Source: a bacterium (GTDB taxonomy: Bacteria; Patescibacteriota; Saccharimonadia; Saccharimonadales; SZUA-47). Taken from it: a stretch of 53,052 nucleotides of DNA. Each line of letters starts with the position of its first letter. The first letter of the stretch is position 1. Below, one piece after another: positions 1-53,052 of this stretch. The notes beneath the pieces were generated by a model. The model saw nothing but the letters and a program-made list of their open reading frames with translations. It made no database searches and was not told where the DNA came from. The translations under genes were made by a program, and so were the position numbers. The stretch is from assembly GCA_009923445.1 (NCBI GenBank), contig RFTN01000005.1, positions 1 through 53,052 of the forward strand, read 5' to 3'.

Positions 1-1
1 A

Positions 2-88
2 CCTTTTAGTGCACCAACACAAGCGCCTGCACTTGCACCTGTTTCAAGACCACCACCAACACAAGCACCACCTGCACAAAAACCTTGA
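2..88 (+). CDS. C-terminal end of a Pro/Ala-rich ORF entering from the left edge (partial)
   Basis: Frame 2 is open from the window edge to TGA at 86-88: PFSAPTQAPALAPVSRPPPTQAPPAQKP*. It is low complexity and no start is visible. Confidence 0.3.
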   Translation, partial: PFSAPTQAPALAPVSRPPPTQAPPAQKP

Positions 89-134
89 AAACAATCCAAA
101 TAGCATAAATGTTTAATTATGAAGCTAAACACTG

Positions 135-1160
135 TTATATCAATTGTGTTTTCGATAATGCCAAGATGGATTTACGTTCATGATCTGATTCTACAAACAA
201 GGTCAGTTTGGGATTATCTTTGTAGATTCCTAGGATCCTAAGCGATTGGTAGAACTGTGTAAACCTTTTAAGCCTTGTGTATTGACATGTAAGGTGTCTT
301 GTGTAATCAGAGCTTGTGTAGGATAATCCCCGATTGCTAAGCCTATTGGCAATAAATATGATGTGATTATGTTCTGACAAAGAGTCTATTATTCGTGTAA
401 TGGACTGTATACGAGTTACATTTATTACGTTATTTCTATAGTAAATGCGTTTGTCCGAGGTTAAAAAAACAACTGGAATTTCGGGATAACTGTTTGCGAC
501 GGTGATGGCCAGTTCCTCCATGGCAACCACTGTGTCGAGATGGTTCATAAGCATCATTCCCTTTGGACCATCTAGAAATTGTAATAGTGCATCGTTGTAT
601 TCACTTACTTGAACGTTTATTTTATTCAACCCGTAGTAATTAGGATGCACTTCCAAGTAAATTCGTTTATGAAAAGTAACTTTAGATTCAAGTGATTGTG
701 GTGTGGCTGTGACAAAATATGTTTTCTTGCCAGTAAATGGGCATCCTGAGTAAATTTGGTCTGCTTCGTCTACAATCAATGTAAAGTTTTCATGTTTGAC
801 GTGTTTCCTAAAGTAGCTGTAACGGAAGAAATTTGCCATTACCAAAACTGTGTCACAAGTAAGTGACATTGTTGTCTTTTCTATGACTTGTGCACGGATA
901 CCCTCGTTTTCAAGTCGAGTCTTGTATTGTTGTAGTACCAATAGGGAATTTTGTACTACAACTACCTTTAAACCACGTGTTTTATGTAAAATATCAAAAA
1001 TCGCTTTGGTCTTTCCTCCTTGGACGTGACCGTGAATCAGTATATGTTTTTCAAATTTGGAAAGAGCCGAATTTGAAATGACATCTTGAAGTGACATAGC
1101 AATTTGATAGTCATCTGCAAATTCGATAATTCGTTCAATTATTTCAATTGGGAGTTTCAT
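135..1160 (-). CDS. P-loop NTPase, SF2 helicase-like
   Basis: 341-aa ATG ORF with a Walker A-like GHVQGGKTKA and a Walker B/DEAD-like TLIVDEADQIY. The family cannot be assigned without a search. Confidence 0.6.
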   Translation of the reverse strand: MKLPIEIIERIIEFADDYQIAMSLQDVISNSALSKFEKHILIHGHVQGGKTKAIFDILHKTRGLKVVVVQNSLLVLQQYKTRLENEGIRAQVIEKTTMSLTCDTVLVMANFFRYSYFRKHVKHENFTLIVDEADQIYSGCPFTGKKTYFVTATPQSLESKVTFHKRIYLEVHPNYYGLNKINVQVSEYNDALLQFLDGPKGMMLMNHLDTVVAMEELAITVANSYPEIPVVFLTSDKRIYYRNNVINVTRIQSITRIIDSLSEHNHIIFIANRLSNRGLSYTSSDYTRHLTCQYTRLKRFTQFYQSLRILGIYKDNPKLTLFVESDHERKSILALSKTQLI

Positions 1161-1212
1161 TGTAATCTACTGTAAAATCCTTTTAGTTTTCACTTTTTTT
1201 TATGCCATCAAG

Positions 1213-3954
1213 TCAATTAATTGCAATACCACGCTTGGAACTAATATTGAAACTTTCAGTGATGTCGATTTGTTCTATAATTTCAAGTGTAAAGCTGTAG
1301 TCAAGGTCGTTGAATTCATAGAATGAACCATCGTAATTGACAATGGAGAACTCGAGCTCATTTAGGTTATCTAATGGAACAGTAGTAAAATCCTTTGGAT
1401 TGCTCAAAAAAGAAAACACCATATTTCCAGGGGATTGGTCTAGTGTAATGCGTGCAAATATATTTCGCACATTTCCGGTATTGAGCATTGTGCTGAGTTG
1501 AGGGCAGCACAAGAAAGCGTAATTCTCACCTTGTAGATTAATGCTTCTATTTAACAAGTCGTTTTTCGTGTTTGTTTGAATACCATTGAAACCATGAATC
1601 AAGCTGCTGATGAAAACGTTATTGCCACCACCGGTTTCTATGGATTGTGCTTGGGCATTGTTGTTATAAAAGGTAAATGTATCTTTGTCAATAATGTCCC
1701 TCAAGGTGAAAAGTGTACCGTTGATCGACGTTGATGACATTTCGCCAACCGTGGTCGCGCCATAAATATAAAAGTCTTGATTGTATCGCATAACACCGCT
1801 TGTTGCTGGTGTAGTCAATGCTGCCCCAAAAAGTATAGTAAATGTATCAGTAGTAGGCACAGATTGAATTGTATAACCACCATCCACAGATGGCACGCTG
1901 TTTGTCTGTGATAACCTGACCTTTTGCCCCACTGTGTAATTGTGTGCTAGCTGAGTTTGAACAACTAATACATTTGGTGTGTTTGAAGGCAATACACTCA
2001 CAATTTTATTGAACTTGTGGTCTGGAAATGTTACTGTGACTAATCCCGTACCAATAAACGCTTTTCCGTTACTTACCGATTGCTCATCATAACTCGTGAC
2101 CGTAGAGTTGATAACGATGACTGTTGGTGATGGCACAAGAAATACACGTGTGGTGGTGACAAGTGGTACTGTGTTCACATTGTTTAAGTATATTACATCA
2201 GACACTTGCAAATTATGAGGTTGTGTACAGACAATTGTGACAAGAGCCCCTGAAATGGATATCGAGCTGATAGGCACAGTGTACGTTGTAAGAGGTTTAT
2301 TCTGAGCAAAATACCCCTCGTTGCTTGGATAACTCGATGACACATCTGAAAGGATATATCCTGGAAATATCAACTGAGTGTCCGAGAGCACGCCAAAAAG
2401 GACATTGTCCCCGTCAAGTGATGGTATTGTGTTGGTGCCTGCTAAATTGACCTGTGTCGTAATTATGCTGTTTGTGTAGTTGTGTTTTGTAAAGGTTGTG
2501 ACAATCACCGTTTGCACAAGGACATTGTCAATTTGAAGAATGGTATATGTTACTCCATTTACTGTGAGTTCTCCTTGATTAAACACTGAAATAGAAATGG
2601 CTTGGTCAACAGAAATCTGTATAGAATTCGTGGTAGGAACCCCCGTAATGACTTTGGTACCGTCGATGCTAGGAATCGTTCCAGTAGAAGCAACTGTACA
2701 AACACTGCCAATATTGGATACAGTAAGGTTGTGAGGAGTTGTAAAAGTAATCTTTACCTGATACAAGTTTTCAATGGACTTTATGTACGTTTGTATCTTT
2801 TCACTACTGTTTTCAAGTGGGTATCCTATATTTTGGGCAATAGTATTTGAGTATTCCCCGAACAACAACTGAAAAGGAGCTATTTTACCTGTATTCACTA
2901 CATTGCCACCCCCTTGAACGGTGTCAGCCGCCTTGACATTAACTTCGATTGTGAATTCATTTACATTGAGCACTGTGATCTTGTGATCCGTATTGATGGT
3001 TGAGGTTGCTATTCCTGCAATGGTTTTTGCACCCAAAAGGTAAACAGTGTCTCCAGTACTATATCCATGAGCAGGAGCGAATATTTTAAGAATGCCTAGT
3101 CCAATGGTTGTTGAAATGGGATTGTTTGGGAGCTGTGTAAGAGTAAGCGAAGTAAATGTAACAATGTCCGTACTAATGTCTAATGTAATGTCAAAGTAAT
3201 GAAAATCACCTACACCATTACGACGCTTTACCAGATCCATTGTAGTTGTCATCTCCGTTTGCAGTGTAGAAGCAATGTAACTTCCAATACGTATTTGAAC
3301 ACTGTACACAGGGTACATATTTGTCAAGCTGTTTGTCGTGTCTGTGTCAATGTCCTCTTTGTTTCTCCAATAAATCATATTGTTGTTGCTATTAATGACC
3401 GCGTTTGTATTTGGGAATTCCATGCTTGCCAGACGAATGCTCCGCACATTGTAAAAAGACCGCCCAAGAAAAACCTTGAATTTGCCTGCCTTTGGATACA
3501 CTACTTTATTTCTATCACGACTGTCAATGCTCACATATGTCTTGATTTCCTTAATAAGTCTTTTAGATTCTATACTAGATGCATATGCCGCACGAGCACC
3601 GGTGCTTGTGCTTGATACTCCACCCGGTACCCCAGCGCCTGTACTAGCGCCAGCGCCAGCGCTCGGTACGCTCTGTACGCTCGGTACGCCAGCGCTCGCT
3701 ACGCTTGCTATACTCGGAGCTCTAAAACTATTTGTGTTTAGAATATTTGATTCGTCTGTTTCATCTGTTAGTGATACGCTTCTCAAAGATATTCTGTCTA
3801 AACTCTGCCTAAGCTTTCGTTCTTCTGATTCGTCAATAGTTTTTCGATAGTACCTCCTGAAGGAATCATTGACTGACGGATCCACTTCACCTGTCAAATC
3901 TGGAGAATTCACAAACACGTTTGTAGATAAAATGTCGTTCTCGTCCAAATTCAT
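1213..3954 (-). CDS. Large structural-protein candidate: jelly-roll-like (penton-like) N- and C-terminal segments around a ~430-aa internal repeat region
   Basis: 913-aa ORF. Residues ~135-285 (YVSIDSRDRNKVVYP...VRSIRLASMEFPN) and ~800-895 (ENYAFLCCPQL...IFARITLDQ...YSFTLEII) resemble viral single jelly-roll strands. Residues ~288-712 hold about six copies of a ~55-aa module, [PKA]H(N/G)[LY]..G..V.L......P(S)(L/V)DG...I..V....F.I. Confidence 0.5.
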   Translation of the reverse strand: MNLDENDILSTNVFVNSPDLTGEVDPSVNDSFRRYYRKTIDESEERKLRQSLDRISLRSVSLTDETDESNILNTNSFRAPSIASVASAGVPSVQSVPSAGAGASTGAGVPGGVSSTSTGARAAYASSIESKRLIKEIKTYVSIDSRDRNKVVYPKAGKFKVFLGRSFYNVRSIRLASMEFPNTNAVINSNNNMIYWRNKEDIDTDTTNSLTNMYPVYSVQIRIGSYIASTLQTEMTTTMDLVKRRNGVGDFHYFDITLDISTDIVTFTSLTLTQLPNNPISTTIGLGILKIFAPAHGYSTGDTVYLLGAKTIAGIATSTINTDHKITVLNVNEFTIEVNVKAADTVQGGGNVVNTGKIAPFQLLFGEYSNTIAQNIGYPLENSSEKIQTYIKSIENLYQVKITFTTPHNLTVSNIGSVCTVASTGTIPSIDGTKVITGVPTTNSIQISVDQAISISVFNQGELTVNGVTYTILQIDNVLVQTVIVTTFTKHNYTNSIITTQVNLAGTNTIPSLDGDNVLFGVLSDTQLIFPGYILSDVSSSYPSNEGYFAQNKPLTTYTVPISSISISGALVTIVCTQPHNLQVSDVIYLNNVNTVPLVTTTRVFLVPSPTVIVINSTVTSYDEQSVSNGKAFIGTGLVTVTFPDHKFNKIVSVLPSNTPNVLVVQTQLAHNYTVGQKVRLSQTNSVPSVDGGYTIQSVPTTDTFTILFGAALTTPATSGVMRYNQDFYIYGATTVGEMSSTSINGTLFTLRDIIDKDTFTFYNNNAQAQSIETGGGNNVFISSLIHGFNGIQTNTKNDLLNRSINLQGENYAFLCCPQLSTMLNTGNVRNIFARITLDQSPGNMVFSFLSNPKDFTTVPLDNLNELEFSIVNYDGSFYEFNDLDYSFTLEIIEQIDITESFNISSKRGIAIN

Positions 3955-3975
3955 ATTACATTAGGTCTGAAAAAG

Positions 3976-4007
3976 GTAACACAAATCCACCGCGGAACAT
4001 TTGTGTT
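3976..4007 (-). terminator. Perfect 10-bp stem hairpin between two tandem minus-strand genes
   Basis: TAACACAAAT-(12 nt loop ccaccgcggaac)-ATTTGTGTTA lies 13 nt downstream of the stop of the 4020-4523 gene. It could be a 3'-end formation signal. Confidence 0.35.
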
Positions 4008-4019
4008 AGCTAAATGGTG

Positions 4020-4523
4020 TTAACGATGTATAAGAGTAACTAGGAAAAGGCCAAATATAATATATGTAATAACTTCCATGATTTCTTCATTGCGTAGTCG
4101 ATCTTTATCAAGGTCCCATTGTTTAATAAGCACATTTTTACAGCGTGAGCAGTCAAGGACGTGTTTGCACATATTGCCACAGTCAGTGTTCTGAAAGGTT
4201 TCTACACGTCTCAACACTGGATGAATGGGCTCTGTTGGTTGGTGGACGTATGTTCCCTTTTCCAGGGATACGGGGTGGGCCAATAGGCTTTGAGTAAATT
4301 GGTTCAGTTGAGATTGTGGGTCTGCTGGTTGAACCTCAAGGGGTTGAGGTGCTTTTGCGTAATTAGATATAACTCTGTCCGTAACCACATTCGGTGGTGT
4401 ATCAAGTTTCTTTGCGCTCTCTTCTGCAGCATCAATAGCATTTAGGCTACGAAAAATGTAATCCTCGTAGTCTACACTACTTACATAATTAGGAAACACA
4501 TTTTTCAGATAGCTATAGCTCAT
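4020..4523 (-). CDS. Hypothetical protein with a Cys cluster and a C-terminal transmembrane anchor
   Basis: 167-aa ATG ORF with CGNMCKHVLDCSRCKN followed by a hydrophobic tail, VITYIIFGLFLVTLI. Confidence 0.7.
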   Translation of the reverse strand: MSYSYLKNVFPNYVSSVDYEDYIFRSLNAIDAAEESAKKLDTPPNVVTDRVISNYAKAPQPLEVQPADPQSQLNQFTQSLLAHPVSLEKGTYVHQPTEPIHPVLRRVETFQNTDCGNMCKHVLDCSRCKNVLIKQWDLDKDRLRNEEIMEVITYIIFGLFLVTLIHR

Positions 4524-4589
4524 CTCTTTAATCTGAAGTACATAAAAAATTTGTGGAAAAAAACAAATTTTGTTTATTGTGTTAAATTA

Positions 4590-4844
4590 ATGGTAATACA
4601 GTTTGTACTTCGTGGAATTATATTGGCTTTGCTCTATTTTGAAGTTACAAAAGCTAATGATACCACGCTAAAAAACGTATGCCTTTTTGTAGCGTTTTAT
4701 TTGTTGCTGATAGCAGGTGCAAATTTGGCAGGTATAGATAGCAATGTCATTACAAGTGCATTCTTAACAAAGTGCGTGTTTACTCTTGTCGACACTCAGA
4801 TCAAACGTGATCCGGAATCAAACTCCCTTGTTAACCGCCATTGA
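4590..4844 (+). CDS. Small multi-pass membrane protein (hypothetical)
   Basis: The track ORF starts on TTG at 4551 and the first ATG is at 4590. It has three hydrophobic segments. Its 3' end overlaps the convergent neighbour by 27 nt. Confidence 0.4.
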   Translation: MVIQFVLRGIILALLYFEVTKANDTTLKNVCLFVAFYLLLIAGANLAGIDSNVITSAFLTKCVFTLVDTQIKRDPESNSLVNRH

Positions 4845-5993
4845 TCTTTCAACTATTTTCTTAGGACGTCCAACACGGCGTTTCAACGGAATACTTCTTA
4901 GGACGTCCTCTGAATTATCTAGTTCGCTTTGAAGAATCTGCTCAAGCTCAATTTGCTGAGTTTGAGGTGGTTGTTGTTGGGCTTGCTGCTCTGTTCGTTT
5001 TTGCATTGTCTGTAAAATTCTATTGATTTCTTCAGCGTCTCCAATATTTGTCTTTGGCGGTTGCAATCGCGATTCTCCATAATCAGTCGTCTCTGTTTTT
5101 GCAAAAACCGTTTCTACAGGGGGCCGTGATTGAGGCTGTGGTGGTTGTGGTGCTTGTTGTTGGGAACCACCTAAGAATGCCTTTAATAGACTTGCCGGGT
5201 CCATTTTTGTGATCTTCTTTGAAATACTAAACATCACACCTGAACTAACAATCATAAATATGAGTTTTAATTCGGGTGACATCTGGCCCCGTCCCTTGTA
5301 TTTCTCATACAGTTCTGCTAGGACCTCGTCATACTCCTGATTCTCCATGGAATACCCCATGCTCTCGCTCCAACCATCCAAGTCAACGCCAAGCGGATCA
5401 AACTTGTTATTAAGCATCTCAATACCTTGCACACCGAGCAACAACATTCTTTTGAAAAATCCCACTGAACGTTCGTTTTGAATCTCCATTCGGACACGTT
5501 CATATTCGTTTCGAATCTCATCGAGACTGTTATTCATGTCCAGCTTAAGTGAACTATACTTTCCTGAAGCATTCAACTTGGAAAATCTGTAAAGCAGTTC
5601 GGATTTTTCTTTTCGTGCGGTCTCGGACTTGTTTTCTTTTGTTACACGCTTTTGTTTTTTCTTGTCTACAGTTGAACTTGTGCTAGAACTGCTGCTTGTG
5701 GAAGTGCTAGAACTACTTTTTGATTTCGATTTTGTTTCTTTGGCCTTTGGTGGTGGTGGAGTAACAGGGGTCAGTTTAACTTTTTCTTCCATACTATCAG
5801 CAACATCTGATTGAATTTCACTTACGGAAACATGGCTTGACTTTTTGTTGAGCTTTTTCTTGTTGGCCATCAACTCGAGCTGCGATAAACTTATTTCATC
5901 AGTGTCAATGTCGAGTGCCTTTTTAGGCTCGCTTGTAATAATAGGTTGAACTGGATCCTTAGAATCTAGAAGGGAATCTTTTAATTCTTCCAT
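4818..5993 (-). CDS. Hypothetical protein: Ser/Lys-rich N-terminal half, conserved-looking middle segment with a hydrophobic helix, Gln/Pro-rich tail
   Basis: 391-aa ATG ORF with a poly-S tract (KSKSSSSTSTSSSSSTSS), then FFKRMLLLGVQGIEMLNNKFDPLGVDLDGW...LKLIFMIVSSGVMFSI. Confidence 0.75.
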   Translation of the reverse strand: MEELKDSLLDSKDPVQPIITSEPKKALDIDTDEISLSQLELMANKKKLNKKSSHVSVSEIQSDVADSMEEKVKLTPVTPPPPKAKETKSKSKSSSSTSTSSSSSTSSTVDKKKQKRVTKENKSETARKEKSELLYRFSKLNASGKYSSLKLDMNNSLDEIRNEYERVRMEIQNERSVGFFKRMLLLGVQGIEMLNNKFDPLGVDLDGWSESMGYSMENQEYDEVLAELYEKYKGRGQMSPELKLIFMIVSSGVMFSISKKITKMDPASLLKAFLGGSQQQAPQPPQPQSRPPVETVFAKTETTDYGESRLQPPKTNIGDAEEINRILQTMQKRTEQQAQQQPPQTQQIELEQILQSELDNSEDVLRSIPLKRRVGRPKKIVERSMAVNKGV

Positions 5994-6055
5994 TGTTTGT
6001 TAGTACTAGTAAATTTAAATGTCACTTTTGGCCGACAAACTCAATTTTATCTGAA

Positions 6056-6820
6056 TTACAATTTTGTAATTACAAATGTTGTGATAACTGCAGAACTCAT
6101 TTCGGGAATGTCATTTGTTGTGTCTCCTCTATTTAACGTCTCTAGTTGTAAGGTGTCTCGAACTACTAAGTCGACCAATTTCAGTTTCACGTTACTATTT
6201 CTTGTGTAGGAAATAAAAAGTTGATCCAATGTCATTCCGTATATCTTTTGCAAATTGCTCATCTCGTGTGCAGTAAGTAAATACAAGTTTCTGAAGCCAC
6301 CTATTTCGGTTATTGGGTTGTGATTAATATCCAGTACTTCAAGGCTTGGCATTTTGCCTAAAACTTCTATTTGATTATGTGAGCAATCAAGTCTTTTTAA
6401 ATTTCCAAAGTCACCAACAATCTGTTTTATATTATTGTCATTGCAATACAGTTCATGTAGTTTAGGCATACTGGGGACGTTTGAAACACCTAGTCCACCA
6501 ATGTCCACACTTCTATCCATGTTATACCACACCAAATACCTCTTGAATATGCTTCCTAATTTGTAGGATCCGTCTTCCCGTTTGTATTTGTTAATGTCTA
6601 CATAAACGTACTTGTACTTGTCTTTGTGACGTACTCTGTCAAGATACACCACAGATCTTTGGTCTTCATAGTCAACATAACAGCTCTTCAAGACTTTTCT
6701 CAATATGACATTCTTGTGGTTTCTGCATATCTCATTGTATTCTTTGTTTACCTTGCACACATTCCACAAGGTATCTGGATCCAAATTACTCAACAATTCA
6801 ATTACCGTATCAACGTTCAT
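6056..6820 (-). CDS. Leucine-rich-repeat protein with an F-box-like N-terminus
   Basis: 254 aa. It has LRR units such as LKRLDCSHNQIEVLGKMPSLEVLDINHNPITEIGGFRNL, and the N-terminus (LLSNLDPDTLWNVCKVNKEYNEICRN) is F-box-like. Confidence 0.7.
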   Translation of the reverse strand: MNVDTVIELLSNLDPDTLWNVCKVNKEYNEICRNHKNVILRKVLKSCYVDYEDQRSVVYLDRVRHKDKYKYVYVDINKYKREDGSYKLGSIFKRYLVWYNMDRSVDIGGLGVSNVPSMPKLHELYCNDNNIKQIVGDFGNLKRLDCSHNQIEVLGKMPSLEVLDINHNPITEIGGFRNLYLLTAHEMSNLQKIYGMTLDQLFISYTRNSNVKLKLVDLVVRDTLQLETLNRGDTTNDIPEMSSAVITTFVITKL

Positions 6821-6890
6821 CTAGTTTACTTTATGGCAAACTTTTTATTTATACAATTACCCAGTTCCCACACCCCGCTGTGTTATGTAG

Positions 6891-7724
6891 TTATTCTGTA
6901 ACACCGCACAACAGGAATCGCATTATACCCAAGTCTGCAACAAAGTATTCAAGGATAAGTGGTTTATCATTTTTTAGAAGAATGTTCATATTGTCACAAA
7001 GGTGTGAAGCTTTGATAAAGTTCATGAGATGACTGAGCTTGTATCGTCCTTGAACTATTTTGTCAAGACTTTTCTCAAATTTTACAGACCGAATGATTTC
7101 ACCATTTTGTTCCAAAAGTGTTCGTTGGTCCTTGTTGAGACTATCATCTATTTCTGAGATGGCTGTTTTGAATGATGCAAGACCATCTTCACAACTAAAA
7201 ATCAGCTGTTTTGACAAGGACTTGATTTCGACAACCTTACCTTCAAGCAATTGAATGTCCTTGATAATTTGTTGAAAGTGAGCTGAAGGAATATTAATAA
7301 CATAATCAAAACTCATTTCGGGGATATTAATTACTTTTTCGTCGAGGGCCAACATAGGAATTTTGTAGTCCTTGACCTTGCCCATAAAAGGATCCGCTAA
7401 TTCAATACCAAGGTTGTCTTCATCACTTTTGTTGACATAAAATGTAATGGTTTCCCTACGATTAGCAGACTTGATCGTCTTGAAGAGGACATTTGTGTCA
7501 ATGCCCACGATAACCGGTCGCTCACAGTAGTAGCTTTCAAATTTTTTAGCATCGAGCTTGATGTAGGTCAAACTGACTTTGCTGGGGTCCATTGTGGAAA
7601 TTTTCAACCCATCCTTGTTAATGACGATATTTGTCTCTTTGATGTATGGCTTGATTGTCTCAAATAAACTTTTTAGAATCATGCTCTTAAGCGTTTTTAT
7701 TTCGAATACGCGTTCAGTTTGCAT
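6891..7724 (-). CDS. PCNA: Proliferating cell nuclear antigen (DNA sliding clamp)
   Basis: 277 aa. The length and two-domain pattern fit PCNA (FEIKTLKSMILKSLFETIKPYIKETNIVINKDGLKISTMDPSKVSLTYIKL...; second-domain repeat ...AHFQQIIKDIQLLEGKVVEIK...). Confidence 0.85.
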   Translation of the reverse strand: MQTERVFEIKTLKSMILKSLFETIKPYIKETNIVINKDGLKISTMDPSKVSLTYIKLDAKKFESYYCERPVIVGIDTNVLFKTIKSANRRETITFYVNKSDEDNLGIELADPFMGKVKDYKIPMLALDEKVINIPEMSFDYVINIPSAHFQQIIKDIQLLEGKVVEIKSLSKQLIFSCEDGLASFKTAISEIDDSLNKDQRTLLEQNGEIIRSVKFEKSLDKIVQGRYKLSHLMNFIKASHLCDNMNILLKNDKPLILEYFVADLGIMRFLLCGVTE

Positions 7725-7765
7725 TTTATTTGTAGAGTTCTATTGCTTTTAAATGACTGTAGTAA

Positions 7766-7776
7766 TTTTAATTTAG
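7766..7776 (+). promoter_or_regulatory. TTTTAATTTAG 11-mer, 25 nt upstream of the fibre-gene ATG
   Basis: The identical 11-mer recurs at 19282-19292 upstream of the paralogous fibre gene. A related AAATTTAATTA lies upstream of the third paralogue (about 37610-37625). Confidence 0.25.
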
Positions 7777-7800
7777 TAAGTATTTAGTAAGTAATTACAT

Positions 7801-9618
7801 ATGGCTTATAGCTTCAAGGACAGCCTAGTACTGCATAATAGTCTTAAATGGTTGGACAACACGGGAACTTCGCGATCGAATGTCATAACATTAGATTCAG
7901 GAAACAACATTAATTTAGGAACAAGTTTCGGTGATATTTACTTGAATTCAAATACGACGCGAAGCAATTTCACCTTCTTGAATGTGTCAAGTGGCGGTGT
8001 ATTGGTGCCTCAACGTCTAGGAATAGGATTCTCATCAACAGATTTCAGTTGTTCATTGGCAATCGGACACGACCGGTACATTGGTTTGGACACAAATTCC
8101 GGATTTCTTGGACTTGTTGGGGGAAGCGGTTATACAAGCGGGGGTCAAATACAACTTTATAACAATTCTACCGGTGGGCACGTGTACTTGAAAAGTGGTG
8201 GGGAAATTGCATTGTTTTCTCGGGACTCTAAGAACGTAACGTTGCAAACAGATGGTTCTATTATATTTACACCTGACGGAAGTACCGTAGCATTTGCGGT
8301 GTCGGCCAAACAGATGTCTGTCAACACAAAAGTGACCATTACGGACACAACGGTGTCCTTAAATGGGTCTACAGGTGCATTAGTTGTCCTTGGTGGAATG
8401 GGTGTGACTGGCGACCTCAGTGTGACGGGTGCATTGCAAGTGTCGAGCAGTACAGGTAATATTAGCTTTGATAATACAGTGAGCAGTAGCTCGGCCACAA
8501 CCGGTACCATTCGTGTTTCAGGAGGTATTGGAATAGCTTGTAGTGCCGACGCAAGTTCTATTACATCTGGAGGAGGTTTAACGTGTAGCGGAGGTATTGC
8601 TGTGGCCAGAAAGGCATATTTTGGGGGTGCAGTTACGATTATGGATACAACGGACTCCCTTAATTCCATAACGGGCAGTTTTGTCACGTACGGAGGCATG
8701 GGTGTGAATGGGACCGTATGTGCCCGAAGCTCAGTAGCTCCACAAATACGAATTACGAATTCGGGAAATGGTAATAAGAGCACTCTTGGATTTTATGATA
8801 CAAGTAATTTAACAAATGCTCCATTAGAGATAGGGTACATGGGCTCAGGTGCATTTGGTATTGCATTTAGTACAACATCAAATGTAACTTTTTCCACAGA
8901 CGGCAGTACGGTCTTTACAGGAAATTTGGTGATGCCTCGTGGAAACTCAGAGTCTCGTCCACAAGGAGCTCAAACGGGGTCTATTCGATTTAACACAACC
9001 ACAAATCAATTTGAAGGCTACACTAATGCGACATGGGGAAGTATAAGTGGTAGTGGAAGTGCAAGTGACATATTTGGCACAACGTACTTCGCGCCTGAAT
9101 TGAGCCCTGGTTCCGGTGATGGTAATTTACGGTTTGTGACAAAAAGTCAGGAACGAATGCGTATCAATTCCGCAGGAAATGTAGGCATTGGCACTTCAAG
9201 TCCCGGTTGCACATTGGATGTTACTGGCACGTGTAATTTCCTACTTGGATTCACATCAGGAAGTAGTTACGTTGAAGGTACTTTGGATGTCCTAAATGAC
9301 AGTACATTTTACGGAGCTATAACAAATGCATCAGACATTAGGTTAAAAAAAAACATTGTTGAGCTTGACGACAAATGTATTCTCAACAAGATTGAGACAA
9401 TTCGACCCATAAAATTCAACTACAAGTACGCGAATAGTCCAACACCACACATTGGTTTTATTGCCCAAGACTTCATTCCAGACTTTCCCGAACTTACACG
9501 CTTGGTGGATGGATACTATACACTTGATTACTCTAAAGTGACCGTTGTTTTGTTGATGTGTGTCAAAGAACTTGTAAAACAAGTACGTCAATTACAAAAT
9601 GAATTGCAACGTAAATAA
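7801..9618 (+). CDS. Fibre-like beta-helix protein with a C-terminal intramolecular-chaperone (peptidase S74-like) domain
   Basis: 605 aa. It has repeated GG(M/I)G(V/I) turns (LGGMGVTGDL, SGGIGIACS, YGGMGVNG). The C-terminus, SDIRLKKNIVELDD...IRPIKFNYKY...HIGFIAQDF...LDYSKVTVVLLMCVKEL, matches the endosialidase/tail-fibre chaperone domain as I remember it. Confidence 0.8.
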   Translation: MAYSFKDSLVLHNSLKWLDNTGTSRSNVITLDSGNNINLGTSFGDIYLNSNTTRSNFTFLNVSSGGVLVPQRLGIGFSSTDFSCSLAIGHDRYIGLDTNSGFLGLVGGSGYTSGGQIQLYNNSTGGHVYLKSGGEIALFSRDSKNVTLQTDGSIIFTPDGSTVAFAVSAKQMSVNTKVTITDTTVSLNGSTGALVVLGGMGVTGDLSVTGALQVSSSTGNISFDNTVSSSSATTGTIRVSGGIGIACSADASSITSGGGLTCSGGIAVARKAYFGGAVTIMDTTDSLNSITGSFVTYGGMGVNGTVCARSSVAPQIRITNSGNGNKSTLGFYDTSNLTNAPLEIGYMGSGAFGIAFSTTSNVTFSTDGSTVFTGNLVMPRGNSESRPQGAQTGSIRFNTTTNQFEGYTNATWGSISGSGSASDIFGTTYFAPELSPGSGDGNLRFVTKSQERMRINSAGNVGIGTSSPGCTLDVTGTCNFLLGFTSGSSYVEGTLDVLNDSTFYGAITNASDIRLKKNIVELDDKCILNKIETIRPIKFNYKYANSPTPHIGFIAQDFIPDFPELTRLVDGYYTLDYSKVTVVLLMCVKELVKQVRQLQNELQRK

Positions 9619-9645
9619 AATATTGGTCTAGTGTATACAAACAGG

Positions 9646-9951
9646 ATGTCTCGTTCGTTCACAGTAGAATCTGTTTATCGTTCAGGTACTAGAAAATCAT
9701 TTTCTGGTGGTCGATACATTAGCGACACACCCAGCGGCGCTGCCAAAAAGGCCTTTTCACAAGCTTACAAGAGTCTTCGTGACAAAAGTGGACGCGTTTC
9801 CCTAGAAATTAATATACGCGAAACCACACGCGGTTCCCTTGGCAAAACATTTAGTTATCGTGTGACAAGAGTTTATGACCCTGTAGAGGTATATCGTAAA
9901 GGTGAACTTATTACATATGACTACACAACGAAAATCAAGTCTCTAAATTAA
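9646..9951 (+). CDS. Small basic hypothetical protein
   Basis: The track ORF begins on GTG at 9631 and the first ATG is at 9646 (MSRSFTVESVYRSG...). About 101 aa. Confidence 0.55.
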   Translation: MSRSFTVESVYRSGTRKSFSGGRYISDTPSGAAKKAFSQAYKSLRDKSGRVSLEINIRETTRGSLGKTFSYRVTRVYDPVEVYRKGELITYDYTTKIKSLN

Positions 9952-9982
9952 ATTACACAAGCAGTATTTCTAGTGTTGGTAA

Positions 9983-10012
9983 ATTACACAATTATTATTT
10001 TTCGTGTGTAAT
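9983..10012 (+). terminator. Hairpin ATTACACA-(14 nt)-TGTGTAAT downstream of the 9646-9951 gene
   Basis: 8-bp perfect stem located 32 nt after the stop codon. Confidence 0.25.
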
Positions 10013-10023
10013 GTAATAACACA

Positions 10024-10887
10024 ATGTCACTCTCGGAATCTCCTGCACTTTCACCAGCACCTGCACCATATGTGTCACAAACTGACAAGTTGATTCCTGT
10101 GCAAAATGTAAAGGTAAACCAACTGGGGTCATATGACATTCAAATAGATTATGATACATTGTCTCCTGTTCAGCTTGCGCGTGTTTCAAAAGTATTGGGG
10201 AGGGACACAAGTTTGTTGACAGGCTTGCAAGTGTTTCCCATGACAACGTATAGATTGTTAGTGAAGGGAGCTGTTACCGATGCCATGTTTCTCGAAAACC
10301 ATCCTAGTTTTCCTAATTACAACAAATTGCAACCCACATTTGCCTACTTGCCGGCTATTCATTTCAAAGACTCCTCCTTTTGCAACAAATTGTACAATTT
10401 GGAGAAACTGCCATTTGGGAAAATTGTGTCTGCATCGGAAAACTATGTAAATGAATTGATTCCAGACAATTATTGCTTTACCATCGATCCTCTTATATTC
10501 GATGATGACACATTGTTGCCTGTATGTGGTGTAAGTGACTACCTTACTTTTGCTCATGCACAATCTGATAAAGGTATTGATCATCCTATCACACACCGGA
10601 GAGATCTTGTTGGATACATTTACAATACAAATGACCTTAAAAAGGACCAGGACCTTTCACCTGGGGCAACTTCTGGACAGACGACTGGTTTGCGATATTA
10701 CCGCTTACGTTCTAATGCAAATAGTATGTGGATTATCTTTAGTTGCTTGGTGTTGTGCATAGCACTTGTCTTGTTGATATACAAAAATGTCAAGATTCAA
10801 GACATGTTGATGAAATATTTCAAGAACGTGTCCACAGGTGTGTCTACAGATGTGTCCACAGATGTGTCCACGGGTGTGTCCACTTGA
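10024..10887 (+). CDS. Hypothetical type I-like membrane protein with a C-terminal (V)ST(G/D) tandem repeat
   Basis: 287 aa. It has a TM segment, MWIIFSCLVLCIALVLLIY, and the tail STGVSTDVSTDVSTGVST is encoded by a 12-nt repeat at about 10828-10884. Confidence 0.75.
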   Translation: MSLSESPALSPAPAPYVSQTDKLIPVQNVKVNQLGSYDIQIDYDTLSPVQLARVSKVLGRDTSLLTGLQVFPMTTYRLLVKGAVTDAMFLENHPSFPNYNKLQPTFAYLPAIHFKDSSFCNKLYNLEKLPFGKIVSASENYVNELIPDNYCFTIDPLIFDDDTLLPVCGVSDYLTFAHAQSDKGIDHPITHRRDLVGYIYNTNDLKKDQDLSPGATSGQTTGLRYYRLRSNANSMWIIFSCLVLCIALVLLIYKNVKIQDMLMKYFKNVSTGVSTDVSTDVSTGVST

Positions 10888-10888
10888 G

Positions 10889-11512
10889 TTAGAGGTCTCC
10901 ACCAATAAGTACTTGGGTCACACTTCTATACTGACGATCACCTTTGATGTTGACATTTTTTGGAGTCTCATGTGGCATTGGGTTTTTCGAGATATCTCTT
11001 AAGTATCCAAAGTATTGTTGTATTTGTGATTGAATTTTTGGAACAGTTTCGTTGACCACAAGTTCATTCAACCGTGCTACCTCACGTGTGTACAGCTCTA
11101 AGATACTTGAATCGGTCATTCCGTCTTTTAAAAGAGGAGGGTGTTGACAGTATTCGAGAAAGATGCTTCTCATTACAACGAGGAGCTCTCTGGTGGATTG
11201 TCTATCAATGATCATATCAGACTCTCTATGGACAATAAAGCGGATTAGATCTTGGAGATTGTCGATGTTCTTTTTCGAAAAAAATAGGTCAGTCAAAAGT
11301 GTCTTTGCATGTTCTTTTTTGAATACAGACGTACTATTTATCTCGGATACATAGTTGTCATCTACAGTGAGATTCCACTTGCCATTTGTACCAGAAAAGT
11401 CTTGTTTTTGAATAGGTGAGTCCTTGAATAAATCTCTATTGTCTCTTGGAGTATCCGCCGAAGGTGATTCAAAAAAACTAGGATGCAAGTTGCTCCTCTT
11501 TAAAAAGTCCAT
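10889..11512 (-). CDS. Hypothetical protein
   Basis: 207-aa ATG ORF, convergent with and abutting the previous gene. Confidence 0.75.
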   Translation of the reverse strand: MDFLKRSNLHPSFFESPSADTPRDNRDLFKDSPIQKQDFSGTNGKWNLTVDDNYVSEINSTSVFKKEHAKTLLTDLFFSKKNIDNLQDLIRFIVHRESDMIIDRQSTRELLVVMRSIFLEYCQHPPLLKDGMTDSSILELYTREVARLNELVVNETVPKIQSQIQQYFGYLRDISKNPMPHETPKNVNIKGDRQYRSVTQVLIGGDL

Positions 11513-11571
11513 TTAGATGTACTGTAAAAATAATTTTCAGATATTTAAATTACGTGTTTAATCTAAATCGT

Positions 11572-11778
11572 ATGGAACTATTGCTGAAAAAAGCATTGTA
11601 TGTGGCTATTTTAGTAGCAATAGTGTACCTCCTAAAACCCGGACTCGCTTTCAAGCCTAATGGACAGCACAGAGAGTATGGTGTGGGCGTCGACTCACAA
11701 GGATACAAAAAGTCTGTATACACAATGTTTACGTTTGTTGTAGTAATAGTAGTGCTTGTGAACAAGTACATACAATAA
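11572..11778 (+). CDS. Small two-TM membrane protein (hypothetical)
   Basis: First ATG within the track ORF (GTG at 11554). The sequence is MELLLKKALYVAILVAIVYLL...VYTMFTFVVVIVVLV. Confidence 0.5.
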   Translation: MELLLKKALYVAILVAIVYLLKPGLAFKPNGQHREYGVGVDSQGYKKSVYTMFTFVVVIVVLVNKYIQ

Positions 11779-11802
11779 ATTAATTTGTACGCAATAGATC
11801 AA

Positions 11803-12222
11803 ATGGGAGAGAACGCTGGACCTTCCGGAGACTTCATAGTGGTTAATTCTGACGATTCTCGCACAGAATTCACAACAAGTGACGGTAAAATTATAGTTAA
11901 ACAATTTTCAGGCATTGGTACAGAAAATTTTATAATAAAAAAGTACAATGGTAAAAGCATATCATTTTCATTTTTCAAGTTGAATGGAATTTACTATGTG
12001 AATGTTAACGGTGTGCACGTCATGGACTACCACAAATTTATACATATCATCAGTATGCATCAAACTGAAACAGGTGTGACCATTAAAAACGGATATGTTG
12101 GAGAAATGTACATAGATAATTGTGATATGTCAATTATGCACAAGGCCCTCGAAACCATGGCAAAATGGAGTGCACAAAAACGATCCATTTGGCGAGACAT
12201 TGTGTACTATATTTTTAATTAA
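11803..12222 (+). CDS. Hypothetical protein
   Basis: First ATG within the track ORF (TTG at 11785). About 139 aa. Confidence 0.6.
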   Translation: MGENAGPSGDFIVVNSDDSRTEFTTSDGKIIVKQFSGIGTENFIIKKYNGKSISFSFFKLNGIYYVNVNGVHVMDYHKFIHIISMHQTETGVTIKNGYVGEMYIDNCDMSIMHKALETMAKWSAQKRSIWRDIVYYIFN

Positions 12223-12286
12223 AACAAACAGCGATGTATTTAATTAAAACAAACAGCGATGTATTTAATTAAAACAAACAGTGATA
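12214..12286. repeat. 25-bp tandem repeat x2.9 filling a convergent intergenic gap
   Basis: The unit TTTAATTAAAACAAACAGCGATGTA starts at 12214, 12239 and 12264. Each unit contains the palindrome TTAATTAA. The first unit includes the stop of the + gene, and the last abuts the stop of the - gene. Confidence 0.9.
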
Positions 12287-12568
12287 TTACATTTTTCTCA
12301 TGACAAAATAGGGCTGTTGGGTTCTTTTTACTGGCAGTGTGTATACAATTTCTCTGCCAATTTCATTAAATGGAATGCGTCCAGACATATTTTCTGAACT
12401 GTCATGGATGTATTGATTAAAAACACTTTTTATGGCATTGATGGCAGGAAACTCTGAATTATAGAGATCGATGTAACCTGACATATCCGCTCTTGGAAAT
12501 CTTTTCAATTTTCTTGCGATACTAAGAACGATTTCCACACGTTCTCCTGGTGTTCTAACATTGGTCAT
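12287..12568 (-). CDS. Hypothetical protein
   Basis: 93-aa ATG ORF that packs tightly with its neighbours. Confidence 0.6.
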   Translation of the reverse strand: MTNVRTPGERVEIVLSIARKLKRFPRADMSGYIDLYNSEFPAINAIKSVFNQYIHDSSENMSGRIPFNEIGREIVYTLPVKRTQQPYFVMRKM

Positions 12569-12594
12569 CTCTAAAGTACATTCAGAAATGATTT

Positions 12595-13095
12595 TTATAT
12601 TTTTTTCTTGGGAACTCGTTTGGGCTTTTGTTTTTGTGGTTTGTGGGCGTCTTCATACACGTACTCAATTTCATCAGCGTTTGGAAAGTTGACAAGCAAC
12701 CTTTTTGTTTGATTTCGGAGTTTGTCAGGGTTCATTGTAGGCAATTTAGTAGTAACTTTGGGTATGTGCTTATTATTATTATGTTTGACAACCCCACCCC
12801 AATCTATGTACAAGTAAAATGGTTCTATAAAGTCTACTAAATAGGATTCCTTTTCAAGTTCGCTTTTAAGAAACAAGATACACGATGACACATCATAAAG
12901 AGGGTATCCGATAAGAACTTGTGGGACCTCAAATATAATAAACGTCTTGTCTGTGTTACGATTTGTGTAGACAATTTTCTCTATACACTTGTTCAATACG
13001 ATACTGAGTATTTCGCGTTTGGATACATCTTTAATGTCTCTTATTTCCTTTAGCAATGATATACTAGGCACACTTCCGCTTCCACTTCCGGGCAT
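12595..13095 (-). CDS. Hypothetical protein with a Lys-rich C-terminus
   Basis: 166-aa ATG ORF beginning MPGSGSGS... and ending ...KPQKQKPKRVPKKKI. Confidence 0.7.
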   Translation of the reverse strand: MPGSGSGSVPSISLLKEIRDIKDVSKREILSIVLNKCIEKIVYTNRNTDKTFIIFEVPQVLIGYPLYDVSSCILFLKSELEKESYLVDFIEPFYLYIDWGGVVKHNNNKHIPKVTTKLPTMNPDKLRNQTKRLLVNFPNADEIEYVYEDAHKPQKQKPKRVPKKKI

Positions 13096-13134
13096 CTCTT
13101 GTTGTATTACATTGAGAAAAAAATTGCAAGACCA

Positions 13135-13311
13135 TCAACCCTTGTCAAACCACCTTTTTAAAATAGTAATAAATGTCTCTGGTGCTTGTTGTTGCTGGTT
13201 TTGTTGAGCTATCGATTTGTATATAAATACCACTGTTTCTTTGATAGAAACAACGCTATTTATTTCTTGTCCAATGTACATTCCAAAAACAAATACAAAT
13301 AAGCTCCACAT
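13135..13311 (-). CDS. Possible small ORF (58 aa) missing from the track
   Basis: MWSLFVFVFGMYIGQEINSVVSIKETVVFIYKSIAQQNQQQQAPETFITILKRWFDKG*. It fills an otherwise empty ~250-nt gap and has a hydrophobic N-terminus. Confidence 0.25.
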   Translation of the reverse strand: MWSLFVFVFGMYIGQEINSVVSIKETVVFIYKSIAQQNQQQQAPETFITILKRWFDKG

Positions 13312-13347
13312 TACCCTCCTAGTGTCATCTACATTGGATTCACTTTT

Positions 13348-16300
13348 TTATTGTAGTAATTTTGTTTTCAATTCAGATAAATCATCCCTCCACAAGTCAC
13401 GATCTGTTTTGGACCTGACATCATCCAACCGTGCTTGAGACTTGCCAATCATCTGTTCCAAGGATGTTATTTGCTCATCTGTAAGGGACGCTATTTGCAT
13501 CCTTGTCAAGAAATCGTATGCGCCATCCACCTTGTGATAACTTCGATCCTCAAGTTGTTTATGCACTTGGACCATTGTCTTTTTATGCACTTGGATATCT
13601 CCTGTTATGTACTCGTGAATGAATCGAGCCTTGGCCCTGAGGACTTCCAATTCTTCTTGCAACACGGAAATAAGATGCTGTCGACGCAAAGTGTAGTACC
13701 TTAACCGGATTTCAAAAAATTCCAGAAGAATATCATTCGGATCTTGATACTTCTTGAGTACTAATGACTCATTAAACAAGTACATGTTGTTTGTGGTAAA
13801 TGACTTGACCAACTTTAGTTCCTTTTCAAGTTCACCAGACACTACGAGATGATCTAGGTCAGCTGCATTCTTGAATTCAACTATGAAAAGAATGTCATCG
13901 TTCTCATCCCGTGTCTTGTTCTGTACATCCTTTAACTCGAACTTTTTCTTTTTGTCCTTTGGCTTATTTGTTTTGCTTGTACCTTCAATAAGTGATTCCA
14001 AAAACTCCTTGTAAATAGTCACACCCATGCCAACAGGGATCTCTGTGATCTTGATTTGCTTGTCAGACAACCTTTCCCACTTGCCCTTTGTCACATACAT
14101 ACCCTTGTCAACTTCCTCTACTATGCCATTAAACCCATTAAAATATGGTTTCAATGAGAGCGGCTTGTAGTCATCCTTGTCAATCAATTGTAGTAAGGTA
14201 TTGATGATGTCGACCGGATTAAAACTTGGTATGTATGTAGAATATCCTGTACCAATGCCTTCGCATCCATTCACCAATACCATGGGAATAATTGGTATGT
14301 ACCATTCGGGCTCAATAGACACCCCATCATCATCTAAAAAGTTCAATAGTGGAGTATCATTGGGGTTGAAAATACATTGTGTAATGTCACAAAGTCTTGT
14401 GTAAATGTACCTTGGACTTGCCGCATCTTTTCCGTGCTGTAATCGACTGTTATGTGTAATGATAAAATTGTTTAATAGAAATCTTTCATTTCCATCCAAT
14501 TGCCAACCATTGAACTGTCCATTGTTGACACACTCTACTTTAAAAGAGTTAATGTATGCATTGGCCACTCTAGAATAACTGCTAATTTGTTTTCTCTTAA
14601 CACGTGTAGGAATTGTATCCAAATTGTCCCCATAGATGTTAATCACTGATAACACAGTTGATTCACCTTCTTTAGTAAGGTTTGCTTCACCAACTGTAGT
14701 TCTAAATCCTAGAGAATTGCACAAGAATTCTATGGATTTTATAATATGATGTCGCAACCTTTTACTTTGGCAAATTTCAACTATTGGTACATTGTTTGTT
14801 GTGTCATACGTAACCGTTCCATCCGTATCAATAATACCTGCCAAGAGCTGTAATCTAACATCCTTTGAGTTAACAATGTATTCAATGGGAATATGCTTAT
14901 CATTTAAGAAGTTGCATTTCCTCTGCAACAATTTGTCGTGATTTTCCAAATCAACCTTGTCATGGGTAAGTTCACAATTTATACTATCCATATATGTAAC
15001 CCATTCTCTTAAAATTTCCTCGTCTATTGTTGTAATACCAGAACCATTACTGTTGCCGTCGCCTATCCAAGTACCAAGAATATATGGATTTATAGGAACC
15101 TCTTTACTTTCCCAGTCAATACAAGAGGAGTTGTTTATGGAATAGAATTTGCTTTTAGTTGAACTTGGTAGTTGCAAGAAATCATCCACTTTTATATCTA
15201 TTATACCATCGTCTGGTGAATCAACAGTATCAATGAATTGCTTTAGTTTGTCATGTGCCTCTTGTTTGGTTAGTGTAGACTTGTTGTAATGCTCATGTTC
15301 GGAAGATTCGCAGGTAGACATACTTTTGTGGCATTCTTTCATTTTTGTAGTATCAAAGTATGATACGCGCCAATACTTTCCGGACTCTTTCCATTGAATA
15401 ACTTTGTTATTAGCAAATTTTAATGTAAGAATATGCTTGCTATTTACTGTGTAGCTATCGTTTTTATTTGTTGTTATCTTGTACATGGTATCGACACCAC
15501 TCGTAGTTTGAAGAACTGTTCTAATTGTACCATCATCTCCAATTAGTTTATCACCAACAATAACGTCTCTTGCCTTTTTGAATGTGCCATTCCATAGTAG
15601 TATCTCTGTGTTTGGGTCCAAACATCCGAAATTCCCATCAGGGTACAGCAAATTGATATTGTTTGATCCTACAAATCTCTGGGCCATGTTGATAATTGCT
15701 CCCTGTAACGACGCCTCTCCGTGATGATAAGCAGTCTCTGCTGAAACATAACCTGACAACTGTGCCACCTTGATCAACTGCGTCTTGGATTTTTTCAACA
15801 TATAGTACAAGATCTTTCGTTGAGAAGGCTTCAAACCGTCACACAAACTTGGAATAGAACGTAAGTTGTCGTAAATAGAAAAGTGGATGAGCTCCTTGTT
15901 GATGAGGTCTTGATAGCTCACACGTTTTTGGTTCATGTCCAAATACACATCTCTGTCATATTCTGACAACCACCGTTTACGTTTGTCTGTGCACTTGTCG
16001 GTGGATTTGTTGTTCTTGTCCTTGTCGAACGCTAATAAAATAGACTCGTCACATCGCTTGTCCTTGTAGTAATAGTCGACCTTGAGCTCTTCAAGTCGCT
16101 TAAATGTGTCTTTGGCATCCTCCTTTTTGGACGTGCCCAACCCCTTAAAGTACCTGATTTGGTACCCATTCAGGCTGACTCCAGAGTTTTTCCATTTAAT
16201 GTAGTCCTGCTCCGTGAAAAACTCAACCACTTGTTTGCCCTTGATGGCCTTGACAATCGGTGTCTTCAAGGTTTGTATGTAGTCCAACTTTATCAAACTT

Positions 16301-19242
16301 GGCCACCAATAGTGGAAAAAGTTCACAAGCAGCGCCTTGATATGTGATCCATCCACATCCGAATCCGTAAGAAGCATCACCTTTCCATATCGCAACTCTG
16401 AAGTGTCCTTGTAAACCTTGTCTTGTTTCAATCCAATGATTTGCTTAAGATTGTTTATTTCTTCATTGTTGATAAGCTGTGAGATTGTTGCATCACGTAT
16501 ATTCAAGCAATTATGTGTAATAGTAAAATCATTGATTAAAAACCTACTATTCCCATCAATCCCTATCCCTACATAATTTCCATCATCCGTTTCTTTGATT
16601 TTTATAGTACCAGTCGAGCTTCTTATATTATATAGTATAGTACTCCTTGACTGTTTACGTTGTAACAAAGTAGGGATAATACTTGTATCCCCTGACACCA
16701 TAATACGATATGCATTAGCCTTTTGGCCCGATTCTCTATAATAGTAATTTGTTTTTTTATCCGACACATGTGTATAAAATCCTAAAGAACGTGATAAATA
16801 TACAATGTCATCCACTAATGCTTTATGTTTAGTTGATTGGCAGATTTCAATTCTACCATTTTCAAATACATGCCCATCCGTATCAATGATACCAGCTAAT
16901 ACTTTTAACCTGATTTCTTTTGAATTTATTAAATATTCCTTTGGAATATGTTTATTGTTTATTAAATTGTATTGAGAAAGAAAACCTCTCAGTGGTGCAT
17001 ACCCCTTTTTTTTGTAATTTTGGATTGAGGATATACTATATGTAAATCTACGATGCGTTGATTCAGTAAATTTGGCATCATTATCGTTCCCCCAGTTGCT
17101 TAGGTATTCAATTAGGTGAAAGTCCTCTATTCCATCACTAGGGTTTGCATATCCTGATTTCATACCATCTCCCAACCATAAACCAAGAACATAAGGGTCT
17201 AGTGTAACCTCTTTGTATTCCCAATTCACACATTGTCCTCGTATACCTTTTAATTTTCTTTGATGTCCTTTTGGTATATTCAAGTAATCCTGAATGTTAA
17301 TATCAATGATATTATTATCATCAACATTTGATAGAAATTCTTCCAAGATTGTACGTGCTTTAATTACTTCAATGTCATGTTTGTCTTTATTTTCCAACTC
17401 ATAAGGTATGTATTCAACATTTTTATGTTTTCTTGTATAATGCCTTTTAACAGACTTAGTATTTATCATGACACCACATTCCTTACACTTGACCTTTATA
17501 GATGCTTGACTTTCTTTCCTTATTATCTTTTTTTCTTTTTTGTCCCAATAAATTGTCCTCCATGTATAATTTGATGGTACCCAATAAATTCGTTTATGTT
17601 CTGGCATACATAATGTCAGTATATGTTCATCATTTACTTTATAACTTTCACCTCTATCTTGGGATATTTCATACATTTTACCATAACCTTTGTAAAGTGT
17701 TAATACTGTTCTTGGATTTCCATCATCTCCAATGACAATGTCTCCAATATCAATATCTTTTGCTAATTTAATCTCGCCATTCCATAAAGGTATTTTTGTA
17801 TCCCATGAATTACATTTACCTTTTAAGGGCATAACCCCATACTTTTCAGGTCCGACCACGGAGCGCCCCCACATTGCAAACGTCTTGGCTGAATCTCCCT
17901 CTGTTAAAATAAGGGTGCATTGATTTGAACGCGCTGTCCCAGCCCACAATGCATCTTCTAGCTTTGGGATGTACACCTTGCTTTTCTTTGAGCCGTCAGT
18001 TTGCTTGCTTAGGGACACGGATTCCCTGACCTTGCAAAATTCCACTAATTCATCTGTTATAGAACTTTTGTACAGTTTTGTCATAAAGTTGTCAGTGACC
18101 GTTATTGTACATCCAAAGTCCTTAGAGGGAGTAGTTAACTGTTCCTTTGTTTGACTGTTAAAAGAAGGATTGGCAACTGTTGATCTAAGAAAAAAGAAAA
18201 ATCTGTCTTTGATGAAATTGGGCTTGAGGTCTTTTAACTTTTTCTTGTCTTCAAGTATCTTTTTTAGTTTGTTGATAATCTGATAAAGAATGTAGTCAAC
18301 GTGCTTTCCTCCTTGAGTTGTTGCATTTCCATTAACGAATGAAACTTGTTCGTAATGTGTGTAAGGCACCACTGCGTACTCCCATACGTACTCTGTGACT
18401 TCTCCATTTTTGCTTTTAATCTTTTCTGTATGTGCTTCGTGAATCACCTTTTCATCAAAGTAGTACTTTGTGTAGTCCACAAGACCCTTGCCCTTGAGCT
18501 TTTCATTATTTAAATACACTTGCACATGGTCGTTTGTACATGCTATGCAATCTAATACACGCTTTTGTAAAAGTAATACCGTGTCATCGTCGAGGTGATC
18601 CATCTCAAAACGAGGGTAGTCTGGTACAAACGTAATCTTTGTATAACTTTTTCCCGAATTTGTTGTAATTTTTGCTTTTGTACGTTTTGTCATATTGTCC
18701 GTGTACTCTTGTACAAACTTTTTCTTTTGATCTGAATCAAGTGTTTCTACTATAAATTTTTTTGAGTATATATTCACGCAATTTGATCCGATACCATTTG
18801 TCCCCGCCCCTGTTCGTACGACAGTGTCATCATAATTGCTACCAGACAACAAGTGCCCAAATATCAATTCAGGAACGTATATACCATGCTCCGTGTGGAC
18901 TTGTACAGGTATACCGGTTCCGTTGTTATATACACTTATTTCACCAGTAGTCTTGTCAAAGTCTACTTTAATTGTAGTTACAGTTGGATCCCTAAACGAA
19001 TGATCCGTTGCATTTGTCAAAATTTCATCAAAAATCTTTATAAACCCTGGTGTGTACTGTATCATTTTCTTTTTCATTTGATAACCAGATTCCCCTTTTT
19101 CTGCAACCCATAATTCTTCTGTTTGTTTTTTAATAGATCCAATATACATGCCCGGACGCTCAAGCACATGCTCCCTTTGTGTCAACTTTTTGTACGTGTC
19201 CTCCACCTTTTTCTTTTGGTTGGCCATTGCAAATATATACAT
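13348..19242 (-). CDS. TOP2: DNA topoisomerase II (type IIA), precursor containing two inteins
   Basis: 1964-aa ORF. It has the ATPase domain (LERPGMYIGS, ILTNATDH), TOPRIM (LTEGDSAK...PLKGK|intein|CLNIRDA, LLTDSDVDGSHI) and the breakage-reunion domain (DGLKPSQRKILY...PDGNFG|intein|SRLQHGKDAASPRYIYT, with the catalytic Tyr). The extein total is 1137 aa. An alternative ATG is at 19227 (MANQKKK). Confidence 0.95.
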   Translation of the reverse strand: MYIFAMANQKKKVEDTYKKLTQREHVLERPGMYIGSIKKQTEELWVAEKGESGYQMKKKMIQYTPGFIKIFDEILTNATDHSFRDPTVTTIKVDFDKTTGEISVYNNGTGIPVQVHTEHGIYVPELIFGHLLSGSNYDDTVVRTGAGTNGIGSNCVNIYSKKFIVETLDSDQKKKFVQEYTDNMTKRTKAKITTNSGKSYTKITFVPDYPRFEMDHLDDDTVLLLQKRVLDCIACTNDHVQVYLNNEKLKGKGLVDYTKYYFDEKVIHEAHTEKIKSKNGEVTEYVWEYAVVPYTHYEQVSFVNGNATTQGGKHVDYILYQIINKLKKILEDKKKLKDLKPNFIKDRFFFFLRSTVANPSFNSQTKEQLTTPSKDFGCTITVTDNFMTKLYKSSITDELVEFCKVRESVSLSKQTDGSKKSKVYIPKLEDALWAGTARSNQCTLILTEGDSAKTFAMWGRSVVGPEKYGVMPLKGKCNSWDTKIPLWNGEIKLAKDIDIGDIVIGDDGNPRTVLTLYKGYGKMYEISQDRGESYKVNDEHILTLCMPEHKRIYWVPSNYTWRTIYWDKKEKKIIRKESQASIKVKCKECGVMINTKSVKRHYTRKHKNVEYIPYELENKDKHDIEVIKARTILEEFLSNVDDNNIIDINIQDYLNIPKGHQRKLKGIRGQCVNWEYKEVTLDPYVLGLWLGDGMKSGYANPSDGIEDFHLIEYLSNWGNDNDAKFTESTHRRFTYSISSIQNYKKKGYAPLRGFLSQYNLINNKHIPKEYLINSKEIRLKVLAGIIDTDGHVFENGRIEICQSTKHKALVDDIVYLSRSLGFYTHVSDKKTNYYYRESGQKANAYRIMVSGDTSIIPTLLQRKQSRSTILYNIRSSTGTIKIKETDDGNYVGIGIDGNSRFLINDFTITHNCLNIRDATISQLINNEEINNLKQIIGLKQDKVYKDTSELRYGKVMLLTDSDVDGSHIKALLVNFFHYWWPSLIKLDYIQTLKTPIVKAIKGKQVVEFFTEQDYIKWKNSGVSLNGYQIRYFKGLGTSKKEDAKDTFKRLEELKVDYYYKDKRCDESILLAFDKDKNNKSTDKCTDKRKRWLSEYDRDVYLDMNQKRVSYQDLINKELIHFSIYDNLRSIPSLCDGLKPSQRKILYYMLKKSKTQLIKVAQLSGYVSAETAYHHGEASLQGAIINMAQRFVGSNNINLLYPDGNFGCLDPNTEILLWNGTFKKARDVIVGDKLIGDDGTIRTVLQTTSGVDTMYKITTNKNDSYTVNSKHILTLKFANNKVIQWKESGKYWRVSYFDTTKMKECHKSMSTCESSEHEHYNKSTLTKQEAHDKLKQFIDTVDSPDDGIIDIKVDDFLQLPSSTKSKFYSINNSSCIDWESKEVPINPYILGTWIGDGNSNGSGITTIDEEILREWVTYMDSINCELTHDKVDLENHDKLLQRKCNFLNDKHIPIEYIVNSKDVRLQLLAGIIDTDGTVTYDTTNNVPIVEICQSKRLRHHIIKSIEFLCNSLGFRTTVGEANLTKEGESTVLSVINIYGDNLDTIPTRVKRKQISSYSRVANAYINSFKVECVNNGQFNGWQLDGNERFLLNNFIITHNSRLQHGKDAASPRYIYTRLCDITQCIFNPNDTPLLNFLDDDGVSIEPEWYIPIIPMVLVNGCEGIGTGYSTYIPSFNPVDIINTLLQLIDKDDYKPLSLKPYFNGFNGIVEEVDKGMYVTKGKWERLSDKQIKITEIPVGMGVTIYKEFLESLIEGTSKTNKPKDKKKKFELKDVQNKTRDENDDILFIVEFKNAADLDHLVVSGELEKELKLVKSFTTNNMYLFNESLVLKKYQDPNDILLEFFEIRLRYYTLRRQHLISVLQEELEVLRAKARFIHEYITGDIQVHKKTMVQVHKQLEDRSYHKVDGAYDFLTRMQIASLTDEQITSLEQMIGKSQARLDDVRSKTDRDLWRDDLSELKTKLLQ
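14449..15624 (-). mobile_element. Intein 2 of TopoII (392 aa) with a LAGLIDADG homing-endonuclease domain
   Basis: It starts CLDPNTEILLWNG (block A), has block B NSKHILTL and LAGLIDADG motifs YILGTWIGDG and LQLLAGIIDTDG, and ends FLLNNFIITHN with +1 Ser. It is inserted 14 residues upstream of the catalytic Tyr. In frame, residues 1207-1598. Confidence 0.9.
16510..17814 (-). mobile_element. Intein 1 of TopoII (435 aa) with a LAGLIDADG homing-endonuclease domain
   Basis: It starts CNSWDTKIPLWNG, has block B NDEHILTL and LAGLIDADG motifs YVLGLWLGDG and LKVLAGIIDTDG, and ends FLINDFTITHN with +1 Cys. It is inserted in the TOPRIM PL(R/K)GK|(I/C)LN motif. In frame, residues 477-911. Confidence 0.9.
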
Positions 19243-19281
19243 AACAGTTCTTTAAATTCACTTTTTACGCCTGAAACGAAC

Positions 19282-19292
19282 TTTTAATTTAG
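19282..19292 (+). promoter_or_regulatory. TTTTAATTTAG 11-mer, 13 nt upstream of the fibre-gene ATG
   Basis: Identical to 7766-7776. It lies in the 62-nt divergent region between TopoII and the fibre gene. Confidence 0.25.
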
Positions 19293-19304
19293 CTGCAGAT
19301 TGTA

Positions 19305-22300
19305 ATGCCAAAGCCGGTTGTGAACAACAGGATTACATACCCGAATCTATATGGGCGGGTTATTGAACATGACATGTTTCTTAATCAAGGTGTGCGGTTA
19401 GAAGATTCACCTACATTTGCCAATTTGCAGTTGACAGGAAACGCTGTAATTAATGGAAGTTTATATGTTTATGGCAACACAGTGGTGATGAATACCAATA
19501 TAACAGAGTTTGAAGACAATATTTTATTATTAAATCGTCTTGAAACGGGCCCTGGAGTAACTTTGAATCAGTCGGGCATAGAAATAGATCGTGGAACCTT
19601 GGAGAATTACAGGATCGTATACAATGAATCAGATGGGACTTTTCGTTCCGGGGTACTCAGTGATCTACGGATCATTGTACACAAGGAGCCTACAAGTTTA
19701 AACAACGGAATCGTATTTTGGAACGACGCTCTTAAACGTGTTGAGTCACGTGACACCATAGATATCGCAATACGTTCAAGTGTGACTGCAGAGTCTACGA
19801 GTGCGACTACGGGTGGGGTGTGCCTGGCGGGAGGATTGGGTGTCAAGGGGAACATATACACAAATGGCAAAATTGTCTTGGGGAACAACGCAACGACATT
19901 TCAGAATGTATCTGGAGAAACGGTTATAACATCTACAGGGGGGATCACATTTAATTCGACAGGAGCTATGTTTCCGTACAACAAAAAAGTATCTTTTGGC
20001 AATAGTACACAGAGTATATCTGCAGATGCCGGTACAAAAACATTGTCCATTACTGGGGATGGTTACATTGATTTCAGCCTTCGATCGGGGTATAGTATTA
20101 ACGTCCCAAATCAAATACCTATAACCTTTTCTACACAAAACGAAAAGGTGTATACGGACGGCAGCAATAACATGGTCATTGCGGGTTCACAGGACATTCT
20201 ACTGAACCCTGGGTCGAATAAAAAGGTGCTTGTGCCAGAAACAGCATCAATTGCATTTTACAATGCAACGCAACGTATATATGGTACGATAGCAGCTGAT
20301 TTGATGCTGACAGCTGGAAACGACATTTACCTCACTCCGGGGGGTTTAAAGGACGTAAAGGTGCCGGTGGACAGTGGTGTGCGATTTGGCACTTCAAGGG
20401 TGTCTTGTGATAGTGCGGATACCTTGCAGGTTACAAGTGTAGGAGACATCAAGTTAAATCCGGGCACATCTGTAAAAATTCCTGTAGAAACTGCCTTGTC
20501 ATTTGGCAACAGTACAGGAGAGACGATTCGTGCCGATACATATGGCAACTTGAACATGGGTGCTGGGGGGTCTGTAGTTGTAATGAGCTCTACAAACTCG
20601 GTGCATCCCAGCAGTGGTAGTTTAGTTGTCAAGGGGGGCATTGGAGTAGGTCGTGATGTGTGCATTGCAGGAGATCTTCAAGTAAATGGAAATATGACTG
20701 TGCAGGGAACAACTGTGACAGTCGATACTCAAACATTACTTGTAAAGGATAACTTGATTGTACTGAACAATGGTCCTTCACCGGCAGCCGACGGAGGTAT
20801 TCTTTTCAAGAGGTATGCAAACGGTGTTGACAATGCACTTGGTCAAAACTATGCAGCGGTATTCTACAAAGAGTCACGTGACTTGATGACATTTGCGTAC
20901 ACCAACAGCGATCCTGGAGCGGGTCAGGTAAATATTTCAGAGTATCTAGGAATTGAGACGAAATTGATCAGGGTAACGGATACATCTGATGCTACAAATG
21001 TGAGCAATGGCAGTATTCAAACGCCGGGTGGACTTGCTGTTGGAAAGGCCGTAGTTGTAGGGGACACATTATTTTCATCGGCGGTAAGTACAGGGACTGT
21101 GTATGCCCTTAATGGATCTATAGGAACGCTTAGTGCAACGAACTCAATGTTCTCTCAGACGACGGTTCAAAACACAGTTGTCACAAGTTCGGCTGTATTC
21201 AAAGACCAGGTGACGTTTACAAAGGACCCCGTTGTCGAGGGCACAATGTACTTTACAAATACGCGTCCCACCACAACGTTGAGTTCAGGTGCAATGATTG
21301 TGTCTGGAGGTGTGGTGATTAGCAATACTGCCAATGCAGTTGGAGCTTTTAATGGAGGTGCATTGAACGTTGCTGGTGGCATCTGGGTGGGTGGTGACAT
21401 TCTTGTTACTGGAAGTATCAATGGAGTTGGTAATGCATCCAACTCGTATGCATATTTGACTTTGACAAGTACAGATCAAGCGGTAAACAGCACATCGGGA
21501 TCATTAGTGACATTTGGTGGTATTACGGTCATGTCGACTGCTTCTGCACAATCGGTGACAAATGGAGGGGGTCTGCTTGTATTGGGTGGTGCAAGCATTG
21601 TGAAAAATGTAATCGTGGGGGAGTCATTTACTTCTGATTCTGTCAACACAGGTGACTTGACTGTAGACAGGTCGTTTGGGTACAATGGAAATGGGCTCAT
21701 GGATTACATTACACAATCTGGATGGAATTACTTAGGGACACTGCAAGCCAACGAGTTTACAGAGTTTGTTCTCACAGGTAACATGGCGCAAATGGGATTC
21801 CTTTTTGCTGTAGACAATGCCGGTATGTTCAAGCCAATGGTGACAAAACGTGGCACCGTGGCCTCATGTACAGTAGTCGTGTACGCTTACCTGCAGTCGT
21901 ATTATGTATTTGTACGTACGACTGATGTAACCGCTTTGCACGTGCAAGTAAAGCGTGGGGAGTCATTTACGGTGACATACGAGGGAAATGGTGTAAATCC
22001 CAACGGAACGGAGAGCGGGTATACGGGTGGGTATACAGTTGTGTACAACTCAAGCAATACGGATGTATTTACAACAGTGACAGTTGGAAGTACTTTTATT
22101 CATGGAGACTTGGCGTCCTCGTCTCCAATTACTAAATTTGGAGTTGGTAGTACTGATACAAAAGCTTTGCTACTCTCAAAATCGCAAGTGTCGAATGACA
22201 TGGGCACAGGAGAGATTGCAGGAGACACAATGAACGCGATCGTGTCTTTTGTACTTCCGGCGCAACTGGCGGTGGGGTCTAGTCAGGTCAAGTTACCGAA

Positions 22301-23618
22301 TACCGCAAGCTCGACGGACTCTTTTTATCGTGAATATTGGATTCGGGCGGGTAATCAGGTTCGACAGATTGTAGGTTACACAGGTTCACAACGTGTGGTA
22401 CAAGTGGACATTCCTTTTACGGTGCAGCCGGCTGAATTAGACACGGTGTATCTATTCAATGGGAGTTACACGGGACTGTACCCAAACGGGGATGTGTACA
22501 AGATTGCTCGTGTGGATGTGGTTGACGGTACAATTGGAGTTGTAAGGCTATGTGATTTATCTATATCAAGTGCATTTATACAAAGTGACCTTACTGCAAC
22601 AGGAGGGATCACGGTATTATCTACAAGAGACACTACGAGTTTGACGAGCGGTGCGTTAACGGTTAGTGGTGGTGTGGGTATAGGTGGAGGTCTGTGTGTT
22701 GGAGACGTGGTCAATGTGTACAATGATTTGATTTTCCATGGGACAAATAATTCAATACACTTGGGCAATTATCACCTTGCGTATAGTACATCGGGTTTGA
22801 CACTATTTACAGGAACCGCAGCTACACTTTATATGGCGACATCTGGGGGTGTCTATTGCTCAGGATTAACACTAGAACAGGGGACAATCATTACACCAAA
22901 TACACAAGGCATTTTGGGGCTTTCGGGAGACACTTTTGGGTCTGTGGGGTCTAGAGTAATAGTAGGAGATCGCACAGAGTTGTTTGCACGTACAACTGGA
23001 AGTGTAAATGTAGGCGTGGGAACAACAGCTAAACTTGTTGTCAGTGAAGACCACTTGGATATTCGGTGCACACAGTACAGTGAGTCAAGTAGTACAGGTG
23101 CCCTGCGTGTGGACGGTGGAATAACGGTGCGATCACAACAAAACAGTGTGTCTGTGACAAATGGAGGTTCATTGACTGTCATGGGTGGTGTATCGATTGT
23201 AAAGGACTTGTTTATAGGAGGAAACATTTACCTAAATGGCAATGTTCAAAGTACTGGTGCTTCGGAGACGCCAAGTTTGACATTCAGTGGAGCAACGAAT
23301 TGTAATGTGATTGGGTACAGTAATTCGTCACTGATATATGTGAGTAACGAGGCAATGTTTACATTCACTTCTAGTGTAGAGGCAACAGTTGCATATAGCA
23401 CGTGCCAATTCGAGTTTACAGTGCCTCGAAGAACCAATACCTTTGTAAATAGAGCCGACATTTCCATAGTGTGTTCGGGCTACACAGAGCCACTAGACGT
23501 TGTGTATGGTGTATTAGGAGTAGGAGTTGTTGGTTCTACACGTGGATTAGTCAAATTCCATAGCAATGCGGCAACAGTGCATTACATCACTGTTATGTGT
23601 AGATACACAGCAAGCTAA
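19305..23618 (+). CDS. Giant fibre-like beta-helix protein (paralogue of the 7801 and 37633 genes)
   Basis: 1437 aa. It has many GG(I/L/V)(G/T/S)(V/I) turns (AGGLGVKGNIY, KGGIGVGRDVCIAGDL, SGGVGIGGGLCVGD, MGGVSIVKDLFIGGNIYLNG). It shares modules with 37633-41340: YAYLTLTSTDQAVNSTSGSLVTFGGITV, LLVKDNLIVLNNGP, YYREYWIRAGNQVRQIVGY. Confidence 0.85.
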   Translation: MPKPVVNNRITYPNLYGRVIEHDMFLNQGVRLEDSPTFANLQLTGNAVINGSLYVYGNTVVMNTNITEFEDNILLLNRLETGPGVTLNQSGIEIDRGTLENYRIVYNESDGTFRSGVLSDLRIIVHKEPTSLNNGIVFWNDALKRVESRDTIDIAIRSSVTAESTSATTGGVCLAGGLGVKGNIYTNGKIVLGNNATTFQNVSGETVITSTGGITFNSTGAMFPYNKKVSFGNSTQSISADAGTKTLSITGDGYIDFSLRSGYSINVPNQIPITFSTQNEKVYTDGSNNMVIAGSQDILLNPGSNKKVLVPETASIAFYNATQRIYGTIAADLMLTAGNDIYLTPGGLKDVKVPVDSGVRFGTSRVSCDSADTLQVTSVGDIKLNPGTSVKIPVETALSFGNSTGETIRADTYGNLNMGAGGSVVVMSSTNSVHPSSGSLVVKGGIGVGRDVCIAGDLQVNGNMTVQGTTVTVDTQTLLVKDNLIVLNNGPSPAADGGILFKRYANGVDNALGQNYAAVFYKESRDLMTFAYTNSDPGAGQVNISEYLGIETKLIRVTDTSDATNVSNGSIQTPGGLAVGKAVVVGDTLFSSAVSTGTVYALNGSIGTLSATNSMFSQTTVQNTVVTSSAVFKDQVTFTKDPVVEGTMYFTNTRPTTTLSSGAMIVSGGVVISNTANAVGAFNGGALNVAGGIWVGGDILVTGSINGVGNASNSYAYLTLTSTDQAVNSTSGSLVTFGGITVMSTASAQSVTNGGGLLVLGGASIVKNVIVGESFTSDSVNTGDLTVDRSFGYNGNGLMDYITQSGWNYLGTLQANEFTEFVLTGNMAQMGFLFAVDNAGMFKPMVTKRGTVASCTVVVYAYLQSYYVFVRTTDVTALHVQVKRGESFTVTYEGNGVNPNGTESGYTGGYTVVYNSSNTDVFTTVTVGSTFIHGDLASSSPITKFGVGSTDTKALLLSKSQVSNDMGTGEIAGDTMNAIVSFVLPAQLAVGSSQVKLPNTASSTDSFYREYWIRAGNQVRQIVGYTGSQRVVQVDIPFTVQPAELDTVYLFNGSYTGLYPNGDVYKIARVDVVDGTIGVVRLCDLSISSAFIQSDLTATGGITVLSTRDTTSLTSGALTVSGGVGIGGGLCVGDVVNVYNDLIFHGTNNSIHLGNYHLAYSTSGLTLFTGTAATLYMATSGGVYCSGLTLEQGTIITPNTQGILGLSGDTFGSVGSRVIVGDRTELFARTTGSVNVGVGTTAKLVVSEDHLDIRCTQYSESSSTGALRVDGGITVRSQQNSVSVTNGGSLTVMGGVSIVKDLFIGGNIYLNGNVQSTGASETPSLTFSGATNCNVIGYSNSSLIYVSNEAMFTFTSSVEATVAYSTCQFEFTVPRRTNTFVNRADISIVCSGYTEPLDVVYGVLGVGVVGSTRGLVKFHSNAATVHYITVMCRYTAS

Positions 23619-23647
23619 TTTACGATATTTTTTTACAATGGGATTGT

Positions 23648-24187
23648 ATGGATTTTATTATACTCTTTGTTTTATTTATTTTTGTGTTGTTATTGAGTGC
23701 CTCCTTATCAGCAGTGGTATACACAATCTCAAACATGGTTCTCCTAACGGCAGGCCCACAAACAGTTCCTACAACTGCACTTCCTACAATTGCACCAACT
23801 GTTGCCTCCACGCCAATCTCTGTAAAAGGTGGTCAACCGACGTTTCCGCCCGGGTGTGTAAACCATTGGAAATATCAAAATGGATCTAACGTATCGGGTC
23901 CATACACTGGATGTATAACGGATGGAGGAGACCCATTTTGTATGTTGCCAGCTTATGTAGCAGGTGGACAACAAAATGTGACATGGAAATACACAGACAA
24001 TCTGGATGACCCGGATTGTCTGACAAATTGGAATTTTTATACTCCACAGGGCAACATTGTTAAGGGTGGCACAGGTATTCCAAGAACGATTACATGGGAT
24101 AGTGCAAACGATGTTACCCAAAGGTGGTGCCCTTTAAGAACGTATGTAAAGGGTGGTCCTGAAAACAAAGCTTGGAAAAAATGTTGA
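23648..24187 (+). CDS. Secreted or membrane-anchored Cys/Trp-rich protein, possibly FN2/kringle-like
   Basis: 179 aa with an N-terminal hydrophobic anchor, a Thr/Pro linker, then GCVNHWKYQNG...YTGCITDGGDPFCML...W.Y.D..DPDC and ...RWCPLRTYVKGG. The fold assignment is weak. Confidence 0.6.
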   Translation: MDFIILFVLFIFVLLLSASLSAVVYTISNMVLLTAGPQTVPTTALPTIAPTVASTPISVKGGQPTFPPGCVNHWKYQNGSNVSGPYTGCITDGGDPFCMLPAYVAGGQQNVTWKYTDNLDDPDCLTNWNFYTPQGNIVKGGTGIPRTITWDSANDVTQRWCPLRTYVKGGPENKAWKKC

Positions 24188-24188
24188 T

Positions 24189-24680
24189 TTAAGATGTACT
24201 CCCAAAACCTCTTGTACTGCGACTGGTTTTGCGATGGTTTCCAACAATTTCGAGTTTGACTGTGCTGAGATCGCCATTGACAAGTTGTGCGTAACGTTCG
24301 CCGCGTTTAATCAAATATGGTCGATTGCTTATATTGTGCATAGGCATCTTGATATTTCCCAAATACCCGGCATCAATGAGTCCTATTGAATTCTGCATAA
24401 TCAAAGGTGTTTTATAGATGCTTGACCTTGGCATCAACAAGTAACTGTGATACTGGTAAACAGATTTATTCTTGAACCACTCCCAAAACTTGTGGTTATA
24501 GGATCTGCATTGACACGAAACCCCAAAATCGACAAGAGTTGTTTTATTAGGTTCAAGAATCTGGTCTTCTATGACAAAAAGATCCAATCCAGCATCATCT
24601 AGATAAAAAGAAGAATGACCTGTATACAACTCCAAGTCATATGCATTAATGACTTTAACTAAAAAGGTCCTTGGAGACAT
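24189..24680 (-). CDS. DUT: dUTP pyrophosphatase (trimeric dUTPase)
   Basis: All five motifs are present: AGLDL, PRSS, GLIDAGYLGNI, GERYAQLV, RGFGSTS. The track start at 24701 is TTG and the first ATG is at 24680 (MSPRTF...). Confidence 0.9.
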   Translation of the reverse strand: MSPRTFLVKVINAYDLELYTGHSSFYLDDAGLDLFVIEDQILEPNKTTLVDFGVSCQCRSYNHKFWEWFKNKSVYQYHSYLLMPRSSIYKTPLIMQNSIGLIDAGYLGNIKMPMHNISNRPYLIKRGERYAQLVNGDLSTVKLEIVGNHRKTSRSTRGFGSTS

Positions 24681-24721
24681 GATTTGAGTTTTATTATACA
24701 ATTACCTTTAAATGCACGATT

Positions 24722-25205
24722 ACGCACCTGAAAAAGCCAAACGACAATTTAAGAAAGGTTGCACGGCAAGTTTTACAAGACGACACTTTCGTCACAATAA
24801 TAGTATATTTTCTTACACCGAAATGGAGTTTCCCTAGCCATTTTGTTTCGATTTTAAACGCACTGAATTCAGATTTGGACGCACTTGAAAAAGCCAAACG
24901 ACAATTCAAGAAAAGTTGCACTTCAAGTATTACAAGACGATACTTTCGTCACAATAATGGTATATTTTTATAATTCTTAAATGGACTTTCTCTAGCCATT
25001 TCTTCACGATTTTAAACGCACTGAATTGAGATTTGGACGCACTTGAAAAAGCCAAACGACAATTCTAGAAAAGTTGCATCTCAAGTATTACAAGACGATA
25101 CTTTCGTCACAATAATGGTATATTTTTATAATTCCTAAATGGAGTTTCCCTAGCCATTTCTTCACGATTTTAAACGCACTGAATTGAGATTTGGACGCAC
25201 CTAAA
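24722..25205. repeat. Non-coding tandem repeat, ~158 bp x3 plus a short fourth start
   Basis: The unit start ACGCAC(C/T)TGAAAAAGCCAAACGACAATT occurs at 24722, 24879 and 25037, with a truncated start at 25195. Copies 2 and 3 are nearly identical. There is no consistent ORF across units. Confidence 0.9.
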
Positions 25206-25240
25206 AACTGAATTCGTATGCGCTTGGACTAGGCACGAAC

Positions 25241-25387
25241 ATGATTTTTAAATTGATTTTACTAAATAGCATCACGTGTTATTGTTGGGTAAGTTTTTGG
25301 CGTCTACAACGAATTGAGGCTGAGTTAGAACGTCTGCGAAAAGAGCTTGACAACATAAAGCGCTCTAGATGTAATGTGGTGTAATGC
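25241..25387 (+). CDS. Possible small ORF (48 aa), hydrophobic N-terminus plus coiled-coil tail
   Basis: MIFKLILLNSITCYCWVSFWRLQRIEAELERLRKELDNIKRSRCNVV*. It is below the track cutoff and overlaps the 3' end of the convergent gene by 23 nt. Confidence 0.2.
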
Positions 25388-26180
25388 GTTGCCCTTTTTG
25401 TTTAGATGGAATGACAGAATCATTAAGAAACACATCAAACTGTTTTGTCCGGTCGTATTCTACAAATGTAGTGCGTTGGTTGATTCCGCGTAGTTTGATG
25501 TTGTGATTGTACAATTTGTGGATAGAGTCTGTAACCCGTGTAATAAGAACCATGTACCTGTTTATGACTTTCTGGAGGTACGTAAAGAACAATTGTGTTT
25601 TGGGAAGTGTATACACAAAGTCGTGAATATTATTGATAGTATTGTGTCTCAAAGACAAAGCGTCTTGGAACATTTCAGATGTATTTTCTGGATATTCTCC
25701 ATTAGATGTGAAGTAAGTACTTATGTCAAGTTTAATCTTTAGAATTCCATTTGTTCCGACTAATAACATGTAATACAATTGTGGGTTGTAATTTGACAAA
25801 TTGATAATGCTGTATAAAAAGTTGATCATTCCTGCATCTGTATACAATGCATCCAGAGGACGTGGCTTTATTACCACCCCTGGGAAGTTGAATGACTGTT
25901 GTTTTTTATACAAGTATTCGTCTACTTTTAGTTGAAGACTGTTTAATTTTAACAATATCTTTTTATTAGTATCGTCAAGAGATTCTAAAGCACCTTTGGC
26001 ATAAACATTGGCTATAGCAATAGCAAAAACCAATACAATGACCAATTTATAGGCATTATTATTGTAGTATACCCACAATAGTCCTGTAACCAGTACAACA
26101 ATTGCAAGTGACTTGAACTTGCTCGGTTTCAAGTAATCAGATGTCTCCAAAAACAAGTCAACAAAATGACCACCTTCCAT
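25365..26180 (-). CDS. Hypothetical membrane protein (two N-terminal TM helices)
   Basis: 271-aa ATG ORF with LAIVVLVTGLLWVYY and LVIVLVFAIAIANVYA. Confidence 0.75.
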   Translation of the reverse strand: MEGGHFVDLFLETSDYLKPSKFKSLAIVVLVTGLLWVYYNNNAYKLVIVLVFAIAIANVYAKGALESLDDTNKKILLKLNSLQLKVDEYLYKKQQSFNFPGVVIKPRPLDALYTDAGMINFLYSIINLSNYNPQLYYMLLVGTNGILKIKLDISTYFTSNGEYPENTSEMFQDALSLRHNTINNIHDFVYTLPKTQLFFTYLQKVINRYMVLITRVTDSIHKLYNHNIKLRGINQRTTFVEYDRTKQFDVFLNDSVIPSKQKGQRITPHYI

Positions 26181-26213
26181 TAAATACTAACTACAAAAAC
26201 AATTCACACGAAT

Positions 26214-26882
26214 TTACTTTACAGACCACTTTTGGTAATTCCCTCCCGTACATGGATTCATATAGACTTTTTGGTCACTAGCACTGTTGTAAAATGCTGT
26301 TATGCATTGGCCAGAATCATTTGAAAAAGTTGTCCCATCGCTTTTTATATACTGGCTCTCAGCAGTATTGTCACATTGCACGCTATATAAATTTTGATCA
26401 AAACACCTCTCACTCCAATTGTGCTTGAGTTTTCCATCAAATGTCCATTGTTGTTTTGAATTCGTATTAAAATCATTACATTTCTCAATCACTAGATTCC
26501 TACCATCGCTCGATAAACATTTGTTCTCAATGTTAAATAGCAACTGCTTGTTTATAAAAGGAAACAATACTTTTGTATCCTTTGCAAGTACACTTGGAGG
26601 AGCTGTATTAGTACCACCAGTTGCACTACTTGTGCTTCTTGCACCAGTTCCACTGCTCGCAGTAGTTACACTGCTTGCTGTAGTTACACTACTAGTTGAA
26701 CCTGAACTTGAACTTGAAGTTATACGTGTATTGTCACTTGTGATTACTGTCACCTTGCTTTCACCTTTATTAAAAAATACAAAATAAACACATACAATAC
26801 AACTTAACATAAAGCTAAATATCAACAGTAATAATACTGTAGGATTGTTGTTCACACTACTTGAGCTGTAGTACTTGTACAT
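26214..26882 (-). CDS. Membrane-anchored ricin-B (beta-trefoil) lectin-like protein
   Basis: 222 aa with an N-terminal TM segment, a Ser/Thr stalk containing the repeat SSVTTASSVTTASS, then a Cys-containing domain with QxW motifs (QQWTF, QKWSV). Confidence 0.65.
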   Translation of the reverse strand: MYKYYSSSSVNNNPTVLLLLIFSFMLSCIVCVYFVFFNKGESKVTVITSDNTRITSSSSSGSTSSVTTASSVTTASSGTGARSTSSATGGTNTAPPSVLAKDTKVLFPFINKQLLFNIENKCLSSDGRNLVIEKCNDFNTNSKQQWTFDGKLKHNWSERCFDQNLYSVQCDNTAESQYIKSDGTTFSNDSGQCITAFYNSASDQKVYMNPCTGGNYQKWSVK

Positions 26883-26962
26883 TAACTTAAACTACATAGA
26901 TAAATTAATTCGTTAGAAAAGCAAAGTTCTTTTCGCAATTAAATTCAATCCAAAATCAACAT

Positions 26963-27571
26963 ATGGTTCAATTGGTGCTATACGGAAATGAAAAAGCAAT
27001 GTGCACACAAAAGGTACTGATCCTTCTTGAAACACTTAATCTTAAGTACACTTTTCGAAATATTGACCTCCAAAAGGGTGAACAAAAGTCCCCCGAATAT
27101 CTCAAATTACAGCCATTTGGCAAAGTACCCGCAATTCAGTACGGTGATGACACTATTTTTGAATCTCGGGCCATTCTAAGGTACATTGCCGCCAATAACC
27201 AAGAGATTGACGATCTTCTTGGTGACGTAAACGTTGATGTCTGGTTAGAAGCGGAGTCTCAAAATTTCTGTCCACCTATAAGCAAAATCATATTAGCCAA
27301 GTTGTATGGAAAAGGTGACACTTCTGAAAATGCAATATCAGAGGCACTTAAGGAAGTTGAAAAAGTTCTTGATGTGTACGAAACGAGACTAGCTCAACAT
27401 GAATACATCGGAGGTGACAACTTTAGTATTGCAGACATCTCACATATTCCTTATGTAAACGGATTCCTTAAAGCAGGCTATAAATCTGTTTTGAAATCAC
27501 GACCCAATGTGTACAATTGGCTCAAACGAATAATGCGAAGAGATGCTGTCAAACAAGTACTTCAAAAGTAA
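26963..27571 (+). CDS. Glutathione S-transferase (plant phi-like by eye)
   Basis: 202 aa with a thioredoxin-like N-domain, ...QKGEQKSPEYLKLQPFGKVPAIQYGDDTIFESRAILRYIA..., and a helical C-domain. Confidence 0.85.
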   Translation: MVQLVLYGNEKAMCTQKVLILLETLNLKYTFRNIDLQKGEQKSPEYLKLQPFGKVPAIQYGDDTIFESRAILRYIAANNQEIDDLLGDVNVDVWLEAESQNFCPPISKIILAKLYGKGDTSENAISEALKEVEKVLDVYETRLAQHEYIGGDNFSIADISHIPYVNGFLKAGYKSVLKSRPNVYNWLKRIMRRDAVKQVLQK

Positions 27572-27661
27572 CTTGTGTAAAACTACTTGTGTAAACTACT
27601 TGTGTAAACTACTTGTGTAAACTACTTGTGTAAACTACTTGTGTAAGCTACTTGTGTAAAC
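27572..27661. repeat. 13-bp tandem repeat x~7 directly after the GST stop codon
   Basis: Period-13 repeat of GTAAACTACTTGT with minor variants. Confidence 0.9.
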
Positions 27662-27665
27662 TTTT

Positions 27666-27700
27666 AAATTGTGTAATTAACAAACGATAATTACAAATTT
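27666..27700. terminator. Hairpin in a convergent intergenic region
   Basis: AAATT(G)TGTAATT-(10 nt)-AATTACAAATTT: 12 bp with one bulge, between the GST gene and the 27716 gene. Confidence 0.3.
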
Positions 27701-27715
27701 ACAATAGTGTATTCA

Positions 27716-28666
27716 TTACACGGGAAATGATAAGAATATCTGAGACTGTGTAGTCGTGGTAGTTGAATTTGCTGTTGTCATTGTTGTTGTGGAATTTGTG
27801 GAATTAGCAGTTTGTGTGATCACAACTGTAGGTGTAATTGTGGGTGTAATTGTTACACATTTATCATGACTAGTGCTATCAGCAGTAAAACTAGTGACAC
27901 TAGGAAATAAGCATACTTGGAGTGTTATATCTCTAGGTGTGGCTTCTTCCTCACATGGTTGTTCACATGTTTCGCAAATTGTCACGTCCCTGTTTGTTAT
28001 TGTCGGCGTGGGTGTAGGTGTCGGTGTCATTTCACATGGTTCCGATTCACACTCGCAAATAACGGGTGGGGGTGTGCACGTGGAGCAAATTGGCGGAATA
28101 GTAATGTCACGAGACGGTACCGTGGTCGTTGGAGTTGTTGTGGGTGTGGGTGTGCACGTGTAACAAATTGGAGGTGTAATGGTAACGTCACGAGGCACCG
28201 TGGATGTTGGACATGTCGTGAAAGTGATCGTGTCTGTAATTGTATAATTGTTTGTGACCGTGTCTGTAATCGTAGTTGTGTCTGGTATAGAAACGTTTCT
28301 ATCTGTAACAGTAACAGTCGACACAAATGTACTTGTTACTGTATCCGTCAAAGTCGTTTCCGTTGAAATAATCCGTGTACGTATCATGGTTTCTGTACAA
28401 GTCTCTGTAAAAGGTACCAACACCGTCTTGGTCTTGTGACATATCTGGTGCCCACAATGCCATAAACGATCATCTACACACCCTCCTGGAACATGGAAAT
28501 AAACAGTTTTGTTTCCACACAATGCACTTTTATCCATTGGACACTGCATTACTGTGTCATTGTACAAACACTCTGTAATAGTCGTATTTATAGATCGATG
28601 TTTTTGTCGTAAATAAGATGGAAAAACCGTACCACAAAGGAACGCAAAAATGAATGCAACTTTCAT
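27716..28666 (-). CDS. Secreted Cys/Thr/Pro-rich mucin-like protein
   Basis: 316 aa with a signal-peptide-like MKVAFIFAFLCGTVFP, a Cys-rich head, TPTPTTTPTTT tracts and the repeated motif RD(V/I)TI(T)PPIC(Y/S)TCTP. Confidence 0.75.
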   Translation of the reverse strand: MKVAFIFAFLCGTVFPSYLRQKHRSINTTITECLYNDTVMQCPMDKSALCGNKTVYFHVPGGCVDDRLWHCGHQICHKTKTVLVPFTETCTETMIRTRIISTETTLTDTVTSTFVSTVTVTDRNVSIPDTTTITDTVTNNYTITDTITFTTCPTSTVPRDVTITPPICYTCTPTPTTTPTTTVPSRDITIPPICSTCTPPPVICECESEPCEMTPTPTPTPTITNRDVTICETCEQPCEEEATPRDITLQVCLFPSVTSFTADSTSHDKCVTITPTITPTVVITQTANSTNSTTTMTTANSTTTTTQSQIFLSFPV

Positions 28667-28695
28667 TTTGGTATATTACATCCGTTAACTTTAAA

Positions 28696-29175
28696 TTAAT
28701 GACAGTACTGACAACAATTACATTGAGGACTTGCTTTTTTGATTATTTTCTTCATTTGAGGTTTCTTGGAACCTTTTCCTTGCTTTCCTTGCACTTTTTT
28801 CATCATTTTCATAGCTTTGTCAAACTTACCTCCCCCAGTCTTCACCGCTCGTTTTACTGAGCGTTTCACCGAACGTTTTATTGAGCGTTTCACCGAACGT
28901 TTTATTGAGCGTTTTACTTGAGGTTTCACCGAACGTTTCACCGAACGTTTTACTTGAGGTTTCACCGAACGTTTTACCGAGAGTTTTAATTGAGGTTTCA
29001 CCGAACGTTTTACTGAGCGTTTTAATTGAGGTTTCACTGAGCGTTTTACTGAGCGTTTTACTTGAGGTTTTACCGAGCGTTTTACTTGAGGTTTTACTTG
29101 AGGTTTCTTTGCGGACACCCGTTTCTTTGAGGACCGATCTCTTGCAGACCGTTTAATAGATCGCTTTAATGACAT
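28696..29175 (-). CDS. Extremely basic tandem-repeat protein (KRSVK/KPQ(V/L)K repeats) with a Cys-rich C-terminus
   Basis: 159 aa made almost entirely of KRSVKRSVKPQ(V/L) units, ending QCNCCQYCH. Confidence 0.75.
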   Translation of the reverse strand: MSLKRSIKRSARDRSSKKRVSAKKPQVKPQVKRSVKPQVKRSVKRSVKPQLKRSVKRSVKPQLKLSVKRSVKPQVKRSVKRSVKPQVKRSIKRSVKRSIKRSVKRSVKRAVKTGGGKFDKAMKMMKKVQGKQGKGSKKPQMKKIIKKASPQCNCCQYCH

Positions 29176-29247
29176 GTATATTTATAATGAATACAAATAA
29201 TTTAATTGCGGGTTTATTTCTTATTTCGGAATTGTCCACTTTATTTA

Positions 29248-30135
29248 ATGGACCCAAATACATTAGTAGGTAAAGACATAAACCGGTACACAATTACAAG
29301 GTATATTGCATCGGGCTCTTTTGGGAATGTATTTGAGGCGCGTAACAAAAAGACAAATGAATACTGTGCATTAAAAATACCAATTATATCTGAAACGCGC
29401 AATAGCCAAACTTCCCTGCTAGAAGAGGCAAAAATCTACAAGGACATCTCAAATCCTGAAAAGGGAATTGCCGAAATGAAGATTACTTGTTCAAAAGATG
29501 TAAAAATGATTGTCATGGACTTGCTTGGACCAAGCCTTGAGAGTATGCTCTCAAAATACAAAAAATTTGGCTTGAAGACAGTCATTTGTCTCGCCATAAA
29601 AATGCTTGAGGTCATCAAATACATTCACAGCTGTGGATATATTCATAGAGACTTGAAACCCGACAACTTTGTAGTGGGCCACAACAACACAAGTAAATTA
29701 TATTGCATCGACTTTGGTCTTGCAAAAAAATATATCAAACGCAACGGCCAACACATTCCCTTTTCCGACCACCGCAAGTTCTGTGGCACGGTTAGATATG
29801 CCAGCATTGCCGCTCACAAAATGTGCGAGCAATCTCGCAAAGATGACCTTGAGGCTATTGGTTATATCCTTGTGTATCTTTTTAAAGGAAAACTCCCATG
29901 GCAAAACCTAAAACACAAGGATAAACGAGAACGTTACAAAATAGTTGGTGACCGAAAGGAAAGTATCACAGAAGAAGAACTCACCGAAGGAATGCCAAAA
30001 GAATTCCTTGTTTATCTCAAGTACACCCGCAATCTTGATTTTGATGAAAAGCCACACTATAGCAGCCTCATCCGAATGTTTCGCAAGTTGTATGAATCCC
30101 GTAATTACCGTAATGACAAATTAGAATGGCAATAA
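29248..30135 (+). CDS. Ser/Thr protein kinase, casein kinase 1-like
   Basis: It has the Gly loop GSGSFGNVFEA, CALKI, HRDLKPDNF, DFGLAKKY and the CK1-type GTVRYASIAAH. The track start at 29206 is TTG and the first ATG is at 29248. Confidence 0.9.
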   Translation: MDPNTLVGKDINRYTITRYIASGSFGNVFEARNKKTNEYCALKIPIISETRNSQTSLLEEAKIYKDISNPEKGIAEMKITCSKDVKMIVMDLLGPSLESMLSKYKKFGLKTVICLAIKMLEVIKYIHSCGYIHRDLKPDNFVVGHNNTSKLYCIDFGLAKKYIKRNGQHIPFSDHRKFCGTVRYASIAAHKMCEQSRKDDLEAIGYILVYLFKGKLPWQNLKHKDKRERYKIVGDRKESITEEELTEGMPKEFLVYLKYTRNLDFDEKPHYSSLIRMFRKLYESRNYRNDKLEWQ

Positions 30136-30150
30136 TAGGCAAAGGGGGTC

Positions 30151-30828
30151 TCACGCAAGCACGGAAGTATTTATCCCACGCTCATCTAGTAAAGTCTTTA
30201 ATTTCACAGCTATCTCCTCAGATGTCCCTGTCGTCGTCGTCTCGGGGTCCCCGGCTGTCGTCTCGGGGTCCCCGGCTGTCGTCTCGGGGTCCCCGGCTGT
30301 CGTCTCGGGGTCATTGTATAGGACCATATCAAAATGAGAATGATCCACTGCGTCCATATCCACTTCAGAAGCGTGATCTCCCAAGAGTTTCATCATTTCA
30401 GGATTGCTTTCACATTCTTGTCGAAAACGGGCCTTGTGTCTATTTTCGGCCACAACTTTGATTACAATACCCGATTGTTGCTTAATGTATTCGAACTCAT
30501 TTCGAAAACGAACGTCAGGAACAATCACGTGTTTGAAACCTTTTGACATGAGAACTTGCACCCAACTGTGAAAATAGTCTACCCAAATGAACTGCCCATA
30601 TTTCTTTCTTCCCAATTCGGTGCCTTGTATTTGAAGAAGTCTCCTTGTCTCTGCATCTTTTTCGATGTATACTTTGCTAAATTGAACTTTATGGTGTGTC
30701 ATTACATTTACTTTGAGTTGATCGGCAAAAGACCACTTTATGGAATGATCTTGTAGTAAACTAACAAGTATATTTGCAACATAATCTTTTCCTACACCTG
30801 CTTTACCGGCAATGCCAATCAATACCAT
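30151..30828 (-). CDS. P-loop kinase, dNMP-kinase-like, with a C-terminal DPETTAG x3.5 repeat
   Basis: 225 aa. The N-terminal MVLIGIAGKAGVGKDYVAN...WSFADQLK resembles phage or giant-virus deoxynucleoside-monophosphate kinases. A 21-nt in-frame repeat lies at about 30228-30310. Confidence 0.55.
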   Translation of the reverse strand: MVLIGIAGKAGVGKDYVANILVSLLQDHSIKWSFADQLKVNVMTHHKVQFSKVYIEKDAETRRLLQIQGTELGRKKYGQFIWVDYFHSWVQVLMSKGFKHVIVPDVRFRNEFEYIKQQSGIVIKVVAENRHKARFRQECESNPEMMKLLGDHASEVDMDAVDHSHFDMVLYNDPETTAGDPETTAGDPETTAGDPETTTTGTSEEIAVKLKTLLDERGINTSVLA

Positions 30829-30864
30829 TACTCTAGTTGCTTGTGTGATGTGAATTCAATTTCT

Positions 30865-31239
30865 TTAAATAGGGGATGGTGTGTCTTCTAGGATTTCCTT
30901 TGTCATAATAAGTTGAAATTGAATTTTGTAGAATTCTGTTTCGTAGCGCACAGGAATAATGTTCTCGATTGTTTTGATCTGTTTCAAGCTGTGCTCTAAC
31001 AAATGCGAAATGGCTATGTGCTTGCGTTGTAGGCTTTCATGTTTTTTGGACACGGCATCGTATTTATACAAAGGTACAGTATCCTTGACAAGCAAATCGT
31101 ATTGTCGTTTCATGTCGTTCATACTTTGAATAACTGTGTTCTCCGAGTACTTGGTTTGAAGGTCGTTGTATTCATTTTCAAGGGCATTGTACTTTTCCTG
31201 AAGCTCCTTGTACCTCTTTTGTAAATCACCTTCCGTCAT
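30865..31239 (-). CDS. Coiled-coil hypothetical protein
   Basis: 124 aa with a heptad-like N-terminus, LQKRYKELQEKYNALENEYNDLQTKY. Confidence 0.65.
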   Translation of the reverse strand: MTEGDLQKRYKELQEKYNALENEYNDLQTKYSENTVIQSMNDMKRQYDLLVKDTVPLYKYDAVSKKHESLQRKHIAISHLLEHSLKQIKTIENIIPVRYETEFYKIQFQLIMTKEILEDTPSPI

Positions 31240-31289
31240 TTACTAAAGAAAAACAAATTAAGTGCGATTAGTTTGTAGATTCATTTACA

Positions 31290-32969
31290 TTATGCATTTA
31301 ATACTGAATTCATGAATTTAGAAATGCATTCTTTAAGATCGTTATAAATGACGGGTTTAAGGAGGTGATCATTAAACTTGTGAGTTGCAATATTGGAATT
31401 ATATGCTGTTATGGCAACAAAATAGGGTTTGCGTTTATTGTGATAGAAGTCTTGAGCCCATTGCATGACCTGTTCACCATCAAGGACAGGCATTCGAATA
31501 TCTAGGAACACAATATCAAATGTGCGTCTTTTAAGAGCCTCAATGCATTTCTTGCCATTTTCTACAACCGTAATATCTGAAAAACCCAGTTTATTCAGGA
31601 ATCCAACAATGACTTTTTGATTTATAGCGATGTCCTCTGCCAGACACACTGCTATGTCTTCTCGAAGAGACTTGGTATCGGCTGCGTGTTGGTGGGTTTT
31701 TTGTGAGCTCAAAATTTGTATACACAACTTTTTCAAATGAGATTCTTTGAATGGCTTTGTGAGAACCGCCTTAAAAAGGGATTGATTAAATCCCGGACGA
31801 GTGTCTCCAAGACTACTAAGTGCAATAAGTGGTATCATTTTGTTGTTAAATTGCTTCTGCTCTCGTAGCTTTGCCGCAAATGTTGGGCCATCTATCTTGG
31901 GCATACAATAATCTATCAATCCTATATGAAACTCTGTAAGCTTTGTAACATACAATGCCTCCTCACTTGTACTAAAAGAATATGCTTTCATGCCCCACTT
32001 GTTCACCATCCCCGTCAAACTAATACGATTATACAAATTATCATCAACAATGAGTACATTAAGATTGTTTAGAACCTCGTCGTTTAGAGCTTCCTCGACC
32101 TGTAATGGATATACTGTTTCATGTACAGGCGGACTTTGCATAACAAAACTAAATTTAGATCCCTTTCCAAGCTCTGTCCAATCTAACCAAACGGCTCCGC
32201 GCATCAGTTCAGCTAATTCCCTGCAAATAGACAATCCCAACCCTGTGCCTGTTGAACTTGTAGTGTAAGGTACAAACAATTTTGATCTGTAGTCTTCTGA
32301 TATGCCTGTGCCCGTGTCCACAACATCAAATCTAATAAAAGTTTCAGATGCGCGATGTGGCTCAGCATGCACCCTAAATTCGCGCTTTGAAATACGTTTC
32401 ACATTTAAACTTACTGTCCCAGCTTCCGTGAACTTTATAGCGTTTACAAGCAAATTAAGCACGACTTGTTTAACACGTTGCGGGTCACCAAGTACACCTT
32501 TTATCCCTGGGTCAATGTTGTAAATGTACTCGATACCCTTTTCACAAATTTTGTTTGCAAGTATGTCATTAGCAGATTCTACCACCGACTGCAAACTAAA
32601 CACGGTGATGTCCAATGTCATTTTCCCAGATTCTAATTTTGACAAATCCAGAATATCATTTATAATACTCATCAAATTATAAGCACATTCTTTGATCATC
32701 TGTATGTACTCTGTTTGCGTCTGTGTCAACTCAGTGTCTTCAAGCAATGTCAACATACCTATAATTCCATTGAGTGGAGTACGAATTTCATGACTCACAT
32801 TGGCTAAAAAGGAATTTTGATTACAAACTGCCACCGTATAATTTTTATACTTAAACGATGTACACCCATAATCATTGCGCTTTCCATTTGTATATACCTG
32901 GTTTCCATGAGCGTCAGTCACATTCACTCCCATCGGGAATCCATCAAAAAACCCAAAATCGGGACTCAT
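31290..32969 (-). CDS. Hybrid sensor histidine kinase with two receiver domains and no TM or large sensor domain
   Basis: It has the H box SHEIRTPLNGIIGM, N box LLVNAIKFT, G1 DTGTGI and G2 GTGLGLSICRELAELMRG. REC1 is VLIVDDN...LIDYCMPKIDG...VLTKPF and REC2 is CLAEDIAINQ...VFLDIRMPVLDG...LLKPV. The track start at 32999 is TTG and the first ATG is at 32969. Confidence 0.85.
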   Translation of the reverse strand: MSPDFGFFDGFPMGVNVTDAHGNQVYTNGKRNDYGCTSFKYKNYTVAVCNQNSFLANVSHEIRTPLNGIIGMLTLLEDTELTQTQTEYIQMIKECAYNLMSIINDILDLSKLESGKMTLDITVFSLQSVVESANDILANKICEKGIEYIYNIDPGIKGVLGDPQRVKQVVLNLLVNAIKFTEAGTVSLNVKRISKREFRVHAEPHRASETFIRFDVVDTGTGISEDYRSKLFVPYTTSSTGTGLGLSICRELAELMRGAVWLDWTELGKGSKFSFVMQSPPVHETVYPLQVEEALNDEVLNNLNVLIVDDNLYNRISLTGMVNKWGMKAYSFSTSEEALYVTKLTEFHIGLIDYCMPKIDGPTFAAKLREQKQFNNKMIPLIALSSLGDTRPGFNQSLFKAVLTKPFKESHLKKLCIQILSSQKTHQHAADTKSLREDIAVCLAEDIAINQKVIVGFLNKLGFSDITVVENGKKCIEALKRRTFDIVFLDIRMPVLDGEQVMQWAQDFYHNKRKPYFVAITAYNSNIATHKFNDHLLKPVIYNDLKECISKFMNSVLNA

Positions 32970-33045
32970 CTTACTGATTTTAATCAAGAAATTTAACAAA
33001 GTAAATTTGTAAAGTAAATTTACTAGGTAGTATTAAGAACCACAA

Positions 33046-33252
33046 ATGAGCGAATTTGATATCGAGTACACATTCGAAAAGGAATTTAACGCAGCAGTTC
33101 TAGGTACGGATGCCCAAGAAGACCTTGTCTCACACACCAAATCCATTGTAGATACTATGTTGAGTGTACTTACCCTCCACTCAGGCATCGCTAATTTTAC
33201 AACTTTTACAGAATATAACAACGTCAAGTACAAGATTAATGTCAAACAATAA
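33046..33252 (+). CDS. Small hypothetical protein
   Basis: 68-aa ATG ORF that occupies an otherwise empty ~300-nt gap. Confidence 0.35.
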   Translation: MSEFDIEYTFEKEFNAAVLGTDAQEDLVSHTKSIVDTMLSVLTLHSGIANFTTFTEYNNVKYKINVKQ

Positions 33253-33303
33253 TTGCCAAACAAAGTACAATTAACGTCAAATAACAACGTGTAAACAATA
33301 AAT

Positions 33304-33654
33304 TTAGTTATTATTTACAATATCTAACAGAGTTAAGTCAATAAGCTTCATTATGCGAAATGTTTCACGTAAATTGTTTGTATTACACTTTTTAAAAAAT
33401 AAGCTAATGTCTTCACTAATTACGTCGTATTCACCAAATTCAATATGTGTTAGATACCTGTTGTATCGCAATATGGCCTTGCGTATAAGGTCACGTACAT
33501 GAGATTCACTTGTAAACCTCGCCCTTGCACCCTCCTCCAACAACTCTAGTTCTTCCTCTTTTGTATACCAGTTTACACCCTTGAGCAAGTCTGTTATGAC
33601 TTGAACGTCTGTTTGCTTCATTTGAATAGATGTTTGTATGTCTGTTGACTGCAT
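33304..33654 (-). CDS. Hypothetical protein
   Basis: 116-aa ATG ORF. Confidence 0.65.
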   Translation of the reverse strand: MQSTDIQTSIQMKQTDVQVITDLLKGVNWYTKEEELELLEEGARARFTSESHVRDLIRKAILRYNRYLTHIEFGEYDVISEDISLFFKKCNTNNLRETFRIMKLIDLTLLDIVNNN

Positions 33655-33702
33655 TTAAAAATAAGAAAAGTCGCTTTAGATTTCACTTTTTTTTGTACAC
33701 AG

Positions 33703-35289
33703 TTAGACATTGTCGCATTCAAGTTTTACATTACAGATGTGTATGTAGCAGTTCCAATCAAGTGTAATGTTCATTTTTTGTGTTAGTTTACCGATAATAT
33801 CCTTGCGGTGCTCTAAAAATTGTCGTCTTTGAATGAGCGGAACACGCCCTTTAGCAGCTTGTCTGTTCAAATTACTTAATATGGAAATTTCATCTATTGG
33901 GTCACTGAATTTGCAGGTATCATACGATTCCCAAATAGTATTTAGGTCTTTTTTGTATTTGTTCAAGATTTGTACTGTTTCAGGTGGTGCATCATCAAGA
34001 ATGTACACCCCTTTTGATATATCTGATGCAATGGCCCTAGCAATGGCTGCATCCGTTCTTGACAAAGTTGTGGCCATTCTTCGCAACTTAAGAGAGTATC
34101 TATATTGAAGTAATTGTGCATCAAGTGTAATAAGTTTGTTTTTAATATTTTCTCTTGAAGCTTGCAAACGCTTCTGAAATGACTCTGATAACGTTGTTTT
34201 TTGTAACTCACTATTTGCATAACTCAACTCTTTTCTTAAGACATCAGCGCTACGAATACCGGACATATGACCCACAAATGGTGCTTTTGGTGTCAGGGCC
34301 AACATCTGAAATGTGGTCTTTTGTTCTTTTGTGTCATCCCCATAAATACACTTGTATGCTCTACTTGCTACGAGCTGCAAGACTTTTAATGGATCTTTTT
34401 CTCGAACACCTGATTCTATCCTTTGCGACGTTTCATCGTCTAACTCACCTTGAAGAAATACAGAATCTAAAAGCATGTTGAGTTTAGGTGACACAAAGTA
34501 CCTTCCAAATTCAGATCTATTTGAACTTAATTTCTTTAAAAATACATCAAAGGAAATATCAAAGTATCTCGATAATTTCAAGCAATTGTACAACACACAT
34601 ACAAGTACATACTTGAAATCTTGTGTCTTGATCTGAATATTTCGTTCCGCAGTATGTTGCTTGACTTGTTCAATAACAGTTTTACTGTCTAATACACAAC
34701 CATATGAATCTGATAGTATCTTTTTTAATTGTGATATTATATATTGATCCTCTTTTGATAACTCCGGCTTCAACAATGTCCTTAGTGTATCACTATAAGA
34801 AACAGTCAATTCTGCGTGTTCGTCGTCCTTTGCCGCGCCTTCGTGGTCCTGTGCTGCGTCCTCGTGGTCCTGTGCTGCGTCCTCGTGGTCTTGTGCGGTA
34901 GCACATTTTGTTAATGTATCTGTAGCAAAAACAAAATCTTCTGCTTCAACTTCGTCTTGGCATTGGTCTTGGCATTGGTCTTGGTATTGGTTTTGGCTGT
35001 GGTACACGATGTCTTTTAAGCAAATTGATATTAAGATTGAGCCACTTGTATCAACTTTTAGTAATGCCTTTTCAAGAATAGTTTGCACATACCGACCTTC
35101 AAGTCCTTTGTGTGGTCCTCGCACACATTTAATGCGTGCACCTTTTCTAGAACATTGCTTTATTGGTACATATACACATTTAGATGTATCATCCTTTATG
35201 ACATACATTTCTGGTGTCGTATCCACCACAAATGCATTGTATCCTTTGTATTCACCAGCTTGTATAATTACGTAATTGTTTAAACTCAT
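33703..35289 (-). CDS. Hypothetical protein with two N-terminal KOW-like motifs and acidic tandem repeats
   Basis: It has VIIQAGEYKGYNAFVVD and IKCVRGPHKGLEGRYVQ (KOW-like), plus the repeats QDQCQDQCQD and AQDHEDAAQDHEDAAQDHEGAA. I prefer the ATG at 35289 because the upstream ATG at 35376 would overlap the preceding gene by 50 nt. Confidence 0.7.
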   Translation of the reverse strand: MSLNNYVIIQAGEYKGYNAFVVDTTPEMYVIKDDTSKCVYVPIKQCSRKGARIKCVRGPHKGLEGRYVQTILEKALLKVDTSGSILISICLKDIVYHSQNQYQDQCQDQCQDEVEAEDFVFATDTLTKCATAQDHEDAAQDHEDAAQDHEGAAKDDEHAELTVSYSDTLRTLLKPELSKEDQYIISQLKKILSDSYGCVLDSKTVIEQVKQHTAERNIQIKTQDFKYVLVCVLYNCLKLSRYFDISFDVFLKKLSSNRSEFGRYFVSPKLNMLLDSVFLQGELDDETSQRIESGVREKDPLKVLQLVASRAYKCIYGDDTKEQKTTFQMLALTPKAPFVGHMSGIRSADVLRKELSYANSELQKTTLSESFQKRLQASRENIKNKLITLDAQLLQYRYSLKLRRMATTLSRTDAAIARAIASDISKGVYILDDAPPETVQILNKYKKDLNTIWESYDTCKFSDPIDEISILSNLNRQAAKGRVPLIQRRQFLEHRKDIIGKLTQKMNITLDWNCYIHICNVKLECDNV

Positions 35290-35326
35290 TTCACATTTAT
35301 GTAATTTGTGTTTTAAATTCAATTTT

Positions 35327-36394
35327 TTATGCAGGAATTTTGCCTCGTTTTCTAAGACGTGCAAAGGCCTTTTCATCTTTACGATCTTCGTATTTGTTCT
35401 TTATATCTGTAATTTTGGCTTTTGATGCAGATATCTTAGCAGCTACACCCGCTTTAGTTTTCTTAATACCTGAGCTCACACTTGCTTTGGCCTTTTTAGC
35501 ACTTGACCTTATATTTGTCTTGGCCTTTTTATACCCAGAACTGATCCCTGTACCTGCTTTTCTCATTTTTTCTTTAGCCTTGTCCAAACTTGCGCGAATC
35601 CTAAGTGAAGCTACAGAAGGTGGACGCGACAAGGAGTCTGTTGATTGTGATTGAGAATCTAGAGAATTTACAGAAGAAGCTACGGAAGGTGAAGGCGACT
35701 TTCTTTTAATAGCAGAAGCAGCTTTTGCTGTGGTCTTGGCTGCGTTCTTGAGAATGGCTTTCATCTTGTCCTTTGTTGCAATCATCTTCTTTTTGGCAGA
35801 AGCCATCTTTCCCTTCATCGCCTCACGACGAGAAACAGATCCATTAACAGACATGGAATCAACCTTTGCCTTTAGCTCCATGAAATCGCGTTTCAATTGT
35901 GCAAACTCGGCCTCAAGAGCTTCTGTTGCACCTCCGTACATGTTCAATAAAGTTCCCATTCCACGCATTCGGTACTTTGACTTGATTCTTTTTGACCCAC
36001 GTTTCTTTGTTTTTGAAGCGTTCTTAAGAGATTTCCTCATGCTACCGTAAGTGGAACTTTTTTTGTGGTGCTTACCGCTGTGGTGCTTACCGCTGTGGTG
36101 CTTACCGCTGTGTTTTTTTGCACTTGATCCTCCTGTGTGGTGTTTGGCGTGGCGTTTGGCACTGTGGCGTTTGGCACTGTGGCGTTTGACACTGTGGCGT
36201 TTGACACTGTGGCGTTTGACACTGTGGCGTTTGACACTGTGGTGTCCCCTCTTCTTATGAGAAGAACCTCCTGCGTGTTTAGCACTGTGTCTTTTAGCAC
36301 TGTGTTTTTTCGCGCTGTGCTTTTTAGCACTGTGTCTTTTAGCACTGTGTTTTTTAGCACTTTTGTACTTTGGAGAATACTTTCCACCAAGCAT
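35327..36394 (-). CDS. Extremely basic His/Lys pentapeptide-repeat protein with a histone-H1-like Lys/Ala/Ser-rich C-terminal half
   Basis: 355 aa with (K/R)HS(A/V/G)K repeated about 20 times (SAKKHSAKRHSAKKHSAK..., HSVKRHSVKRHSVKRHSVK, HSGKHHSGKHHSGKHH), then ...AKKAKASVSSGIKKTKAGVAAKISASKAKI. Confidence 0.8.
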   Translation of the reverse strand: MLGGKYSPKYKSAKKHSAKRHSAKKHSAKKHSAKRHSAKHAGGSSHKKRGHHSVKRHSVKRHSVKRHSVKRHSAKRHSAKRHAKHHTGGSSAKKHSGKHHSGKHHSGKHHKKSSTYGSMRKSLKNASKTKKRGSKRIKSKYRMRGMGTLLNMYGGATEALEAEFAQLKRDFMELKAKVDSMSVNGSVSRREAMKGKMASAKKKMIATKDKMKAILKNAAKTTAKAASAIKRKSPSPSVASSVNSLDSQSQSTDSLSRPPSVASLRIRASLDKAKEKMRKAGTGISSGYKKAKTNIRSSAKKAKASVSSGIKKTKAGVAAKISASKAKITDIKNKYEDRKDEKAFARLRKRGKIPA

Positions 36395-36441
36395 TGCTTT
36401 TTATAATCTAATCCAGGAATTTTATAATTTCCTAAATGCAA

Positions 36442-36915
36442 TTAAATCCAGTTTAGTCGATTTCTTATTTCTAGACTTCTAGAAACTTTTTCAGCTGGGT
36501 CAAATGTCATTGTTAAGAGGGGATCATCCGTACGCACAAAGATAACATTACCATCACGTACGTTTACAAACAGTTTTCTAGAAAAGGCCAGTCGACTATT
36601 TATTATATCTGCATTCATTGTAAATGTATCACCTGATGCAGTCACATTATAAATCCTTGATACTTGTGTAGCTGTGTAGTCAGCATTGTTATTTAAAGCA
36701 TTTGACAAGTACACTTCCAGAGCTTTTCGATATTGCTGAGTATCCATGGCTACAGGCACACCCGGTGGAGATTCAGTCTGTAAGAGATTAGCACGCTTAA
36801 ATAACCCTTCCAACAATTCCGTCTCTTTTTTATACAGTTCCATAAATCTTTCTCGCGGAGGTTGAACACACATTACCAACACAACAAAAATCAAAATAAC
36901 AAACAACACATTCAT
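36442..36915 (-). CDS. Hypothetical protein with an N-terminal signal anchor
   Basis: The track start at 36948 is GTG and the first ATG is at 36915 (MNVLFVILIFVVLVMC...). Using it removes the overlap with the upstream gene. Confidence 0.65.
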   Translation of the reverse strand: MNVLFVILIFVVLVMCVQPPRERFMELYKKETELLEGLFKRANLLQTESPPGVPVAMDTQQYRKALEVYLSNALNNNADYTATQVSRIYNVTASGDTFTMNADIINSRLAFSRKLFVNVRDGNVIFVRTDDPLLTMTFDPAEKVSRSLEIRNRLNWI

Positions 36916-36940
36916 TTGATGTATGCCAATAGAATTGGTT

Positions 36941-37546
36941 TTACGCACAATTCATTTTCCCGGTAGTAAAGTCAATGCGTGAATTCGGTGGCTTTGGAAC
37001 TCGCATAAGCATGCTTTCACGTTCGGTCATCAAATCTTGAAGTCTTTTGTCAATTTCCGAACTCTTTTGCATTCCACCCTTGGAAAATTGCGTGACAGTT
37101 GCAGGAGGAGCCTCTTGAGGCGTATGAATAGGGGCTTCTGGATCGCTTAAAAATTTAAAGGATTGTGAAGCGCAATTATCGTTTTTTAGATTGGCATAGT
37201 TATCAGAAAAAGACCCCATCTCGTTTGGATTAAATGCCTGAAGCGACTTCTCCTCTTGTCCCTTTTTGATTTGATACTCGAGCCATTTAAAAGCCTCTTC
37301 TCCCGTTAATACATATTGACCAGAATCAACAACGATTGTCGGCACTTCACTTATCTTAAAGTCCAATGCCTTTTGCAGGTCGTAAAACATTTGTGGACGA
37401 TCTCCTGTAGACAAATCAATGTCAATATTAATCTTTACAAATTGCTGAAGAATCTCCGGGTGTTGTACAAGTAATGCTGCAAAATTTTGACAATATGTAC
37501 AAAAATCACTATATACCAACACAGGCTTCTCAAAAGTCGATTGCAT
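36941..37546 (-). CDS. Thioredoxin/glutaredoxin-fold protein (CxxC)
   Basis: 201 aa with PVLVYSDFCTYCQNFAALL near the N-terminus and VPTIVV further on. Confidence 0.65.
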   Translation of the reverse strand: MQSTFEKPVLVYSDFCTYCQNFAALLVQHPEILQQFVKINIDIDLSTGDRPQMFYDLQKALDFKISEVPTIVVDSGQYVLTGEEAFKWLEYQIKKGQEEKSLQAFNPNEMGSFSDNYANLKNDNCASQSFKFLSDPEAPIHTPQEAPPATVTQFSKGGMQKSSEIDKRLQDLMTERESMLMRVPKPPNSRIDFTTGKMNCA

Positions 37547-37632
37547 TTATTGATTCAGTTTCATTGAGTTTAAATACAATACAATTCGTTCGAGAGTTGT
37601 ATTCTTTTTAGAGGTAAAATTTAATTAACGTG

Positions 37633-40600
37633 ATGAGTGACATCCTTTTACGAGGCATCACTGTAGACTCGGGTAACTTGACGGTGCGCAATGGAACAGT
37701 GCAAGTAACAAACACAACCCCAAGCACTTTACTAACGGGGTCTCTTGTAGTCAACGGAGGTATTTCTATTTCAACTACCGAGGATGCTACTTCTATTTCA
37801 TCAGGTGGAGGTGTGACCGTGGCAGGTGGGTTAAGCACCCTAAAAAGCGTAATTATCGGATCCAACTTGGACCTTTCTAGTCCTATGGGTACAATGGCAG
37901 TGGAAGGTGTGTCGGAACGGCGTTTTTTTGTAGATACCACCGTACAGAAAAAGATCACGTTTAGTCCTGATGGTGTGAATTTGGCCATGAAAGTCCTCCC
38001 TGACACGGTGGCTATTTACTCAACAGCCGATTCGACGGGGAGTAGTACAGGAGCTCTTGTAATTGGCGGTGGACTTGGAGTAGCAAAAGACATTTGTGTA
38101 GGTGGCGATATAAATGTATCTGGATACACGTATGCATACGGATCTATTTACTTGGATACAACAGGTATATTGTCCACAAGCACATCCGGTGTTTCATTGT
38201 CAAGTCCTGTAGGCATTGTCATAGACTCGGATAAGTTGTCCGTTCAAGATAAAATGAACATTAGTGACACAGGAGTCGATGTGTACACGACGATGACATT
38301 ACACGACACGACGTGGTCATCTGGGAGCACAGGTAGTGTTGTTATTAGCGGAGGACTTACAGTGCTGTGTACAACAGACTCCTTTTCACCATCACAAGGA
38401 GGCGCGGTTACTATTCTTGGAGGTCTTGGAGTTCTTAAAAATGTAGATGTTTTGGGATCGGTCAAGGTAAACACAAATAATGACAATACATCCAAGTTAA
38501 TACTGCATTCTCAAGCAAATATTGGTACAACAAATGGAAATATTGTATGCATATCAGATGAACACATTTTTATGCATCCGAGTAGTACACGTCCAAGTGC
38601 CAAGTTCACAACAACTGGACTTGTTCTTGGAGAAACGTGCACATTAGTATCCAATACAACAGGTCTTACAATTACAAGTTCGCAATCAAATACCCTCTTG
38701 CACGTAGGAGATATGACTTTAGGTTATCTTGGACACACTAATGTAGTATCTTCTGGTAACGACTTGGTCATACAAAATGAATTGATTGTAACTACATCAG
38801 GAAACGTACATGTTCAAAGTCAATTTACATGTGATGGCAATGTCTACTTTACAGATACAACAAATGCAACAAGTTCAACTGAGGGTGGTGCAGTGGATGT
38901 GTTAGGAGGCATTGGTATTGCAAAGGATACCTACATTGGTGGCAAGGTAGTGCTCGGAGACGTGTGCACACTTGACCTATTTAATGATAATTTGTTAATT
39001 AGTACGAATGAAGACACTGGTGTAAAGGTATTCTCTAATGGCGGTTTAGTGTCTCCAAGGGACGTCGATTTAGAACTGTTTACTCTTGGGTTTGACAGGG
39101 GAAATACTAATTACTCAACACTACGTATCACAGGAGCGGGGTCTGGGGTTAATTGGGCAATCTCTTCAGACAGTGATGGAACTGGATCAAGAATGCGTAT
39201 CGACCTGCAGACGTCCACCACAGCCAGTGTCACGGTGTCTACAATGGGCAACGTAGGAATTAATACTACGTCACCTGATGCTACGTTGGATGTGAACGGT
39301 ACGTTGCGTTGTAATGGCCCAGTTTCATGTGTTGACACGACTGTTAGCACAATCAGTGCAGGCGCATTGAGTGTGACGGGCGGAGTCACCGTGCACTGCA
39401 CTACAAATGCAACTGGGTTGTCAAGTGGAGGTGGGGTAACTGTACAAGGAGGCGTGTCTGTGAACAAGGATGCCTACTTTGGTGGAGTTGTCACTTTTAC
39501 TGATTCGACACCTTCGACAAGTTACTTGACAGGTGCAGTGAATATCCGTGGAGGTCTGACAATTTCAGGAAACGCACCTGCTGGAAATGTAGGAAATGGT
39601 GGTGCGCTTACTGTTGCTGGAGGTGCGTCCATTGGAGGTGACTTATGGGTAGGTGGCGGCATCAATGGAAGTGGTAGTAGTAGCAGTAGTTACGCTTACC
39701 TCACGCTGACCGCAACGGACGAATCTGTCAACTTTACATCAGGTGCACTTGTTACATTTGGAGGGATTACGATTCAATGTTCTACAGATTCCACAAGCGT
39801 GACAAATGGTGGCAGTTTGCTAGTACGCGGCGGGGCAAGTTTTGGTGGTGGAGTGTATATTGAAGGTGACAATTTCCTTTACGGTACCCAAAATTACGTC
39901 ACAAAGTACTCTAGTACAATATTCAATGTATATGATAACTTGCGTTTCCTTAAATTTTCTGTCGACTCCAATCCTAATTTCTCCATTACTCGTTATGACT
40001 CCCTTGAACAACCTAAAGAAAGATCACTGGAAATCAACTCTGTCACAGGCGAGCTGACAATTGCTTCACCAGCTGTTAGTGTCACAGGAACAACCTCTTT
40101 TACTTGTACGCAAAATGCAAGCAATGTGTCCTCTGGAGGTGCGGTAACAGTTGTAGGAGGCTTAGCTATCAGCAAGGACACGTACATTGGCGGAGACCTA
40201 CGAGTTGTTTCCTCCACCGAGAGCCTCAACTGCAGTACAGGCGCTGTTATGGTTAGCGGAGGTGTAGGTATAGGTGGTGCGTTGAATGTACTTGGTAATA
40301 CAATCATAGGAGGAAATCTCACTGTCAATGGCACAACAACAAGTATACAAACAGTTGACACAGTGCTCAAAGACAACGTGATACTTCTTAATGCCGGTCC
40401 TGTTGGGTCACGTGACTCAGGTGTAGCAATACAACGCTATCAAATGGACAATGATGCAGGCGAGGGAGACGTTGTACAGCACACTGGAGGGCAGGCGTTT
40501 ACACTTCCTGATCAAACGGGCACACAGACAACCGAGGTGAAATTGGGAATAAGTGCAAGTTCTACAAACGACTACTACAATGGTTGGTGGATACGTGTAG

Positions 40601-41340
40601 CAAGCGGATTTAGCAACAATCAAACAAGAAAAGTTGTAAGTTACAATGGCACAACGCGTGTGGCTGGACTCAGTTCCGCGTGGACCTCACAAAATCCTGG
40701 AATTGGGGACGTGGTGATTTTGTACAACAAGCCTTATGTTGGTCTCACGTTTAACGAGCTATCTGATCGCTTTGAATTTGCAAGTTGTGCAACAGACTTT
40801 AAAACCCCTTCTACAGACTATCTTGACGTGTGTGTAAACAAGTTGTATGCGTCCGTTCTTGATGTTTCAAGTGGAGTTTCTGTGAGCGCGACATCAGACG
40901 CCACTTCAAGTACATATGGCGGTGCATTGACCGTTCTTGGTGGCGCGTCTGTTGCAAAAGGGATGTACATTGGTGGGGATCTAGTTGTTTCCGGGAAACC
41001 CATGACACCAAGCTCTGGAGACATATTTAAGACAACGCAATTTAATGCAACTAATGCCGCCACTTTACAAAATGTGAATGGGCTTATTTTCAATACGGAT
41101 GTATGGGGCTTTGACACATGGCTCTCTGCAAGACTTGTACTCTCAACAGGTACACTTGCTGCCCACTATCACATTCGCGGTGTAAACAAATCATCTTCTT
41201 TTGAAATAGTAACAACGTATGTTGGAGATGATTTAGGTATCGATTTTGCAATAACCAACCTTGGACAAATACAATACACAACTCCAAATTACACAGGGTT
41301 CGTGAGTATTCAATTTAAATTTAGGGCATTGTCTGTGTAA
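37633..41340 (+). CDS. Giant fibre-like beta-helix protein (paralogue of the 7801 and 19305 genes)
   Basis: 1235 aa from the first ATG (the track starts on GTG at 37630). It has more than 15 GG(L/I/V)(G/S/T)(V/I) turns (GGGLGVAKDICVGGDINV, LGGIGIAKDTYIGGKVVLG, SGGVGIGGALNVLGNTIIGGNLTVNG). It shares modules with 19305-23618: YAYLTLTATDESVNFTSGALVTFGGITI, VLKDNVILLNAGP, YYNGWWIRVASGFSNNQTRKVVSY. Confidence 0.85.
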   Translation: MSDILLRGITVDSGNLTVRNGTVQVTNTTPSTLLTGSLVVNGGISISTTEDATSISSGGGVTVAGGLSTLKSVIIGSNLDLSSPMGTMAVEGVSERRFFVDTTVQKKITFSPDGVNLAMKVLPDTVAIYSTADSTGSSTGALVIGGGLGVAKDICVGGDINVSGYTYAYGSIYLDTTGILSTSTSGVSLSSPVGIVIDSDKLSVQDKMNISDTGVDVYTTMTLHDTTWSSGSTGSVVISGGLTVLCTTDSFSPSQGGAVTILGGLGVLKNVDVLGSVKVNTNNDNTSKLILHSQANIGTTNGNIVCISDEHIFMHPSSTRPSAKFTTTGLVLGETCTLVSNTTGLTITSSQSNTLLHVGDMTLGYLGHTNVVSSGNDLVIQNELIVTTSGNVHVQSQFTCDGNVYFTDTTNATSSTEGGAVDVLGGIGIAKDTYIGGKVVLGDVCTLDLFNDNLLISTNEDTGVKVFSNGGLVSPRDVDLELFTLGFDRGNTNYSTLRITGAGSGVNWAISSDSDGTGSRMRIDLQTSTTASVTVSTMGNVGINTTSPDATLDVNGTLRCNGPVSCVDTTVSTISAGALSVTGGVTVHCTTNATGLSSGGGVTVQGGVSVNKDAYFGGVVTFTDSTPSTSYLTGAVNIRGGLTISGNAPAGNVGNGGALTVAGGASIGGDLWVGGGINGSGSSSSSYAYLTLTATDESVNFTSGALVTFGGITIQCSTDSTSVTNGGSLLVRGGASFGGGVYIEGDNFLYGTQNYVTKYSSTIFNVYDNLRFLKFSVDSNPNFSITRYDSLEQPKERSLEINSVTGELTIASPAVSVTGTTSFTCTQNASNVSSGGAVTVVGGLAISKDTYIGGDLRVVSSTESLNCSTGAVMVSGGVGIGGALNVLGNTIIGGNLTVNGTTTSIQTVDTVLKDNVILLNAGPVGSRDSGVAIQRYQMDNDAGEGDVVQHTGGQAFTLPDQTGTQTTEVKLGISASSTNDYYNGWWIRVASGFSNNQTRKVVSYNGTTRVAGLSSAWTSQNPGIGDVVILYNKPYVGLTFNELSDRFEFASCATDFKTPSTDYLDVCVNKLYASVLDVSSGVSVSATSDATSSTYGGALTVLGGASVAKGMYIGGDLVVSGKPMTPSSGDIFKTTQFNATNAATLQNVNGLIFNTDVWGFDTWLSARLVLSTGTLAAHYHIRGVNKSSSFEIVTTYVGDDLGIDFAITNLGQIQYTTPNYTGFVSIQFKFRALSV

Positions 41341-41419
41341 TGTGTGTATACAAATTACAATGCACATGTATCTGCAGAAAAGAAGTTCAGACAACTTTGA
41401 CAGAGCAAACTTGGTCTTA

Positions 41420-41444
41420 TTATTTGTTCTATAGACACAAATAA
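41420..41444. terminator. Hairpin TTATTTGT-(9 nt)-ACAAATAA in a convergent intergenic region
   Basis: 8-bp perfect stem between the stops of the 37633-41340 (+) and 41454-43247 (-) genes. Confidence 0.3.
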
Positions 41445-41453
41445 GAAAACTGA

Positions 41454-53052: not shown

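Follow-up and report, generated by a model that had tools for sequence, protein, structure and literature searches.

On the minus strand of the window (the whole stretch of 53,052 nt that was analysed, contig RFTN01000005.1), a topoisomerase gene at 13348..19242 is interrupted in frame by two intein-like inserts that resemble each other, and the question raised by this locus is whether one insert was copied from the other within the gene or each was acquired separately. The data favour separate acquisition. With a probability of about 0.88, the gene is a Top2 with two independent inteins of the PI-SceI family, intein 1 being the younger, mobile one and intein 2 the older, eroded one. Sequence, fold, family, phylogeny, composition and synonymous-site patterns are observed here, and from them splicing itself, the state of activity of the endonucleases and the course and timing of the transfers are deduced.

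The open reading frame comprises 1964 codons plus a stop and matches the Pfam domains HATPase_c, DNA_gyraseB, Toprim, TOPRIM_C and DNA_topoisoIV. Its extent and its content, a type IIA topoisomerase of 1137 aa, had been called correctly to the base in an earlier sequence-only reading. Translation probably starts at Met6 (window position 19227); the database copy of the precursor is 1959 aa long and the alignments of homologues begin at residue 6. The extein that remains after removal of both inserts is 1137 aa long (1132 aa with the Met6 start) and is split into three parts, all features below being on the minus strand. The N-extein (aa 1-476, 17815..19242) contains the ATPase, the transducer and the first part of TOPRIM with the EGDSA motif (17887-17901), and terminates with PLKGK. 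The middle extein (aa 912-1206, 15625..16509) runs from Cys+1 (CLNIRDA) to PDGNFG and comprises the remainder of TOPRIM, with DSDVDG at 16348-16365, as well as TOPRIM_C and the first portion of the breakage-reunion domain. The C-extein (aa 1599-1964, 13348..14448) begins with Ser+1 (SRLQHGKDAASPRYIYT) and carries the codon of the catalytic Tyr at 14407-14409.

A single chain thus holds everything that characterizes a type IIA enzyme, namely a GHKL ATPase, a transducer, TOPRIM (EGDSA, DxD) and a winged-helix domain with the catalytic Tyr. Alignment of the extein to eukaryotic Top2 and a search for intein-free alleles in relatives, both suggested by the sequence-only reading, revealed collinearity with human TOP2A (E = 1e-256; full-length alignments with human TOP2A/B and yeast Top2 gave E = 1e-245 to 1e-256) and with 80 intein-free homologues (at most 77% identity, 99% coverage), with no gap at either junction. 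The Top2 relatives nearest to the window gene (74-77% identity) are without inteins. The gene product is a topoisomerase II of the eukaryotic type. The giant virus that encodes it is placed only as Algavirales-like, from the similarity of its MCP to PBCV-1 Vp54 and from the DUF57xx neighbour genes.

Intein 1 (435 aa, ORF aa 477-911, 16510..17814) occupies the Top2 site designated 'c', with the junction PLKGK/C...THN/CLNIRDA, in which slashes mark the splice points. Intein 2 (392 aa, ORF aa 1207-1598, 14449..15624) occupies site 'e', PDGNFG/C...THN/SRLQHGKDAASPRY, the downstream flank starting with SRL. These boundaries agree exactly with those of the sequence-only reading, as does the position of the catalytic Tyr, which aligns with human TOP2A Tyr805 and is residue 14 after junction 2. 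The hallmarks that it had listed, a first Cys, a THN end followed by Cys or Ser, block B and a pair of LAGLIDADG motifs per insert, were all present. Cys1 is the first residue of both inteins and is invariant in an alignment of 40 sequences. Block B (N-x-x-H) reads VNDEHILTL in intein 1 (17611..17637) and VNSKHILTL in intein 2 (15421..15447), and within the same 40 sequences His64 is invariant and Asn61 nearly so, with His391 and Asn392 of the C-termini THN/C (intein 1) and THN/S (intein 2) invariant as well. The LAGLIDADG motifs of intein 1 are LGLWLGDG (17164..17187) and LAGIIDTDG (16873..16899), with Asp216 and Asp313 aligned with Asp218 and Asp326 of PI-SceI, respectively; those of intein 2 are LGTWIGDG (15055..15078) and LAGIIDTDG (14818..14844). 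Both catalytic Asp residues and the equivalent of PI-SceI Lys301 are conserved.

Pfam, a PDB sequence search and AlphaFold/Foldseek comparison identify both inserts as class 1 inteins of the PI-SceI type, with Hint and LAGLIDADG domains, and their match to intein families is far beyond chance. The Hint-profile check suggested earlier was positive for both, Hom_end_hint exceeding its cut-off with E = 1.8e-16 for intein 1 and E = 3e-23 for intein 2; in intein 1, Hom_end (3.5e-10) and LAGLIDADG_3 also passed their cut-offs, and the PDB search led to PI-SceI with 1.3e-13. The AF2 models (pLDDT 90.7 and 90.9 for inteins 1 and 2) matched PI-SceI with E = 2e-27 and TM 0.67 and with E = 3e-25 and TM 0.72, respectively, and the Hint fold of the inserts was further matched by Prp8, gp41-1 and DnaB inteins and by the hedgehog Hint domain.

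From these residues, both inteins should be removed autocatalytically by the class 1 pathway. After an acyl shift at Cys1, transesterification would proceed to the +1 residue, Cys for intein 1 and Ser for intein 2; the terminal Asn would cyclise with the aid of the penultimate His, and an acyl shift back would create the peptide bond. Both the TOPRIM motif (PLKGK-CLNIRDA) and the segment with the active-site Tyr (PDGNFG-SRLQ...RY) would thereby be made whole again.

One of the closest known systems is PI-SceI, the S. cerevisiae VMA1 intein (PDB 1VDE, 1DFA, 1LWS). It shares with the window inteins its architecture, in which a LAGLIDADG endonuclease with two motifs is nested in a Hint domain that includes a DNA-recognition region, and the Pfam families Hom_end_hint and Hom_end. 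The equivalents of its catalytic residues (Cys1, the block B N-x-x-H, Asp218, Asp326, Lys301, His453 and Asn454) are present in the window inteins, although sequence identity is only 18-20% and the host gene of PI-SceI is a V-ATPase rather than a viral Top2. A feature of intein 1 that PI-SceI lacks is a C2H2-type zinc knuckle inserted into its Hint/DNA-recognition part (CKECGVMINTKSVKRHYTRKH, 17425..17487; Cys110, Cys113, His125 and His130), modelled by AF2 as a beta-hairpin and a helix. In the alignment, this knuckle is kept in the inteins of site c and of site 'a' in the ATPase domain and is missing from site-e inteins. Intein 2 differs from PI-SceI in having Ser instead of Cys at +1 and in its first endonuclease subdomain, which is predicted to have lost the beta-sheet.

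The endonucleases of the two inteins appear to be in different states. A two-motif LAGLIDADG endonuclease is expected to have the alpha-beta-beta-alpha-beta-beta-alpha fold in each subdomain, from which its DNA-binding saddle is formed. The predicted model of intein 1 has strands in each endonuclease subdomain, three of them in the stretch from the first LAGLIDADG motif to KHIP, and its LAGLIDADG endonuclease is apparently intact. The model of intein 2 has four strands in the second subdomain, with low pLDDT at residues 224-227, and no beta-strand between the first LAGLIDADG motif and KHIP. The segment between these two motifs is present in site-e alleles but not in intein 2, and site-e alleles are 356-577 aa long, all but one of them longer than intein 2. 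By the predicted structure and this alignment gap, the first half of the intein 2 endonuclease looks eroded, though both catalytic Asp residues remain. Intein 2 would persist probably only because Top2 function needs splicing.

Each intein has its own lineage of same-site inteins in related viruses. Intein 1 is 62-72% identical to 12 site-c inteins in other viral Top2 genes and groups with them, its next relatives being the site-a inteins (46-54%); intein 2 groups with site-e inteins (44-64%) and next, weakly, with RPB1 inteins (36-37%). Site alleles for these comparisons were extracted from extein matches because a word-indexed search with intein 1 missed long Top2 alleles. Homing is the most likely route by which each intein arrived: in a co-infection its endonuclease would cut an allele that has no intein, and repair of the break would copy the intein in. 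Empty alleles at loci L001 and L004 are candidate cleavage targets; in L001 the sequence reads ...CCCTTAAAGGGTAAA/GTGTTAAATGTCCGT... at site c and ...GGTAATTTTGGT/AGTAGATTGCAA... at site e.

Among the 13 site-c carriers, mean pairwise identity is higher for the intein (0.75) than for the extein (0.71), without correlation between them (Spearman 0.09). For synonymous sites, the comparison was with two alleles of site c and a single allele of site e. At four-fold sites, intein 1 is 0.56-0.58 identical to the two site-c alleles (chance 0.39-0.41); the exteins reach 0.35-0.38 (chance 0.30-0.33) in the same pairs of genomes, with Fisher p = 0.001 and 0.0006 for the difference. GC3 of intein 1 is 0.225, compared with 0.369 +/- 0.042 (minimum 0.291) in the 33 window ORFs, whereas the Top2 genes of relatives have 0.13-0.24; this low value could come partly from weaker codon selection on inteins generally, and in two AT-rich relatives, too, the intein was slightly more AT-rich than its own extein. 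From these figures, intein 1 looks like a younger, mobile element with a composition like that of the AT-rich relatives and not of this genome. For intein 2, the four-fold-site identity to its one allele (0.40) is close to that of the extein (0.36, p = 0.58), GC3 is 0.314, and site-e inteins are more diverged (mean identity 0.55) than their exteins (0.70). Intein 2 looks like an old resident, partly adapted to this genome in composition, with no sign of recent transfer in these comparisons.

The same data bear on the possibility that both inteins are ancient and vertically inherited, their patchy distribution reflecting many independent precise losses and no recent homing. For intein 2 much would fit such a history: it lacks excess synonymous similarity to its allele, and the inteins of its site reside in Top2 exteins only 29-65% identical to that of the window, from which we infer that site e was invaded long ago. 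The intein-free state of the nearest Top2 relatives can be read in the same way. However, intein 1 is less diverged at synonymous sites than the extein of the same genome pairs, site-c inteins are on average more alike than their exteins with uncorrelated distances, and its composition fits another set of genomes. Purely vertical descent of both inteins is thus considered unlikely, and the combination of a recently homed intein 1 with a long-resident intein 2 is preferred.

A duplication, in this genome or a recent ancestor, of one intein into a second Top2 site, which would make the two sister paralogues, fares worse and is regarded as very improbable. It was the proposal of the sequence-only reading, which had taken the likeness of the two inteins as a sign of ectopic spread within the gene. 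The likeness is real, as the inteins align over their full length (35% identity, E = 6e-71) and belong to one family, but the motifs listed in its favour (KHIP..Y..NSK..RL..LAGIIDTDG and RFL.N.F.ITHN) are family-wide, occurring also in inteins of RNA polymerase, helicases and RFC-like ATPases, and the 35% is no higher than the identity to inteins of RNA polymerase, PolB and helicases. A precedent for spread to a second site of the same gene has been reported in Anaeramoeba Prp8, in which the related inteins of Prp8 sites b and d branch together (PMC10710043). The two inteins of the window do not. In a tree of 105 inteins, calculated by neighbour-joining on corrected p-distances rather than by maximum likelihood, the site c and site e clades each had 100% bootstrap support and c and e were joined in 0 of 100 bootstraps, in two runs; the sister of the site-e clade, possibly the RPB1 inteins, is given by deep nodes with bootstraps of at most 11%. 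The phylogeny suggested in the sequence-only reading therefore does not make the pair sisters. Grouping with external inteins was the outcome that this reading had itself named as decisive against intragenic spread. Both inteins show it, neither of them grouping with its partner, and by that standard the idea is refuted.

Further observations point the same way. With intein 2 as the query, word-indexed searching found no more than 13 homologues, and for this reason an exhaustive HMMER search was used, in which 79 cluster representatives outscored intein 1 against intein 2. As many as 39 of them were from genes other than topoisomerases, the hosts of these nearer relatives including RPB1, SNF2, primase-helicase and PolB. 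The zinc knuckle is limited to the a/c lineage. No DNA likeness was found between target sites c and e, with 5 of 30 central bases matching, and when the gene was scanned with either target the other ranked in the lower half of positions. Neither intein was copied from the other, and each was acquired separately.

A reading of the inserts as relics no longer able to splice, or as an artefact of assembly, in a non-functional Top2 gene is hardly credible, since, although splicing is predicted here from sequence and the contig is from a metagenome-type assembly, in which a chimeric join of variants is formally possible, the 5.9-kb reading frame runs without interruption, the splicing residues of both inteins and the Top2 catalytic motifs EGDSA, DxD and RY are all intact, the same 1959-aa protein is found in the database on a separate 31-kb contig, and dozens of independent assemblies have inteins at exactly these two junctions.

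In the Top2 genes of this virus group, at least six intein sites were found, and other double-intein alleles exist. The inteins of site c, in TOPRIM, are closest to those of site a, and the two groups are joined with 74% bootstrap support in the neighbour-joining tree. The targets of these two sites share a K/C-x-N-I core (window DNA AAxTGCxTGAATATA, 13 of 15 bases matching) and are mutual best or near-best matches across the whole gene. Sites b and d are occupied by a second, unrelated intein family (Pfam PF14890); its inteins are 48% identical, with /TDG and /CDG as the target sequences. In the window, site a (18750-18810) has no intein, but its +1 codon (18778..18780, GIGSN/CVNIYS) encodes Cys, a residue found at this position in only 2 of 57 intein-free alleles, which may be the footprint of a lost site-a intein. 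An older jump within Top2 could still have occurred, because the nearest non-allelic relatives of intein 1 are those of site a, empty here. It is tentatively proposed, at somewhat less than even confidence, that Top2 of these algal-type giant viruses is an intein hotspot in which within-gene jumps have taken place between pairs other than c and e. The a/c pair is the nearest analogue in this family to the Prp8 pair of Anaeramoeba. If the proposal is correct, this gene family, in which at least six sites occur and each of two intein families is found at two of them, would lend itself naturally to work on the retargeting of homing endonucleases to new sites. The window contributes only one further example to this pattern.

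The only Top2 intein named in the literature searched was that of Cafeteria roenbergensis virus ('Top2-a' in InBase naming), described with a complete homing endonuclease (PMC3423634, Table 3). Like the window inteins, it is a homing-endonuclease intein in a giant-virus type IIA topoisomerase, but CroV Top2 has one intein and the window gene two. Metagenomic alleles with insertion points and flanks identical to those of the window were P0030, P0034, P0064 and P0120 for site c and P0031, P0055, P0070, P0096 and P0113 for site e; most metagenomic alleles have a single intein and the sampled genomes are much more AT-rich than the window. P0307 has inteins at both c and e, as in the window. Its extein, however, is only about 50% identical, and its inteins are cut to 326 and 140 aa with the endonuclease lost. 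The window Top2 is an ordinary though well-preserved double-intein case.

One gene appears here to combine two stages of the homing cycle, a recent foreign invader (intein 1) beside an older resident with an eroding endonuclease (intein 2). A role for endonucleases of this kind when co-infecting giant viruses compete has been proposed (PMC5871332). Since Top2 is used as a giant-virus marker gene, the 1964-aa product needs to be split into the extein and the two inteins before trees are built or domains counted.

The six-frame translation of the window contained no further Hom_end_hint inteins. The sequence-only reading had also described self-splicing introns in the MCP gene, and this was borne out by Rfam, which detected four group I introns in the capsid gene of the window.

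The type IIA topoisomerase (Top2) precursor is encoded by a 1964-aa ORF located at 13348..19242 on the minus strand. The intein limits were placed by locating the motifs quoted in the sequence-only reading in this ORF, and the ORF and both inteins were found exactly where that reading had put them: intein 1 at residues 477-911 (16510-17814, minus strand, 435 aa) and intein 2 at residues 1207-1598 (14449-15624, minus strand, 392 aa). The junctions (arrows) were PLKGK↓CNSWD...ITHN↓CLNIRDA for intein 1 and PDGNFG↓CLDPN...ITHN↓SRLQHGKDAASPRYIYT for intein 2, and the removal of both inserts left a spliced extein of 1137 aa. The true start of Top2 is probably Met6 (19227), not the first ATG at 19242; the database copy of the precursor starts at Met6 and the alignments with homologues begin at residue 6.

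The precursor contained the complete Pfam domain set of a type IIA topoisomerase (HATPase_c, DNA_gyraseB, Toprim, TOPRIM_C and DNA_topoisoIV). The extein was collinear with human TOP2A (E = 1e-256) and ungapped across both junctions, PLKGK↓CLNIRDA being aligned with PLRGK-ILNVREA at the first and PDGNFG↓SRLQHGKDAASPRY with IGQFG-TRLHGGKDSASPRY(Tyr805) at the second. The extein also aligned without gaps at both junctions to 80 viral homologues lacking inteins (<=77% identity, 99% coverage). These ungapped alignments therefore placed intein 1 within TOPRIM, with EGDSA on one side and DxD on the other, and intein 2 just upstream of the catalytic tyrosine, which lies 13 residues downstream.

Both inserts are PI-SceI-type inteins, and their identification as real inteins was upheld by sequence and structure searches. 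The Pfam profile Hom_end_hint matched both (E = 1.8e-16 for intein 1 and 3e-23 for intein 2), Hom_end and LAGLIDADG_3 also matched the inserts, scoring above cut-offs for intein 1, and a PDB sequence search with the inserts returned the PI-SceI and Prp8 inteins. In the HMMER alignment, the active-site residues Asp218, Asp326 and Lys301 of PI-SceI corresponded to Asp216, Asp313 and Lys288 of intein 1, and His453-Asn454 to its terminal HN. AlphaFold2 models of the two inteins, built from input alignments of 40 and 42 sequences, reached a pLDDT of 90.9 for intein 2 and 90.7 for intein 1 (pTM 0.88 and 0.87), and Foldseek matched each to PI-SceI over the full length (E = 3e-25 and TM 0.72 for intein 2; E = 2e-27 and TM 0.67 for intein 1). 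The class-1 splicing residues, namely Cys1, block B N-x-x-H, the penultimate His and the terminal Asn, were complete in both inteins, each followed by Cys or Ser at position +1. Both would be self-splicing, as we infer from these sequences.

The main explanation, with a probability of about 0.9, is a viral Top2 carrying two independently acquired PI-SceI-type inteins, intein 1 being younger and intein 2 older. The sequence-only reading had proposed, from motifs shared by the two, that they were sisters produced by the ectopic spread of one intein to a second site of the gene. This idea is refuted. Intein 1 was 62-72% identical to 12 inteins at its own Top2 site (site c), 46-54% to the next closest group (site-a inteins) and about 36% to RNA-polymerase inteins. 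Intein 2 was 44-64% identical to inteins at its own site (site e) and 36-37% to the next closest ones, located in RPB1 (junctions FYNNS↓CLAPDTP...THN↓SGKAKH), in comparison with 35% to intein 1 and 34-36% to the site-c inteins as a group. When 105 inteins were placed in a bootstrapped neighbour-joining tree built on 356 columns, clades c and e each obtained 100% support, and the c+e and a+c+e groupings 0%; a repeated run again gave 0% for c+e. An exhaustive HMMER search of 1.84 billion cluster representatives with intein 2 revealed 12,644 relatives. The best matches were all site-e inteins, residing in Top2 proteins with exteins 29-65% identical to that of the window. Intein 1 would take rank 80; of the 79 representatives scoring above it, 39 were non-topoisomerases, the hosts checked being RPB1, an SNF2 helicase, primase-helicases and PolB. 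At the DNA level, the targets of the two inteins were not similar: of the 30 central bases, 5 matched between site c and site e, and in a cross-scan over all gene positions each ranked in the lower half. The common motifs are therefore hallmarks of a very large giant-virus intein family.

The extein search showed that Top2 genes 62-77% identical to that of the window are mostly intein-free (~1150 aa), with many carrying one intein. The inserts among these relatives mapped to five sites: a (GTNGxGSK↓C...THN↓CTNIYS, ATPase domain), b (SKH↓S...VHN↓TDGKK), c (PLKGK↓C...THN↓CLN, intein 1), d (LTDAD↓C...VHN↓CDGSH) and e (PDGN(F/H)G↓C...THN↓SRL, intein 2). A sixth site, within the EGD↓SA catalytic motif, was found in a more distant Top2, P0365. 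The inteins at sites b (database proteins P0029, P0095 and P0096) and d (P0015, P0021, P0040, P0041, P0053, P0076 and P0088) are of the Pfam PF14890 type, a second family unrelated to that of inteins 1 and 2. Double-intein Top2 alleles were present in public metagenomes in the combinations a+c (P0071, P0255), a+e (P0253, P0256), b+e (P0096), d+e (P0275) and c+e (P0307). The two-intein Top2 of the window is a further example of something already known. P0254, an RPB1 fragment, contained three Hom_end_hint inteins.

Intragenic spread does not account for inteins 1 and 2 but may apply to other pairs in the Top2 family. The closest non-allelic relatives of site-a inteins were site-c inteins and vice versa, a zinc knuckle was common to both, and a+c obtained 74% bootstrap support with three more divergent site-a inteins added. 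Their targets share K↓C-x-N-I. Over the 15 bases spanning the junction, the empty site a of the window shared 13 with the reconstituted site c, the mutual match ranking 1-8 among ~3390 positions of the window Top2 and 6-184 in two other genomes. This empty site reads GIGSN↓CVNIYS, with the +1 Cys codon at 18778-18780, rare among intein-free alleles (2 of 57), and with Asn at -1 where Lys is usual. This deviation may have been left behind by a lost site-a intein, or it may shield the site from cutting. Sites b and d form a second candidate pair, as suggested by the full-length identity of their inteins (47-49%) and their similar targets (↓TDG and ↓CDG). The a/c and b/d observations are suggestive, not proven. 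Five intein-like proteins (P0123, P0127, P0129, P0131 and P0237), 41-48% identical to intein 1, lacked Cys1 and ended in HD, HC or HA, not HN, some with site-a-like flanks (…CTNIIS); these may be non-splicing or free-standing derivatives.

Signs of recent entry were detected for intein 1. Among 13 site-c carriers, mean identity was 0.75 for inteins versus 0.71 for exteins, the intein being more similar in 69% of pairs and the distances uncorrelated (Spearman 0.09). In comparison with the DNA of two site-c alleles, four-fold-site identity was 0.56-0.58 for intein 1 (chance 0.39-0.41) versus 0.35-0.38 for exteins of the same genome pairs (chance 0.30-0.33), which are near saturation (Fisher p = 0.001 and 0.0006). 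The GC3 of intein 1 (0.225) was below that of every one of 33 window ORFs, whose lowest value was 0.291 (mean 0.369 +/- 0.042). Values at the high end were those of the Top2 extein (0.448) and the major capsid protein exon (0.517). Intein similarity, four-fold sites and GC3 together suggest that intein 1 entered this lineage after its split from the site-c carrier relatives and that its composition is still unadjusted to the genome. The donor was probably an AT-rich virus; the site-c carrier relatives have AT-rich genomes with a Top2 GC3 of 0.13-0.18.

None of these signs was found for intein 2. Its four-fold-site identity was 0.40 versus 0.36 for the extein (p = 0.58), giving no signal of recent transfer, its GC3 (0.314) was inside the range of the genome, and site-e alleles were more diverged than their exteins (identity 0.55 versus 0.70). 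Compared with its longer alleles, intein 2 was missing a stretch that in them separates the first LAGLIDADG helix from the KHIP block. In the models, the first endonuclease subdomain had no beta-strands in intein 2 (four in the second) versus three in intein 1, suggesting that the DNA-binding saddle of intein 2 is eroded. Homing elements pass through a cycle of invasion, fixation and decay, and intein 2 with its shortened endonuclease fits a late stage.

Intein 1 additionally possesses a CxxC...HxxxxH insert (CKEC...HYTRKH; Cys110, Cys113, His125 and His130; 17425-17487) in its Hint/DNA-recognition part, a C2H2-type zinc knuckle with a predicted beta-hairpin and helix. In the alignment it was kept in all full-length site-a and site-c inteins and not in site-e inteins. 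The knuckle seems dispensable for splicing because it is deleted in P0071_c and P0100_a, a site-c and a site-a intein, respectively.

In published work, the Top2 of Cafeteria roenbergensis virus is listed as carrying an intein whose endonuclease is complete (PMC3423634, Table 3), proteins bearing several inteins and transfer within a gene are described in Anaeramoeba, where giant viruses are the likely vectors (PMC10710043), and homing endonucleases of Bodo saltans virus were proposed as weapons between co-infecting giant viruses (PMC5871332). No paper systematically describing these Top2 intein sites was found in the literature searched.

The window originates from a nucleocytoplasmic large DNA virus. 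Its genes include one for a major capsid protein, whose C-terminal exon matched Capsid_NCLDV (1e-56) with PBCV-1 Vp54 as the closest relative, and others for an A32-like ATPase, an A22-like resolvase and a minor capsid protein of the P11 type. Capsid gene exons were located at 43503-44309 and ~45082-45300 (minus strand). In the capsid gene region (44634-47762, minus strand), the Rfam family RF00028 detected four group I introns that interrupt the gene, with 70-101 bits at a gathering score of 50; they lie at 44634-44998, 45339-45753, 46960-47284 and 47380-47762, so the earlier remark on self-splicing elements in essential genes was factually right. No further inteins of the intein 1/intein 2 family were found in the window. 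An ORF between the capsid introns (46120-46608, minus strand, 162 aa) had no Pfam match. The product of 31290-32999 (minus strand, 569 aa) is a hybrid sensor histidine kinase in which HisKA, HATPase_c and response-regulator receiver domains are combined. Two Gly/Ser/Thr/Val-rich ORFs with no Pfam match, at 19305-23618 (1437 aa) and 37630-41340 (1236 aa), and an ORF at 7801-9618 (605 aa) with a C-terminal Peptidase_S74 intramolecular chaperone domain, all on the plus strand, look like fibre or spike proteins.
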